A stretch of DNA of 64,000 bases from Giardia intestinalis (lineage: Eukaryota), in NCBI GenBank assembly GCA_000002435.2, contig CM018793.1. One strand, 5' to 3'. The position numbers and the translations under genes are program-made. The notes beneath the pieces were generated by a model. That model saw nothing but the letters and a program-made list of their open reading frames with translations. It searched no databases and was not told where the DNA came from. This document shows, piece after piece, positions 1 through 64,000 of the stretch (the stretch's first letter is position 1; every line of letters begins with the position of its first letter).

Positions 1-1251
1 GACGTGGTTGGATCGTTTGCATATCTAGGTTCCACGTTGTTATCGTGAAACAGTCCCTTTGTTGGTGAGTCACACTCTTGTTGCAAGTTAGAGTTTTCAG
101 CCCAGTAGTCAGGGGGCTCCACAGTGCTTCTCCTGTTAAAGGTGGCCGTGACTAACTCGTGCGACGATAACCTTGGCTTCTTGACGTAGGGATTGGTTAT
201 CTCACTAGCATTATCCGTCTCGCTCTGCTCCTTGAGGGTCCCGCTGTGACAAACCACGTGATTTGGTCTTGTCCTGTTAGTAGCATTGTTAAGGCTTGCG
301 TGCTTAGAGATAGACGCTCCAGGAACAAGGGTATGAGAGGGAGAGCTATTCAAATAGCGTAGATCCTGGTCAGTGTCGAACGCGCTTCCCGAAACGAGCA
401 GTTGGTTGTCAGTAACGGATCTGTTAGCAGGGGTAATATCCTCGCTATCGCAATTGTGCGATAGCCTGTCAATGCTAGTGCTGAAGTAAGAGTGGGGTTT
501 TTGATCTGCGATATTCATCATTATAGCTAAAGGCTGCGCTGCTGTATGTGCCTTTGAAGCAGCTGCTTCCTGCTGTCTCGCCTCTGTTTCTGAAGCACGG
601 AAATCAGATCTGCCCATATGAGGACCTCCATGTAAATTTATGATAATTCCGTCAAAGCTGGGGTCAGCTAGTTCCATCCGTATTTCTTGATTATGGAGGT
701 TATCGGACTTAGGTGCTTCATCTGTCTCCCCCTCTGTGGCGAACTCTTGAGTTGTCTTCTCACTAGAGGCCATGGATAGTTTTGCAGATTCAGGTGAAAT
801 TCCAGGCTGCTGAGTCTGTCTGAAATAAGATAGGGGGCCTAGATCAGGGAACGGCGGGGCTTCGCTGGTCACAACGCTCGCTGGTAGAGCATCGCCAGCG
901 TCGCTTGCAGCATCTATTTGCTCCTTGGAGTCGTCTAAGAACACATTGTGTTGGATGCTCTCTTGGGTAATGCTAATTAAAGCAGGATCAAGGATCTGCA
1001 GCTCATTCGGCTGCACTGCTGACTCGGAGGGACTCAGTGGAATAGTGTTCGTCTGAGGAGTCGCAAAGGTAGAGGCAGAATTGATTGGTTGTAGAGGTAA
1101 TGCTACTGGTGGACCCACCTGCGACCTGGCGGGAGCTCTGCGCCGGCCTCTGCGGGTCCCTGCACCGGGGCTTGCTATTTCAGAAGAGCTCCCCTTCATC
1201 TGGGCTAGTGTTGGTGGTGGGAGAATGGTGGCCGGGTCAGCTGGGAAAGAA
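1..1251 (-). CDS. hypothetical Ser/Thr-rich protein, N-terminal about 417 codons; the ORF runs off the window start
   Basis: Hand translation of the minus strand from the ATG at 1251..1249 gives an open frame with no stop down to position 1 (MDPSFPADPATILPPPTLAQMKGSSSEIASPGAG...). An AT-rich stretch (ttttttattttagag) lies 15-30 nt upstream of the ATG. It is absent from the ORF track, presumably because the window edge truncates it. Confidence 0.5.
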
Positions 1252-1354
1252 GGATCCATTGATTGAACAACAGCTCTAAAATAAAAAACGTTCCCTACCC
1301 TACCATACATCATCTGCTCGATTTTTATACGCAGCAACTAATCTGCGCCCTCGA

Positions 1355-2005
1355 ATGAGCTCGAGCCACACGCGGGAGAACGGCCCGTCCCAATCCACCG
1401 ACGGCACACGCGCCTCTGCAGTGCACATGCCGGAATCTGTAAAAGCCAGGAAAATGCAAATTTACAGTAGATCCTCCAGTAGGGCCCAGCCGAAAGTTCG
1501 AGACTGCGACGGATGGGATGTCGAGGATGACGACCCAGAGTCCTCACGTGGCGCAGAAAAGGCGAAACCTAAAAGATCGGATGAAGATCAGCGGTCCAGT
1601 GGTAAAACGCGGGAAGAGGACCTACCACTCATTGTAGAGAAACTGAAGACCAACACAAAGATGCTTATCAAGAACATCACCAGGCAAAACGACGTGATCA
1701 CGAATCAGCTTGAAACTATCAATAAGCAAAACGAGAAAATTAAGAGCCTGGAAGAGCGACTCGAGAAGCTGGAGAGCAGGCTGTCGGAGAAAGAGCAGGA
1801 GGAGAAGCGGGTACAGTTTGCAGGCCTCGATATAAAGAGAGAAGAAGAGAAGGAGGATGAGGCCCTTTTTAAAAAGAAGGTGCTGGGCGTGGTTAGCAAG
1901 GAGCTAGAGCACGTAGAATATGTATGCCACATTGTCGAGGCTATTCAGACGCTGGATGCAGAGCTGGATGAGGTTCGGAAGTTTATCCGCCAGGCGTTCA
2001 GCTAG
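1355..2005 (+). CDS. hypothetical coiled-coil protein (216 aa)
   Basis: Intact ORF with a charged heptad-like region (EKIKSLEERLEKLESRLSEKEQEEKR). AGTAAAC lies 27 nt after the stop, at 2032..2038. Confidence 0.5.
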   Translation: MSSSHTRENGPSQSTDGTRASAVHMPESVKARKMQIYSRSSSRAQPKVRDCDGWDVEDDDPESSRGAEKAKPKRSDEDQRSSGKTREEDLPLIVEKLKTNTKMLIKNITRQNDVITNQLETINKQNEKIKSLEERLEKLESRLSEKEQEEKRVQFAGLDIKREEEKEDEALFKKKVLGVVSKELEHVEYVCHIVEAIQTLDAELDEVRKFIRQAFS

Positions 2006-2173
2006 GTCATTAACTGGGGAAGAGAGTTTTAGTAAACAGGACAGAGCCCAGATCCTGGGCTCCCTCGCTCCATAGCTAAACTTTAGAATTTTGTACAAAC
2101 TGTACACAAGAATGGACTTTGTACAATTTTAGAGAAAATTATCGCACAAATTTGAGAGCTTATACACAACAAG

Positions 2174-5100
2174 ATGCCTTTTGCAGGCTCGGCGCACCCA
2201 CCTATACTACAGCAGAAAGGCCCGGCCAAGCAGAAAATGCAGCGGCCGGAAACTCCCTTGGGAGCAAGCATGGCGCGCCGCACCTGCATGGAAGGCTCTC
2301 TTGTTTATTTGGATAAGTCTACGAACATAAAGAGCATGCAACGCGTCAATCACTCAATCATAATGGCTAACTATACCGTGCTAGAGATCCTCGGACAAGG
2401 ATGCTCTGGGAAAACCTACAAGGTTCTTTTCCAAAGGGACGGACGACTCTATGCAATGAAAAAGAAGCGAAGCGCTACCAGTGAAGACGTCAAGGAAGGC
2501 ATTCTGATCACATCGCTGAAGTGCCCTGTCTGTATACCGTGCTATCTCTGTTGGATAGAGGACAATAGTACGTACTTTGTCACAGACCTAGCTCATTGTA
2601 GTCTCGATAGCATTCTTGACTACTATCATTTTCTTATTGAGGATCTCATCTGGATACTGATGGCAGACATCTCTATGGCTCTGGAGTACATCCACGCTAA
2701 CGGGATTGCACATTGTGATCTAAAGCCAGAGAACATCTTGGTCACCAACAGGATAGATGGGTATAACGTCCCTCCCAAGAATTGTGGAGATAGCTACACC
2801 ATTGACACTAGTATGGACCGCTTAACTCCCATAAACGATCCCAATCTCAAGAGGTCTTACGTAGCACAGCGTGCCGCCGCGTTGGCAAGATCCAAGTCCG
2901 ACAAGGCAAAGGACACATACATTAATAAGAGCCAGAATAAGCCTTTTTCAGTCGCCTCTTCCTCTCATTCTCAGCAAGCTAGTGCAACCAACACTGTTCC
3001 CACAACTGGTGTAGCCAGTGTTGTCAGCACACCAATGCATACCAGTATTGTGAGCACTGCAGTCAATCAAAAACTGTCAGAGGACACCCTTTATCCAATC
3101 GCCTCAGAAAACGTCACGACATCTATGGATCAACTCTCACTTCACACCACCTTTCCTCGCGCGCAAGTTATCCACAGTGATCTCAGGAATTGCATCTTAT
3201 CGACACATAGACAGAGCTTTCCACTTATTATCTCACCATGTTATGAGCGTGCAGCTGACGGAAAATACTTTGTTCGACACAAAAAGGGAGGGTTCCTCCT
3301 CGACAAGATCAACCTGATCAAGAGAAGCTATTCAGATAGCACCCTAGTGGTCCTGAAGCACACAGAAACAATGTTGTCGAATAATTATCCGCGTGAATAC
3401 ATCTTTTGTGAATATGAGGACCAATTTCACAATGAGGTGCAAGATAATTCCCACTTAATCATTCAGCACTTTGAGCTAGGGAGCCCGATGAAGACAAGAT
3501 ACTCCACCCCAATGCATAGGTTCAGTAGCACCTTGAACCAAACTATGGACTGCCAGGCCGTGGACGCAGATGTCGACCAAGGCATGCGTATTCCGCATTT
3601 GGGCATGTCTGAACCTGTCATTAATTTTCACTTCGTCAATATCTCTGAGCGGATAAGTGACACAGAGTGGACACGCTCCTTTGAAAAACCCCAAAGCACA
3701 ATAGAAAACAGCGTGGACTCGGTCGTCTTTTCAAGCAAGCAAGACCTAGAGGTCTTTCGCGTTGAGGAGGAATCCTCGGGAGGGATGAAATCCAACTGTG
3801 TCCCCAATGAGTTAATGCGCCACAGCTCAGTGCTTGCTGTAAGTGCAAAGTCTTTAGAGAAGGCAGATGACGTCATAGAGGATCTAGAAGAATCACTGAC
3901 GGCAACGCAACCCTCTAAGAAAGTGGAGGTCGATCATCTCAGCACTGATGCCACTCTCCAGAATACATCACCAACATCGCAGAGCAACAAAGCAATAACC
4001 TTACTAGCCACATGCAAGCATGATCACACGTGCCATTCTGCCGTTTTCAATTGCAGTGAAGACTCGTCCACAACTAACCCAAAACACGCAACCAAGCTTG
4101 TAAGCCTTCAGAAGGATAAGTCAGTATTGTGTGCTGCATTTCGAAAGCTTCCTCGTAATAACAGCTACCGACTAGCCCTTCTCGCCATGGTCAGTAGGAA
4201 GCCCCTGTACAGTCTGTACTTTAATACCAGATTCCTTTACAGGAGAAGACCTAACCATTGGGCATACTATTTCAACCATTGCAAAAAGCATACCTATCAC
4301 ATAGCAAAGCCATCCTTTCTTCTCTGTAGGAGTGTCAATAGTGTACCAATTAAGCCAAAAACCTTGATGGACGAGATACTATCATTGAGCCATTATGACC
4401 ATAACTCCCAAATACCTACGGTTACCATGCCAGCTCCTCAGGATCAAGAGTCAGTAGACCAAGATTCTCGCGGTATTAAAAGTGCCATAACCATTGGCTT
4501 AGCTAAGAACTTCTTACTAGATAGCTGCTCGTCGTCAGGCCTCTATATTGATGAGAAATCCATCAAGTATGCCAACCACGACTCTTCCAAGTCCAGCATC
4601 TTGTCGAGCCATTTAGAGGGAGACATTTCGCCCAGTATTGAAGCAGATACATTTACAAAGCAGCTATCATCAATTCCTCACCAGTCACGGTGTGCAATGC
4701 TCCCTGCCCCAGCGACTACTGGGCAATGCAGCCATCAGCCTAACTTAGCCATCCAGTACAATTTTGATAGATACCACCACTCTGGAGAGAACCCCAAGGT
4801 GGACACTTTCAGAAAGCGGGGGCACACAATGTATAACTCTAGCAGGCATGCTTTGCAGGCCACTACGTCTCCTCCTAGTAGATCATGCTCCCAAGGCCTA
4901 ACAACCTGGAGCGTATCTCGGCCCACAACCGACCTGTCTCTTTCTTTGCTACTGGAACCTACATCTACCTACGACTCAGCTATAACAGAATATGCACAGT
5001 ACAGAACAAATAACTTTAAAACTAATTCCCGACATAATGAATTGGCAGAGTCATTGAACAAACCAACCTTGCAAGGACAAAAAAGGCAAAATGCATTTCT

Positions 5101-8100
5101 AGGGTCACTCCCTGACGACATGCAGCTCTTTAATCTCTCTCACAGTGCACACTTTCAAAATGGCAGCTTCTCAGGAGACATCCAACCACCGTTCTTTGAA
5201 GATTATAGCTATCCTAATTCGCGATATGCATTTAGTCCCGCACAGGCTTATAAAACCCCGTTCACGAGATCTACTGGCTCTCAAAAGAAGCATGACCCCT
5301 GCATATACGCATCATCAAGCAAAGTCCATCGTCTTTGTAGGCCAAAGGACATGTATGCTGTGCTCGATGTGCATCCTTTTCAACAGATGGGGTTTATGGA
5401 CTCGGATATCTCTTGCTTGCTGCCCCCCTATGGGTATCAATTATATAGGGCAAACAACCTCTTGTCAACATCTATGTGCGGAGATACATATGGAAATCAC
5501 AGTCCAATGAACTTCTTATCATTAGTGCCTTCTACTTCCCACACGCCTGTCAACGTAGTTCCAGTTGCCGTTGATACAGAGCACAGCAGTCCTGAGTCAT
5601 CCTCCTCTAACGAAGGATCCGTACAGCACACTCCCCTACTGACGCCTCGCCAGTTTCCAGTTCTTCCAGGCCCTCCTGACCGAGATGCTAACTGTTCAAA
5701 CTGTTCACAGCCCTCTATCAAGTCTGCCTCTTTTCAGGACAGTATGAAATGCGGTGACCAAACTAAGCAGTCTAATAGACCTATCTTCTCACCAGTGTCC
5801 TCAGATACGTCCCTGAGCAGGTCTTCAGTGATCAATACATGCAATTCTCAGTCAATCCTTCAGAACCTGGTCTTTACCCTTTCCGACTTCGGGCACGCTC
5901 AAGAAGCACCATTCAAGGAAAGTAACACAGGGGATAGTCGATATATATGCCCCCAATTTTTGCGTACGGGAATCCCAGATTACTCAGCAGATGTATATTC
6001 TTTTGGGATGACAATCCTTGAAGTCATGACTAACGTCAACATTCCCCCCAACGGCGAGTCTTTTGAGTGTTTGAGAAGCCACAAAAAAGCCGTATTAGAC
6101 ATGCTGGATGCTAACGTATTTGGGCGGAACTTAAGTGCACAGTTGCACGAGGACGATGCAGCAGGGTCTGACCTTCACAGGTCTTTATCGTTCATTACGC
6201 CGCGCATCACCTACAGTAAAGATCTCTGGCTGGCAATGTTGGATCTCATCGAGCCAGACACGTCTCTACGACCCTCTATTAGGACTTGGCGTAAAAAGTG
6301 GAAAAGTCAGCTGGACCGTATAGACAGAACTAAGCTTTACCAAAAGATAGAGTCTGATCAGCGCGCAGTTGGCCTAATAATGAACGACCGTTTAGCACCG
6401 TCTGCCGTTGATAAGATGAAAGATGCTAGTTCCAAAGATCTTCTTTTCCCGCAGCATACAAGTTTTACCAACGGCGATAGCAGCCATAACCCTTTTCAGT
6501 CCACAGTCTCATCTTGCAAATCCAACGCAGACTTTATCAATACACTGAACTCAACGTATCAATCTAAAGTATATTATAACAAAGACAATCAAATACACCC
6601 CCATTCTATCAATAATTCCACAGCAACTAGCACTAAAATGGTTCCTATTAAATGGTTAGACTCTTGCTTCTGCCAGGACCCCTCGAAGTCTACAAATGCA
6701 ATTTCTTCTATTAACAGACCTGCAGATATGTTAAACACGCGACCACTGAATTATGGAGATCTGCACTGCTCAGCTCACCTTGACACTCAGCTGAACCCCA
6801 GTGACTTGTGCCACGATACGTACAAACACGCTGTCCCGGTTCCTGGGACATATACTTCAATCTGCTCTTGTGATACTCCATGCAATGTTTACGCCAAATC
6901 AAGGAGCAGGAGCCATTGTACTGACTTTCAATCACGGACAGAGTTGCTGGGTCCAGATATAGGAGACGACTATCTGGACTTCGGCTTATCCTATAGGCAA
7001 GAGTCCATGACTCCGACAACCATTGTTATAAACAAACAGCACACAAATACACAGGGCTCTTTACAGCAAGATCATCATCATGTTGTAGGAGCTATGTCGA
7101 TGGGCCCAGCAAAGTCGGTGCACAAATCAGCTCGCTCAGAAGGAGCTGAAACCCCTGCGTCACTTGAGAGGTGCGGCTATCTGTCGCTAAATTGGCACTC
7201 GTCACTAAACGAAGATAGCTTCGAACTGGATCACTCTCAACTGAAGTCGCCGACAAGTGCCCTTCAGAAAGCTCATCAGTCTGCGTTGACATGTGCAGGA
7301 CTCGATGTGGGAGCACTAGACTCGTTTTCCATCCGGGCAGAGTCGGATATGATCCTGCTTGACAATCGCATGCGCGAGGCCCCTTCCGAGATTCAGGTGG
7401 GAGAGCCGTTCCCCATTAGCTTTCAGTCGCATGAGTCCAGCGAGTCCGCGCTTCTTTCCACGGAGCTGCAGCTAAAGGCTCTCGTAGACGACGGGAGTTG
7501 TGAGAACCTGGACGTAGAACCCAAGGATAGTGACCACCTCATAAAGAGCGCCGTGAACACGACTCTCAGCTCTAAGGCACACGCCAGCACACAATCGGTG
7601 GCATTGTTTGCCTCACCTCGCAAACCGGCAGAGCAGACCTCCGCCACTTGCACCTCAGAGAGTCAGATCGACTCTATCCAGAACGACACATTGGCTGTTG
7701 GTAAGCACGTTGCAGTCGGGCAAGCTCACTCTAGTGCTAGTTTCACGTCCAATACGACAGACCGTGGAAAAGCGAACAATCCGACGCAATCCATAGTTAA
7801 CACGCTTCTAAATTCTCCTGTGTCCGGGATCTTCGAACACAGTGATCACAGTGACCTGAGCGTCCATAGTACCAAGAGTAGCAAGAGCTGTAACAGTACG
7901 CTCCACCAAAGCGTAGTGCATCCAAAGAGCTTCGTCAAAAGCTCCCTATCAGATCAGAAGTCCCATCTGGGACAAAAGGATTATGCGAGCACCCAATCAC
8001 TTACATCCAGTTGCGAGAGTGCCCTCAGAAACACTCACTCACTGCCACACATATCTCCACTGTGCTCTTCGTTGAGGTCCGTCATACTCAGCGCTAATCC

Positions 8101-9760
8101 CATTGATGTGGCCGAAACCTCTCCGGAAAGCCAATCGGTGAGCCTTTGCGCAGATGGTATATCCCTTCTGTCCGCACGCCGTGGAAGGGCTATCAGCCAA
8201 ATAACCCGCCGGGAGCTGCAGACCATTGGGGTGAACTCGGCCGTAGACGATAGTACCACGTCTCTGCACGAAAGGCCGGGATACTGTCCGGTTTGCAAGC
8301 TTTTACGTGTTCCTTCGGACTTGCGCCTCACGCAGCGCGCTATGGCCTTGTGCCCCTCTTCCTCTCAGGCTGAAGAGCTTATCCATTACTGTGTGTGTGC
8401 CCAAGCAAGCGCCTTTCCAGATGCAGGAGAGTTCACCCATTCTTATTCAGAGCCTGCATGTACTAACTACAGTAACCACTCTATTGACAAGCTCATTCTT
8501 TCGTGCTACATACAGAAGGACAACTGCGATGCTAATAGCCACGCCCCGTCCCCTCTTCCTCGCGCTGCTCGTAGTGGGGCATCCTTTGGCCCGGGACCCT
8601 TGGTTTCTCAGGAGGATGTTGGCAAGAACAATGACAGAACGGTGTCTGCCAACGATTGTGAGTGTTTACCGAGTCAATTTGTCCTGTCGCACGTATCTGT
8701 ATCGCACCCTTCCTCAACAGTGGGCCCCTGGATGTTACCCTTCAGCAAAACAAGGTCGCTTGTGCTCACTTACACCGAGAGGCTAATAGTTTCTGCGATC
8801 TCGTACCTGTCACTTCGCTCCGGAATATATACCTCAATGCAGGTTCCAAGCGAGGCAGCGGCATCCTGCTTCACGAAATATGAGCAAACGCCAACTGTAA
8901 TCGGATGTAAGACGAACCAGGTACTTTTGTCTAAAGTAGATACGGTCTGCGAGCCTGGTAAAAAGCACTGTTTAGAAGCTGGGAGTGAGGTAAGAGAGAT
9001 TGGCGACGACTCTACTAACTCAGTCGGGAGCTCCGGGGCGGAAAGGGTGCGGTTAGCCTGCAGGCACCGAAGGAGGTCTGCCGGTAACACAGGAAATTTC
9101 AAGGCAGTGGGCTGGGCAGACGATCTGGGTGGAACGGAGGGGCGCACACAAAAGCCCCGCTATAGCACTTTATCTCATTCAAAGTCCGGGATGCTCACAC
9201 GATTGCCATATGCAGAGCTCCAAAGACTTGGATACGTAACTCCACTACCGAAGCAACGAAGGACGCCGGTAAAGTGGAAAAAGCCTAGTAAGGTTTTCTT
9301 ACTTTCTAAGGAAATATCCACCTGCTCGTCTAGAGAGCCGTGCATATCTGTGTGCTCTCTGGCCTTCACGGCGCATGGCGTATTCAACTGTCTGCTGCTT
9401 CTGGACATAGGGCTCATTGACTTTTTTCATACAGCACGCATGTTTCGGTGGATTGGCGTTGTAATTACAATCGTTCTAGCAGGAGTTTTAGCATCTATAT
9501 TGAAGGAGCTCAACACATACCTAGTCTTTGAAGACAAGAGTCCGGGATACGTCTGTGTTCCATATACACGGATATACGTCTCCCCGCGCCAGATCGTGGC
9601 TGTCTGTCTGCGCTTCCTCCTGCCGACAGTTTGCTTTATGGCAACAGGAGTGGGGCTAAGCCTGTACCCACAGTCACGTCTTCTGATGCTTCTGTTGGCT
9701 CTACTCGAGTGTATGTTCGTCGCAAAAATAAGCAAATTCTCAATTCGGAACATTTCGTAG
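2174..9760 (+). CDS. giant (2528 aa) protein kinase with a split catalytic domain, a long Ser/Thr-rich low-complexity region and a C-terminal multi-pass membrane anchor
   Basis: N-terminal Gly-loop LGQGCSGKTYKV, beta3 Lys in LYAMKKK, and catalytic loop IAHCDLKPENILV at nt 2391-2736. The DFG/APE/subdomain IX-XI block (LSDFGHAQ...ICPQFL...DVYSFGMTILEV...RPSI) appears only about 1050 aa later, at nt 5887-6290. The last ~130 aa carry several hydrophobic helices (IGVVITIVLAGVLASIL, LLMLLLALLECMFVA). Confidence 0.8.
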   Translation: MPFAGSAHPPILQQKGPAKQKMQRPETPLGASMARRTCMEGSLVYLDKSTNIKSMQRVNHSIIMANYTVLEILGQGCSGKTYKVLFQRDGRLYAMKKKRSATSEDVKEGILITSLKCPVCIPCYLCWIEDNSTYFVTDLAHCSLDSILDYYHFLIEDLIWILMADISMALEYIHANGIAHCDLKPENILVTNRIDGYNVPPKNCGDSYTIDTSMDRLTPINDPNLKRSYVAQRAAALARSKSDKAKDTYINKSQNKPFSVASSSHSQQASATNTVPTTGVASVVSTPMHTSIVSTAVNQKLSEDTLYPIASENVTTSMDQLSLHTTFPRAQVIHSDLRNCILSTHRQSFPLIISPCYERAADGKYFVRHKKGGFLLDKINLIKRSYSDSTLVVLKHTETMLSNNYPREYIFCEYEDQFHNEVQDNSHLIIQHFELGSPMKTRYSTPMHRFSSTLNQTMDCQAVDADVDQGMRIPHLGMSEPVINFHFVNISERISDTEWTRSFEKPQSTIENSVDSVVFSSKQDLEVFRVEEESSGGMKSNCVPNELMRHSSVLAVSAKSLEKADDVIEDLEESLTATQPSKKVEVDHLSTDATLQNTSPTSQSNKAITLLATCKHDHTCHSAVFNCSEDSSTTNPKHATKLVSLQKDKSVLCAAFRKLPRNNSYRLALLAMVSRKPLYSLYFNTRFLYRRRPNHWAYYFNHCKKHTYHIAKPSFLLCRSVNSVPIKPKTLMDEILSLSHYDHNSQIPTVTMPAPQDQESVDQDSRGIKSAITIGLAKNFLLDSCSSSGLYIDEKSIKYANHDSSKSSILSSHLEGDISPSIEADTFTKQLSSIPHQSRCAMLPAPATTGQCSHQPNLAIQYNFDRYHHSGENPKVDTFRKRGHTMYNSSRHALQATTSPPSRSCSQGLTTWSVSRPTTDLSLSLLLEPTSTYDSAITEYAQYRTNNFKTNSRHNELAESLNKPTLQGQKRQNAFLGSLPDDMQLFNLSHSAHFQNGSFSGDIQPPFFEDYSYPNSRYAFSPAQAYKTPFTRSTGSQKKHDPCIYASSSKVHRLCRPKDMYAVLDVHPFQQMGFMDSDISCLLPPYGYQLYRANNLLSTSMCGDTYGNHSPMNFLSLVPSTSHTPVNVVPVAVDTEHSSPESSSSNEGSVQHTPLLTPRQFPVLPGPPDRDANCSNCSQPSIKSASFQDSMKCGDQTKQSNRPIFSPVSSDTSLSRSSVINTCNSQSILQNLVFTLSDFGHAQEAPFKESNTGDSRYICPQFLRTGIPDYSADVYSFGMTILEVMTNVNIPPNGESFECLRSHKKAVLDMLDANVFGRNLSAQLHEDDAAGSDLHRSLSFITPRITYSKDLWLAMLDLIEPDTSLRPSIRTWRKKWKSQLDRIDRTKLYQKIESDQRAVGLIMNDRLAPSAVDKMKDASSKDLLFPQHTSFTNGDSSHNPFQSTVSSCKSNADFINTLNSTYQSKVYYNKDNQIHPHSINNSTATSTKMVPIKWLDSCFCQDPSKSTNAISSINRPADMLNTRPLNYGDLHCSAHLDTQLNPSDLCHDTYKHAVPVPGTYTSICSCDTPCNVYAKSRSRSHCTDFQSRTELLGPDIGDDYLDFGLSYRQESMTPTTIVINKQHTNTQGSLQQDHHHVVGAMSMGPAKSVHKSARSEGAETPASLERCGYLSLNWHSSLNEDSFELDHSQLKSPTSALQKAHQSALTCAGLDVGALDSFSIRAESDMILLDNRMREAPSEIQVGEPFPISFQSHESSESALLSTELQLKALVDDGSCENLDVEPKDSDHLIKSAVNTTLSSKAHASTQSVALFASPRKPAEQTSATCTSESQIDSIQNDTLAVGKHVAVGQAHSSASFTSNTTDRGKANNPTQSIVNTLLNSPVSGIFEHSDHSDLSVHSTKSSKSCNSTLHQSVVHPKSFVKSSLSDQKSHLGQKDYASTQSLTSSCESALRNTHSLPHISPLCSSLRSVILSANPIDVAETSPESQSVSLCADGISLLSARRGRAISQITRRELQTIGVNSAVDDSTTSLHERPGYCPVCKLLRVPSDLRLTQRAMALCPSSSQAEELIHYCVCAQASAFPDAGEFTHSYSEPACTNYSNHSIDKLILSCYIQKDNCDANSHAPSPLPRAARSGASFGPGPLVSQEDVGKNNDRTVSANDCECLPSQFVLSHVSVSHPSSTVGPWMLPFSKTRSLVLTYTERLIVSAISYLSLRSGIYTSMQVPSEAAASCFTKYEQTPTVIGCKTNQVLLSKVDTVCEPGKKHCLEAGSEVREIGDDSTNSVGSSGAERVRLACRHRRRSAGNTGNFKAVGWADDLGGTEGRTQKPRYSTLSHSKSGMLTRLPYAELQRLGYVTPLPKQRRTPVKWKKPSKVFLLSKEISTCSSREPCISVCSLAFTAHGVFNCLLLLDIGLIDFFHTARMFRWIGVVITIVLAGVLASILKELNTYLVFEDKSPGYVCVPYTRIYVSPRQIVAVCLRFLLPTVCFMATGVGLSLYPQSRLLMLLLALLECMFVAKISKFSIRNIS

Positions 9761-9779
9761 CCGTAGACAGCCAAAATAA

Positions 9780-10415
9780 ATGCCTGTCAAGCACATCTAC
9801 CTTGTCCGCCATGGAGAGACAGATTTCAACACGGACCCCGAGCCCCGCATCAGAGGCCACGTTCCCAATCCACTGAACGAAATAGGGCGCCTCCATGCCA
9901 AGGAGGCCAGCGCCGCATTGAAGGACGTGAAATTTGATGCCATCTTTTACAGTAGAATTCCCCGTGCCAAGGAAACGGCCGAGGCCATTCGAGCCAATCA
10001 GCCCCAAGCTCGTTTTGAGGAGGAGCCCCTTGTTTGTGATATCTCTTGGGGCGACTGGGAGGGAAAGACGTACCTCGAGGCCTTTGGGACGCCCGAGCGC
10101 GTGCATCTCTTTAAGACAGACCCTGCGCGCCTCGAGATACCAAATGGAGAAAGCTTCTACTCCGTTCTGGCGCGCCTCGAGGCCCTGGTCCACAAGCTTG
10201 AGCGCAGCACCGACGAGACCATCTGCATTGTGTCTCATGGTGCCGTGCTCAACCTTTTCATGTGCTTGATCACCTCCGCCCCGCTGTCGAAGTTTTGGAT
10301 GTTCTATGGCGATGCATGCTCCATTTCGCAAGTGGATATGCACGACCCTTCGACGTTCCACATCCGCTCATACAACGAGACCCGTCACCTGTCTAAGAGT
10401 CTCCCTAGTAAATAG
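9780..10415 (+). CDS. histidine phosphatase superfamily protein (phosphoglycerate-mutase-like branch), 211 aa
   Basis: N-terminal LVRHGETDFN (catalytic RHG motif) and a later SHG-type His (IVSHGAV). It starts 20 bp after the upstream gene's stop. AGTAAAT at 10407..10413 overlaps the stop codon. Confidence 0.8.
   Translation: MPVKHIYLVRHGETDFNTDPEPRIRGHVPNPLNEIGRLHAKEASAALKDVKFDAIFYSRIPRAKETAEAIRANQPQARFEEEPLVCDISWGDWEGKTYLEAFGTPERVHLFKTDPARLEIPNGESFYSVLARLEALVHKLERSTDETICIVSHGAVLNLFMCLITSAPLSKFWMFYGDACSISQVDMHDPSTFHIRSYNETRHLSKSLPSK
10407..10413 (+). terminator. putative polyadenylation signal AGTAAAT overlapping the phosphatase stop codon
   Basis: It matches the AGTRAAY consensus established for Giardia. 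Similar motifs occur at 2032..2038 (AGTAAAC) and 46315..46321 on the minus strand (AGTAAAC). Confidence 0.45.
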
Positions 10416-10418
10416 TCG

Positions 10419-12002
10419 TTAGGTTCTGTGGGGCCTAGTCGACGGGCTCAGATCTCCGTGCAGAACAGGCCCCTGGTAGCGGATGCGTCTGGAGGCGCAG
10501 GACGCCTCGCTGGACCCGACGTCCGTGCTCTGGACGAGGATGTCCGTCAGAGCAAGATCCTTCTGTCTACTTTCCTGGAAGAGTTCAGGAGTCAAAGATG
10601 ACTCTGCAGCACACGAAGGAATTGGTACTGCGTTGCTATAGATCACATGGGGCTTTGTAGCTGGTCGCTGCTTGTGTTTCCTGGCTTCACGTCGCAAGGC
10701 AGCCTGTAACAATACTGAGCTTGGAGCTGGTAGATCAAGGGCTGAAATCCGGAGGGGCGGGCTTTGTGTTCCAGAGGTGCGCTTTGATAGGCGCATGCGT
10801 GCACGGTAGAGAGAGCTCATGTGTGAAAGCCGCGTGCTAAAGGACGAGTCCTCTCCAACGCTTGAAGGTCGAATAGGCTTGTGGACTGCGGCGACAAAGT
10901 CATCGCAAACAACACGGGCATAAGTGGGCTGAGCGGTCAACACCCGCGCGATGTTCAAACCTGGGGCCGAGTGTGGACGGTTGCCTGTACGGAAAGCAAT
11001 TTCTCTCTGTATATGTGGGCCGTGAATCTTCTCCAAACGTTCCATGGCTTTTTGGTGCTCTCGATAGGTGCGTGTCTGCATGTAAAGGGGTGTGCTAACG
11101 TGTAGACGATCAACAACGTTGGAGCTAAGATACTCACGAGTCTTTTGCGAAAGACTTCTTTCCACCGCTTGTGCAGTCTGGGCACGCCGAGCACGCGCTT
11201 GCTCGTCACGAAGTGCCCGAGGAAGATCGAGCTTCTGACGAGTCGCTTCCTTAATTACTTTGAGCCTGTTCGGTTGCAAGTAGGCATCCAGGGCAGAGCC
11301 GTCGTTGATAAAATTACAATTATGGTTATCGTAGCGGATCAGTTGCGGGGACGAACTATGCAGGTGCGGAGATATTGTTCGCTGGGCCACCATTCGATCA
11401 TTTCGTTCGTAAAAGTTCAACCGAAAATGTGGATCCTGATCACATCTTGCTCGAAACAACGCTCTTGAAGGAGTCAGGTCTGGCTTAAAGGTGCACTCTG
11501 CCATCTCCTCCTTTTCTCGTTGATCCAAGTATTCGCGTAGTGTGCGGCTGGTCCGGTGCAAGGTATCTTCCTGCTCTTCAAGGCGTCGCCGAAGTCGAAC
11601 GTCATCCGACACCCGGTTCTGTACTCGTTGGCTGTATGGAGAAATATACCTGAAGTTCTGGCTACGCGATCTCTTGTGAGGCGGTGACTGGTACTCTCCT
11701 GTGCGTTTTCTCTTTTGCCGAGTACGTGGCTTGGAAGCATCCAGATCTTCGGGGGTGAGAAATCCATGAACAGGGTTGTAGTTTTCAGGCTTGGGGAGGC
11801 TGCTTGCGGGCTCATATAGTTTTGCGATCTTCTCCATGGTTGCTGAGACATCGTAAAGACTAATCGGATCAAGCTGCTCCTTCTCGGTCTGTAGCCCGCT
11901 TCGAGAGTCTGCTTCAGCGGACCGTTCTGTTGCTGATAAAATAAACGAGTCGCTGGGCTCACTGAGCCGAGCCTGTGGAACTACGTGAAGATTTGTATCC
12001 AT
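10419..12002 (-). CDS. hypothetical protein (527 aa), basic/charged
   Basis: Long intact ORF ending 3 bp from the convergent phosphatase gene. Its last 49 codons lie inside inverted repeat copy A. I recognise no family. Confidence 0.6.
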   Translation of the reverse strand: MDTNLHVVPQARLSEPSDSFILSATERSAEADSRSGLQTEKEQLDPISLYDVSATMEKIAKLYEPASSLPKPENYNPVHGFLTPEDLDASKPRTRQKRKRTGEYQSPPHKRSRSQNFRYISPYSQRVQNRVSDDVRLRRRLEEQEDTLHRTSRTLREYLDQREKEEMAECTFKPDLTPSRALFRARCDQDPHFRLNFYERNDRMVAQRTISPHLHSSSPQLIRYDNHNCNFINDGSALDAYLQPNRLKVIKEATRQKLDLPRALRDEQARARRAQTAQAVERSLSQKTREYLSSNVVDRLHVSTPLYMQTRTYREHQKAMERLEKIHGPHIQREIAFRTGNRPHSAPGLNIARVLTAQPTYARVVCDDFVAAVHKPIRPSSVGEDSSFSTRLSHMSSLYRARMRLSKRTSGTQSPPLRISALDLPAPSSVLLQAALRREARKHKQRPATKPHVIYSNAVPIPSCAAESSLTPELFQESRQKDLALTDILVQSTDVGSSEASCASRRIRYQGPVLHGDLSPSTRPHRT

Positions 12003-12531
12003 TTATTCTTAATTCGAGAAACTAGTCTCGACAGCACCCCAGGAAGGGTCCTCTTGAAGCGTCAGGCCCAGACATAGAAAGCTTATATCTGTGGTAAAAA
12101 ACTCAAATTTACATTTGTTGCCGACTCAAAGGACGAAAGATTTGAAGCACATGGCGAGTCAGGGAGTGATACGGTGTAGTTCTAAAATAATTGAATGTGT
12201 CATAACAGATGCATAGCTAGAAGAGGTGAACATAAGATCATCTTGCCGAGCCCATTTTCAGCACAATCTCTGTGCTTAGAAGCTCATTCTCTGAAGTGCC
12301 AGAGGCTTGCAGCCACAAAGACATCTTCTGCCCTTAGTTTTTATAAAGGAAGTCCATAATATACGTCGAAGTTATGGCAAGCTCTATTGCAAGAGTGTAA
12401 CACGCCTGCCTACCTTGTAACTTTCAATCTCCGGATCAATTAAAATTGCCTTGGTGAAACGTCACAGTGTATCTAAAACGACTTGTGCATAAATTAACCA
12501 GAAATACAGGACTGGATAACGCATTATAAAA

Positions 12532-13122
12532 ATGCACACCTTTGGTGAGCAGCTTAATGGTATATGCTCTAAAAAGGCTGCTGGGGTCGGTGCTCGCACA
12601 GCCAGATCACGTGATGATGGGAAGAGCGTGCTCCAACATATGCTCCTTGCTGTTAGTATGATTCTCGCTGCGTCTATTGGACTAATGTCCACCTCGACCT
12701 ACTTCTCTTTGGGAAAGGCCGATCCCGTTAATAGATTGAATCCTTCTGACGTCGCTCACATCTCGAATAGCATGCGTTTTGTTATTTCTTCCGATGTTAC
12801 ACCAACATACAATGCCATCCTAAAGCTCGTGGGCCACCTCTGCATAGGAATTTCACTGTGTACTGTCGTGCTTCTCTGCTTGCTGTTCGCCCACTGGATA
12901 TATGTTTTACCGTCCTGGAGTGTTTTTTGTAATCTAGGCATAGCTCTTGTCGCGACCCTGGAATACCTTGGCATTTCCATTCACCTCAGTATCATCAGCT
13001 CCCCACAAATCAGCAGGATTGTTTCCTTCCCACGGACAGTCCTTCTCCAAGCGGTTTCTATGGCGACAGCAATCGTCCTCTTCATCGCCGCATCTTTGTT
13101 TTCGGATACGATGCACAGGTAA
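12532..13122 (+). CDS. putative small polytopic membrane protein (196 aa)
   Basis: Three to four hydrophobic helices (LLAVSMILAASIGLM, GISLCTVVLLCLLFAHWIYVL, VSMATAIVLFIAASLF). An AT-rich initiator (cattataaaaATG) sits immediately upstream. The ORF ends 1 bp before the convergent ankyrin gene's stop. Confidence 0.45.
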   Translation: MHTFGEQLNGICSKKAAGVGARTARSRDDGKSVLQHMLLAVSMILAASIGLMSTSTYFSLGKADPVNRLNPSDVAHISNSMRFVISSDVTPTYNAILKLVGHLCIGISLCTVVLLCLLFAHWIYVLPSWSVFCNLGIALVATLEYLGISIHLSIISSPQISRIVSFPRTVLLQAVSMATAIVLFIAASLFSDTMHR

Positions 13123-13123
13123 T

Positions 13124-16100
13124 TTACCTACGGGAATTGTTGCGAACACTGCGCACAGCCTCCTGGGCCTGTCTAAGCAATTTGATCATTTCATTGTTGT
13201 TCTTCTTGCAGGCAAGCATCAACGCAGTGTTTCTCTTAGCATCCTGAAGCATGACTTCGTATGGAACTAGCAATCTTGCAGACGTAAGGTTGTTGTTGGA
13301 AACTGCAGCCATCAGTGCCGACCATCCACTAGGTGTCTGCTCCCCTGCTTCGACGGGTGCTAGGATCTCTACGCACTCGTCAAACCCGAAGCGGGCCGCA
13401 AACATCAAGGCGGTGAACCCCTTATTTGTCTTGAGATTTGCTTCGTAGTCTTTCAGTGACTTAACTATCTCAGCTTGGTTGTCTAAAACAGCCATCATCA
13501 TAGCAGACCAACCCTCAGCGTCCTGGAGTCCGCACTCCGTTCCGGCGAGCACTTGGACGCCGATGAGGTTGCAGTTGCGTGCAGCAAACATCAGCGCTGT
13601 ACGGCCCATGTTGGCACGCTTTCCTGCCTCTTCCTTCTGGAGGACAAGCACGATGTCGTTCAGACCGAGCTGCGCCGCCATCATTAGGGCTGTTCTCCCC
13701 TCCGGATCTTGCACGTTGCTCTCTGCATACACCAGTTTTTCGACGCACTCGACTTCATTATTCAGAGTAGCGTACATCATAGCCGTTCTTCCATAACTAT
13801 CACAGAGCTTCGCCTCCTCTTTGATAAGTAAAGGAATTATGCCAGACCTCCCCATGTATGCAGCGATCATCATCGCGCTGACCTTGCTCCTATCCTGGAT
13901 CCCAGCCTCGCACCCAGCAAGCAGTTCCACGCATCCTATTGCGTTGAACTTGATAGCTATCATTAATGCGGTCCAACCATCGTTGGTGACACTGCGCGCT
14001 TCATGGTCCATAAGAAGCCTCACCGCTTCGACACTGTTGTGAAACGCAGCAACCATGAGGGCTGTCCACCCCTCATTAGTTTTTCTACCAGCTTCGCCTG
14101 CCTTTATCAGCAACTTTGCATTGGCAATATCCCCAATGCGAGCAGCAACCATCAAAGCTGTCATATGGGTGTCCGAACATAGGTTTGCCTGTGTCTTCAT
14201 ATTCTGCTTAATAAGCTTCTTGTCTCCATTGTAGATTCCTTGCATAAGGTCTGTATAACTGGGATCAGCTTCAAAGTTCGGGATCTCCAGGATTGTTATG
14301 TCATTTCTTTGGATGTGCCTGCTCAGCGGACCAATGGGCATGGCTGTCTGGGAGGGGTTAAGGCAGAGCGTGTCCTCGTAGCGGTCTGCAGAGGTCGACG
14401 CCCTGAGGTCCACATAGGTTGGTCTAAGATCTACTTCTTCTTTTAGTCGAATGGTTGAAGACCTCATGGACATAGTGGGGGTTTGTAGGCGTGAAGGGGA
14501 TTCTATTTGGTCAACGCTAAAGTCTTCTTGGGGCAATGCATTAGACCTTGCTCTAGGGTTCCTTGACCCCGATTTGCTTCGAGAAAGTGTGCGACTCTTG
14601 GTAACTAAGTTAACATCTCTAGAACTGACGGGGTGAAGAATGCTTGCCGTTAGACTAGATTCCGTCGGGTTGAAATTTTCAGCGGTAGTACTGGGTCCAT
14701 AAAATGTTCCGGAGAGAGGATTGACCTCTGCAAATCTGTTGTTCGTGTTGCTACGAATGGCCTTTATGTTTGATTTATTTAGCGCAGCCATAGTAGATGC
14801 AGACGCCCCGGGTTGCCTTGGCGGGGGTGAAACGTCCTCATAGTAGCGTGCAACCATCGCTTCTTGTAACTGTGGGTCTTTTGTAAGAATATCTGCATCA
14901 AGAGACCGTGGGTGGGTGCCCTGTGGTGGTGTGATAAGTTTCTTCTTCGACGCCTTCTCGATTGCTTCGTACAGAGAGTACTGAGCGTTATCAACGTACG
15001 AAGACCTAGATGCTGTGGGGCTTATGTTCCGCTGCTGGGTAGATGTACCCATCATGCTTGCTTGACCGGGTGTCACGTAGTTGGAGCGTCGAGGGGAAGT
15101 AGTTTGCAGATTGCTCTGCACAAGCGATCTGTTCAGGTTCCTGTTAAGATTACTCGTGTTATATGTGTTGGATAAGAGCGTGCTGCTTGTCAGAGTGCGC
15201 TCCGAGGCCATATTCCTGGTTTCAGCAGTAGAGGTTAGTTTGGTGTTGTCTACCTTGAGCGCTGTCGTGGGAGTGCGCGCCTTTGATACCTTAGCAGTAG
15301 CAGACTTGATAGTCGGCGTTTTGGGGCGCTTTTCGCGTAGTGTTACAGCAGACCCTTTATCCTTGTCTTTTCCCTTTCCGGGACTTCGCCTATTAATGAT
15401 CGAGACGTTCGGCGATAGGTCTAGGCTTGGCTCTACGTACCCAGAGACCTGAAGAGCATCGACAACTCCCGGCTCCGGGACAAATTCTAGCGTCCCCTGG
15501 TGAGGAGCCACAGGAGCCTCACTGCTAGCAGGAGCTGAGCTTGATGAGAGAGCAGGCCGCTGTGTGAGGTGGAGCTCTGCCGGGCGAACATTGTAGATGT
15601 TCGAGTCTTGAAGACCTTGGAGTCCGAGATCCGTCTGCGGAAGAATGTCATCATAGCGATAGTAATCCCTATCCATATCATCCTCCTCAGTCGGCACAGT
15701 GGCCAGGTAGTTTATTTTCCCGTCTCTGATGTATATAGTCAAGGCATGAACACAATCGGCGTGGCTGTTACCAGCTGCTGCAACGAGGGCTGCCTTGGCC
15801 TCCATGTCCGTTATCTCCTGTTTGTATCTTATCAGATAGTTGACGACATTGAGCTTCCCATTGCAGGCTGCATACGTCAAACAGGTGCGGCCTTTGAGGT
15901 CCTTAGTCTTTTCCAGATGGGGCAGCAGCACAGCGACAGACTTAAGCGCTCCCACGCTAGCAGCCAAGATAAGGGCGTCCTCCCCATACCCAAGTCTGTG
16001 GTCACACTCAGAGGGAATTTCGACCAGAAAGGAACATATCTCGGAGTTGTTGTTGAGCGCAGCAATCATCAGCGCATTATGTCCTTCGTTGTTGACAATC

Positions 16101-16282
16101 CCTGCCTCGACAGGGGCCAGCATTTTGGCGAGCTTAATGTCATTAAACTTTGCTGCCTTCATCAGCCCTGTCTCTCCTGCAGCGTCACGAGAACCGTGAA
16201 AGACCCCATCGGCATCATAGATCGCCTCGTAATCCTGGTTTCTGATGGCGTCAAACCAGTCCACCTGTGTCGAGACCTGCAT
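13124..16282 (-). CDS. ankyrin-repeat protein with a bipartite architecture (1052 aa; 'protein 21.1'-like)
   Basis: Ankyrin repeats of the G-TALM-AA type at the N-terminus (about aa 30-200) and C-terminus (about aa 690-1040), for example GWTALMVAAFHNSVEAVRLL and GRTALMMAAQLGLNDIV. A Ser/Thr/Asn-rich low-complexity middle separates them. A strong AT-rich initiator (aaaaattaaaattttaatcATG) precedes the start. Confidence 0.85.
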   Translation of the reverse strand: MQVSTQVDWFDAIRNQDYEAIYDADGVFHGSRDAAGETGLMKAAKFNDIKLAKMLAPVEAGIVNNEGHNALMIAALNNNSEICSFLVEIPSECDHRLGYGEDALILAASVGALKSVAVLLPHLEKTKDLKGRTCLTYAACNGKLNVVNYLIRYKQEITDMEAKAALVAAAGNSHADCVHALTIYIRDGKINYLATVPTEEDDMDRDYYRYDDILPQTDLGLQGLQDSNIYNVRPAELHLTQRPALSSSSAPASSEAPVAPHQGTLEFVPEPGVVDALQVSGYVEPSLDLSPNVSIINRRSPGKGKDKDKGSAVTLREKRPKTPTIKSATAKVSKARTPTTALKVDNTKLTSTAETRNMASERTLTSSTLLSNTYNTSNLNRNLNRSLVQSNLQTTSPRRSNYVTPGQASMMGTSTQQRNISPTASRSSYVDNAQYSLYEAIEKASKKKLITPPQGTHPRSLDADILTKDPQLQEAMVARYYEDVSPPPRQPGASASTMAALNKSNIKAIRSNTNNRFAEVNPLSGTFYGPSTTAENFNPTESSLTASILHPVSSRDVNLVTKSRTLSRSKSGSRNPRARSNALPQEDFSVDQIESPSRLQTPTMSMRSSTIRLKEEVDLRPTYVDLRASTSADRYEDTLCLNPSQTAMPIGPLSRHIQRNDITILEIPNFEADPSYTDLMQGIYNGDKKLIKQNMKTQANLCSDTHMTALMVAARIGDIANAKLLIKAGEAGRKTNEGWTALMVAAFHNSVEAVRLLMDHEARSVTNDGWTALMIAIKFNAIGCVELLAGCEAGIQDRSKVSAMMIAAYMGRSGIIPLLIKEEAKLCDSYGRTAMMYATLNNEVECVEKLVYAESNVQDPEGRTALMMAAQLGLNDIVLVLQKEEAGKRANMGRTALMFAARNCNLIGVQVLAGTECGLQDAEGWSAMMMAVLDNQAEIVKSLKDYEANLKTNKGFTALMFAARFGFDECVEILAPVEAGEQTPSGWSALMAAVSNNNLTSARLLVPYEVMLQDAKRNTALMLACKKNNNEMIKLLRQAQEAVRSVRNNSRR

Positions 16283-16324
16283 GGATTAAAATTTTAATTT
16301 TTACAAGCATTCATGGCCCCGGGG
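16283..16324 (-). promoter_or_regulatory. AT-rich initiator plus upstream CCCCGGGGCCATGA element for the ankyrin gene
   Basis: On the minus strand this reads gagcctCCCCGGGGCCATGAatgcttgtaaaaattaaaattttaatcATG. The AT-rich block is the known Giardia-type core promoter. The GC palindrome is unexplained. Confidence 0.5.
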
Positions 16325-16853
16325 AGGCTCATCTCTGCTTCTTAGGGCTCGAATATGGAGCGCGCCTCTAATTATAACCCACGATGCTTCTGAAGAAAGG
16401 TATCATGGTATAAAAGCACAATCCCACCTAGTTCCAAGGCACTTTCTGGCAAACTTTTTGTGAAAAAGGAAATTGATGGCCTACGCGAGCCATTGTCTTC
16501 CTTCGAGCCCTCCATTGTAATTCTTGTCATGTGGGGTGCGCTCTTAGGTTTCTAAAGTCACCCTCTTCAGGAGTGTTAAAAAGCACCGCAGCCAGAACAG
16601 GAGGTTGGTTCTTAAGTGTGCATACATCAACAACAGAGCCCTTCTACTTGTCAACTTTTATCTGCGTCTATGCATGTTGTTTTCGTAGAGTTCCGTTTTC
16701 ATCAGAAGGGAATGCATACCGAGAATGTGCCTTTAGGGCTGAAGCCACACGCCAGACAAGGGGGGAGCCTAGAATAGAAGCAAGTGTAGAGGTAAATTTG
16801 AAGTATCACTCTCTATCTGAGAACACCATTGGCTGCTCAAAAATTAAAAACAC

Positions 16854-18989
16854 ATGTTGAGTCCGGTTGAGACAAACTACCTCATCTATCGCTTCCTTTT
16901 GGAGTCGGGATATGTTCATGCCGCGTTCATGTTTGGACATGAATCTGGTATTATTTCTGCTGGAATAGCCGATCGGTCAGTTCCTGTAGGCGCACTATTG
17001 ACTCTCTTGGAAAAGGGCATGCAACTGCTCGACATAGAAGTACATATGGATGCGAATGGGCGACTACATATATGTGAGCAGCCCTTCAGCCTTTTCCAGC
17101 CTCACAGATGCTCAGTGAAAACACTTCGGAATAGAGACCCCGAGTCTAACCATCTAGACGAACACGGTCAACAACCTGAAGAATTTCCGGCAGCAGAAGA
17201 TACCGAGTTGATGAACTCGCTTACGGTATCTAAGAAGTCTCTCGATAAAGACGATCAGGCAGCAGGCGAGGCTCTTGCGCTGCTAGCCAATAACACAACC
17301 CAGTACACAGAGAATAGTATAATGGACTGTCTCATAGAGAAGAAAGAGATCCTTCCCGCTGCAGAAGATCTCATCAACATGTCGCCTGCCATGCTCGACC
17401 TGCATCCAAAGACTCTAAACTTAACGGTACGGGAAGATCAGTACATAAGAGAAATAATAAAACGGATATATGCCGCAGGGTTGGACCAGGTGGGCAACGA
17501 AGATGGAAATGATGAGGTGTCCGTAACAGACAAGGGGACCCAGCAGGATGCAAAGGGTGCACATGAAGATATTAGGCTTGTGCCTCCCCAGGTGTTTGAG
17601 TCTATGCTACAAACAGTTCAGCAGCCCACAGACGTGAACGTGACAAAGGAGTACATATATCTACCCGTCAAATATCAAGGTATCCTCGATAATATCGCTT
17701 CGCAGGAAACAGGCATGCGTGGATCTTTGGTAGAGCGGTGTATAACAGTGGCCGATGTTGGTATACTTGTAATCGAGATAGAGAACAACAGAAGTCGGGA
17801 ACGGACGCGTGCCAGTCGGACAAGCCGGGGAAGCAAGTCCTCTGGTATCGAGATCTCCTTCATTTCATACAGCATGTTGGTGTCGCCTCCCAACAACGCT
17901 TTTGTTACATCAGAAATGCTGGCCACAGCTGCTACGCATACGATAATCGACAATCTATTATACATGGTAATCGGCTTCAGCGACGGAATGATTCTCGTGT
18001 GCACCTGCAATAGCTCCTTGAATATCTCAGCAATCTATGCAGCCCATCCCTTTGGCTATTTTGCGGTCCGGAAAATAGTGTTTTCCGATTGTAAAGGATA
18101 TGTGGTAGTGATTGGAGACACCACTAGACCATTCGTTTTGGACATCGGAACGTATACAAGCATGCTCCTAGAGCAGCACGTTCTAGGTACAGACATAGGT
18201 TCTCACGCAGGCGACCTAGGAAGAGCGTGTGCAGACGTTTTTGTGCACATCACAAGGAACAAAGATTTTGATGCTAGTAGCAGCTTAACATCGTGGCCAC
18301 TGTGCACTAGTGACTTTCACATCAACTTTAATGAACATAACGCCCTCAAGCAATTGTGCGCAGATGTGTGCTGGGTGACTGACAGGTCATTCTCAGTGTT
18401 GGGCGATGGCTATATTATTATACTATCCTTTCATTCCGAGGACAAGACCCTTCGGCTGAACGGTGTCTACCAGTGTTCGGTACAGAAGGCAAACAGAATG
18501 ATTTGGATAAACGATAGCAAGATGTTGGCTGTGATAGGAAGTAACTGCATTGCATACTACAGTGTGAATGTAACGAAGGCCGCTGAACACTCAGCTCCGA
18601 ATGGCTTGGAAAGGATCCAGCTGCGCATGCTTTCTGACACAATGCAATTTTCTGAAGAGTGCTTCTCCGATGTCTTCGATTACCAAAAACACATTGTAGT
18701 GACGGCGACGAATGGTCAAATATATGGAATAAACAAAACGTCTCCAACGTCACTGGCGTGGGACGTCAAGCTTTCAGGCCGGCCTGTATATGTGCACCTG
18801 GCTAGCATCAGTGACTGGTTCTTTGTGAGCATGGATACCGGTAATCTATTCATCATTAATGATTCTGGTCACGTTCTCGGGGAACTCTCGATTTTTGACG
18901 GTGAATCATGCGACGCAATAAGCGGCCTCACCAACCCACTTTTGTATGGCTCTGCAAACACGGTGTGCCTACTGAGTGATATCTACTAG
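16854..18989 (+). CDS. LisH-domain-containing protein (711 aa), possibly with a C-terminal beta-propeller
   Basis: N-terminus NYLIYRFLLESGYVHAAFMFGHE matches the LisH consensus (xxLIxxYLxxxGYxxtAxxFxxE). The initiator is caaaaattaaaaacacATG. Confidence 0.65.
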   Translation: MLSPVETNYLIYRFLLESGYVHAAFMFGHESGIISAGIADRSVPVGALLTLLEKGMQLLDIEVHMDANGRLHICEQPFSLFQPHRCSVKTLRNRDPESNHLDEHGQQPEEFPAAEDTELMNSLTVSKKSLDKDDQAAGEALALLANNTTQYTENSIMDCLIEKKEILPAAEDLINMSPAMLDLHPKTLNLTVREDQYIREIIKRIYAAGLDQVGNEDGNDEVSVTDKGTQQDAKGAHEDIRLVPPQVFESMLQTVQQPTDVNVTKEYIYLPVKYQGILDNIASQETGMRGSLVERCITVADVGILVIEIENNRSRERTRASRTSRGSKSSGIEISFISYSMLVSPPNNAFVTSEMLATAATHTIIDNLLYMVIGFSDGMILVCTCNSSLNISAIYAAHPFGYFAVRKIVFSDCKGYVVVIGDTTRPFVLDIGTYTSMLLEQHVLGTDIGSHAGDLGRACADVFVHITRNKDFDASSSLTSWPLCTSDFHINFNEHNALKQLCADVCWVTDRSFSVLGDGYIIILSFHSEDKTLRLNGVYQCSVQKANRMIWINDSKMLAVIGSNCIAYYSVNVTKAAEHSAPNGLERIQLRMLSDTMQFSEECFSDVFDYQKHIVVTATNGQIYGINKTSPTSLAWDVKLSGRPVYVHLASISDWFFVSMDTGNLFIINDSGHVLGELSIFDGESCDAISGLTNPLLYGSANTVCLLSDIY

Positions 18990-19000
18990 AGCGTAGCGGC

Positions 19001-20056
19001 CTATCCCTTGACTACCTTTACTTTGGTATTTTCCCTGTGATTAGCTAATTGTTCCACGGATTGGTATGGAACTTTTTTATTTATATTTAATGTGTGGAGC
19101 ACGGGCAAGGGCTCTCCTTCAAATCGATGGCTCAACAGCGAGCGTGGAAAGCCATTGTTTGCTAGCACGTGTTTGACGAGTTCCTCATATGCTCTAATGG
19201 AGCAATAAAAGGATCCACTGCTAGGCAATGGAGGGTACCACCCGCATTTAAAAGTAAGATACCGTGAGGGAACCAGAGGGAAGGAGTGCCCGGATATTGA
19301 TAGCTCTTTTGTCAAGAGATACTCTATGGCAGATTCGTTCTCTAGACCTGCCATTATATGTATTAACATACTAGCCATATAGCGCACCTGGTGATACAAA
19401 AATGCGGATCCAATTACGTGAAAAATGCACGCATTTTCGTGTTCATATACCTCAGAGCAATATATTTGCCTGTTGTAAACTGTCTTGTGATCCCTTTCAT
19501 GGTGACAGAAATTATGGAAGCTATTAGACCCAAGGAAGCGCTGCGCTGCTGAGTTTGCTTTCTCGCGCAGATTTGGCGGTACGTTATAACCTAGAATGTA
19601 TTCATACTCTCGTGCAACACAAGAGTGTCGTGCAGAGAAGTCCTTTGGAATGGCTGTCGATAACCCTAAGACCCGTATCTGCGACGGAAGAACCCGATTG
19701 AGGTGGAAAGCAAGGCATGTAGCTGAGCCTGATGTGTGAATACAAATAGAACTCGGCTCAATCGGAAGACCCTCCAAAGCTCCAAGTACCCTAGAGTTGT
19801 GAGGAGGCAGGCAGGGAACGGCTGGGACGAGCTTGCCGAGCTGCAGCGTGTACAGCATGCACTCAGCAGAAACACCTGCGTCGGTTCTTCCGGTGCGCTC
19901 CAGTTCTATATCCTTAATGGTCTCATTTTCCTTAAGATATCCTGTCTTCTGCAACCCCTCAAAAAGGGCTCCCTCGACCGTCGAGCCTCCAGTGGGCTGG
20001 TATGCGTTGCCGTGGAAGGCAGTTCCGTGGAAGGCAACGAGCAGAGCAACCCGCAT
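19001..20056 (-). CDS. tRNA pseudouridine synthase, TruA/Pus family (351 aa)
   Basis: LVAFHGTAFHGNAYQP...GRTDAGVSA is the TruA catalytic-Asp motif, and FLYHQVRYMASMLIHI is the TruA C-terminal motif. The initiator is ctaaatttgtaaatcccttgaagcaATG. Confidence 0.8.
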   Translation of the reverse strand: MRVALLVAFHGTAFHGNAYQPTGGSTVEGALFEGLQKTGYLKENETIKDIELERTGRTDAGVSAECMLYTLQLGKLVPAVPCLPPHNSRVLGALEGLPIEPSSICIHTSGSATCLAFHLNRVLPSQIRVLGLSTAIPKDFSARHSCVAREYEYILGYNVPPNLREKANSAAQRFLGSNSFHNFCHHERDHKTVYNRQIYCSEVYEHENACIFHVIGSAFLYHQVRYMASMLIHIMAGLENESAIEYLLTKELSISGHSFPLVPSRYLTFKCGWYPPLPSSGSFYCSIRAYEELVKHVLANNGFPRSLLSHRFEGEPLPVLHTLNINKKVPYQSVEQLANHRENTKVKVVKG

Positions 20057-20133
20057 TGCTTCAAGGGATTTACAAATTTAGACCAGGAGCACAGACTTCT
20101 TCGCAAGGCGCTACACCCGATGTTCTAAGCAGC

Positions 20134-23100
20134 CTAGTTATTCTCGTCATCTGTAAAAGATATGGATGTGTCTGCATTGCTTGCGGGTATCTGGCTTAGC
20201 GTGCCTGGAAGGTGTCTGGACCTTCGCTGATGCTTGAGGTATCCAGCCGAGCTTTCTCGCGGTAATTCATGGTCTTCGTCCACTGGGCTAGGAGAAAGCA
20301 TACCATGGACTGTTAGCAGTTGTGCTCGTTGCGATTCCGAATGCAAGGGCTGGGCAACTGGCCGTGGAACATTCTTCTTTGAGGGTTCAGCTACCGGCAA
20401 CCGGATGCCCATCTCATGCCTAGGACTCTTTGGTGATTCCCCATACTTGCTTCCATGCGGCTTTGGGGGCAGGCTAGGGCTCTTTTGAAGTGGCCGACCG
20501 TTCATGTCAATAATGTGCACACTTGTCTTCATGTTTATAATACGTTGGTCCGAGACTACTATTGGCTTGGAGTGTACTTTAAGCACCTGGCCGAGTGTGT
20601 ATCGCTTGTTCGGGCACTCTGTATGCTCTCGTTCTTTATGTTCTTCAGACACAACATAGGTGCACTCAAGTTGCATGCGAGCAAGCACGTCGCGAGGAAG
20701 TGCTTTAGCACTCATGGCAGCCAACTCTGACGCAGGTTTCACCGTAGTTATCTGCGGCTTGAGCATGGCACTACCCCTGTCTGCACAAGCTCGTGCAAGC
20801 ATACCTATGCTCATTGTATGCCCTCGCTTCATTGCATACGGTGAAACATGATGTAGCATTCCTTTGCGTGATACGTTAGCTAAGGAGCGACCAAAGCAGG
20901 ATTCACGCTTTAATACGGCATTAGAGTGCGTTGGAGACCCAACCAGCTTGAAATTACTCACGTCCAGGGGAACCGTCTTACGACCAGGGCTTATCCAGAG
21001 AGAGTTTTGGAAGGTTGTCATCTCTCCCTTGGTGAGCTTGTGTGATTGAATGGCGTACAATCCTGTCTTCTCGTGACTTTTCTGTGTGCTGGAGTATCCC
21101 TCCACTTTATGACGCCACCTTAGCAGAGATGATAGGATGTCTGGACCCCCATGTAAGAGATCCGGGGTCTGGCCTCCTTCTCGTAGACCAAAGCCCCGAA
21201 CTATTGGGGTAGCATTCACGTTATACACCTTTTGATGAAGAGCGTTACGCACTGCTCGGGAGAACATCAGCTGGGCATTCTTGCTACACAAATCACGAGT
21301 GCTCTGTGACCGCCGAGACCCGGCAGCTATTTCCCATGCGCTCATCTTCTTTGATTCTATGGATTCACGACATCTTTGTGCTGTGATCATCTTGTTCCCG
21401 TGCGCTAGCTGGATTGCTTTGGAGAGAACCTCAAAGGTTTGCGATAGAACTATGTTGTGGAACTCCTCGTCTGTCATTTTAGCTTCTGGATACGACGCCA
21501 CATATGTATGGTCCTGCTGTGTGTTCCCTGACCCCCACACAGAGAATGGTGTCAGAGCAAACCCTGGATCATCAGGCTCTAGCTGCTTCTTTATCACCGT
21601 CGGGGTTGCTGCCGAATTCTGCATGCTGATTGTTGTAGGGCTACAATAGCTATTAGCCTCGGCACTGAGCGTTGTAAGCTCAACCTTTGTCTGTTCCACC
21701 TGCTTCCTTATCCGTATGTCTGCTTCAATGTCCGTGTACTGCTGCAGCGTTGTTCTGGGTGCTGCCTTAGCAAACTCGCGAATTAACGTATAATCGGTTT
21801 GCCTTTCTTCCTTTGAAGTCTGCTCTGTGCTTAGCTCAAAGAGAGAAGATGTGTTAACAGACATCACGTTGATCATCTCAGAGTATCTATTTGTAATTGG
21901 ATCCGTGAGTAGACACTCCTCTAGCATCCGAATGAGCTCCTGGTTCCTCCGCTGCACAGGAGGAATGTCCTGCTGGTTGCTATCTTCAGAGGACTTGGTC
22001 GAAGATGGTAAATCACCTACTATCATTGAGGGCCGCGAGATCTCTCGCATTGACTGTGTCTGCTCTATCTCTTGATCATCCTGCTGTGCTGTGATAAAGA
22101 TGTTTGCGTCTATTTTTGATACTATATAATCTTTCATATCCTCAATTGGTGGGCGAACGGGCTTGGGAGTAGGTATAGAGGAAGGGTCTGGGTCAGCGTC
22201 CAGCAATACTTTGTCATTCCGGAACATATTAGCTGAGCCAACATACTTTAACCTCTTCGTCCTTCTCCATGCGCTTACATACTCTGCTTTGATATGTGTC
22301 TTATCCATGGTACTCGAGGACTCTGAGGATACAAAAGTGGGGCTCAAGATTGGATTTCGAGAAGCACGATGATACTTAGCAATCATTCGTTTAGTCAGGA
22401 GAGAAGGCTGAAGAGGCTTTGTCGGCGCATTCCACATGGCATTTCCAAGAGTTGCAATCCCCGTGGATGTGTGCACTGCTAACGTAGGCAGGTGTACCCG
22501 CGCTTCTTTCTTCGCAGCAGCCAGATGAATGGATATCGAAGAGCGTCGTTTTGGCTTCTGGATGCTATGTTGTTCGGAGTATCTCATGGCTGGTGAAGAT
22601 GTCACGCGTATGAGCTTTTTCCACTTATATTTTGGCAATGTGGTTGTACCTTTTCCCTGAAGAAGTCCTTCGTTTCTTCGCAGCATCGTGTTTCGTTTGT
22701 AGGCGTCTGCAGATGAGACTGTGCGCTCGCTATTAGAAGCATCTCGAGCCCACCTGCACTCCCTTAAGATTCTATTATAGCATGTAACGTTTAGTTCTCT
22801 TAGTGTAGGATTAGAAAGAGTGCGCTTGTTAGATTCACCTGAGGAAGGTGGCTTTTTGTCATATCTTGTGGTTATCTTACCAATTTTCTTGTTTCTTTGA
22901 AGTATCTGAGGTCTCGACATCTTCTTTGCGCAGCTTCCACCACGGCTCAGAGTGTGCACAGTTGGTAATTCGGTCATATCTAGGCATGCACGATTGCTGG
23001 CTTGATCAGATAAGGGTGAGTCTGGTGGGATAAGATCGCTCACTGATAATGATGGGGATGACGAAGTGATGCTATCCAGATCTATGATAAAGGAGTCACC

Positions 23101-26100
23101 CTCATCCCGCAGAAGGGATTCGCTGCTAGATAAGTTTAGGTCATCAGCCTCTTTGATATACTGGAGCATGGTGCGTTGCTCTTTCCAGTTCCTAGCTTTT
23201 GGGCCGACCATGTCCTGTATCTTTTCCTCAATGTGCTGTAAGCGTGAATATTGATGATTAATCGATAGTTCCGTAACATTCATAGATTCGAATGGTGTAC
23301 TTATCAACCCAGATTGCATCCTAAGTGCAGAGTTATCACTCAAGTCTACTCTGGGGATGATATTGCCCAATTCATCAAGAAGTTTTTGGTGCGCAAGCCG
23401 TGAAACGCTCTTGTTTCCGATGCGTGGAGAGGCCACTCGCATCGAATTGCGTAGCTGCATCTGCCGAGAAATGGTTTTCTCTAAGTCCATAGTCAGCTGA
23501 AGTAATTCTGTAGTTGGTGCTGGCTTCACCAAAAAGTCAAGCTCGTCATCTGATGTGCTTTCTTGCTCTGCAACAGTGACATTTGAAGGAACATATTTCT
23601 GGCCATCCGTAGTAAGACCTTCAATGGTAACGTCTATCGACTCAAGCGCGGGCTCTTGTAGATGTTTAAAGAGGTTAGCAATTCTTTCTTCCGCAGAGTC
23701 GGCTTCTACGTCCACAAATTTTGATTGAATATTCTGAAGAATATCAAGTATCTTGTCAGACGTTGAGAGACGCTCACTGCATTGTTCTAGAATCGGTATA
23801 GATGTGGCCTCATTGATACTACCTTGTTGGATTGCGGATATGGGGGTTCCAGCGAACGATGACGTAACATCTGTGACAGTTTCTAATTGTAGATTAATAG
23901 CTGTGTAGGCAGAAGTGTGCCCATCCTTGGTCGAGTTATCGCTCTGTGCAGAAGCAAACCTTCTAGATGTATTAGAGGCTGGTGATGTCTGCAGTGTATG
24001 CTTTGAGACTTTATTGTTGCCTATCGTCTCCTGACTTGCAGGAAGAGATGATGCCTGTGAAGCAGGCCTTTCCAACCTGAGCTTCTGTGTACTGTTGGGC
24101 CTAACAATTGTAGCAGTCCGTGATGCGCTGTCTGAAGGATTGCACGGTGCACTAGGTGCCCGGCAGAAGCTGTGCTGTAATCGGTTAAGGTCTGTGTTTA
24201 TGCCAACCAATACGTCAGCGACCGGCAGGGGGCTAATCAGTTCAGCATCCTTTAGTGACACTGCGCCAGCTTCAGAGGAATAAGGGCGAGAGCTAATTGA
24301 TTTATGGGGTGATGCAGATGCTATTCTAGACAATTCCTCGTCTATTTGGTGACTTATCTGACGAACTGTCTCGCGAGACCTCAATTGGCTGGAGACAAGA
24401 ACACTGCGAGACGAGCTTTCTCTGTCAGGAGGCAAATCCTGAAAGAATGCTAAAAGAGATGCTTCAGAGGAGTCCTCACCTCGGTCCCGTTCGTGTTGCT
24501 CGGACTGGTTATCTTGAATAGCAACATTGGGTGATTTTGATCGACAAGATTGAGCAGACAATCCCCCGGTGGGTTCAATTTCAAAGCCTGGAGGCAACTC
24601 TGCTAGTACAGGAACCAGTCTGCTCGTAGATGAACTTCGTCGCGGACTAGCATCAGTCTTAGCTACAGTATAATGAGATGATGACTCCCTTGTAACAATT
24701 GGAGGTACCAATATAGGGTTTGTGGGTGCCAGTGGAAAAGCTGGAGCGGACGAAGGATCTGGATCGCTAAGATTGCTGATTGAATAAGCAGGAGAATTCT
24801 CAGAAATAGCGACCTGATACCTACGCCCTAAGAGCTCATGTCTTGTGGATGGTTTAGATGAGGAAGATTCTGGTCGTATTTTGCCCGTGTTTTGAGTAGT
24901 CTGCCTTGCTTGTGCGGGCTCAATGTGCATCTGCTGAGTATCTCCCTGCTTTGTGCTAATTTGCTCAGATGGCAAGATAGGCTCTATAGCTGTGGATTGT
25001 GAGCCCGACTGAAGTGGTGTGTTAATGGAGTGTTTTACAGGCTCACTAAGCTCAAGAGAAAGTAGCCTTTCCTGTGCCCGCTGAATGGAGGCAATATTAT
25101 CATCATAATCCTTGAACGATCCATCGTCAAGGGCATCGAGTGATAGGTACACGTTTTGTGGAGATGCAGAAGGTGTAAAGGAACGTGTGGTAAATACTAC
25201 TTCCGTGTAAAGTAAAGCATTCCTGAGCATAGATCCACTGGGGGCTTGAACAGAAAGCCTGGGATACGTAGGCGCTTCAAGGCTTTGAGGGTGTTCTCCT
25301 TCTACCTGCTTATAGACTTCTATCCGCTCGATCAGCTCTCTGTTTGCGTAATTGATCAGTAAATCTGCAGTCTTTCCAATTTCAAAGTCTTCCAATGTCT
25401 GAAGAGGCTTCTCCTCTAAACCACTAGCCGGTTCTAACAGTAGGGGTTGTGACAGGGCCTTCTTTGGAAATGCTGTCTTGCCCTTACGCTTTTGCTTCCT
25501 CCTGTTCTTATTTTTATGCTGAATGTGAGCCACAATAACCTTGGCTACCGGCTCCTCGGTCTCATTTTCTAGTGTAGCAGATATCTTTACTGTCCCTCCC
25601 GCTTCCAGCGAATCTGTGATAATGGCATTATTCAGAAAGCTATATGGTGCAGCAGACAAGTCAGCAGTGTTCATAAGAAGGAGTCGCAAACAGTCCTTAT
25701 CTATTTGATGACGAAGAAATGTGTCTCCACAGACACGAAAACACTGTAAAGACAAAGAAAGGCTTGCGGCATAGTCTTCATCTATATCGTTGCAGTCCTC
25801 GCTCATCTCAGAGAGGAAAGCTAACGCAGAATCTATACGCTTATACGATGCATAGGTAATCGCTGGATAATTAGTGAATATAAGTGACCGCCTCATTATT
25901 GTATTCTTCATGCAACGACAACGCTGGTCGCAGAAGCAATAGAAGCACAGGCAGCCGCTGCATATATGGCAATATTTATCAGAAGAGGACGAGCTAGTGC
26001 TGCTGCGGGAAAGAGTAGCGGACTCCAGAAGATTTCTGAGACGATGCGGAATAGCTTGTGGGGCAAGAAAGCATTTGCAAAGAGCAGACTTCAAAACTCT

Positions 26101-29100
26101 TGTTTTAGCATCTAAGTCATCGGCCATCTGCATCACCCGTAGCTTAGTTCCTCCTCTGTGGCGGGGGCTATCCAACGCACCAGTCAGCTTTGCCTCCAAT
26201 TTAGTCGTTATCCCAGCAGAAATTTCTGCAGAAACGGCATCTAACAGCCTCTGTAAGAGCAAGCTGTTTGACGCATGGGCATCAAAGAGAAGAAGTTTGT
26301 GTGCAGCTTCTGTTGTTAGCTCGGTTGTATTTTTACTAACATAGCTTCTCTCGCGCTTTAAGCGCTCCATCAAACTACTGGTGTTGCCACTTAGGGTTGT
26401 GTTGTCCAATATCGTCTTTATCATGCTTTGCTTTTCGTTGAACAGTTTGCAGACAGCAATATCCTCTTGGAGCATCTGGGGAACAAGAGCCTCAAGGGGC
26501 TCCGCATGCTGCTCCATGGCTGTGACATCCATCTCTATCGACTGATATTTCTCTAGTAAATCAGCTTCCATTTTGGCCATTGTCTGGAGTTTGTTGTAGT
26601 TCCTGAGAAGCGAGTAGACAGTATCAAGGCCACAGCAGCTCAATATGGAACGAAGATTGCTCATTCTTCTGTCCCATGTAGAAACTTGAAATCTAGGAGC
26701 TAAGTCGGTAGTTTTCTGGCGTGGGAATGATGCATACTTGAAATTCGTATGTAAAATAGCAACACTGGCAAACAATTGCATGGTCTTCAGTCTTGATAAA
26801 CATGTGCCCAGGCTAGATCTCGTGGTCAAATAGCAGGCACTTTCTAACTGTTTAGTTGAGAGGGACAGTATTCTGGAAATAACAGATTTAAAAAGGTGAA
26901 GGTCTAGTTCTGGGATGAAGTCAGAAATGTTGATCATGGACCCGACTGATGGTAAGTGGGTGATCTTGTGCAATAGCGTAAGAAATAGCAAGCTATGTGT
27001 TTTGAAAAATAGAAGGTGCACAAATGAATCAGGAGCTTTCTGAGATACCAATTCATTAAGTGTAGGTTTTGATAAGACTGGGTCGGTATCAGATTGACTT
27101 CTTGCGTCAGAGTGATTGCTGATTGCGCCTGTTAAGAATATGTCTTGGAGTGCATCCTTATCTGTGCGAGTAGCAGTAACGTGAAGTGCATCTCCTTCGA
27201 TATGTTTCTTCTGCTTTGCAAGACGCTCCTTGTTGGCTAAGATGTACGCCTTCCACAGTTGTAAGGAAACCAGCTGCTTATAGATTCTGTCCCCGGCCTG
27301 AAGAAGCAAAGCAAAGCGTAGAAACGACCGCCTTGCCATAGGGCGCTGCTTGAGAACTTGAAAAACCCGGAACTTGAGGCAAAATTCATCGTGGTATGAC
27401 ATGCAGTATGGAACAGGTGTTCCGCGACTACCAGACTTCTTCCGGGGTGGAGGGGCAACCAACCGTTTAATTGAATCGCCTTCTGAGTCACTTTCATCAT
27501 CTGGACGTTGAGTAAGAAAGGTCGAGCCAGCTGCACGGGCCTGTCGAGATCCTATGTGGGCATCAAAGAGGTTACGCAGTTGGCTCTCTTTTCTCTGCAG
27601 CGCTGCCTCTTCTTCCCTTGCTTTTCTATTCTCCAGTGTCTTAGTCGCTACGTCACCAGGGATCATCAAAAAGCCATCATCATCCTCGATGGTACGATAT
27701 CCTACTCTCCCATCTTCAGCAAATGACTCAACAACATATGCTTTCTTGACAATCCGTCGATTGACAGCGTCATAAACGGTGCATCCGTTTATCATCAGGT
27801 AGAGTGTGCATATGAAGAAACTAGCATACCCAGGGCGCGCAGCCAGCGAGGAGGCAGCCATCAGACGGGCAATGTCTTTCGAGAAGCAGTAGTCCTCCCA
27901 TCTGCGCAGATACGTTTGAACCAACGACTTGACCCTGAATTGATTTGCCAGTAGAATCTTGTACCGCTGCAATCGTATCTTATCTATGTACTGCTTCCAG
28001 AGGCCCAAGTACTTAGTCATGAGCTTGTGTCTTCCACGGGCAAGGTCTGACCACCGGTAGAATGCTGTGATTAGAAGCTTATCGTAGGTCAAAAGAAGGA
28101 AAGTCTTCCTGATTCGGAGCATTCTGATTGTTGTTAGCCAGGCTACAAAAATGGGTGAGATGAGAGTGTACTTGAGCAGAGTCAAGCGAATGTACAGGAC
28201 AACCTGCACTCGATACTGAATATCAAAGACAAAGCTGTGTATGAGATACGAAGATCGAGTAGGAACTAACGTCTTTGCTATGTCGTAAAATCTTATTGGC
28301 ATTCCTTTCAGTAATTCTTTGTAGACCGATCGGGGATTATCAGGAGGTAGTTGGAGACTCTGGTAGCCGTTTGCTTGGCCTTCATCACGCTCAATGAATG
28401 CCTTTAGTTGCTTGCGGTAAGTCTTAAGATACTTCATTAGATATAAGAAAAACTGAAAGATGTCATTTGTGACCCTCAGATTGATCCTTTTCGTAAATGT
28501 GACGACGAAGAGGTTGAGCTGCGTGTTGATGCGGGCCCTCTCCTTGAAGCACGCAAAGTACTTGCTCTGTAGAAAGATATTACATAGATACTCCATCTGC
28601 TTGTGTTTGATACAAATCAGCATCTCTGTTCTCCAAGTCGAGAACACCTTACGATGTAGAACATGACGATACATTCTTATTATGAAGGTGTAGACACGCC
28701 AGAGGCGGAAGACGATCCCTGGAATGACCAAAGCCCGGCGGTGGGCCGACTCCAAGAGCCTCAAGATTGCCGCACTGCGCCGGAGCAAGCGGATCTGTCT
28801 CTGCAAAAAGATCACTGACCGGACGCTCTGCTCAGTGATCAGCTCGCTGTGAACGAATGCGTGAATGTCCTCCATATTAACGGGGATTGTCCAATTGTAA
28901 ATGAACGATTGTGGGGGCTTGTAGGACGCCCCCAATATCCTGTTCTTACTCCTGCAATGAGAAAGTATCTCTGAAGTAGAGCTGATAGTGTCAGTTTTAG
29001 AAGTATCACTCAAGGCGGAGGTAGATGGGAGGGTGTTGCGTCTCACCAGTGGAAGGTCTGCAGTGGGCGAGTGGACAAGCAAGGGGCTAGCTATTCCAGT

Positions 29101-29286
29101 ATCCATCTGTAAACCGTCCCCTTGCCCCATCAACTTTGGAATATTCTCAGAAAGCTTCATCTGCCCCTCATGGAATGTGTTGCTCGGCCTCAGCTGGTAT
29201 ATAGTTTGGAGGTGCAGGGGAAGCAGACTTACCAGGCTCCCACTGCTGGGCCTGCGGCCGCGATCGTTGAGAGGAGAGCTCATCAA
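20134..29286 (-). CDS. giant (3050 aa) Ser/Thr-rich low-complexity protein with an N-terminal basic/aromatic IQ-like repeat region
   Basis: A single uninterrupted 9.15-kb ORF. About aa 150-700 contain repeated basic/aromatic segments (LQRQIRLLRRS, AFYRWSDLARGRHKLMTKYLGLWKQYIDKIRLQRYK, LQLWKAYILANKERLAKQKK). The remainder is Ser/Thr/Pro-rich. Confidence 0.7.
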   Translation of the reverse strand: MMSSPLNDRGRRPSSGSLVSLLPLHLQTIYQLRPSNTFHEGQMKLSENIPKLMGQGDGLQMDTGIASPLLVHSPTADLPLVRRNTLPSTSALSDTSKTDTISSTSEILSHCRSKNRILGASYKPPQSFIYNWTIPVNMEDIHAFVHSELITEQSVRSVIFLQRQIRLLRRSAAILRLLESAHRRALVIPGIVFRLWRVYTFIIRMYRHVLHRKVFSTWRTEMLICIKHKQMEYLCNIFLQSKYFACFKERARINTQLNLFVVTFTKRINLRVTNDIFQFFLYLMKYLKTYRKQLKAFIERDEGQANGYQSLQLPPDNPRSVYKELLKGMPIRFYDIAKTLVPTRSSYLIHSFVFDIQYRVQVVLYIRLTLLKYTLISPIFVAWLTTIRMLRIRKTFLLLTYDKLLITAFYRWSDLARGRHKLMTKYLGLWKQYIDKIRLQRYKILLANQFRVKSLVQTYLRRWEDYCFSKDIARLMAASSLAARPGYASFFICTLYLMINGCTVYDAVNRRIVKKAYVVESFAEDGRVGYRTIEDDDGFLMIPGDVATKTLENRKAREEEAALQRKESQLRNLFDAHIGSRQARAAGSTFLTQRPDDESDSEGDSIKRLVAPPPRKKSGSRGTPVPYCMSYHDEFCLKFRVFQVLKQRPMARRSFLRFALLLQAGDRIYKQLVSLQLWKAYILANKERLAKQKKHIEGDALHVTATRTDKDALQDIFLTGAISNHSDARSQSDTDPVLSKPTLNELVSQKAPDSFVHLLFFKTHSLLFLTLLHKITHLPSVGSMINISDFIPELDLHLFKSVISRILSLSTKQLESACYLTTRSSLGTCLSRLKTMQLFASVAILHTNFKYASFPRQKTTDLAPRFQVSTWDRRMSNLRSILSCCGLDTVYSLLRNYNKLQTMAKMEADLLEKYQSIEMDVTAMEQHAEPLEALVPQMLQEDIAVCKLFNEKQSMIKTILDNTTLSGNTSSLMERLKRERSYVSKNTTELTTEAAHKLLLFDAHASNSLLLQRLLDAVSAEISAGITTKLEAKLTGALDSPRHRGGTKLRVMQMADDLDAKTRVLKSALCKCFLAPQAIPHRLRNLLESATLSRSSTSSSSSDKYCHICSGCLCFYCFCDQRCRCMKNTIMRRSLIFTNYPAITYASYKRIDSALAFLSEMSEDCNDIDEDYAASLSLSLQCFRVCGDTFLRHQIDKDCLRLLLMNTADLSAAPYSFLNNAIITDSLEAGGTVKISATLENETEEPVAKVIVAHIQHKNKNRRKQKRKGKTAFPKKALSQPLLLEPASGLEEKPLQTLEDFEIGKTADLLINYANRELIERIEVYKQVEGEHPQSLEAPTYPRLSVQAPSGSMLRNALLYTEVVFTTRSFTPSASPQNVYLSLDALDDGSFKDYDDNIASIQRAQERLLSLELSEPVKHSINTPLQSGSQSTAIEPILPSEQISTKQGDTQQMHIEPAQARQTTQNTGKIRPESSSSKPSTRHELLGRRYQVAISENSPAYSISNLSDPDPSSAPAFPLAPTNPILVPPIVTRESSSHYTVAKTDASPRRSSSTSRLVPVLAELPPGFEIEPTGGLSAQSCRSKSPNVAIQDNQSEQHERDRGEDSSEASLLAFFQDLPPDRESSSRSVLVSSQLRSRETVRQISHQIDEELSRIASASPHKSISSRPYSSEAGAVSLKDAELISPLPVADVLVGINTDLNRLQHSFCRAPSAPCNPSDSASRTATIVRPNSTQKLRLERPASQASSLPASQETIGNNKVSKHTLQTSPASNTSRRFASAQSDNSTKDGHTSAYTAINLQLETVTDVTSSFAGTPISAIQQGSINEATSIPILEQCSERLSTSDKILDILQNIQSKFVDVEADSAEERIANLFKHLQEPALESIDVTIEGLTTDGQKYVPSNVTVAEQESTSDDELDFLVKPAPTTELLQLTMDLEKTISRQMQLRNSMRVASPRIGNKSVSRLAHQKLLDELGNIIPRVDLSDNSALRMQSGLISTPFESMNVTELSINHQYSRLQHIEEKIQDMVGPKARNWKEQRTMLQYIKEADDLNLSSSESLLRDEGDSFIIDLDSITSSSPSLSVSDLIPPDSPLSDQASNRACLDMTELPTVHTLSRGGSCAKKMSRPQILQRNKKIGKITTRYDKKPPSSGESNKRTLSNPTLRELNVTCYNRILRECRWARDASNSERTVSSADAYKRNTMLRRNEGLLQGKGTTTLPKYKWKKLIRVTSSPAMRYSEQHSIQKPKRRSSISIHLAAAKKEARVHLPTLAVHTSTGIATLGNAMWNAPTKPLQPSLLTKRMIAKYHRASRNPILSPTFVSSESSSTMDKTHIKAEYVSAWRRTKRLKYVGSANMFRNDKVLLDADPDPSSIPTPKPVRPPIEDMKDYIVSKIDANIFITAQQDDQEIEQTQSMREISRPSMIVGDLPSSTKSSEDSNQQDIPPVQRRNQELIRMLEECLLTDPITNRYSEMINVMSVNTSSLFELSTEQTSKEERQTDYTLIREFAKAAPRTTLQQYTDIEADIRIRKQVEQTKVELTTLSAEANSYCSPTTISMQNSAATPTVIKKQLEPDDPGFALTPFSVWGSGNTQQDHTYVASYPEAKMTDEEFHNIVLSQTFEVLSKAIQLAHGNKMITAQRCRESIESKKMSAWEIAAGSRRSQSTRDLCSKNAQLMFSRAVRNALHQKVYNVNATPIVRGFGLREGGQTPDLLHGGPDILSSLLRWRHKVEGYSSTQKSHEKTGLYAIQSHKLTKGEMTTFQNSLWISPGRKTVPLDVSNFKLVGSPTHSNAVLKRESCFGRSLANVSRKGMLHHVSPYAMKRGHTMSIGMLARACADRGSAMLKPQITTVKPASELAAMSAKALPRDVLARMQLECTYVVSEEHKEREHTECPNKRYTLGQVLKVHSKPIVVSDQRIINMKTSVHIIDMNGRPLQKSPSLPPKPHGSKYGESPKSPRHEMGIRLPVAEPSKKNVPRPVAQPLHSESQRAQLLTVHGMLSPSPVDEDHELPRESSAGYLKHQRRSRHLPGTLSQIPASNADTSISFTDDENN

Positions 29287-29439
29287 GAGCTTTGCTAAAT
29301 TTGGTTGAAAGAGTTATTGAAGAGCATTAGGGGACTGCTCAGCGACGAGGCGCAGGGATCAATGAGGCAGTTACGTGTGTGACTAGCTGACCAATGTTCA
29401 CTTTAGGTGGAGGCAGCGGAGCCTTTCGAGAGAAAGTCC

Positions 29440-29964
29440 TTAGGAGCTTTTCTCACAGAAGTCTGGATCACCTATTCCAACGACGCGTACGTGATTATAG
29501 AAGATTACTGCATTACTACAGCCCCAATTCGTCAAGCAACGTAAAACCCTGTATGTGTTTATAAAGCGCGCCAAATGGGTTGCTCCTGGCAACGACACAG
29601 ATGCGTATCGCTTAGGTTGTAGCTCTAGAAGCACCAGCCCCGTCATACCATCGCTCGCTTCGTTTAGTTTGTCCAGAACAAAAGGAGGGATCTCTGTGGC
29701 AGGGTGAATGACTCTATTCTGCATTAGCAAACATGGTTGCGTAGGGTTGTAGGATGTTAAATAGGATATCTGCTGAGTGAACCGGTACGAGTTTCGCAGA
29801 GCCCTTAGTGAGGAGGTCGTTGTTTTATCGGACGGCGCAAAAAGAATGACCCTCTTCCCCTCTGTGCGGGCCTTTACTTGCGCTCTGGCAGCAATTCCGA
29901 GGGCTCGTGCAATAAGCACGAGAAGGAAACCCGCTATGAGGGTCAAAGACGAATAAAACCCCAT
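29440..29964 (-). CDS. small N-terminally membrane-anchored protein (174 aa), possibly a degenerate SR-beta-like GTPase
   Basis: It has an N-terminal TM segment (LTLIAGFLLVLIARALGIA). The following KRVILFAPSDKTTTSSLRAL resembles the SR-beta P-loop region (VIIAGPQNSGKTSLLTLL), but the downstream G-motifs are not clear. The initiator is A-rich (ctgaaaccaaaaATG). Confidence 0.4.
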   Translation of the reverse strand: MGFYSSLTLIAGFLLVLIARALGIAARAQVKARTEGKRVILFAPSDKTTTSSLRALRNSYRFTQQISYLTSYNPTQPCLLMQNRVIHPATEIPPFVLDKLNEASDGMTGLVLLELQPKRYASVSLPGATHLARFINTYRVLRCLTNWGCSNAVIFYNHVRVVGIGDPDFCEKSS

Positions 29965-30121
29965 TTTTGGTTTCAGTCCAGGAAGCAGCTCAGCCGAACC
30001 TAGCAGTGCTTACCTATTAGATAAGCGTAAAATATGTAACTTATGGAGCAGGATCATCGGTAGGTGACAGTCTTCTCCTATCTGCTCGCAATCTATTCCA
30101 GAAGCTTCTGACACAAAATAT

Positions 30122-30649
30122 ATGAGCAGCGACAGTTCTGAGTACTTGGATCTCACCGCTGAGGTGAATTCGCAAGCCATCACAGGAATACTCTGTGATT
30201 CCCTGCACACTCCCGTTTCAAAGATATGCCGCCTGACTCGTAGACTGTGCGTGGATCTCCTTTTGGACCCAGCAGTCCACGGTCATGAAAGTGGGCTGCA
30301 CATCTGCCTGCAGGCGTCTGATGCGCTAGCAGATTACTTGCTCGCTGAGATCTGCGCCGTGCAGAACGTAAGGCTGGACCCACTTGTGAGGGAAAGGTCT
30401 CTACAGCCTCATAAGATTCCTTTGCAATTCGCAGCAATTTCGTGCATCAATGACACGGAACTAAGCTTTGTGATTGGCAGTGCGATGTTCCTTTACAGAT
30501 ACGGCGAAGATGGACCCCTTATTGACCATTTCTTCCAGGGATTGGGAAGAGCTGCATACATGGCTAACATGTGCGATGCAAACGGTGTCACGGGGCAGCA
30601 ATCCACTGCCTGTGTTCTCTGCACACACGTCGTTCTTCTTCCGGCTTAG
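30122..30649 (+). CDS. hypothetical protein (175 aa)
   Basis: The ORF has an AT-rich initiator (cacaaaatatATG). It overlaps the convergent neighbour's 3' end by 4 bp. No recognisable motif. Confidence 0.35.
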   Translation: MSSDSSEYLDLTAEVNSQAITGILCDSLHTPVSKICRLTRRLCVDLLLDPAVHGHESGLHICLQASDALADYLLAEICAVQNVRLDPLVRERSLQPHKIPLQFAAISCINDTELSFVIGSAMFLYRYGEDGPLIDHFFQGLGRAAYMANMCDANGVTGQQSTACVLCTHVVLLPA

Positions 30650-31254
30650 TCTTCACAGTCCCATAGGTCATCTCCGCTTTCACTGAGGTCTCTGTGCGTG
30701 TCGGCCCTCACCCGATCGCGCAGATGAACATAGGAGAAGACGTTCCTTGCGTTGCGAATCAACTCTGTGTCTAGCTCGTCTGCCCCAGCGTTTCTTTTAG
30801 ATAGTAGGACCCGCTGGTATCTGTCAAGTTGACGCTGGAGACGCTCTTCGACCGATCGCTTTGCTGAGGCAGACTCGATTGTAGAGGGCGGGGACTGTTC
30901 AATATTCTTGCTAATCTTCCTTCGCAGGTCTCTGTTTCTTTTCGAGCATAACTTAACGACAAGTTTGGCGAGGCGGGCATGTTCGTCGATAGAGGGGGCC
31001 CTCGGCCGAAGAACGGCTGCTATATCGTGCTCATCTAACTTCTGTGCATCTTCTTCTTTTCGTGTGAAGGAAATGTCCCACTTGCGACTCAACTTACCCT
31101 CCACACTGCTCGGAACAGTGGGAGAGGGTGGACCGATTACCCCAGTCAATCTGGGAACAGAATCATGCACAGAGAAAGTTGGCGCAGAAAACGTTGGTGT
31201 GTGCACCTCATTTTCCTTCAGCGCTTGCTTTCTAGCAGCTATCTGCAGTTGCAT
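30646..31254 (-). CDS. hypothetical charged protein (202 aa)
   Basis: Intact ORF. The AT-rich initiator region contains the CCCGGGGCCATGA element (see findings). Confidence 0.5.
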   Translation of the reverse strand: MQLQIAARKQALKENEVHTPTFSAPTFSVHDSVPRLTGVIGPPSPTVPSSVEGKLSRKWDISFTRKEEDAQKLDEHDIAAVLRPRAPSIDEHARLAKLVVKLCSKRNRDLRRKISKNIEQSPPSTIESASAKRSVEERLQRQLDRYQRVLLSKRNAGADELDTELIRNARNVFSYVHLRDRVRADTHRDLSESGDDLWDCED

Positions 31255-31736
31255 AGATGCAAGATTTTGAAGATTTTTGCCAATTTAATTTTTGGCCAAT
31301 TCAGTTCGTAATCATGGCCCCGGGCTCGCGTTTGTGAAAGTCCATGACACTGGAATTTAACCTCTGTATTCTAGAATAAGCTGCATATCCGCTACGTTCT
31401 TATTTATAAAAAGCTACTTCTTTTACTTCTTTCCGAACCTTACAGTTTCTTCGACCATTGGCCCGCTCAAACACTTCAGAGAAGTCTTCTGAGAGGGCCA
31501 GCGCTTTAAGCACGCATCGGATGGAGCAGGGTCAAGGCTATAACATAGGATATTGAATGGAGTACCTCAAAGAGCTATGCTTCAATGCTTCATAGGTTAC
31601 AACTGCAAAATGAAACTGTTACTTACTTTGTTAGAAGAGGACGGGGCTGCTCATGGGGTTCTGGCTTTGAATGCTAGGATTTCTGACATAATTTATAGCA
31701 ATCAAAAACTCTCGTCTGGCACATCAAGCTTCTCAG

Positions 31737-32561
31737 ATGAGTACCAACCAGCAGGCCACACCCTTTATGTTTAAAATCCTTGTTGTGGGCAAGGCTTACG
31801 CTGGCAAAACGTGCTGCATAAAGCGACTCGTCCATAACACCTTCACCAACTCATACAAATCGACGCTGGGCGTTGACTTTGCAATTACCCACTTTGTCAT
31901 CCCTCAGGAGGAAATCCAGATATACCTCACAGGAGCTCCTCCAGATGTTTACTACACAGCGCCAACCGTTAGCGACACGTCCACGATGCAAATTAACCTG
32001 AGCTCCTATCGACCCCCTTGCTATGAAGGTGGAAGCAAGATGTCCCTGCCAAAGACACACCCCATATACGCCCTGCCGTCTGTCAGCATACGAGCCCAAC
32101 TCTGGGACATCGCGGGTCAAGAACGCTACACAAGCCTGACTAGAGCATACTATCGTAACGCAGTTGCCGCGGTGGTCGTTGGGGACCTCGAAAGCCCAAC
32201 TTTCTACGAGGACGTTCTCGGATGGAAGAAGGACATAGACGAAAAGGTCAAGCTAATGGATACAGATGTCCCCATACCATGTATTCTTTGCTGTAATAAG
32301 ATAGATTCAGAGGCAGCCAACGCGTGGTACGCAAAGAACGGTGAGGCAGTCGCAAAATTTGCTCGTGAAAACCGATTTGCGGGAATGTACACGACAAGTG
32401 CGCTGACCGGCGCAAATCTGCAATGCGCCTTCCAGCATCTTTGTGTGGCAACTCTTGCGGAGCTGCTGGTGATACAGCAAGCTCAAACCCCATCTATGAA
32501 TCCGGTTGTAGTATCTATGGAGCAATCCAAGGAGAGGTCCGCAAATAAGGCTTGTTGTTGA
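31737..32561 (+). CDS. Rab-family small GTPase with a large insert in the beta2-beta3 hairpin (274 aa)
   Basis: G1 VGKAYAGKT, switch I TLGVDF, G3 WDIAGQERY, G4 CNKID and G5 TSAL are all present. The C-terminus ends in CC (NKACC*), the Rab geranylgeranylation motif. About 54 extra residues sit between TLGVDFAITHF and AQLWDIAGQE compared with the Rab11-like gene in this window. Confidence 0.75.
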   Translation: MSTNQQATPFMFKILVVGKAYAGKTCCIKRLVHNTFTNSYKSTLGVDFAITHFVIPQEEIQIYLTGAPPDVYYTAPTVSDTSTMQINLSSYRPPCYEGGSKMSLPKTHPIYALPSVSIRAQLWDIAGQERYTSLTRAYYRNAVAAVVVGDLESPTFYEDVLGWKKDIDEKVKLMDTDVPIPCILCCNKIDSEAANAWYAKNGEAVAKFARENRFAGMYTTSALTGANLQCAFQHLCVATLAELLVIQQAQTPSMNPVVVSMEQSKERSANKACC

Positions 32562-32639
32562 TGGCATATCTATCCGTGATACTGTCCATGACGCTCGTTC
32601 TGAGAGCTTCGTATCTTGGCGTGTAAACACCGTTAAAAA

Positions 32640-33605
32640 ATGCCTTTACATGGTCGCACTGTGGTCCGCGGAGTGCAGAACGATTATCGTGAGCTGAAGC
32701 AAATAGGAGAGGGCATCTTCGGACGTTGCTTTAGTGCCTATCGCGTATATGACAACGAGCTTGTCCAGCTCAAGGAGTACAATGTCACATCCATGTCTAT
32801 TGCGGATCGCCGCCAGCTCATAGAGGGCATTGAGATTCTCCAGTGCATGTACTACCGCCACATAGTTCGGTTTTACGCCAGCTTCGGCGATCCAGAGGCA
32901 GATGTCCACTATGTGGAGACAGAGCTCTGCGCTGGTGGATCCCTCCGCGAATTGATTAATTACTATCGTGGTCTTGCTACTTCTGGAGTAGTCAGTCACC
33001 AAGGCGAGCCGCCCGCACTAGGAACATACAGATCAGGAAGAAGCGTTTATATCGACGAGGCTATCGTCTGGAACATTGCTGCTCAAGCAATAGCCGGCCT
33101 TGCGTTCTTGCACAATCAAACGGAGGACGGCGAGCGATGCGCCGTTGCTCACAGATACATTTCTCCCGAGAGCTTCGGTATCAATGGGGACGGAGTCTTA
33201 AAGCTGGATAACTTTGAGATCGCAGTCGTTGCAAAAGCAAGCAACAGTCCCTTTAATGAGGTAGATCGATCTGTGACTGGAGTGGTCGGGGTTCCCGCCT
33301 ACCGTGCCCCGGAGATTAAAGAGGGGGAGTACTACGGGCCCCCGTCTGACATTTGGTCTCTCGGCTGTGTCCTTCTGGAACTATGCACCCTGAGAGTGCC
33401 GCCCGTGTATGTCAGCGAATCCTCAGAGTTTGAGGTTTACATGCCCGACCAGTATTCCTCTGAACTACGCTCCTTCATTAGATCTATGTTAAAAATTGAC
33501 CCGGTGCAACGGCCCACAAGTGTTCTTCTAAAGGCTAACAAAAATCTGAGTCGCTATCAGCACGCAGCTGTCCCGATTCCTGTCCTGGCTCATGCGTCAA
33601 CGTGA
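32640..33605 (+). CDS. NEK-like protein pseudokinase (321 aa)
   Basis: Gly-loop IGEGIFGRC, VQLK lysine, DNF (DFG-like) and APE-like PAYRAPEI...DIWSLGCVLLEL are present. The catalytic loop reads VAHRYISPESF where HRDLKPxN is expected, so the catalytic Asp and the Asn are replaced. The initiator is ccgttaaaaaATG. Confidence 0.8.
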   Translation: MPLHGRTVVRGVQNDYRELKQIGEGIFGRCFSAYRVYDNELVQLKEYNVTSMSIADRRQLIEGIEILQCMYYRHIVRFYASFGDPEADVHYVETELCAGGSLRELINYYRGLATSGVVSHQGEPPALGTYRSGRSVYIDEAIVWNIAAQAIAGLAFLHNQTEDGERCAVAHRYISPESFGINGDGVLKLDNFEIAVVAKASNSPFNEVDRSVTGVVGVPAYRAPEIKEGEYYGPPSDIWSLGCVLLELCTLRVPPVYVSESSEFEVYMPDQYSSELRSFIRSMLKIDPVQRPTSVLLKANKNLSRYQHAAVPIPVLAHAST

Positions 33606-33658
33606 GGGATCTCCCTTCGCTCTCAGTAAAGATAGGTTAAGAATTAATCATTGCAGCT

Positions 33659-35872
33659 TCATGGCCCTCTAGCCTTTAGCAAGCTTATTGCTGGGATGAC
33701 GTCTGCCACGTTGGTGACTCCAAGAGCAGACATTATTTCACCTGCCTCTGTGGGAGTGAAGACACCAACTCGTTCAGCTGTGTGAAGGGCGATCGCATTG
33801 ACCCGCTCGATGATCCTGTTGTGGGACGCGTCTCCCGTGAATCCGAGAGTCTTTCTTAGCGCAGCCGCAAGATTCTGCAAAGAACTGAGCTGAACATGAA
33901 TCTTTGAGACGGTTGGAAGAAGCCCTATTACCGACGTGCAACTGAACATCTTGCAGCAATAGTTGACCACGAAGACAAATACTGCAACGGCCGAGTATGC
34001 TTCTTCTTTCGTCAGCCTCAAAAGTATCTCAGGATGCCGCCGGACAGTAGCATCAACGCCATCCTGGACAAGCTTAAAGCGCTCTGGGCCAACACTGTAC
34101 AAGAACGTGTCTGCGGCCTTTATAAGGTCATCCTTCCCAGTCGGATTGAGGCCGATGTGAGACTTCACGGTGCGCCGTTGAAATTCATCAACATAAGGCC
34201 CGAGAGGCAGTAATATGTCTAAGGCACCTGCTTGTTGCGAAGACCCACTTCGCTGAAGATTCCGGAAGAGGGTAAGTAGCTCTGCATGAGCATCTCTAAC
34301 GTCTTCAAGGTCGTACAGATCAGCTAGCTGCTCAACTTGCTGATACCCAAGGGCTTTGGCTATGACCGCACGGAACTCTTTGAGCCTGCACGCTTCCTTG
34401 AGCGCATATGCTACCCTGTTACCCTCTTTATGAAGAATGTCCGGCAGCTGCTCCACAAAGGCGTCGGTGAATTCGGGGCGCTGATTAAGCAACACAGGAT
34501 CGGTTTCCTCGATGAGATCAACCTGAGAGGGTAACGCTGTGCGAGTCATTGTGATTAAGTGCTTAAAAAAGAGGAGCTTCTCAATTGCAAGTGTCAGTAT
34601 TTTCCGATACGCTAGCACCTGCTTCTGGCCCTTTACTGCAGCCTGGACCAGCGCCACGCACTCAGCTGGAGCTGCGGGTTGCGTAGGAAGCTCCAATGCT
34701 ATTCTAGAAAGAAGGTCTTGAAGCTGTGATGTACGCAATTGCTTGAGCAATGCATTAAAGCCCTCCTTTTCTCCAGAGCAATCCTGAGAGACCGCTTGCG
34801 CACCCTTTGGAGACGCTCTACCCCTGGTTCTGTATGTTTCACCGTCTGCAACGGCACAGGAAGGGTCAGGATCATAAAATCGGACTCCCCAAATGAATCC
34901 GCATCTAAATCCTTCCTGAAAAGTGCTTAGAAGAGCTGCTTGTCGAGCCTGAACAGAGAAGACGCCCGTCTCGTCTATGTCGTTAGCCATGGCATCTACA
35001 TGCATTCCAAGGGCAGTGTCAGTGTAAGCTTCCAGTTCTTCCAGCAAAACCTTACGGTAGTCATCCTTGTCTTCCTTGCGGATACCACGCGTGGAGCACT
35101 CGAGCTCCTCATCTGGATCCACCTCGCCCCCAGCTAGAGGTACAGACCGTAGAACACTCCCGCGCTGCTTTGGCTTGGTCTGTGATTTGGCTGACACAAC
35201 AGACGGAAGCGATTTTTGAGCTTGTGTCGTCTCTGCAAAGTTCACAAGACGCTCAAACATGTGCAATATCGCTTGCTCATTGACCTGTGCGCCGGCCTTG
35301 CATTTCAATGTATTTCTGGCTCGCACCATGAGTTCTGCCCACTTGCTCTGGTTGCTTTGCTCAAGACCTTGTCGCAAGGGCCCTCCATTGGATTGTGGCG
35401 CACGTGGGAGTGCAAACGACTGTATTGTGTTCTTGGATGCACGAGAGGCGGGGGTTGGCAGATGGGAAGTCAGGGTGTGTGGCTTACCCAGATGGGCCTG
35501 GATATCATAGAATTCGTACTCAGAATAGGAGGGCGTCATTGACTGAGAAACAGACAGCGCAGGCGTAATGCTGCTAGCTACGGAGTTGGTAGTAATCTGC
35601 TTCAAGAGAGAAACACATTCCGGGGTTGTGTCTCTTCTATGGACAGCTGACCGGGGTCTGTAATACTTAGCTGTTATGCCGGATGTGTGACTGGGGCTTG
35701 AGGTCTGGGAGTCAAACCCGTTGTTTGATATGGCTAGGGGATCGATGGGCGCCCAATATTGCGTGGAGTTCACATGGTCCGCAAGCGGTGTGGCCAAAGA
35801 CCGGAGAGATGGGGTCACCGATACAGACGGGGGCATGCTACTGGGGGTTGGAGATGTCGTAAAGGAATCCAT
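33659..35872 (-). CDS. hypothetical protein (737 aa) with an S/T/P-rich N-terminus
   Basis: Long intact ORF. I recognise no domain. Confidence 0.55.
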   Translation of the reverse strand: MDSFTTSPTPSSMPPSVSVTPSLRSLATPLADHVNSTQYWAPIDPLAISNNGFDSQTSSPSHTSGITAKYYRPRSAVHRRDTTPECVSLLKQITTNSVASSITPALSVSQSMTPSYSEYEFYDIQAHLGKPHTLTSHLPTPASRASKNTIQSFALPRAPQSNGGPLRQGLEQSNQSKWAELMVRARNTLKCKAGAQVNEQAILHMFERLVNFAETTQAQKSLPSVVSAKSQTKPKQRGSVLRSVPLAGGEVDPDEELECSTRGIRKEDKDDYRKVLLEELEAYTDTALGMHVDAMANDIDETGVFSVQARQAALLSTFQEGFRCGFIWGVRFYDPDPSCAVADGETYRTRGRASPKGAQAVSQDCSGEKEGFNALLKQLRTSQLQDLLSRIALELPTQPAAPAECVALVQAAVKGQKQVLAYRKILTLAIEKLLFFKHLITMTRTALPSQVDLIEETDPVLLNQRPEFTDAFVEQLPDILHKEGNRVAYALKEACRLKEFRAVIAKALGYQQVEQLADLYDLEDVRDAHAELLTLFRNLQRSGSSQQAGALDILLPLGPYVDEFQRRTVKSHIGLNPTGKDDLIKAADTFLYSVGPERFKLVQDGVDATVRRHPEILLRLTKEEAYSAVAVFVFVVNYCCKMFSCTSVIGLLPTVSKIHVQLSSLQNLAAALRKTLGFTGDASHNRIIERVNAIALHTAERVGVFTPTEAGEIMSALGVTNVADVIPAISLLKARGP

Positions 35873-35889
35873 GAAGTCCAGATTTATTA

Positions 35890-36585
35890 TTAAACCGGGT
35901 TTTGCGTCTCTCTAGATGCGTGAGATTCACACTCAGATAATATCAATCTGGCAATGTGAGGGTAAACGAACTGCATCATGGCTGCGTGTCCCGAGTGGGT
36001 GAAGTGGAGCCCGTCGTCTCCAACAATGTTTGTACCAAGGCAATGAGAGTCCAGGACAGTGCATGCTACGTCTGGCAGAAGAGCGTGAACCGCTTGCTCT
36101 AAGCCCTTCGTACCCTTGAACTTCCGTTCCCAGAAGCCTGTCAGTCTCGCATACACTATCCCTGGATGTGTGACATAAAGAATATCCGCGTCAGCGCGCT
36201 TTGCTCGACAAGTAGATATGTACCAATTGATTTCAGTTGTTATTTGAGCAGCCGTTGCCTCATAACTCAGGTCGTTGGTGCCCAGAGCTAAGATGAGAAT
36301 GAGTCTTGGCGTCTGGGCCTTGTCCTGGTATCGTGTAATAAGCCGAGTGAACTGCTCCTTAGCAGAACTTTCTCCTGAAAGGCTGCGTCCCGGTACTGAA
36401 TCATTGTGGACCGTCCAGTTCTCTACCCCGTTGGCCACAAGGGCTTTACTGAGGAGCTGGGGCCAAGAGGCGTCTCCCAGGTTGGGTGCTCTGGAATTGT
36501 GGGGGTACCCTGCCCCGTTAGAATCCCCATATATGAGGAGGATGTTCTGTCCTTCTTTCTTCATCTCTAAATTTAAAAGATTCAC
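35890..36585 (-). CDS. SGNH/GDSL-family hydrolase (231 aa)
   Basis: Block I LLIYGDSNGAGY (GDS with catalytic Ser), block III LALGTNDLS (GxND) and block V GDDGLHFTHSGH (DxxH). The initiator is ttttaaatttagagATG. Confidence 0.75.
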   Translation of the reverse strand: MNLLNLEMKKEGQNILLIYGDSNGAGYPHNSRAPNLGDASWPQLLSKALVANGVENWTVHNDSVPGRSLSGESSAKEQFTRLITRYQDKAQTPRLILILALGTNDLSYEATAAQITTEINWYISTCRAKRADADILYVTHPGIVYARLTGFWERKFKGTKGLEQAVHALLPDVACTVLDSHCLGTNIVGDDGLHFTHSGHAAMMQFVYPHIARLILSECESHASRETQNPV

Positions 36586-36591
36586 AGCGCC

Positions 36592-36933
36592 ATGCAGCCG
36601 TGGAACCCCGATTACCTCCCCCTCTATAAGGCTGTGAATAAAACGATGCAGAAGACGAGGTATACGACGCCGGATGCTCTGCTCAAAAGTGAGCAGGAGC
36701 TCTTTGGGCCCCTATTATCCAACCGTTTTGATCACCCAACGGCTTCCCCATTTTGCACGCGATACTGCGACCTAACTCTCGTTCCAGCTCCATACATGCT
36801 TCCCGAAGGTAGCATCCCTTTTTCAACGCCCGTCGCAGGATCTGTTTTGATGAGTGCTAACGCATCCACCAAAGCAACCATCACGGCCCTTCATGACCTC
36901 CCGGGTTATCTGGAGCAGCTTCAGCAGAAGTGA
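36592..36933 (+). CDS. questionable small ORF (113 aa)
   Basis: Its start is only 6 bp from the divergent SGNH gene's start and it shares that gene's AT-rich block. No motifs. It is in the same frame as the next gene but two stop codons separate them. Confidence 0.2.
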   Translation: MQPWNPDYLPLYKAVNKTMQKTRYTTPDALLKSEQELFGPLLSNRFDHPTASPFCTRYCDLTLVPAPYMLPEGSIPFSTPVAGSVLMSANASTKATITALHDLPGYLEQLQQK

Positions 36934-36963
36934 TCGGAAGGAGTTTAGGGCCTCAAAAATTAA

Positions 36964-37665
36964 ATGGGTCTGGGTAGTATTTCTTGGTTCTACAAAGAGC
37001 CTCAGACCACCACGGTTCGGCTGTTTGACGTCTTTGCCCAGGGGAGAGACTATATTACTCGGTCAGATATCCGCCGCGCGCTTGCTGGATTGAAACTGAC
37101 GCCGACCGCTGACGAGGTCTCCGCCATATACCGCGAGGTAGAAGAGCTTTCTAGCATGACGCATCCAGAAGTATCAGAGAAGCTCGTTTATCCCATGTTT
37201 GAGGAGATGCGCCATGCCCCACCTTTCACACCTCTTTACTCCTGCACCTTGAATATATTGGCGGAATATATGAAGTATAACTGTGCTTACATTCACCGGG
37301 GCTATGTCACAGAGGACAGCATTGAGACCGCTCTTCTCAAGGAGTCGAAGAGCCCCGAGTTCATAGACAACGTGAAAAGAAATCTTCTGCAGCTCTCCTT
37401 CAACGTGCAGTTCAAGCTTGTGAGCGTCAGAGAGCTCTACTGCTTCATGAAACAGATCATCCCTAATAACTGGCGTCAGTACATATGCGAAAGCATACTA
37501 GAAAATGTTCCGATATCCACTATAGTAGAGAGCCTCTGTGAAGTGGGGTTCAATGAGAACACGGTGATCGAAACAGTCCGGCTCATTGCTAGCGAGGGAA
37601 TGGTGTCTGCATTTCCTGCGTTTCTAGAGAAGACATCCCAGGCCGTTGTTCATATCTATCAATAG
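36964..37665 (+). CDS. hypothetical protein (233 aa), possibly a degenerate EF-hand-like fold
   Basis: Strong initiator cctcaaaaattaaATG. The N-terminal region ITRSDIRRALAGLKLTPTADEVSAIYREVEE resembles an EF-hand helix-loop-helix but lacks clear Ca-ligand residues. Confidence 0.55.
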   Translation: MGLGSISWFYKEPQTTTVRLFDVFAQGRDYITRSDIRRALAGLKLTPTADEVSAIYREVEELSSMTHPEVSEKLVYPMFEEMRHAPPFTPLYSCTLNILAEYMKYNCAYIHRGYVTEDSIETALLKESKSPEFIDNVKRNLLQLSFNVQFKLVSVRELYCFMKQIIPNNWRQYICESILENVPISTIVESLCEVGFNENTVIETVRLIASEGMVSAFPAFLEKTSQAVVHIYQ

Positions 37666-37749
37666 CGGCAACGCCTGTAACATCCTAGCCCCACACCAGT
37701 GCGTGCCAGTAGAGCTGTGGTGGATCAGTTCAAGAGTAAATGGGGATGT

Positions 37750-39951
37750 TCACTGTGTCTCAGAAGCCGCTTGGAGGGTTATGTCGTAGACCGCAACTTC
37801 TCCGGAAAAGCCCGTCAGTACAACCTGGGAGCCGAGCTTACTCAGCCATACACTGGCACCGTTTACCCCGTTGCAGAACTGCGTGTCGGCTGGGATCCAA
37901 TCATCAGCCCCACAAACAAGAGACATGATCACTTCGTCGCCCTCGGTTTCGCATCCAGCACTTATCAGCACCTTGTCGTTGCAATCTATCATATACCTAC
38001 CTTTACGGTTAACGAAGACAGAAGATGGAAGGGCAATTGCCTGTACAGGGGCATCTACATCGAAGTCAAAGAACCGGAGAAGGCCGTCCACACACGCGCA
38101 AGCCAGCTCGTAGCGCCCCACAGGAACCTGGCTGATCGAATATGCAAAGCCATTCGACCCCCCTGGCAACTGACGGTTCTTTAACCGTTTGGGCTGTGCT
38201 GCGTTCTTCAAGTCATACGTGTGGATATAACCTTCAGAAAAGCTAGCGTGCAAGATGGTGGGGACCAGGATGTCACACTTGACGCTGAAGATGTGACAAA
38301 AGTTGCCTGTGATCTTTGCTAAGTAGGCTCCAGATGATGGGCTATATGTGAAGATCCCCCCGTCTGCGCCGCCAGAGGCAAGGAATTGGGAGTTAACATC
38401 CAAAGCTGAAACTGCTGCTCTATGTGCGTTTGGTATGTCAAAGAGTTTTCGTAACACAAAGCCCTCCCCTGCCACAGGGACCATCTTCAGTGCCGCAATG
38501 CTTCCATTGCTAAAGCCTACGTAGATAGTGTCCTCGAGTGTACAGATTGCTGTTGCAGCCGTGCTTGCTGAGGAGACTTGCATAGTTGCAATTAAAGAAG
38601 TGGGGTTATCTCGTGTCGCTGCAGAGCCAAGCCCAAGCAGATGCCAGACCTGCACGGTACCACTCTGGGTAGCGCCCACGAGATACTCTTGGCCGCCAAC
38701 AACAAGGCTACACGAAACAACAAGGGGTAATGTTGGAAATGAGAAAACAAGACTCCGTTGGCCCAGAGAAAAGCCTACTATGAGATTTGCGCTAGTGGGC
38801 GGGGCATCTGACTTTCGAAGAGGGGTCACGGTAAACTTGCGATCTTGTGGTCCGAAGTTATTGAAGCCCTGTTGCCCAGGAAGTTCCCCGACGTTGCCCC
38901 GCTTATTTAAGTAGACGGAATCGTACTTTTCTCGTGCCAGATCGCCTTGCAACATAGCTCGCTCTAGCTCAAAGCGGAATACAGCCCCAGAGCCTACTAT
39001 AGCGTACAAGCACGCGCCTGCAATGCAGTGCGAGAGACATGTGATAGAGGAAGATTCCATTGATAGGTCAGACACGACGTTAAAGAGCATGTCCTGCCCA
39101 TAGATCACTATGACGTCCCCGTCACTGGATGACAAAGCGTAGCATTCGGCAACTACAGGATATGTGCGCGATTCCTGTAATAGCAGTATACTGGTGACAG
39201 AGCACTTAAAGTACTTAAGGATAGTTCGCAAGGTGGAGGTCTTTAGATTGAATACACAAAGCTCCCCAGAGGGTGTGCCACAGAAACAGAAATCACCCGA
39301 GACAAGCCCAGTGGTAAACGTACGAACTGTGCCTGTTGTTGGCATGGCGATAGTTGAGGTAGTCATTTCATATGTAAGAGTTGCTCTATTGAAGACCAGA
39401 AGGTGGCTGTAAATCTTATTGTAATCTACTGAGACGAAGTTCATCGAAGGCCGAGGTTTCTTTGCTTCATCCGGAGCAATCTGGCCAAACGCAACAAATG
39501 TGTTGCAAGATGCATCCTTTGCGGTGAAGCGGCCTATAACGGTGTAATCATCACATGACCAACACGCAACGAGCCCACATGTCAATGAACATGCCGCCAA
39601 AAAGTGGGAGTCTGGCGAAAAGTCAATGAACCTAACTCCGGAGGGGAAAGCCTCGAGTACCACAGACTCGCCCGATTCGTAGGTCCAGAGGAAAATGCAA
39701 CTCTGGCCTGCTCCATCGGTATCTTGCCCGGAAGCAACATACTTCCCGCACGGTGAAACAGCCACTGTGGTAATTGTCTGTGTGTGCCCCGGAAATATGC
39801 GCTGCTCGCCTGTTTCCGGATTGTGTATGATTAGAAGCTTTCCCGTTGAATAGACAAGGGATCCAGAAGGATGGACTATGAAATTCCTGGCCTGAAAGGT
39901 GCCGAAAGAGGTGCTAATCCCGAGCAAGCTGTGGAGGCTAATCTCAGCCAT
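37750..39951 (-). CDS. WD40 tandem beta-propeller protein (733 aa), EML/CFAP52-like
   Basis: The protein consists mostly of beta-strand repeats. The N-terminal blade FPGHTQTITTVAVSPCGKYVASGQDTDGAGQSCIFLW matches the EMAP-like propeller signature (GHTD...VATGQ...VWD). Its length fits two 7-bladed propellers. The initiator is acaaaaaaatctccATG. Confidence 0.7.
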   Translation of the reverse strand: MAEISLHSLLGISTSFGTFQARNFIVHPSGSLVYSTGKLLIIHNPETGEQRIFPGHTQTITTVAVSPCGKYVASGQDTDGAGQSCIFLWTYESGESVVLEAFPSGVRFIDFSPDSHFLAACSLTCGLVACWSCDDYTVIGRFTAKDASCNTFVAFGQIAPDEAKKPRPSMNFVSVDYNKIYSHLLVFNRATLTYEMTTSTIAMPTTGTVRTFTTGLVSGDFCFCGTPSGELCVFNLKTSTLRTILKYFKCSVTSILLLQESRTYPVVAECYALSSSDGDVIVIYGQDMLFNVVSDLSMESSSITCLSHCIAGACLYAIVGSGAVFRFELERAMLQGDLAREKYDSVYLNKRGNVGELPGQQGFNNFGPQDRKFTVTPLRKSDAPPTSANLIVGFSLGQRSLVFSFPTLPLVVSCSLVVGGQEYLVGATQSGTVQVWHLLGLGSAATRDNPTSLIATMQVSSASTAATAICTLEDTIYVGFSNGSIAALKMVPVAGEGFVLRKLFDIPNAHRAAVSALDVNSQFLASGGADGGIFTYSPSSGAYLAKITGNFCHIFSVKCDILVPTILHASFSEGYIHTYDLKNAAQPKRLKNRQLPGGSNGFAYSISQVPVGRYELACACVDGLLRFFDFDVDAPVQAIALPSSVFVNRKGRYMIDCNDKVLISAGCETEGDEVIMSLVCGADDWIPADTQFCNGVNGASVWLSKLGSQVVLTGFSGEVAVYDITLQAASETQ

Positions 39952-40005
39952 GGAGATTTTTTTGTGTGCTGCTCAAATTCTGAGACGTAGCCTGCGGCAG
40001 CTACC

Positions 40006-41652
40006 ATGCAGAAGCCCCTTCCGCAAAAAGGCCCATCGCATAGGCCAGCTGTCCCGAGGATTCTCCGGCCACAGAGCCAGGAGATCGTTGCACTTACTAA
40101 TATCTTTCTTCTCCAGGAGTCGGCCTTGTTCTCCGAGACCTATGGGTTTACACCCAACAGCTACACCTTTCTGAAGGGGTCTCCCCGTGAGAAGGCCTGC
40201 GTTATGCACTTTTTGCTGATGATAGCCGATCGCCACGAAGCCCAGCAGCAGTTCGCCTTTCTTAAGCCAGAAAAGGGCTCCAATTTGATACATTTTAGGA
40301 CCTGTGAGCTGTCTCTTTTTCGCGATAGAGCATACGTCATTGCCTCTGCCTTGAGCAACATGGCTGGCTTTGAAGTTGTGCCCCGGTCGGAGTTCCTAGG
40401 ATTCTCGGCGAAGTACATGAACATGGTGTTTCGCCTTTCTATTTACTGCGTACGTGAGCAGAGTAAGCGTCTTTTGCGGCGCTTATCCTCTGTCGACCTC
40501 AGTGCAATGGCTGATGGCACAGATATAGACCAGGCCGCGAAAGAAAACCTTTCTGGCACAACGTTTTTCGACGAATCTTTGAACATGCCTGTGAATTCGC
40601 CGCTAATCCGTCAAGTGAGCATTGCGGCAACTGGAAGCTCGTCCAGCAGCGCGAGATTGAACTTTTCTCCGGGGCAATTGGTTCCATACTGCAGTACGCA
40701 GATTAGCCTCGCTTTGGAAGAGCTTGATGTTGAAGCCTTATTGGCTAAAAGGATCTCAGACATATACAGAGAGCTTCTAAACGCTGAAAAGGATCAAGCC
40801 TGCTATGAGAGTGTCATCCGATGTCTTGCAAAGCATAACTATGAGGTAACAACACCGGGTCCAGAGAGTGTGCCTCGTCCTCGCGTTCCTCCAAACATTG
40901 GGGATGCACTACGTTTTCTGCAAGCCCTCAGCAAGGAGCTCCAAGACATTCCACTCGATGCATACACTTTCCTAAGGCAGCTAGGGAACACCCAGTCTCC
41001 TGGCTTACAGTTAGAAGATCAGAGCGCTGAGGTAACGTACCCAGAGGTACATCTTTCACAGCTTCGGGAGCTTTACAAAACACAAGTTCAGCCATCTTCT
41101 GTTAACTTTCCGTTAATCTGCGCAGGAGCTACGTCTCTATTAAGAAGCGCACTTTCCGATGAAACCCTCCATAACATAAACCAGAGGCTTTTCTCTTGTC
41201 CTCGTGTAGACGTACCAGACCATGTGTCGCCAAATCGCAATTATGAGGAGCAGCTTCTGGGCGTTCAGAGCTCAATAAAGGCACTTCAGGCGCAAATAAC
41301 AGCTTTACGAAAGGACTCTAACTCTAGTTTACAGCCGCCAGATACAACCGTGAAGGACGCGTTCACAGAGGCCATTCTCCAGGCACTTGGAGACACCGAG
41401 AACGCAAGCTCAAGCGTTGGCAACCAGCATTGCATCGAGGATAACAGGACCATAAGAGATCCACGCATTGCAGATAAAGAGCGGCTGCGGATGTCGCTTC
41501 GTGCAACAACAAGAACCCAGGAAATAGACAAGCTCTCATCTCGACTGCACAAGACATTCTCCGGCGGAAAACAGGTTATCCCCGTTTCTACATTCGTTGC
41601 AGATGGCACAGAAGGCCGTCTCTCTAATACCGTATATCTTGGGGACGAGTAA
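40006..41652 (+). CDS. hypothetical protein (548 aa)
   Basis: Intact ORF divergent from the WD40 gene, with 54 bp between the two start codons. No recognised motif. Confidence 0.55.
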   Translation: MQKPLPQKGPSHRPAVPRILRPQSQEIVALTNIFLLQESALFSETYGFTPNSYTFLKGSPREKACVMHFLLMIADRHEAQQQFAFLKPEKGSNLIHFRTCELSLFRDRAYVIASALSNMAGFEVVPRSEFLGFSAKYMNMVFRLSIYCVREQSKRLLRRLSSVDLSAMADGTDIDQAAKENLSGTTFFDESLNMPVNSPLIRQVSIAATGSSSSSARLNFSPGQLVPYCSTQISLALEELDVEALLAKRISDIYRELLNAEKDQACYESVIRCLAKHNYEVTTPGPESVPRPRVPPNIGDALRFLQALSKELQDIPLDAYTFLRQLGNTQSPGLQLEDQSAEVTYPEVHLSQLRELYKTQVQPSSVNFPLICAGATSLLRSALSDETLHNINQRLFSCPRVDVPDHVSPNRNYEEQLLGVQSSIKALQAQITALRKDSNSSLQPPDTTVKDAFTEAILQALGDTENASSSVGNQHCIEDNRTIRDPRIADKERLRMSLRATTRTQEIDKLSSRLHKTFSGGKQVIPVSTFVADGTEGRLSNTVYLGDE

Positions 41653-41669
41653 CAAATTTCAAAATTTGC

Positions 41670-42656
41670 ATGTCCTATTTTGACTGGAATGATCGCCTCC
41701 CGAACAGCCTCCGGGCAGGCTTCCAGCCACCGTCCGAGGAAGCAGAGGAGGACATGAAACGCAGACACCATGCGGAGTTAGTCGAATACGAACGCTTTGC
41801 AACGAGCATTCGCTCCGAGTACACGAAACCAATCGATAAGAGCCGCGCCGTGCAGCAGCTCTCAAGGCTGAAGCAGCAGATGCGCGACCGCCATGTATCA
41901 GAAGAAGCTGTGCTCAGCGGCTCTGAGCGAGCGTCGAAGAAAGCCCAGATCCTTTTGAACGCAGGGCCTTCACATCCTGTAGCCTCTGGGAAAACAGATA
42001 ATGTCGCAGAAGATCCAGTACGTGCCGGCTTTCTCCCTCCACAGGATGCAAGAGGCCTAATTGGGGGTGCCCTGGCTCATGCAAACCGCATGGCAGAGCA
42101 GGCATCTCATAAAGTCCTTCGCTCGACGGTGAATCGCACCGCAATGGATAACGAGATCATCGAGAGATATGTGAAAAAGACAGAAGCCCGCTCAGGCCCT
42201 GGAGCGCGCTTTGGCTTCATCCAACGGATCAACCAGAAGGCCGCCGCCTTGGGAAAGCGGGTCATAACCGTTGAGGCAGACAATCACTGTTTGTACAATT
42301 CTCTGATTGCAGGCCTTCACGGGCCATCTGAGAATTCGGGAGAGGCTGTCAGGCATCTACGAAACCTAGTGGGGGACTACATTGCCGCACATGCAGATAT
42401 CTATGCAGACATGATAAATGTGATGGTCCAGATGTCGCTTGCAGCGTACGTGGAGGGCGTGAAGACAGAAGCCATGGGAGACGAGCTGGAGTGCTCTGTA
42501 GCGGCAAAGGTGCTGAGGGTGAGGATACACCTACTTACGCCAGACGACGACGTCCGCATCTTCGATCCTGAGGGCTCATCAGAGGCCGATATTTGGATTG
42601 CATATTATCCTAGCTACACCATTCTAGGGGATCCTCACTACAACGTACTAAGGTGA
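41670..42656 (+). CDS. OTU-domain cysteine protease (putative deubiquitinase), 328 aa
   Basis: Cys box VEADNHCLYNSLIAGLHG (the D-N/G-x-C-L-Y motif) and a C-terminal His box (ILGDPHYNVL). It starts 18 bp after the upstream stop. The initiator is aaatttcaaaatttgcATG. Confidence 0.75.
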   Translation: MSYFDWNDRLPNSLRAGFQPPSEEAEEDMKRRHHAELVEYERFATSIRSEYTKPIDKSRAVQQLSRLKQQMRDRHVSEEAVLSGSERASKKAQILLNAGPSHPVASGKTDNVAEDPVRAGFLPPQDARGLIGGALAHANRMAEQASHKVLRSTVNRTAMDNEIIERYVKKTEARSGPGARFGFIQRINQKAAALGKRVITVEADNHCLYNSLIAGLHGPSENSGEAVRHLRNLVGDYIAAHADIYADMINVMVQMSLAAYVEGVKTEAMGDELECSVAAKVLRVRIHLLTPDDDVRIFDPEGSSEADIWIAYYPSYTILGDPHYNVLR

Positions 42657-42704
42657 CACGGCCTCTAAAGTAAATTCTCAAGAAATGATGCCGACCCTTC
42701 GCCG

Positions 42705-45614
42705 TCACAGGCTTAGTTTGCGGTGCTTCCTCGATTTGTCTTGAGTGGGCGCGGTGTCTATGATGCTTAACGCGCTAGTATACCGAGTTGGAATTGCGGT
42801 GATTTTATGTGCAATGGATATGCTTTGCTCTTCAGCTTGAGAGAGATACTGGACGCTTTGCATACGTGACAGACAGGACATCGTTGAAGGGGACGTCTTT
42901 GTCGCTGGAATGTCTTCTTCCAGATAACCGATCTCAGTAGACTCACCCAGGCAGCTGTCTTTCTTGATTTCATAGGTGGTGGCGTCTACTTTCTCAAGAA
43001 GAGAGACATATATGGATTCAGGAGGCTTTTCTAACTGCGTTATGCTAGCACACCTGTGCATGATTGTCTCTGTTTTGTGCTTGAGCTGCTCCTCACGTAT
43101 TATTCCCCGAATATAGTTGAACTTGACAAGCAGATACACCATCCCGCTAAGCCCGCCGAGGATATCTGCTATGGCGATTCCATGTATCATGTAGTCGGTA
43201 GAGTTAGTAGCCAAGGGGTAAATGATATTCCACGCAGTGCCAATGGCAAGTCGCAACGCTGTTAAAAAGATTGATATCCTATCTTGCTTGAGGATCTGGG
43301 CTAGTATGACGGCCATATAAAAAGGTGTTTGGAACGTAATAAAACTAAACACAATCCGTCCATTTTTGACAATGTTCTTCTGGTAAGAGCTATCCAGCTC
43401 ATACGACTGAACGAAGTACGGGAGCAGGCTTTCAAATACAATAGTGTAGCATACGCAGAAGAGAAGCATCGCTAGCGTTCCGGTGTAAAAGGCCTTCTTG
43501 AAGTTCAGGTACTTCTTTCTGCTCCAGTAATAATCTACCACAGTTGTTATTCCAGCAATTAGGCCAGTTAGTGGCGACTGATATGTTCCCAGGTAACGCG
43601 AAGCCAGTCCGGTAGCGATTTGGCGTTGATGTGCATTCTTGCCGCCGTATTTGTAGTGCTGGATGATGCCTATCAGAGCAGTGAGGGGTGGGGTCAAGTA
43701 GCCTAAATAGTTAGTCAGCCCACGTGTTAAGAACTTGCAAAAGAGAGAGCAGTCGAAGTCACCGTATCGCTGCGCCTTTAGATATATACGAGGAACGGCT
43801 TCTGCGTGTGATCGTGCACCCCTTGATTTTAGACCGGATTTACGCGTCGTCTTTTGTGTTTCACTGGTCGATACCGTCACAAGAGAAGAAGTGGTGGTTG
43901 TCTTCTTCGAGAAACGGCAGCCTTTGAAGGCCAACTGGAGGCGCGTCTCGAGCATTTTAGCTCGTAAGTGAAGCGGCTCCAGGAAATTGAATAGGAAGAA
44001 AAGACCCGTGCATAGCTCTCCAACCAGTATCCCCCACGCAGCCCCGCTATTGGCAAGCTTTAATGCTATCATCAGTATTGCTGTTGTTACGAGAAAGACT
44101 GCTCCCCCAATTAGCTGGCGAACAAGGCAGTATGCGCCTAAGCTCATTGTTCGCAGGACAGGGACCAAGCCCGAACTTATGAAGTAGATGAATGGGCCAA
44201 AGAAGAGAATGGGGTATGCATATTCCAGCGTAGAAGCAACGTAGTTATAGTGATTTGCTGGATTGGCCGCGAAGATTCTCACAAGCTTGTCAATAAACAG
44301 AACCATAGTAACTGAGATGACCAGGGACAGTATCAGTCCAAAGAGGAAATAGTAAGCAACGACCCGTTCGCTCATAATCCGTGATTGCGTATCTTTTTGA
44401 TTGTCTTTAAACTGTGAATAGTATTTTTCCATGATGGTGCCGGCAGAAGAGCCAAAAGCTAGGTAGAGCTGGGTAATCAAGATTTGCTCTAACGGGGTAA
44501 AGTAAACCAGACCGGTGAGATTCGCTAATCCAGAGGTGTCTATGACCACCTCGTAATCAAACAGGATATAAAGAGAGACCGAGAGGTAACCCAGAACCAT
44601 GGGGTAGGATATCAGAAAGATCAACTCAAAGGGTGACTTTCCAGTAGTTCTTTTGGTTTTGATGTAGGACCTTTTAGGGAGACTAGACTTGATTGTAGGC
44701 AGTGGCACTTTATGGAATACTACATTGTTGGCTCTGGAAGAAGGTGTTCTTGCTCTATGCTTATCCAAAGTGTTCTTGGTGCTTTTCGTTGTTGAGGTAG
44801 GTGCCGTAGCGCATGGATAAGAGGTGCTACCGTGATCAATAGGAGCCACAGCCGAGGATGGGTATAAGTGAGACGCCAATGTACGGGTGGATCTTCGTGT
44901 AGTGACGGAAGACACACTATTGACGAGGCTAATTGCCTCCGAATCGTAGTCATAAGCCGGGCCTTTTCTAGACACACCCTTCCATCCATGCATATTTGAT
45001 GAGCGCTCGTCAAGGACACTACGCCTAGACGGGATCGTGTAGTCCACATCCTCAGAGAAGTGAACACGATGGTTGCTTGATGCTATCTGATGGAGGACAC
45101 TTTCTTCTGCTTGAAGGTGTGCAAATATGGGGTGCCCTGCTTGCGTAGCTTCTGCGCTTGGGAGAATTAGGTGACGCGCTTCAACAGTGATCGTACGTCT
45201 GGAGGCAGGTTCGCACTCTCCAAAGGATGGCAGGGTTGCAGTGCACTCCTCAAAGTCGTCTTCAAACAGGCCGCTTATGTTGGTTGCAGCCCTAGCCATC
45301 AAAGTCAAAAAATTAACGTCCCTTTTTGTTCGGAACCTTGATAGCAAGGTCACAGAAGATCTGCTGTACGAGCTCTTTACACAGGTTGCCCAGGTGCAAC
45401 GCGTTAACATCCCGGTGGATCCCCTGACGGGTTTGCAGAAGCAATATGGATTCGTTGACGTGGGGACGAAAGAAATGGCTGAGTATTGTAAGGCCGTTTT
45501 ATCCGGCGTTGAGCTATATGGTAAACAGCTGGCAATCCAAGATTCTCGCGCAGACATAGAACAAGGCGTTTTTACGCAGCAGGTTTTAAGAGTGACATTC
45601 ATTAGGCCTCTCAA
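42705..45614 (-). CDS. polytopic membrane protein (about 12 TM; putative transporter), 969 aa as the maximal ORF
   Basis: There are at least 10 hydrophobic helices between about aa 320 and 770. The true start is probably the internal Met at 45299 (MARAATNISGLFEDDFEEC...), which has a very strong initiator (gttaattttttgactttgATG). The longer ORF overlaps the RRM gene. Confidence 0.65.
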   Translation of the reverse strand: MRGLMNVTLKTCCVKTPCSMSARESWIASCLPYSSTPDKTALQYSAISFVPTSTNPYCFCKPVRGSTGMLTRCTWATCVKSSYSRSSVTLLSRFRTKRDVNFLTLMARAATNISGLFEDDFEECTATLPSFGECEPASRRTITVEARHLILPSAEATQAGHPIFAHLQAEESVLHQIASSNHRVHFSEDVDYTIPSRRSVLDERSSNMHGWKGVSRKGPAYDYDSEAISLVNSVSSVTTRRSTRTLASHLYPSSAVAPIDHGSTSYPCATAPTSTTKSTKNTLDKHRARTPSSRANNVVFHKVPLPTIKSSLPKRSYIKTKRTTGKSPFELIFLISYPMVLGYLSVSLYILFDYEVVIDTSGLANLTGLVYFTPLEQILITQLYLAFGSSAGTIMEKYYSQFKDNQKDTQSRIMSERVVAYYFLFGLILSLVISVTMVLFIDKLVRIFAANPANHYNYVASTLEYAYPILFFGPFIYFISSGLVPVLRTMSLGAYCLVRQLIGGAVFLVTTAILMIALKLANSGAAWGILVGELCTGLFFLFNFLEPLHLRAKMLETRLQLAFKGCRFSKKTTTTSSLVTVSTSETQKTTRKSGLKSRGARSHAEAVPRIYLKAQRYGDFDCSLFCKFLTRGLTNYLGYLTPPLTALIGIIQHYKYGGKNAHQRQIATGLASRYLGTYQSPLTGLIAGITTVVDYYWSRKKYLNFKKAFYTGTLAMLLFCVCYTIVFESLLPYFVQSYELDSSYQKNIVKNGRIVFSFITFQTPFYMAVILAQILKQDRISIFLTALRLAIGTAWNIIYPLATNSTDYMIHGIAIADILGGLSGMVYLLVKFNYIRGIIREEQLKHKTETIMHRCASITQLEKPPESIYVSLLEKVDATTYEIKKDSCLGESTEIGYLEEDIPATKTSPSTMSCLSRMQSVQYLSQAEEQSISIAHKITAIPTRYTSALSIIDTAPTQDKSRKHRKLSL

Positions 45615-45849
45615 CTACATAGATGATTGCGCATGCCCTGCTAGTCTAGGGAGCGGGTTACCTGGTAAATTTCTGGAGAGGCTCAAGGGAATCTTGGAGA
45701 GATTCGGTGCTGTGACCGGCCAGGTTTACCACGACGGGTATGCCCTTTTCTCTTTTTCCACTGACTGCGCGGCCACAGAGGCTGCTACCGCTCTAAACAA
45801 TCAGTTCATCTGCGGAATGCTGGTAACGACGGCCGTAATCAATCGGTAA
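45277..45849 (+). CDS. RRM-domain RNA-binding protein (about 190 aa from the Met at 45277; the maximal ORF begins at 45187)
   Basis: RNP2 LFVRNL and RNP1 YGFVDVGT belong to a first RRM. A second, degenerate RRM-like segment follows (GYALFSFSTDCAATEAATALNNQF). Confidence 0.65.
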   Translation: MLVAALAIKVKKLTSLFVRNLDSKVTEDLLYELFTQVAQVQRVNIPVDPLTGLQKQYGFVDVGTKEMAEYCKAVLSGVELYGKQLAIQDSRADIEQGVFTQQVLRVTFIRPLNYIDDCACPASLGSGLPGKFLERLKGILERFGAVTGQVYHDGYALFSFSTDCAATEAATALNNQFICGMLVTTAVINR

Positions 45850-46011
45850 ATTTACATATTCCACACTGATCAGAGCGGGTCATGTTGCAGGACTAAGTAC
45901 GGTTCTTAGCGTCACATCCTAGACATATGCCCGTGAACCACCAGAACGTGGCACTCGCGAGTGTCTGAAGCGGAACCAGAAATCTACCCATCAAAGCACA
46001 CTAAGCCAACG

Positions 46012-46203
46012 CTACCTTCTAGACTTTCGATCGCAGCATTCGCAACAGTGACAACACGGGCAGAGTCCACAGAGGACAATCGGAAGGGTGATGCACGTAG
46101 CCACCATGCCAAGGGCGACTATTATGATCACAACCAAAATAGTAATGAACACGCCCTTGGATAAATTGAACACGTCGTTGAAAACCTGATCATCGTTGTC
46201 CAT
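46012..46203 (-). CDS. small Cys-rich single-pass membrane protein (63 aa), CYSTM-like
   Basis: MDNDDQVFNDVFNLSKGVFITILVVIIIVALGMVATCITLPIVLCGLCPCCHCCECCDRKSRR is a hydrophobic helix running into a Cys cluster with a basic tail. An A-rich initiator (caggaatcaaagaaATG) precedes it. Confidence 0.4.
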   Translation of the reverse strand: MDNDDQVFNDVFNLSKGVFITILVVIIIVALGMVATCITLPIVLCGLCPCCHCCECCDRKSRR

Positions 46204-46374
46204 TTCTTTGATTCCTGGGAACCCAAATAATTAATTATTTTGCTATTTTTTGAATAGGTATAGGTTAGTGTGGGACGCAATCAGTAATAGGACAGATTTT
46301 TGCACCTTTCGAGCGTTTACTTTCAAGTAAGCACACGACATTTACCGCAAGTATCTTCTATCGCCGCACCAGAT

Positions 46375-49300
46375 TTAAAGGTCATCTTCTCCATTTTCAT
46401 CGTCTTCATCGTAAGTGTAGCTGACATAAGAATAATCGTCCTCCAGAACAGAACTGTCTAATTCTGTGGCGCTAGTTTCTGACTCTGTAAAGGACGACTC
46501 CTCCTTCTTCCCACGCTTTGCAGAGGCCTTCTTGGTGTCAACAGGTGCTGCGGCCGGTCTTTTCCTCTTCGGTTCAGTAGGTGCGGTTTCAAGCCCCTCT
46601 TCCGGTTTTTGTACTTTTGCCTTGGAGGCAGGAGCTGTTTTCGGCACATGTTCTTTCTTTGGCTTTGGCTCCCCCTTTATCTTGAGCCCTTGATCGTCTC
46701 TAGTAGTACTGTACTCTATCTCATTGTCTGAGTCACCGACCCGGTCATCCATGGCCTTGTATTTTCGTTCAGATTCCTCTAGCTTGCCCTGGATCATCGT
46801 CTCTGTGACGGTCAGCCGGCGTGTCTCTGCAGACTTGGTTTGCTCCATGTGGCGATCCACTTCATAGGCTGCTTCGAACGCTGCAAGGTCTCTGAGCCAC
46901 ATATTCTCCACCGTGGTGTTCCTGAGCTTTTCGGCCTCTGCTCTTATTAGCTCGGCAGAAGACAGCAGATTTCTGTAGCTCTCTTTAGTCATTGTAGAAA
47001 TCGGCATACGTAAGAGGTATTCGTAGCACTCGTTTCTATCCTGAACAGTGAATCCGCTCCAGCTATTAATGGCATCGAAGAACTGGGGCCCGATAAGATC
47101 CTTCACAGTCGCCTCGAGGTGCTTCTCTAGATCTCGCTGGTCTGCATCATCGTCCTCCTCTGGTCTCTCAGAGTCCTCATCAATCTTTAGTGCCTGTCTT
47201 TTATTGATCAGATTACGATGACTGAGCAGAATTATACGATGCTTGCGAGAGGGATGGAACTGGTATTTGCCCCATAACAGCTCTGTGACGGAATCGCGGG
47301 GCACGTTCTTTATGTTGAGCTTATCCTCGATGATGAGCTTTATGAACCGCGCCTTTTCATTTAGCATTAATGATCTATCATCCATGTCAATTATCTGATT
47401 GTTCCTCCGCACTCTGTACAAGTCTAATCTTTTAGCGTAGAAGGCGTCTATGATCTTGAAGGGTGTGTGATAAAGGCATAGCATATTCCTTTCGTTGTAG
47501 AGCCACATGTTCGACGGTCTAATGCTTCCATCGAGTTTAAAGCCCTTCACTATGTTATCGTACCTTGCCGTCCCCGCTGTGTTGCAGGTCTCTATGTCTA
47601 CATCAGAGGTGCCAATGAGGTATCTTGCGCATTCATCACTAAGAGTGACGATGATATTGACAGTATTGTTGTCACTCATGTCTATGACCTTCATGAGGGC
47701 TGGATGGATGCCCTTGTAATAGCCAGTAACGGAGTCATACAGTTGGTCCTTAGCGGCCGGCTTCTCCTTTGCAGCACCAGAGGCTCCCTTTAGTTTGGCT
47801 TTTCCCTTCGTGGTTGCAGAGACCTTGGTTGCTGGCTTCTTCGCGGTCCCTGCGTCTTCGTTACCCTTAACCCATGTCTCTATCTCTTCGCGATAGGACT
47901 CCGTCCACACACCGATTGGTAGGTCCGTTATCTGTATTGTCTTGAGATCCACCACTGAAAAACACCCTGTCATTCTCCAGCGGACAAATTTGCCACTCTT
48001 ATCGTATTCATGGGTCATTGTTCCTTTCCAGCCATTCGAGAACGGCTTGAGAGTCCTCTTCTCGCGGCGGGTTGTCTTCCCATAGATCCGCAGTCTTATA
48101 CTATGGAGCATATCTAAAGGATCAAATTGGGGTATTGTTGTGCTAAACCCTGTTCCGATACCATCAGAGCCATTGATAAGAACCATAGGCAAGATGGGAG
48201 CATAGTAAAACGGCTCGATAACCTTTCCGTCGTCTTCCTTATACTGCATAATAGCATCATCCGGTTCTGGGAAAAGATACCTTGCAAGAGGATCCAAGTA
48301 TGTAGAAATGTAACGAGGAGCAGAGCTGTCCTTGCCACCTCGTGCGCGGGACCCAAAAATACCTGCAGGGTAGAGCAAGGCAATATTGTTGCTGCCTGTG
48401 AAGCTCTGCGCCATGTTGACGATGGTTCCGTTTAGCGAGGCCTCGCCGTGATGGTATGCCGCCTTGTCCGAGACAAAGCCGGATAACTGGGAGACTTTCA
48501 GCTTCGTCTTCAGGTTTCTCTTAAAGCATGCATACAGCACTTTTCGCTGACCAGGTTTGAGCCCATCCATGAGCGACGGAATTGCACGTTGATTAGATTC
48601 GATATCGTAAAGTACAAGCTCCTTGTCAACAAACGCCGTTATGTCGATTTTTGTGGGCGAGAGATCAAGATATGTGTCTGGATCTGTGCCCGATATCCAG
48701 GTCTTTCTGTCGTCTGCCAGCTTCTTGTCGAAGGCCAGCTTCAGCTTTGAAGCAGACTCTGGGTTGTAGATAAGGGTTTTTCTGTTGTTTGCTATCTGTT
48801 GGAAGTATTGTTTGGCATCGGTCGTGTTGCTGGATCCTAACCCTTTGTAGTAATTAATGTTCCACTTTGGAAGATCAGTCACTGTCTGCGTCCACTTTTT
48901 GTACTCTGGAATGGTATAGAATGTCTTCATGTTGCGGGCTTGCGTGCACCGCACAATTGGCGTGATGAAGAAATCGAGAAACTTGTTGCTCCTTGCAAGA
49001 CCATTCCAGTAGGTATCAAATAGGTTTATAAGTAGTCCTTTAATGTGCGACCCATCGGGGTCTTGATCTGTCATTATCATGACGTGGCCATATCGTAAAG
49101 TGTTACGGGCCTCCTGAGTGCTATAGTCCATTCCCTGCTTCAATCCGAGGATCTTCTTCAAATTGGTGATCTCCGCGTTATTGCTTACCTTATCAATTGA
49201 TTCATTTCGCACGTTGATGACCTTGCCCCGAAGAGGGAAGACGCCGTAATACTTCTTACCATCCTCAATGCTCGAAATACCATCAACAGCAAGGGCCTTG

Positions 49301-50850
49301 GCAGAGTCTCCCTCGGTCAAGATCAAGGTGCATTTGGACGATTCTCGAGTCCCAGCAGCGATTGCGTCATCGAGCTTAGGGATGCCGAGAAGCTGGCTTG
49401 TTTTGGACCCGTCTGTTTTCGTCAACAGTTTTGCTGCCTGGTTATAAGATGCTTGCCGAAGCGAATTCCAAAGGGGCCTGATCTCCTGTATACGCTTCAC
49501 TAGCTGTGTCGCCAAGGTCGCAAGCTCTGCTTGGGTGCTTCCAAGGCTACGGAGGAGCGCAGCTTTATCTGTTTTGAGACTAATTTTGGTTTGAGAATCA
49601 AAAGACGGGTTGACGACAAGAGAGCGGATAAACAGAACCAAGCACGACTTTAGCTGCTGCCTTGTAAGCTTTTTGGCGTTCTTTGCGTCCTGCTGGAACG
49701 ACTTTATCAAAACGTCATTAAGCTGGGACATTATAAGATCTAGTATAGCATCGACATGCGTACCTCCGTCGGTTGTGTTGATGCTATTGACAAAGGAGAC
49801 CTGCACCAGCTCCCCGCTATCGGTGTATCCTAGCCCTATGTCCCAGAATTTATTCACGGGTATAACTTTGAGATAGTCATGCGTCCAGTCGCTTGGTTTG
49901 GAGAGATCATCAACGGGGATCAGAAGGCTGTTGGTTTCTATAGTTTTCTTGGTTCTCTTAGTTTTTGGTTTGGCCTTAGCAGCAGACTTGATATCCAAAT
50001 CAGAGTCAGAGTCATTGGTATTGACCTGAGCAGTGTCACCTTTACTAGTTTCGTAGAATTGCGTGATCTCCGGATTGATAGATCTATATACCATTCGAGC
50101 GTATTGTTCAAAGTTTGCTATTTTCAGCTCTGTGCCATTGATGATAAGCTTCAACCCGATGTTGCAGCCGGCCACGTCTACAGCCCGCCGCATCATGTAG
50201 GCGGCATGGTCCCTGTCAAGTCCAGACGTCATTCCAAACTTCATGTAATCAGGAGTGAAGCTGAATCTGATAAAGTTTTTCTTCTTGTCCCTGACGTCCT
50301 CTATGCGTGGCGGCTTGGTGTTCTTCATGTTATCTGTCCACGTCTGCTCAAAGACCTGGCCATTTTCTTGCAGAAGTACCGTAAATTTTGTTGAGAAGAT
50401 GTTTGTAAGCTTCGCCCCATACCCATTGCGACCGCCTGTGACCCTCTGCTCTGTATCGTCATAATTGCTTGACGTCATGAGAATCCCAAAGGCAAGGGTC
50501 GGAAGGTACATCTTCTCCTTCTCGTCAAAGTGGAGCAACCCCTCGACGCCGTCGTTTTCAACTGAGATCGCCCCACTGGCCACATCTACACTGCACTTAA
50601 TATAGGTCATCTTGTGCTCTGCAGACCTATCGGAGTCTCGCTGCTTGTTGTCAGACGCATTGACAATTATTTCGTCGAAGATCTTACATAGCCCAGGTAC
50701 TATATTTGCTTTGGTGTAATAAAGACCTTGACCGGGCTCGTAAAGCCAGAGGAAAGTCTCTGCGGCAGAGACGGATCCGACATACATGTCTGGCCGCAAG
50801 AGGACGTGCTCCGAGCCCGTAACGCGTTGGATCTTCGCCTTCTGGGCCAT
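46375..50850 (-). CDS. TOP2: DNA topoisomerase II (1491 aa)
   Basis: GHKL ATPase N-terminus (IFDEIIVNASDNKQRD), the Toprim EGDSA motif (LILTEGDSAKALAV), PLRGKVINV, YKGLG, and the active-site Tyr context SAPRYISTY. The initiator is gtaaaaattaaATG. AGTAAAC lies about 54 nt after the stop, at 46315..46321 on the minus strand. Confidence 0.92.
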   Translation of the reverse strand: MAQKAKIQRVTGSEHVLLRPDMYVGSVSAAETFLWLYEPGQGLYYTKANIVPGLCKIFDEIIVNASDNKQRDSDRSAEHKMTYIKCSVDVASGAISVENDGVEGLLHFDEKEKMYLPTLAFGILMTSSNYDDTEQRVTGGRNGYGAKLTNIFSTKFTVLLQENGQVFEQTWTDNMKNTKPPRIEDVRDKKKNFIRFSFTPDYMKFGMTSGLDRDHAAYMMRRAVDVAGCNIGLKLIINGTELKIANFEQYARMVYRSINPEITQFYETSKGDTAQVNTNDSDSDLDIKSAAKAKPKTKRTKKTIETNSLLIPVDDLSKPSDWTHDYLKVIPVNKFWDIGLGYTDSGELVQVSFVNSINTTDGGTHVDAILDLIMSQLNDVLIKSFQQDAKNAKKLTRQQLKSCLVLFIRSLVVNPSFDSQTKISLKTDKAALLRSLGSTQAELATLATQLVKRIQEIRPLWNSLRQASYNQAAKLLTKTDGSKTSQLLGIPKLDDAIAAGTRESSKCTLILTEGDSAKALAVDGISSIEDGKKYYGVFPLRGKVINVRNESIDKVSNNAEITNLKKILGLKQGMDYSTQEARNTLRYGHVMIMTDQDPDGSHIKGLLINLFDTYWNGLARSNKFLDFFITPIVRCTQARNMKTFYTIPEYKKWTQTVTDLPKWNINYYKGLGSSNTTDAKQYFQQIANNRKTLIYNPESASKLKLAFDKKLADDRKTWISGTDPDTYLDLSPTKIDITAFVDKELVLYDIESNQRAIPSLMDGLKPGQRKVLYACFKRNLKTKLKVSQLSGFVSDKAAYHHGEASLNGTIVNMAQSFTGSNNIALLYPAGIFGSRARGGKDSSAPRYISTYLDPLARYLFPEPDDAIMQYKEDDGKVIEPFYYAPILPMVLINGSDGIGTGFSTTIPQFDPLDMLHSIRLRIYGKTTRREKRTLKPFSNGWKGTMTHEYDKSGKFVRWRMTGCFSVVDLKTIQITDLPIGVWTESYREEIETWVKGNEDAGTAKKPATKVSATTKGKAKLKGASGAAKEKPAAKDQLYDSVTGYYKGIHPALMKVIDMSDNNTVNIIVTLSDECARYLIGTSDVDIETCNTAGTARYDNIVKGFKLDGSIRPSNMWLYNERNMLCLYHTPFKIIDAFYAKRLDLYRVRRNNQIIDMDDRSLMLNEKARFIKLIIEDKLNIKNVPRDSVTELLWGKYQFHPSRKHRIILLSHRNLINKRQALKIDEDSERPEEDDDADQRDLEKHLEATVKDLIGPQFFDAINSWSGFTVQDRNECYEYLLRMPISTMTKESYRNLLSSAELIRAEAEKLRNTTVENMWLRDLAAFEAAYEVDRHMEQTKSAETRRLTVTETMIQGKLEESERKYKAMDDRVGDSDNEIEYSTTRDDQGLKIKGEPKPKKEHVPKTAPASKAKVQKPEEGLETAPTEPKRKRPAAAPVDTKKASAKRGKKEESSFTESETSATELDSSVLEDDYSYVSYTYDEDDENGEDDL

Positions 50851-50866
50851 TTAATTTTTACATCGC
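50851..50866 (-). promoter_or_regulatory. AT-rich initiator of the topoisomerase II gene
   Basis: The minus strand reads gcgatgtaaaaattaaATGgcc. Confidence 0.5.
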
Positions 50867-50943
50867 AAACTTCGGTGACCAAGCAAATTTCCTGTCACCA
50901 AGCTAGCAGCTGTAGGACGATAATATTGATTTACAGTACACTG

Positions 50944-53190
50944 TCACAACTGGGCCGTTTCGTTGGCTCTAGGGCTGACGCAATAAGGCCGCTTATCTAA
51001 ACATAGGGGCTCTGTGCCGCCTACGTGTCCGGTCGTCGCTGCCGACACAAAGAACATGATGAGGTAGGAGATGGCGACAAGGAAGGTGACGACGTAGAAC
51101 ACCGAGTATAGGATGTGTATAATGCAAATTCCCCGTGTGGATAGCCTCTCCATTAGCCGATCGCAGAGCGCATATGCCAGGAGGCCGACCACAAGAGTAG
51201 CAGCGGCATAGGTAACAGTTGGAGTAACGCACACAATGTTAAAAGCCAGCTCCATGAGGAGTGCGTAGAGAGAGCTGAAAAAGATGTATGCAAACTGCAA
51301 CGCCACAAAAGTGCGTCTATGCATTTGTAGCTTGTCAAACAGACCTGAAACGACAAGGTCGCCGCCGTAGCCAACGAGAGACACTGTCAGGCCAGATGCA
51401 AAACTGTATAGTGCTATCTTGATATGGGATTTTATGAACACTAGGGGCTCGGGCCTGAGGGTCCCACACGTGAGCTTGTATCTACGAATATGCTCGTCCG
51501 TGCTGGTTGTCAGTAGTGATTCGTTAACCAGCGTATAGAATGCCTTGATCCTGATCCTAATAACAGCCATCTGGAACACTGCCTGGACAAGAGACAGCGC
51601 ACATGCGACACCCAGGAAAGTGGCAAGCAATGCATTACAACTAGATCCCTTTATAGTGTTGAAGCGAATGGCCAACCCGATGGCGGCCAGAACGAGAACC
51701 TCAAGGAACCAGAACATAGATGTACGCAGTGGATCAACGGCGTTGAAATGGGAGATCCCAAACCCTCGAATTGTCCCTTTGTCTGTCAACGGAATTGCCT
51801 TCGGTATATCGTTTAGAGGATTGTTGTGAAGAAAGCTATTTTCGGCGTTGTCTTCATGTATACATGGATCCGAGACCTCTAGTAACATCTTATCAGCCTT
51901 ACTTGTAGAGCAGGTGCCAGATTTGTTCATAGCATCGCCCAAGTCTGGTGCCAAGGACTTGGAGGGAACGACCTCACGGCTCTCACACATAAGCTCAAGC
52001 GCGCTGTGAGACTGGACTCTGCAGTCTTGGATGCTGTTTTGTTCAGTTAGCTGAACTGTTATTTCCTTGATTTCGCTCTCTGAGTTATGCTCATTTTGTT
52101 GAAGGAAGTCGGTGCGACGATTTGCTGCAGGTGTGTGTGCTTGAAAGACCTTTCCCTGAGAAACTGCCGAGGTTGGTGTTGCGCTGGAGGATGCCTTGCT
52201 CTTAGGACCATTGACAGGTACTGGAATGGATTTGGGTACAGTCTTCTGCTTGTTGCGAGCCATGAAAGACAGATTTCTCCGATGGTCTTTGAAGGAGACC
52301 CCATGAATGACCTTCTTCTGGGGGCAAGATGCTTGATTGACGACGCTGTCTGACGAAGAACTACGTGAGGACGACGTGAGGCCGAAGTTCATGCTTTCAT
52401 ATGCTGACACGGAGTGGCCCTCCAGAAGCTGCTCCACAAGCTTGGAGTGCTCAAGGGACTCGGTAGTAGCCAGGCTACTTTGATTTGTACAGGTTTTTGG
52501 CCCGGTGGTTGGCTCACCGAAGGTTTCCGGGATCTGTGCATTTGTAGGTCCAAGGGTGTAGATGTGCATCTGCTCATTCCGAATAAGGCACACACTGGGG
52601 CTTTTCCGTGTGGATGCAATAGAGTTGTGCTGGGTTTTAGTGTTCGACGAGAGTCTTTGCAGATAACTCGCCTGCCTTACGTGTCTGGCTGTATTGTCAT
52701 GCGGATATAGCTGTGGGGCTGCAGTAAACTGATCTTGACGAAGCAGAGCCTTTTCTTCCTCAATATCGGACTTTATCAAAAATAAGTAGGAAATGCGTTT
52801 TCCGACGACTAGGATCAGAAATAGACAGACAAAAATGTTGAGGACCCACGAGGGGAAAATGGCGTTACATATTGATCCTGCCAAAGCGCCGAGCAAACTG
52901 AAGGGCTGAAAGAGGATGAGAAGGTCCCACTGAAGCAAGGGAGAGAAGGCGTCGTACTTTTTGTGTCGGAAGGCGTCTAAGATAAACGCCGGAAGTGTCA
53001 GGGCGCACGCGCATGCATTCGCTATGGTTGTGGCAACATGTGTGTCTGCAAAGAAGAAGACGAGGATCAAAACAATCAGGGGAGCCGGGTTTGTCTGAGT
53101 CAGCCTCATCAAAAACGAGGCTATCACAACCATCCCGGCACTTATGACCGTCTCGGCCCACGTAAAGCCTGCTATCATTGTTGGAGACAT
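50944..53190 (-). CDS. membrane protein with N- and C-terminal TM bundles and a long central Ser-rich loop (748 aa), possibly TauE/SafE-like
   Basis: Four N-terminal and four to five C-terminal hydrophobic helices. Gly-rich helices (LLGALAGSICNAIFP; VSLVGYGGDLVVSGLF) resemble TauE/DUF81 motifs. The upstream element ccgggccatat sits 25-36 nt before the ATG. Confidence 0.55.
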   Translation of the reverse strand: MSPTMIAGFTWAETVISAGMVVIASFLMRLTQTNPAPLIVLILVFFFADTHVATTIANACACALTLPAFILDAFRHKKYDAFSPLLQWDLLILFQPFSLLGALAGSICNAIFPSWVLNIFVCLFLILVVGKRISYLFLIKSDIEEEKALLRQDQFTAAPQLYPHDNTARHVRQASYLQRLSSNTKTQHNSIASTRKSPSVCLIRNEQMHIYTLGPTNAQIPETFGEPTTGPKTCTNQSSLATTESLEHSKLVEQLLEGHSVSAYESMNFGLTSSSRSSSSDSVVNQASCPQKKVIHGVSFKDHRRNLSFMARNKQKTVPKSIPVPVNGPKSKASSSATPTSAVSQGKVFQAHTPAANRRTDFLQQNEHNSESEIKEITVQLTEQNSIQDCRVQSHSALELMCESREVVPSKSLAPDLGDAMNKSGTCSTSKADKMLLEVSDPCIHEDNAENSFLHNNPLNDIPKAIPLTDKGTIRGFGISHFNAVDPLRTSMFWFLEVLVLAAIGLAIRFNTIKGSSCNALLATFLGVACALSLVQAVFQMAVIRIRIKAFYTLVNESLLTTSTDEHIRRYKLTCGTLRPEPLVFIKSHIKIALYSFASGLTVSLVGYGGDLVVSGLFDKLQMHRRTFVALQFAYIFFSSLYALLMELAFNIVCVTPTVTYAAATLVVGLLAYALCDRLMERLSTRGICIIHILYSVFYVVTFLVAISYLIMFFVSAATTGHVGGTEPLCLDKRPYCVSPRANETAQL

Positions 53191-53650
53191 AAAAACGTTT
53201 ATGGTTTTATAGGATATGGCCCGGTGTGGACGGTTTATTTCATTTTATAGATGTTGAAAATATTACGTCTTGGCCGGTCTATCGCCATGTAGCTCACCAG
53301 ATTGAAGCGCAGATTCGTCAGCGAACGGCATGTTGGTACCTCGCACGCCAAGAGGAGGTTTTTTAAAACGGCGTGCCTACGTGTTACAATTACTCATGCC
53401 CTTGTTCCTCCTGGACTATGCGACTCAAACAGCTACAGATTTTCACCGTGTTGCATGTCCTGGCGCTCCTTCTGATGTCTGGGGCTGTGTCCATAGACCA
53501 CTACTTTGCTCTGGACAGATTCCTCTCAGTCTGCGTGATGAGTAATTATTTGGACAATCACTAAAACTCGATTTGGGGTGGCCCAATCAATTGACTTACT
53601 GGAGTGCTCCGGTTTCCTGCGCAGTAAACTGTGTTGTTCTTTGGGAGACG

Positions 53651-53798
53651 GCAGAAGGATCTTGCTCTGACGGACATCCTCGTCCAGAGCACGGACGTCG
53701 GGTCCAGCGAGGCGTCCTGCGCCTCCAGACGCATCCGCTACCAGGGGCCTGTTCTGCACGGAGATCTGAGCCCGTCGACTAGGCCCCACAGAACCTAA
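53651..53798 (+). pseudogene. duplicated 3'-terminal fragment (last 49 codons plus stop) of the 10419..12002 gene, inside inverted repeat copy B
   Basis: It translates to ...LTDILVQSTDVGSSEASCASRRIRYQGPVLHGDLSPSTRPHRT*, identical to the C-terminus of the 527-aa ORF. A TAA stop lies 17 codons upstream and there is no Met, so it is a gene fragment. Confidence 0.7.
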
Positions 53799-53801
53799 CG
53801 A

Positions 53802-54437
53802 CTATTTACTAGGGAGACTCTTAGACAGGTGACGGGTCTCGTTGTATGAGCGGATGTGGAACGTCGAAGGGTCGTGCATATCCACTTGCGAAATGGAGCA
53901 TGCATCGCCATAGAACATCCAAAACTTCGACAGCGGGGCGGAGGTGATCAAGCACATGAAAAGGTTGAGCACGGCACCATGAGACACAATGCAGATGGTC
54001 TCGTCGGTGCTGCGCTCAAGCTTGTGGACCAGGGCCTCGAGGCGCGCCAGAACGGAGTAGAAGCTTTCTCCATTTGGTATCTCGAGGCGCGCAGGGTCTG
54101 TCTTAAAGAGATGCACGCGCTCGGGCGTCCCAAAGGCCTCGAGGTACGTCTTTCCCTCCCAGTCGCCCCAAGAGATATCACAAACAAGGGGCTCCTCCTC
54201 AAAACGAGCTTGGGGCTGATTGGCTCGAATGGCCTCGGCCGTTTCCTTGGCACGGGGAATTCTACTGTAAAAGATGGCATCAAATTTCACGTCCTTCAAT
54301 GCGGCGCTGGCCTCCTTGGCATGGAGGCGCCCTATTTCGTTCAGTGGATTGGGAACGTGGCCTCTGATGCGGGGCTCGGGGTCCGTGTTGAAATCTGTCT
54401 CTCCATGGCGGACAAGGTAGATGTGCTTGACAGGCAT
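53802..54437 (-). CDS. histidine phosphatase (PGAM-like), second copy, 100% identical to 9780..10415
   Basis: The 211-aa protein is identical to the first copy. It is the mirror image of copy A (coordinate sum 64217). Confidence 0.8.
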   Translation of the reverse strand: MPVKHIYLVRHGETDFNTDPEPRIRGHVPNPLNEIGRLHAKEASAALKDVKFDAIFYSRIPRAKETAEAIRANQPQARFEEEPLVCDISWGDWEGKTYLEAFGTPERVHLFKTDPARLEIPNGESFYSVLARLEALVHKLERSTDETICIVSHGAVLNLFMCLITSAPLSKFWMFYGDACSISQVDMHDPSTFHIRSYNETRHLSKSLPSK

Positions 54438-54456
54438 TTATTTTGGCTGTCTACGG

Positions 54457-56868
54457 CTACGAAATGTTCCGAATTGAGAATTTGCTTATTTTTGCGACGA
54501 ACATACACTCGAGTAGAGCCAACAGAAGCATCAGAAGACGTGACTGTGGGTACAGGCTTAGCCCCACTCCTGTTGCCATAAAGCAAACTGTCGGCAGGAG
54601 GAAGCGCAGACAGACAGCCACGATCTGGCGCGGGGAGACGTATATCCGTGTATATGGAACACAGACGTATCCCGGACTCTTGTCTTCAAAGACTAGGTAT
54701 GTGTTGAGCTCCTTCAATATAGATGCTAAAACTCCTGCTAGAACGATTGTAATTACAACGCCAATCCACCGAAACATGCGTGCTGTATGAAAAAAGTCAA
54801 TGAGCCCTATGTCCAGAAGCAGCAGACAGTTGAATACGCCATGCGCCGTGAAGGCCAGAGAGCACACAGATATGCACGGCTCTCTAGACGAGCAGGTGGA
54901 TATTTCCTTAGAAAGTAAGAAAACCTTACTAGGCTTTTTCCACTTTACCGGCGTCCTTCGTTGCTTCGGTAGTGGAGTTACGTATCCAAGTCTTTGGAGC
55001 TCTGCATATGGCAATCGTGTGAGCATCCCGGACTTTGAATGAGATAAAGTGCTATAGCGGGGCTTTTGTGTGCGCCCCTCCGTTCCACCCAGATCGTCTG
55101 CCCAGCCCACTGCCTTGAAATTTCCTGTGTTACCGGCAGACCTCCTTCGGTGCCTGCAGGCTAACCGCACCCTTTCCGCCCCGGAGCTCCCGACTGAGTT
55201 AGTAGAGTCGTCGCCAATCTCTCTTACCTCACTCCCAGCTTCTAAACAGTGCTTTTTACCAGGCTCGCAGACCGTATCTACTTTAGACAAAAGTACCTGG
55301 TTCGTCTTACATCCGATTACAGTTGGCGTTTGCTCATATTTCGTGAAGCAGGATGCCGCTGCCTCGCTTGGAACCTGCATTGAGGTATATATTCCGGAGC
55401 GAAGTGACAGGTACGAGATCGCAGAAACTATTAGCCTCTCGGTGTAAGTGAGCACAAGCGACCTTGTTTTGCTGAAGGGTAACATCCAGGGGCCCACTGT
55501 TGAGGAAGGGTGCGATACAGATACGTGCGACAGGACAAATTGACTCGGTAAACACTCACAATCGTTGGCAGACACCGTTCTGTCATTGTTCTTGCCAACA
55601 TCCTCCTGAGAAACCAAGGGTCCCGGGCCAAAGGATGCCCCACTACGAGCAGCGCGAGGAAGAGGGGACGGGGCGTGGCTATTAGCATCGCAGTTGTCCT
55701 TCTGTATGTAGCACGAAAGAATGAGCTTGTCAATAGAGTGGTTACTGTAGTTAGTACATGCAGGCTCTGAATAAGAATGGGTGAACTCTCCTGCATCTGG
55801 AAAGGCGCTTGCTTGGGCACACACACAGTAATGGATAAGCTCTTCAGCCTGAGAGGAAGAGGGGCACAAGGCCATAGCGCGCTGCGTGAGGCGCAAGTCC
55901 GAAGGAACACGTAAAAGCTTGCAAACCGGACAGTATCCCGGCCTTTCGTGCAGAGACGTGGTACTATCGTCTACGGCCGAGTTCACCCCAATGGTCTGCA
56001 GCTCCCGGCGGGTTATTTGGCTGATAGCCCTTCCACGGCGTGCGGACAGAAGGGATATACCATCTGCGCAAAGGCTCACCGATTGGCTTTCCGGAGAGGT
56101 TTCGGCCACATCAATGGGATTAGCGCTGAGTATGACGGACCTCAACGAAGAGCACAGTGGAGATATGTGTGGCAGTGAGTGAGTGTTTCTGAGGGCACTC
56201 TCGCAACTGGATGTAAGTGATTGGGTGCTCGCATAATCCTTTTGTCCCAGATGGGACTTCTGATCTGATAGGGAGCTTTTGACGAAGCTCTTTGGATGCA
56301 CTACGCTTTGGTGGAGCGTACTGTTACAGCTCTTGCTACTCTTGGTACTATGGACGCTCAGGTCACTGTGATCACTGTGTTCGAAGATCCCGGACACAGG
56401 AGAATTTAGAAGCGTGTTAACTATGGATTGCGTCGGATTGTTCGCTTTTCCACGGTCTGTCGTATTGGACGTGAAACTAGCACTAGAGTGAGCTTGCCCG
56501 ACTGCAACGTGCTTACCAACAGCCAATGTGTCGTTCTGGATAGAGTCGATCTGACTCTCTGAGGTGCAAGTGGCGGAGGTCTGCTCTGCCGGTTTGCGAG
56601 GTGAGGCAAACAATGCCACCGATTGTGTGCTGGCGTGTGCCTTAGAGCTGAGAGTCGTGTTCACGGCGCTCTTTATGAGGTGGTCACTATCCTTGGGTTC
56701 TACGTCCAGGTTCTCACAACTCCCGTCGTCTACGAGAGCCTTTAGCTGCAGCTCCGTGGAAAGAAGCGCGGACTCGCTGGACTCATGCGACTGAAAGCTA
56801 ATGGGGAACGGCTCTCCCACCTGAATCTCGGAAGGGGCCTCGCGCATGCGATTGTCAAGCAGGATCAT
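54457..56868 (-). CDS. N-terminally truncated duplicate of the giant kinase gene (803 aa; Ser-rich region plus C-terminal TM anchor; no kinase domain)
   Basis: Identical to the last 803 aa of the 2174..9760 product. Its first Met (MILLDNR) sits 16-18 bp inside the repeat edge, and a TAG lies 15 codons upstream in frame, so it cannot encode the kinase. It may be a pseudogene or a truncated paralog. Confidence 0.5.
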   Translation of the reverse strand: MILLDNRMREAPSEIQVGEPFPISFQSHESSESALLSTELQLKALVDDGSCENLDVEPKDSDHLIKSAVNTTLSSKAHASTQSVALFASPRKPAEQTSATCTSESQIDSIQNDTLAVGKHVAVGQAHSSASFTSNTTDRGKANNPTQSIVNTLLNSPVSGIFEHSDHSDLSVHSTKSSKSCNSTLHQSVVHPKSFVKSSLSDQKSHLGQKDYASTQSLTSSCESALRNTHSLPHISPLCSSLRSVILSANPIDVAETSPESQSVSLCADGISLLSARRGRAISQITRRELQTIGVNSAVDDSTTSLHERPGYCPVCKLLRVPSDLRLTQRAMALCPSSSQAEELIHYCVCAQASAFPDAGEFTHSYSEPACTNYSNHSIDKLILSCYIQKDNCDANSHAPSPLPRAARSGASFGPGPLVSQEDVGKNNDRTVSANDCECLPSQFVLSHVSVSHPSSTVGPWMLPFSKTRSLVLTYTERLIVSAISYLSLRSGIYTSMQVPSEAAASCFTKYEQTPTVIGCKTNQVLLSKVDTVCEPGKKHCLEAGSEVREIGDDSTNSVGSSGAERVRLACRHRRRSAGNTGNFKAVGWADDLGGTEGRTQKPRYSTLSHSKSGMLTRLPYAELQRLGYVTPLPKQRRTPVKWKKPSKVFLLSKEISTCSSREPCISVCSLAFTAHGVFNCLLLLDIGLIDFFHTARMFRWIGVVITIVLAGVLASILKELNTYLVFEDKSPGYVCVPYTRIYVSPRQIVAVCLRFLLPTVCFMATGVGLSLYPQSRLLMLLLALLECMFVAKISKFSIRNIS

Positions 56869-57003
56869 ATCCGACTCTGCCCGGATGGAAAGCGAATCCA
56901 GTCTCCTGTTCTATCACAAAATAATCGCGTCAAAAATCTTTGCACTGGTGCAATTGAGAATGCTTGTGACGACAATTAGAGTTTACTTGGCGGGGAATCA
57001 GGC

Positions 57004-57662
57004 TCAGCAACGCTTCTTTTGCTTAGTCTTTGCTGCATTATTAAGACTAACCTGGGAGATGGGGGCTACTCCCACCGGAAGCTGGCGCTGAGCCCCTGCT
57101 ACGGCTGTATTGGCCAGCTCGACGACGGCTAGTTCAGTAACGAGCTGCTTGAATGCATCATCGATACCGTGGCCAGATGAGGCAGACGTCTCAATGTACG
57201 AAAGGCCTTGCTGCTGGGCAAACGCCGTCGCCTCCTCCGTCGTGACCTCGCGCAAGTGCCTGAGATCGACCTTATTACCGACAAGGATGACTTTGCAGGC
57301 CGTGGAGTTTGCCGACGCGTTTCTAAGCTCCGTCAACCACTCTGTGCAGTGTTCAAACGATGTGCGCTTTGTGACATCAAAAACGAGCAAACACCCATGG
57401 GCTCCGCGATAGTAGGAAGACGTGATCGAGCGGTAGCGCTCCTGGCCGGCAGTGTCCCAGCACTGGAGCCTCGTCGAAATCATCTTTCCTTGAACTTCGA
57501 CAGTCAAGGTTTTCGTTGTGAACTCAACCCCAATGGTCGCCGCCGAGCTTGCATTGAACTTGTTGCTGGTGAACCTCGAGAGGATGTTTGATTTACCGAC
57601 TGCAGAGTCCCCAATAAGAATCAGTTTATAAAGATGGTCGTACGCGTCAGTCATCCGATTTT
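57004..57662 (-). CDS. RAB11: Rab11-like small GTPase (219 aa from the Met at 57662; the ORF track over-extends it to 57819)
   Basis: MTDAYDHLYKLILIGDSAVGKSNILSRFT (the Rab11-type N-terminus and P-loop), WDTAGQERY, GNKVDL and ETSAS. The initiator gatcaaaaaatcggATG lies directly upstream of the internal Met. The 52-codon upstream extension has no Rab counterpart and overlaps the divergent gene. Confidence 0.8.
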
Positions 57663-57696
57663 TTGATCGAACTTTATTGACCCATCCTTCATAGAG
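57663..57696. promoter_or_regulatory. 34-bp bidirectional AT-rich promoter between the Rab11-like gene (-) and the LRR gene (+)
   Basis: The sequence ccgattttttgatcgaactttattgacccatccttcatagag lies between two divergent ATGs. Confidence 0.5.
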
Positions 57697-60504
57697 ATGC
57701 GCCCGGACACAGGTAATGGCTCTGCACCTACAAACGCGCCATCTGAGCGCTACATCATCAGAAGTCTTAGCGACTTCGAGGGCCTCCTGATGTCCTGGCA
57801 GACACAAGTCGGTCTCCACCTACACCTCCAGCTTTCCTCGGATGCACTCTCCAGAAATGACCTTCATGAGATCGCTAAGCTGCTGAAGAGCAAGTCATGC
57901 TATATCTTCCTGGACTTTTGCGGAACCGCTTTCACAGAGAATGACATTCTGGATGTGGCGACTATGCTGTCGTATAGCTCGGCAGGAGCTGTGGTCTATG
58001 GTCTGGACTTTTCACAGACTAGCGTGTCGACATCCGCGTTGACTGGAATTCTTCCGGTGCTTGACCTTTCCAACTTGTTACACTTGGACCTTTCTTACAC
58101 ACTAGTTAGTGACCGGTTCTTCAGTGAGGTCGTTACAATCATGGAGGAGGCCGATGCTCCTTTTCCTCTGGTGTCGCTTTCTCTCCGCAATTGCTACAGG
58201 CTTGGCGAATCTGATGCTCTTTGTGCGTTTATCGCCAGGACCACACGGATACAAACTCTTGATCTCACTGGTGTTTCCCTGCAGCCACCTACTCTTGTCA
58301 ACCTGACGGACCTTTTGTACGAGCAAGAGTACCTGAGTTATTTATCTTTGTCAAACTTATGCAGGACAGCTACCAGCAATCCCAGCGCTACCAGTAGCTG
58401 GGAGGGCGATATGCGGCAAATTATATACAACATCTTACAACTACCTCAAGTGCAGACTATAGATCTTTCCGGTACACCAATTAAGGACATAGGCCTTTAT
58501 TATATCAGCCAAGTTATAGATAAGCTCCTTGTAGCAAAACACCGCTTTTCATTAGAATTTATCAACCTGGCCTGTACTGGTATGACAGATAAGTGTGTTT
58601 CCTTTCTAAAGCAAATACTCCAATCTATGAAGGAAAGCTCTCTTAGATCAATTAATCTGATAGGGAACCGCTTAACAGTGGCATCCCTAGAAGATTTGCG
58701 AAGAGCATCCACGCTTGCTGGCATTCACCTTCTTTTTGATCCGCCTCTAGCATACTATGGTAGAGGTATATCCTCCAGACTGCTTGAGCGAGACACTCAG
58801 TTTATGGACAAATACTCTATCTTATCGCTGCTACCACACACTTTCTCCGACAAACCGAAACTCACTAAGGAAGAATCCGATAGAATTGGATTTTCGTATG
58901 CATGCAATGACATTGTGGAAGGTGCCTTAAAGGCATACTCTCAGAATTATGAAGATATTGTCCCCTATGTTCTGGATAGTGTCTCTTCATCTGCACATGA
59001 GCTGCCTATTGCTATCGCAGCTAGCCGCCATTCTGTCACAACCCGGTATGTCCCTATGTCCTCAGCAAAGGAAAAAGATTCAGTGCAATTCACCAATACA
59101 TTTCTTAATGCATCAGAAATTGTCTATTCCCAAGACCGCGACACGTCTAATCCTTGTTTAGATTCTATCACATATACCTTCTCCTCCGATGATGAGGTCT
59201 CGGCTGACCTCCTGATAAAAAAGACATCCAGCATAGCTTCCCAGTGTCACAAGAATCCAGATGTTCCGTCGCCGAAGGCTGAGCACGTGTTTCGTTCAGC
59301 CAATGCAGATACAGAACGACCCTTGGCGATGTCTGCCTTGCTCTCTGCGTTCATTCGCACAGATAACTCGGCAATCCCGGTTTCTCCGTTCTTCAAACAG
59401 GAGCCGAAGACACAGCCAGAAATACCTTTGGCTACTGAAACAAATCCAGAAACTATGGCGGTCGATGATGGTGCAAACGTTGACGGGGTTCAATTAGAAG
59501 CTAGTGACATACAACCAGAAGTGGTAAGGTCCGTTCCTATAACGGCTCCTTCGGATCACTCCTTTGCCCTAGCTCCTCCCTTCTCGGCAGGAATGTTTGT
59601 TATTGATGAGTCTGAAATTGTGAGACAGAGGACATCAGAGCAACATACTCCGCCTGAGATGGTATCTCATGGGCATGATTCAGTTTATTCCAAGTGCGAA
59701 GCCTCAGATCATGTAGACCTATCATTAATAAGAGGCAGCGTCAGTAATTCAGATGATGGAGACATGCAGCCATCTGAGATACAGCCCAATATTCAAGAGC
59801 TAGCACCTGGACATCAATGTTCAATCACTTCTGATAGCTGGGGATCAACTCCACCTCAAAAGGTCACCACCCAGGATTCCCCCTTTTCCTCTTTTGAGGA
59901 GGCAGCTCCAAACTCGGACGAGTGGTCAAGTCCGTATCCAGCAGAACCAAACGTGGAACTAAATGAAACATTAGCAGAAGGTGACTTTGTAGAACAGGCC
60001 AAGCATAGCGCATCCGTACCCTGTATACCTATCAGTACGTTGTCCATATCTGAGTCTCGGAGAACAAAGCTCGCGTCGTACATGGCGCAAACGTCTGCTG
60101 ACCCACGCGAGTCTAAGTGCGGGTTTGTTAACAAGTTTAGAGTTTGGTATGCTAGTGAGTATGAGAAGCAAAAATACAATGTGCAAGAGCTTCTTCTTGC
60201 TCTTGACAAAGGCTTATGCGCAGCCCACGATTGTCGCCAGATATGCAATACCGTTGGGCTCACTGCTACAGTCAATATGCATGCCTCCGCTCTCACCGTC
60301 ACGTGGTTTGACAAACTTAAACACAAAACAAAGACTGCGATGCTCTTCAAAGACATACAGACTGCCGAGCTGGTTGGGTCCGGAAAATCAGGAGTTGTCC
60401 ACCTTAAAACGTCTGAAACGGAGATAGTAGTGTCAGTCATGGACAAGGCGGAGCGCAGACTCTTCTTGGAGTTGCTGTTGCTCTTCATGACAAGTCAGAG
60501 CTAG
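57697..60504 (+). CDS. leucine-rich-repeat (RNI-like) protein with an S/P-rich middle region (935 aa)
   Basis: The N-terminal ~370 aa contain repeated LxxLxLsxxxI/L units typical of ribonuclease-inhibitor-type LRRs (LHLDLSYTLVSDRFF; IQTLDLTGVSLQ; VQTIDLSGTPIKDIGL; LRSINLIGNRLTVASL). Confidence 0.7.
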   Translation: MRPDTGNGSAPTNAPSERYIIRSLSDFEGLLMSWQTQVGLHLHLQLSSDALSRNDLHEIAKLLKSKSCYIFLDFCGTAFTENDILDVATMLSYSSAGAVVYGLDFSQTSVSTSALTGILPVLDLSNLLHLDLSYTLVSDRFFSEVVTIMEEADAPFPLVSLSLRNCYRLGESDALCAFIARTTRIQTLDLTGVSLQPPTLVNLTDLLYEQEYLSYLSLSNLCRTATSNPSATSSWEGDMRQIIYNILQLPQVQTIDLSGTPIKDIGLYYISQVIDKLLVAKHRFSLEFINLACTGMTDKCVSFLKQILQSMKESSLRSINLIGNRLTVASLEDLRRASTLAGIHLLFDPPLAYYGRGISSRLLERDTQFMDKYSILSLLPHTFSDKPKLTKEESDRIGFSYACNDIVEGALKAYSQNYEDIVPYVLDSVSSSAHELPIAIAASRHSVTTRYVPMSSAKEKDSVQFTNTFLNASEIVYSQDRDTSNPCLDSITYTFSSDDEVSADLLIKKTSSIASQCHKNPDVPSPKAEHVFRSANADTERPLAMSALLSAFIRTDNSAIPVSPFFKQEPKTQPEIPLATETNPETMAVDDGANVDGVQLEASDIQPEVVRSVPITAPSDHSFALAPPFSAGMFVIDESEIVRQRTSEQHTPPEMVSHGHDSVYSKCEASDHVDLSLIRGSVSNSDDGDMQPSEIQPNIQELAPGHQCSITSDSWGSTPPQKVTTQDSPFSSFEEAAPNSDEWSSPYPAEPNVELNETLAEGDFVEQAKHSASVPCIPISTLSISESRRTKLASYMAQTSADPRESKCGFVNKFRVWYASEYEKQKYNVQELLLALDKGLCAAHDCRQICNTVGLTATVNMHASALTVTWFDKLKHKTKTAMLFKDIQTAELVGSGKSGVVHLKTSETEIVVSVMDKAERRLFLELLLLFMTSQS

Positions 60505-60535
60505 GCGTGTGCTCGGGTGATTTACTGACCGCAAA

Positions 60536-61129
60536 CTAATTCTCAAAAATGTCTCCGCACGGGGTCCAATACGACGTTTGGGGATTCTTTGTCTTGAGGA
60601 CCGGGTTTTGAACGCAGGTCGTCTGATGCACCGAATAGTTTCCTGCTCCAATGTCTTGCTGCATGGAGTTGAAGTTGTACTTGCGGGGCTTCACCTGGGC
60701 GCACATCTCTTGTGTATTCAGCGGTGTGCTACCCAAACTAATCCTTCCCGTCTCGTCCTGCTCTTTGTGGATCCGGTCATACCTCTTTGCAATGCTCTGA
60801 ACTCTCCCTGCAGTTGCCAAAACTGGACCCTCCGGGACTGTTAGGTCTCCCACACCCGCAAACTTCGTTGTGTGAGTCTTGCATTGCGGTCGTAGGTTAA
60901 ACGTTATGTCGAGCTTTTCTGTGCGCTGCTTCACTGGAGCTGGCTGCTCGTAATACTTGGGCGCTGTGTCCTTAAGTGTCCGCGAAAAGTCCTTGTCGTG
61001 CTCATCGGCCGGGCAACCGTGCCTTTGGGTGCGAGTCGTATTTGCATAGCCACTCATTTTGAGAGCTCCAGTGGAGTTGACAAAATCATTTTCGCGTAGG
61101 TTGTCCTCTTCCGTATGGTAGTAGCGCAT
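60536..61129 (-). CDS. hypothetical protein (197 aa)
   Basis: Intact ORF. No motif recognised. Confidence 0.4.
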   Translation of the reverse strand: MRYYHTEEDNLRENDFVNSTGALKMSGYANTTRTQRHGCPADEHDKDFSRTLKDTAPKYYEQPAPVKQRTEKLDITFNLRPQCKTHTTKFAGVGDLTVPEGPVLATAGRVQSIAKRYDRIHKEQDETGRISLGSTPLNTQEMCAQVKPRKYNFNSMQQDIGAGNYSVHQTTCVQNPVLKTKNPQTSYWTPCGDIFEN

Positions 61130-61232
61130 TCCCTCCTCAAAATTCGTGTCCTGCGGGATTTTTTGAATTATAGATATTTAAGGATCAATAATTGGCGCAC
61201 AAGGTACCTTGGATTCCATTCGGCGCTGCCGA

Positions 61233-62045
61233 TCATGGCGGCTCCGTGTTTGTTAAGGGATTCGGCTTACTAAGTGACACTAATCTTGCACTAAACCGAT
61301 CTTCATGGCGCTGCATGCTTGACAAAATCTGTTCGGCGTCAATTGTAAGACATCGGTTCAATGGGCTTTCAAGCTTCTCTCTGGAGTACCGCGCGCCTAT
61401 CTCTGAAAGCCTTGTATAACAAGGGCTAGCACTTCTTGCGGAGTCACCTTCTGTGACAGTTTGAGGCCCTGCAATAGGAAACAGTGGGCGACATGTTGCT
61501 AATCCTTTCTGAACTGGGGCCTTTTCATCAAATAGCGATGCTGTCTTCTTTTGTATCGACCTCTGAAACTGAGTTACTTGTGACCCTGGCTTTGGACGCG
61601 CAGGGATCGTAAAGGACTCACGATCGTCGACCTCAACATCCTGAATCTCCCTGCTCTGCCTTTCAATTGACAAGCGGTATTTGGACCATCCATCTGCACT
61701 CTGTCCGCTGGCCCTTGGCGCCCTTTTTGCCCAGTCCTTAACAATAAGGGATTGATTTCGGATGTTTCTTTTGGTTTCCTCTTGACGCATCAGAAAGGCC
61801 AATCTAGACTCTCTGCGCCTCTCTGCCAAGTGCTGTAAATATTGCGCCTCCTCTGGATCAAGGAAAAGACTAGAGTAAAAGGGACGTACATTCCCATCTA
61901 CTATGCGTTTCATTTCGCGGGACAGTGGCTGCACATGGTCTCCCTGAGTGTAATGAGGCTGCATGGCACCACTGACACCGCTAGATGTCAGATCTGTCGC
62001 CTTAAATTGGAGGTTTTTGTTATACATTTTACATCCTGAGTTCAC
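61233..62045 (-). CDS. hypothetical basic protein (270 aa)
   Basis: Intact ORF. No motif recognised. Confidence 0.45.
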   Translation of the reverse strand: MNSGCKMYNKNLQFKATDLTSSGVSGAMQPHYTQGDHVQPLSREMKRIVDGNVRPFYSSLFLDPEEAQYLQHLAERRRESRLAFLMRQEETKRNIRNQSLIVKDWAKRAPRASGQSADGWSKYRLSIERQSREIQDVEVDDRESFTIPARPKPGSQVTQFQRSIQKKTASLFDEKAPVQKGLATCRPLFPIAGPQTVTEGDSARSASPCYTRLSEIGARYSREKLESPLNRCLTIDAEQILSSMQRHEDRFSARLVSLSKPNPLTNTEPP

Positions 62046-64000
62046 TCCACTAACCAGTCAATTCCAGTGCTACTCCGCTAAGTTTCCTGTCTATAGGCGC
62101 GCTTCTGAATTCATACAAGCAAGCTCCTTTAATCCCTGACCATACCAGGAGACAGAAATAGGTCACTCATGCGAACCGCCGCGCTGGACGGCCTCTCTCA
62201 CTCAGTTTCAATGCTTCGGTGCCGCGTATCTCTGGCGAAAACGGAAGAAGGCGGGCACCCCAGCACCCGACCCTCTGCGCCTTTGTAGGATGAGCGGTAC
62301 CACAGGCATGAAAGGAGGGGCCCTCACACCCACCGCCTCAGTGAAACTCCCTGCTGAAGAGAGCATGCTGCAGTGACGGGCCCCAAGATGGCTGACGTTA
62401 TCAGTAAAACTCTCCCTAACTGAGTCGCTTAAAGAATACAGAAACGGCTCACGAACGCGCCACTTCGTCGACGGGACTACGCCTCTAGGAACCTCCCGAC
62501 TTGTCTCCGTTACGTTGTCCACGGCGCCAAAGGCTGTGAGCGGCATCCCTGCATCTCCCGTTTGAAGAGCTTTTCCACGGGTAAGGAGCTCGAGCGATAC
62601 ATTTGGAAGCGTCTCTCCCGCCTCGGGCCCTCTCTACGCAGCCTCATTCGTCAAGCAATGCCCCAGTCGAAGGCCCCCTGTTGCCCTTCCATGCCTTTGT
62701 GATCGGCTAGTATTTCAGATCATACTACACCAAACCCTGGTGTCCAAGTGCAGGCGTTCCACATGGGCCACCACTGTTGCCTGTTATCCCCTCCAGTAAA
62801 GACGACGCTAGACCGGAGCACCTTCAAGCTCCTTGGAAGTCTTCAGATACAGCTCTTAGTTCTCGTCGCCAGAGTCACATCTGATTAGGATTAGCAAAGA
62901 TGAAAACCAGAACGCCATTACCATAACCAGGGCATGATAGAACTGGGTGGCCTCTACCATGCAGCAGGAAACAGATCCGTTCTCTCTGTGTCTTGTGCTC
63001 CCAGAAAAAACGGAACTCTCTATCACCAGCTGTCCCGGGTTCAGTCACAAATCCAAGGGATGCATAGATCACGACTCGTACCGATACACTGTGGATGCTG
63101 CAGCTCTCACAAAGAAGATGTCTCGACGCCATAACAAGAGCAGAGACCTCATGTGCACACATGAGCACCTGATAAAGGGTGTAGAGCTGATGCACGTCTT
63201 AGCTGAGAGATTGGGTGCGTTTCTGAGCACGCTGGCTGACATCAGATCGAGGGAATCCTACCTGTTCGCTGATCTAAATGCGTCAACCTAGGACGGCGCC
63301 CAGGAAGCATCTAGCCGAAGCAGAACACCCCATGTTGAGCGGCACCAGATGACAGTCACTCAAGCATGAGCAGGACGAGCATCTGCCCGCTCTGCACAAA
63401 ACTCACTGGAGCCAGAGCTGTCCAAATGTACTGCGGCACAGACAGCAAGTGCAAGGTGCTACTGCGCGAAAGGATGGAGATGGCAGAGGAGATGCACCTC
63501 GTCACACTGTGGACCGCTACATGAGCAACACCCACCAGAAGGTTCCGAACAAGAATAGGCCACCGAGCGCATGAAGGACCCCCGGCGAAGAGTAGCTGCC
63601 GCCCCATGGGGCTCCTCTCCCACGGGCCCCCTCGACCCGGACTCCTCAGAGGGGATCAGGGTAGCGTACGGGCTGCACCCTGGAGGGACACGAGCCCCCT
63701 GTTCTGCAGCCAGCGGAGAGCACGGGCATCTCTCCCAAGGTAACTGACGACGAGATGACCCGGGGGTCCGTCCATGGGTTCTCGAGGTCTCCTGGACCTC
63801 GCCTAGATCTGCGTACTGGAGGTCCTCATCCCCAAGAACGAGGCAAGCATAACCTGTGGAGCGACCACGACGGCTCTTCACAGATACTGCCGGGCCATCT
63901 GAAGTCTCAGGCACTGGACACTGGGGCCTGCATGCACATATAGTATGCGCTCGTATGCGCACACGAGACTGAGGAAGCCAGGCGGTCTCGCTCGATTACA

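Follow-up and report, generated by a model that had tools for sequence, protein, structure and literature searches.

The 64,000-nucleotide window of Giardia intestinalis DNA analysed here contains an ORF that is GL50803_115572 of Giardia lamblia WB, annotated as "Kinase, Wee". A large insert interrupts its kinase catalytic domain. Sequence comparison identifies the protein as the only kinase of the WEE family in Giardia lamblia, nearer Myt1 (PKMYT1) than Wee1, and places the insert in the turn of the β7–β8 hairpin. The insert is real but already known, and the split domain is not a new observation, having been noted in 2011: in Additional file 1 of their catalogue of the Giardia kinome (PMC3218828), Manning et al. 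list GL50803_115572 (GK074) as 'Active (K,D,D present)... ~800 insert within kinase domain', and class it only as 'WEE-Unclassified'. The window ORF agrees exactly with the sequence printed there, both in its N-terminus and in the excised kinase domain. The catalogue size is too low (about 1,040 residues were found here), and the catalogue did not place the insert in the fold. The Myt1 likeness, the β7–β8 site and the series of insert sizes in relatives go beyond the 2011 entry; all of these findings leave the current understanding of kinases unchanged.

Kinase fragments and family placement

When the whole protein was searched with Pfam Pkinase (PF00069), a score of 92.4 bits was obtained (cut-off 31.7), distributed over two stretches. 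The ORF, the two fragments and their motifs are as follows (nucleotide positions are those of the window).

2174..9760, + strand: complete ORF, 2,528 aa and stop codon (ORF listing)
2372..2749, + strand: kinase fragment 1, aa 67–192 (Pfam Pkinase positions 1–133, E 3e-20)
2393–2416, + strand: G-loop GQGCSGKT, aa 74–81
fragment 1, + strand: Lys96 of AMK; Glu108 (αC); Trp127
2711–2743, + strand: HCDLKPENILV, aa 180–190, with Asp182 and Asn187
2750..5872, + strand: insert, aa 193–1233, about 1,040 residues (β7–β8 hairpin turn, by alignment)
5873..6283, + strand: kinase fragment 2, aa 1234–1370 (Pfam Pkinase positions 137–255, E 1.7e-6)
5885, + strand: LSDFG, with Asp1238
aa 1253–1263, + strand: GDSRYICPQFL
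aa 1273–1284, + strand: DVYSFGMTILEV
fragment 2, + strand: subdomain IX DVYSFG; subdomain X F1297/R1301
6266–6280, + strand: subdomain XI LRPSI, aa 1365–1369

Fragment 1 comprises the N-lobe, hinge, αD/αE, catalytic loop and β7, and aligns to PKMYT1 residues 31–166. Fragment 2 comprises β8, the DFG motif (Asp1238), the activation segment with TGDSRY (aa 1252–1257) and subdomains IX–XI, and aligns to PKMYT1 residues 186–242. The two partial Pkinase matches are thus complementary, and the downstream DFG/APE block is genuine kinase sequence. An earlier note, made from the letters of the DNA, had described a kinase domain split by about 1050 residues within one ORF, with all catalytic residues kept. 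This description was borne out: the 2,528 codons contain no internal stop, the positions given were correct to within a few bases, and the catalytic set (G-loop, Lys96, Glu108, the HxD Asp182, Asn187 and the DFG Asp1238) is complete.

In a sequence search of the PDB with the native protein, PKMYT1 was the best match (two stretches, 67 bits), while Wee1 scored 37–39 bits; 5LOH (Greatwall/MASTL) was also among the matches. An insert-free profile of four diplomonad species matched PKMYT1 in one continuous stretch with 100.7 bits, followed by the next family at 86.6 bits and Wee1-like 2 at 68 bits. The best non-Giardia matches of an exhaustive search that gave one continuous alignment include Branchiostoma Myt1 and a Thecamonas 'WEE protein kinase', and the signature [ED]GDxx[YF] was present in 58 of the matches listed.

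An E-G-D triplet in subdomain VIII has been used as the criterion for the WEE family (PMC3818516). GL50803_115572 has T1252-G1253-D1254 at this position and keeps G-D-x-R-Y, so the signature is degenerate and not absent; the Glu position is occupied by Thr in three Giardia-type sequences and by Cys in Spironucleus. W127 and R1301 are both found; in subdomain X, F1297 stands in place of Trp, a change also reported for T. brucei Wee1.

Human PKMYT1 (e.g., PDB 3P1A) shares with the Giardia protein the GDxRY motif, the subdomain IV Trp and the subdomain X Arg, and both carry a hydrophobic element downstream of the kinase domain, its membrane role being putative in Giardia. The two differ in that the EGD and Trp of Myt1 correspond to TGD and Phe in Giardia, that the β7–β8 turn is 5 residues long (GPRGR) in Myt1 and about 1,040 in Giardia, and that the membrane motif of Myt1 directly follows the kinase domain, whereas the four helices of the Giardia protein lie about 1,000 residues downstream.

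Position of the insert and its size in diplomonads

The spacing from the catalytic Asp182 to the DFG Asp1238 is 1,056 residues. It was 18 in 105 of the kinase domains scanned among the other search matches, and the insert is therefore about 1,038–1,041 residues long. When the insert-free four-species profile was used, the break aligned to 'GPRGR' of human Myt1. This alignment locates the insertion point in the β7–β8 hairpin turn, inside the C-lobe and not between the lobes. Since β7 and β8 form an antiparallel hairpin, the ends of the insert should adjoin in the fold, so that no lobe-to-lobe assembly across the loop would be needed. The supposition that the two lobes must join across a huge loop was consequently abandoned. 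The core would fold as an ordinary Myt1-like kinase, from which the insert would project as a large, mostly low-complexity excursion bearing a few conserved modules.

In the AlphaFold2 model of the Spironucleus ortholog, β7 spans residues 177–181 and β8 residues 289–293; pLDDT is about 90 in the regions flanking the insert and below 50 within it. The best 30 structural matches of this model in the PDB are all PKMYT1, although the model was built on a Wee/Myt1 alignment and thus leans towards a Wee/Myt1 fold. For residues 181–1380 of the window protein, modelled from a two-sequence alignment, the mean pLDDT was 27, with the kinase C-lobe below 50, a result uninformative on order or disorder of the insert. 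Closure of the fold around the insert is therefore shown, as a prediction, for the Spironucleus ortholog only.

In Greatwall/MASTL and yeast Rim15, about 500 non-conserved residues in the middle of the protein divide the kinase domain in two, and these proteins are the closest analogue for how such a split kinase works. Kinases of this type are single chains, active despite hundreds of poorly conserved interrupting residues; the crystal structures of Greatwall were obtained from insert-deleted fusions. The Greatwall insert follows DFG, lying in the activation segment of an AGC kinase between subdomains VII and VIII. That of Giardia, in contrast, precedes DFG (subdomains VIb–VII, profile positions 133–137), belongs to a WEE and not an AGC kinase, and is twice as long. 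A Greatwall-type split kinase was accordingly rejected on insert position and family.

Disordered inserts that bisect kinase domains are reported to be common in Giardia and Plasmodium (PMC12538575). Those reported for Giardia (Neks, core kinases) differ from the present one in being mostly in the activation loop or far shorter, and the domain boundaries of the examples in that work span about 650 residues. No comparable case of an insert between subdomains VIb and VII was found in the literature searched.

Orthologs carry an insert at the same site. The Asp-to-DFG spacing is 1,014 in assemblage B, 599 in the Giardia-like sequence P0016 (Logan SRR31929897; locus GC 49%) and 124 in the 'Kinase, WEE' of Spironucleus salmonicida (EST42346.1 / V6LF79; P0045). 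The last is a diplomonad ortholog of 807 aa, also with a hydrophobic extreme C-terminus. These spacings correspond to about 106 extra residues at β7–β8 in Spironucleus, about 581 in P0016 and about 1,000–1,040 in G. intestinalis B/A. The G. intestinalis insert could not be aligned to those of P0016 or Spironucleus. No G. muris ortholog was found by name: a word-indexed search yielded, besides one fragment, the assemblage B ortholog alone, and homolog searches with the spliced domain and the four-species profile gave generic kinases. The insert would have arisen in the diplomonad lineage and then grown, from about 106 to about 581 to about 1,000–1,040 residues. Such a series offers a clean example of progressive insert growth, and a β7–β8 turn that holds 1,040 extra residues illustrates the plasticity of that position of the kinase fold.

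Insert, C-terminal tail and hydrophobic segments

Ser accounts for 14% of the insert, in which Thr, Pro and Asn are also abundant. No Pfam family was detected at E<=1 in the 939 residues between fragments, and self-comparison revealed no internal repeats. Between assemblages A and B, pN was 0.208 and pS 0.743 over the insert, which is thus under purifying selection. Three of its segments stand out.

2744..2842, + strand: conserved proximal segment, aa 191–223, TNRIDGYNVPPKNCGDSYTIDTSMDRLTPINDP, nearly invariant between assemblages A and B
3209..3493, + strand: conserved island, aa 346–440 (pN 0.057; 78–92% identity to assemblage B)
5174..5473, + strand: second, weaker island, aa 1001–1100 (pN 0.115; 72–82% identity to assemblage B)

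The first residues of the proximal segment (T-N/H-R..G-Y/F-N) are common to P0016, and pN for aa 193–240 was 0.11 (assemblage A vs B). The island at aa 346–440 equals the kinase lobes (0.054–0.062) in pN. Its share of order-promoting residues is 0.38, and the alternation of hydrophobic residues along it may point to a small folded module. The earlier view of the insert as a huge disordered loop needs correction: it is not uniformly disordered or unconstrained, aa 346–440 being as conserved between assemblages A and B as the catalytic core. When the conserved islands and the TM region were searched against Pfam at E<=10, nothing was obtained, and an NCBIfam search gave generic kinase fragments only. 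[ST]P sites were not enriched in the insert (16 against 14.3 expected), so CDK-driven regulation through it (CDK/Polo docking) is so far without support; nor were the motifs [ST]Px[KR] and S[ST]P enriched.

Two further features lie downstream of the kinase domain.

6284..9343, + strand: Ser-rich C-terminal tail, about 1,020 residues (composition)
9344..9736, + strand: four hydrophobic TM-like segments, putative membrane anchor (Kyte-Doolittle 19-residue means 1.7–2.25)

No Pfam family was found in the tail. Islands are conserved in it at aa 2001–2100 (including CPVC...CVC; pN 0.094) and aa 2201–2250. The insert and the tail would most likely be regulatory or docking surfaces, outside catalysis.

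By hydropathy only, the TM-like segments are aa 2391–2415, 2426–2444, 2474–2492 and 2503–2521. The C-terminal multi-TM anchor of the earlier note is upheld as far as these four segments are concerned, anchoring itself being putative. The cluster is separated from the kinase domain by about 1,000 residues and is present in assemblage B. The Spironucleus WEE has three hydrophobic segments at its extreme C-terminus, and window residues 2384–2486 gave a weak BLAST match to its residues 682–774 (E 0.005). The C-terminus of P0016 is not hydrophobic and its tail does not align, so the lineage can do without the anchor. In the view of Manning 2011 (PMC3218828), the small number of TM predictions among Giardia kinases is compatible with false positives. 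A membrane tether had also been called unusual for a kinase. This does not hold: the best match is the membrane-associated Myt1, and 17 of 42 Wee-signature relatives have a hydrophobic segment C-terminal to the kinase domain. Since GL50803_115572 is nearer Myt1 than Wee1, a membrane anchor would be a family trait. Like the membrane-association motif of Myt1, the four C-terminal hydrophobic helices would tether the protein to an endomembrane.

Function, activity and reality of the reading frame

Myt1 (PKMYT1) is a membrane-associated, Tyr/Thr-specific cdc2-inhibitory kinase. The WEE family phosphorylates the inhibitory Tyr15 of CDK1, and Myt1 also Thr14. For GL50803_115572, we infer activity, substrate and location. 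The explanation that we regard as probable for the whole is a Myt1-like WEE kinase with a foldable core, a hairpin insert and a membrane tether, that restrains CDK1. The enzyme would hold back entry into mitosis by placing inhibitory phosphates on Giardia CDK1, and a Cdc25 homolog, which Giardia has (PMC10100927), would oppose this action. As the only WEE-family kinase in the minimal, deeply divergent kinome of a major human parasite, it is presumably the sole CDK1 brake.

We put forward only tentatively, as an unlikely addition, that the insert bears Giardia-specific functional modules (aa 346–440 foremost, with 191–223 and 1001–1100) beside the ATP site and DFG, which gate activity or dock the kinase. 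If so, the modules could dock it to parasite-specific structures, and a binucleate parasite with few classical checkpoint components would gain its own control of mitotic entry. As parasite-specific surfaces by the ATP pocket, the insert and its islands may interest groups targeting Giardia kinases.

It is improbable, in our estimate, that the protein is a catalytically dead, membrane-bound scaffold in which the 1,040-residue excursion beside DFG prevents a productive active site. The degenerate signature (TGD for EGD) and the Phe in place of the subdomain X Trp would fit such a scaffold. Dead kinases are moreover numerous in Giardia, and the same window encodes one (32640–33605); the literature searched held no experimental work on GL50803_115572 and no report of its activity. 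Against this, four diplomonad orthologs with an overall identity of 30–46% all keep H, D, K, N and DFG unchanged, and the kinase pieces are the most constrained part of the protein (pN 0.054–0.062 between assemblages A and B). The insertion point, moreover, maps to a surface hairpin turn, and the model of the Spironucleus ortholog shows a closed kinase.

Cleavage within the insert, or its excision, to give re-associating chains or a shorter kinase is less likely still. Nothing direct points to such processing; all that could be cited is that the insert is large, of low complexity and without an AlphaFold structure. No intein/Hint or protease domain was found in the insert by Pfam, the conserved islands argue that it stays in the mature protein, and other split kinases such as Greatwall are known to work as single chains. 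An intron or intein was likewise rejected: the insert has no Hint/intein or other Pfam domain, its frame is open, pN is well below pS, and the Giardia intron 3′ motif CTRACMCACAG occurs nowhere in the ORF.

That the split arose by misassembly, gene fusion through sequencing error, or a spliced intron is an explanation to which we give practically no credence. No supporting point was found for it; the two Pfam pieces are complementary and not redundant, an open frame of 1,041 codons has a chance probability of about 2e-22, and the architecture recurs in assemblage B, P0016 and Spironucleus. GL50803_115572 is thus shown to be a real, translated and selectively constrained gene. The exact 2,528-aa protein is encoded on 3 independent Logan contigs (read assemblies). 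The window ORF is collinear with its assemblage B ortholog (2,511 aa), all indels between the two being in-frame, and a fragment from a separate read set (P0002) covers the junction where the insert ends and the C-lobe resumes.

A kinase domain interrupted within one reading frame

The ORF at nt 2174–9760 (+) was found to encode 2,528 residues with no internal stop. When this whole protein (the window protein) was compared with the Pfam protein kinase model, it scored 92.4 bits (cut-off 31.7) in two stretches. On separate scanning, piece 1 (residues 67–192) matched profile positions 1–133 and piece 2 (residues 1234–1370) matched positions 137–255; the intervening 939 residues, scanned against Pfam, matched no family. 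The pieces match complementary positions of the profile, and the halves are therefore parts of one kinase domain.

Motif positions in the window protein
aa 74–79, +, G-loop
Lys96, +, catalytic residue
Glu108, +, catalytic residue
Asp182 (HCD), +, catalytic loop
Asn187, +, catalytic loop
Asp1238 (DFG), +, catalytic residue
aa 1253–1257, +, GDSRY
aa 1273–1278, +, DVYSFG
aa 1365–1369, +, LRPSI

Asp182 and Asp1238 are 1,056 residues apart; the Asp-to-DFG spacing was 18 in 105 kinase domains scanned among the other matches. Such a split is more than chance. The earlier note had located the split domain correctly, as judged from these motifs and this spacing, and the two partial Pfam matches with a large gap that it had proposed to look for were found. 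In outline its interpretation holds, apart from three points taken up below: where the break lies in the fold, how evenly the insert is constrained, and how unusual the tether is.

Three contigs, assembled independently from public reads, carry this 2,528-residue protein without a single difference. Its assemblage B counterpart, P0001 (‘Kinase, Wee’, 2,511 aa), showed 65% identity and was collinear along its entire length, the indels being short and all in-frame; P0002, a fragment from further reads, links the end of the insert to the C-lobe. Synonymous sites were saturated between assemblages A and B (pS about 0.7–0.85), and pN was 0.054–0.062 in the kinase pieces and 0.208 over the insert. 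As pN lies far below pS in the insert, it is therefore translated and constrained, more loosely than the kinase pieces. The probability of its 1,041 codons staying open by chance is about 2e-22, and no Giardia intron 3′ motif was present within the ORF. Given the three contigs, the collinear ortholog, pN below pS and the lack of an intron motif, misassembly, gene fusion and splicing were set aside; fusion of separate genes through sequencing error was a case which the earlier note said would overturn its reading.

Site and growth of the insert

When aligned to human PKMYT1, the kinase break falls at the beta7–beta8 turn, inside the C-lobe. Piece 1 holds the N-lobe, hinge, alphaD, alphaE, catalytic loop and beta7, and piece 2 opens with beta8 and the DFG. 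The same turn exists in PKMYT1, but in Giardia it is interrupted by the insert. The supposition that two lobes would have to assemble across the loop was thus mistaken, as the break lies in a hairpin of the C-lobe. Since the insert ends on adjacent hairpin strands, a loop of any length can exit and re-enter.

A model of the window protein from a two-sequence alignment gave a pLDDT of 27. The Spironucleus ortholog was modelled from an alignment of 61 Wee/Myt1 sequences; its core had a pLDDT of about 90 on either side of the insert (beta7, 177–181; beta8, 289–293), and the insert was below 50. All of the 30 best PDB matches to this model were PKMYT1, although the model leans to the Wee/Myt1 fold because its alignment consists of Wee/Myt1 sequences.

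Comparison of insert length in orthologs, another check suggested beforehand, placed extra residues at the same site throughout.

Asp-to-DFG spacing and extra residues in diplomonad orthologs
Spironucleus salmonicida ‘Kinase, WEE’: 124; about 106 extra
P0016, Giardia-like, from Logan SRR31929897 (52% identity over matched stretches): 599; about 581 extra
G. intestinalis assemblage B: 1,014; about 996 extra
Window protein, assemblage A: 1,056; about 1,038 extra

The insert sequences of these lineages are mutually unalignable. The insert thus keeps its site in these lineages, and its content turns over and grows. P0016 is a protein of 1,394 aa (L002, 6001–10185) with a 581-residue insert; its locus has a GC content of 49%, with a convergent small-GTPase gene after the stop codon.

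The insert had been described as a huge disordered loop. No known domain, repeat or [ST]P enrichment was detected in it. It is not uniformly unconstrained: between A and B, aa 346–440 gave a pN of 0.057, which is the level of the catalytic core. Further conserved stretches were found at aa 191–223 and aa 1001–1100 (A versus B), and the hydrophobic content of the conserved stretches resembles that of the kinase lobes.

Affinity to Myt1 and proposed working

The top match among solved structures was human PKMYT1 (67 bits; query 63–190 and 1245–1302), against 37–39 bits for Wee1 structures. A profile built from the insert-free kinase domains of four diplomonad orthologs matched PKMYT1 at 100.7 bits in one continuous alignment; the next family scored 86.6 bits and Wee1-like 2 scored 68 bits. 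When 1.84 billion representatives were searched exhaustively, amphioxus Myt1 and a Thecamonas ‘WEE protein kinase’ were among the best listed non-Giardia single-stretch matches, and the signature [ED]GDxx[YF] occurred in 58 of the matches listed. With the WEE-family signature residues taken from PMC3818516, the subdomain IV Trp (W127) and the subdomain X Arg (R1301) are kept; the subdomain X Trp is replaced by Phe (F1297), a change shared with T. brucei Wee1, and the EGD triplet by TGD. Because PKMYT1 is the best match and the signature is partly kept, we place the window protein in the WEE family, on sequence grounds, as a divergent kinase of Myt1-like type.

The N-terminus and insert-excised kinase domain are letter-for-letter identical to GL50803_115572 (GK074) of the kinome catalogue (PMC3218828, Additional file 1), where it is classed as ‘Other / WEE / WEE-Unclassified’ with an insert of ‘~800’ residues. 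By this identity the window belongs to G. lamblia WB. The insert was thus already recorded in 2011; at about 1,040 residues, its size is understated there. A 2023 CDK paper (PMC10100927) lists the same gene as ‘WEE kinase’, a candidate CDK substrate, and names it without experiments on it; GL50803_15572 is given there as a membrane-associated Cdc2-inhibitory kinase homolog, beside a Cdc25 homolog. This number, in the Discussion, is apparently a typing slip for GL50803_115572, correctly cited elsewhere in that paper. Large disordered inserts are described as frequent in Giardia kinase domains in a 2025 re-annotation (PMC12538575). The feature has been known since the 2011 catalogue, and we do not see a new type of system in it. 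To that record the present analysis adds the affinity to Myt1, the precise place of the insert in the fold, its stepwise lengthening in diplomonads, the islands conserved within it, and the recurrence of the probable C-terminal anchor; these are of modest interest, and for specialists.

Most likely, the core would fold as a Myt1-like kinase with the insert looped out at the beta7–beta8 turn; the C-terminal helices would keep the protein on an endomembrane, where it may phosphorylate Giardia CDK1 at its inhibitory site(s), opposed by Cdc25. What is shown is at the level of sequence; activity, substrate, location and any regulatory role of the insert we infer from conservation and from membership of the family. 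The chief alternative, a scaffold that is catalytically silent, is countered by the invariance of every catalytic residue across diplomonads (four orthologs) and by the tight constraint on both kinase pieces. The insert might be processed, though no result speaks for it; no intein-like domain was detected in it by Pfam.

C-terminal tail and neighbouring genes

Four hydrophobic segments lie within aa 2391–2521, and such C-terminal segments are also present in assemblage B. The Spironucleus ortholog has three at its extreme C-terminus (weak direct match to the window protein, E 0.005), the Thecamonas WEE protein ends in two, and 17 of 42 Wee-signature relatives carry a hydrophobic segment past the kinase domain. 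An unusual membrane-tethered kinase had been proposed; given the recurrence of these segments in relatives, such a tether would be a trait of the Myt1 branch and not an oddity. P0016 has no hydrophobic C-terminus, nor anything alignable to the 1,100-residue tail of the window protein, and TM predictions are generally discounted in the kinome paper (PMC3218828). The segments are therefore regarded as a probable membrane anchor.

The tail also contains an island at aa 2001–2100 (8174–8473, +; pN 0.094, 82% identity to assemblage B) with CPVC...CPSS...HYCVC, a possible small metal-binding motif; Pfam returned YnfU alone for it, which was non-significant (E 0.22).

The window is 49% GC, with intronless ORFs tightly packed on both strands, and has a Giardia-like look. 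Directly after the kinase gene is a histidine-phosphatase (phosphoglycerate-mutase-like) ORF (~9780–10415, +; start MPVKHIYLVRHGETDFN). The ortholog has the same neighbour after it (His_Phos_1, 211 aa) both in assemblage B and in the Logan contig, and local synteny is thus conserved. The largest gene, a 3,050-aa ORF (20134–29286, −), matched no Pfam family at E≤0.001 and was left unannotated by the libraries used. Three further ORFs look like ordinary Giardia genes.

13124–16282, −, ankyrin-repeat protein, 1,052 aa (Giardia ‘protein 21.1’ type)
41670–42656, +, OTU-family cysteine protease
46375–50850, −, DNA topoisomerase II

Ras/Rab-family GTPase ORFs lie at 31737–32561 (+) and 57004–57819 (−). 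The former aligns to the Ras profile as two stretches, the best beginning only at residue 115, and may be extended at its N-terminus or carry an insertion within. A protein of 321 aa with a kinase fold (Pfam Pkinase, E 1.8e-33) lies at 32640–33605 (+); it has HRYISPE as its catalytic loop and LDNFEI at the DFG position, so that neither the catalytic nor the DFG Asp is present. This appears to be another of the many dead kinases of Giardia, and we would guess at a Nek-type origin.
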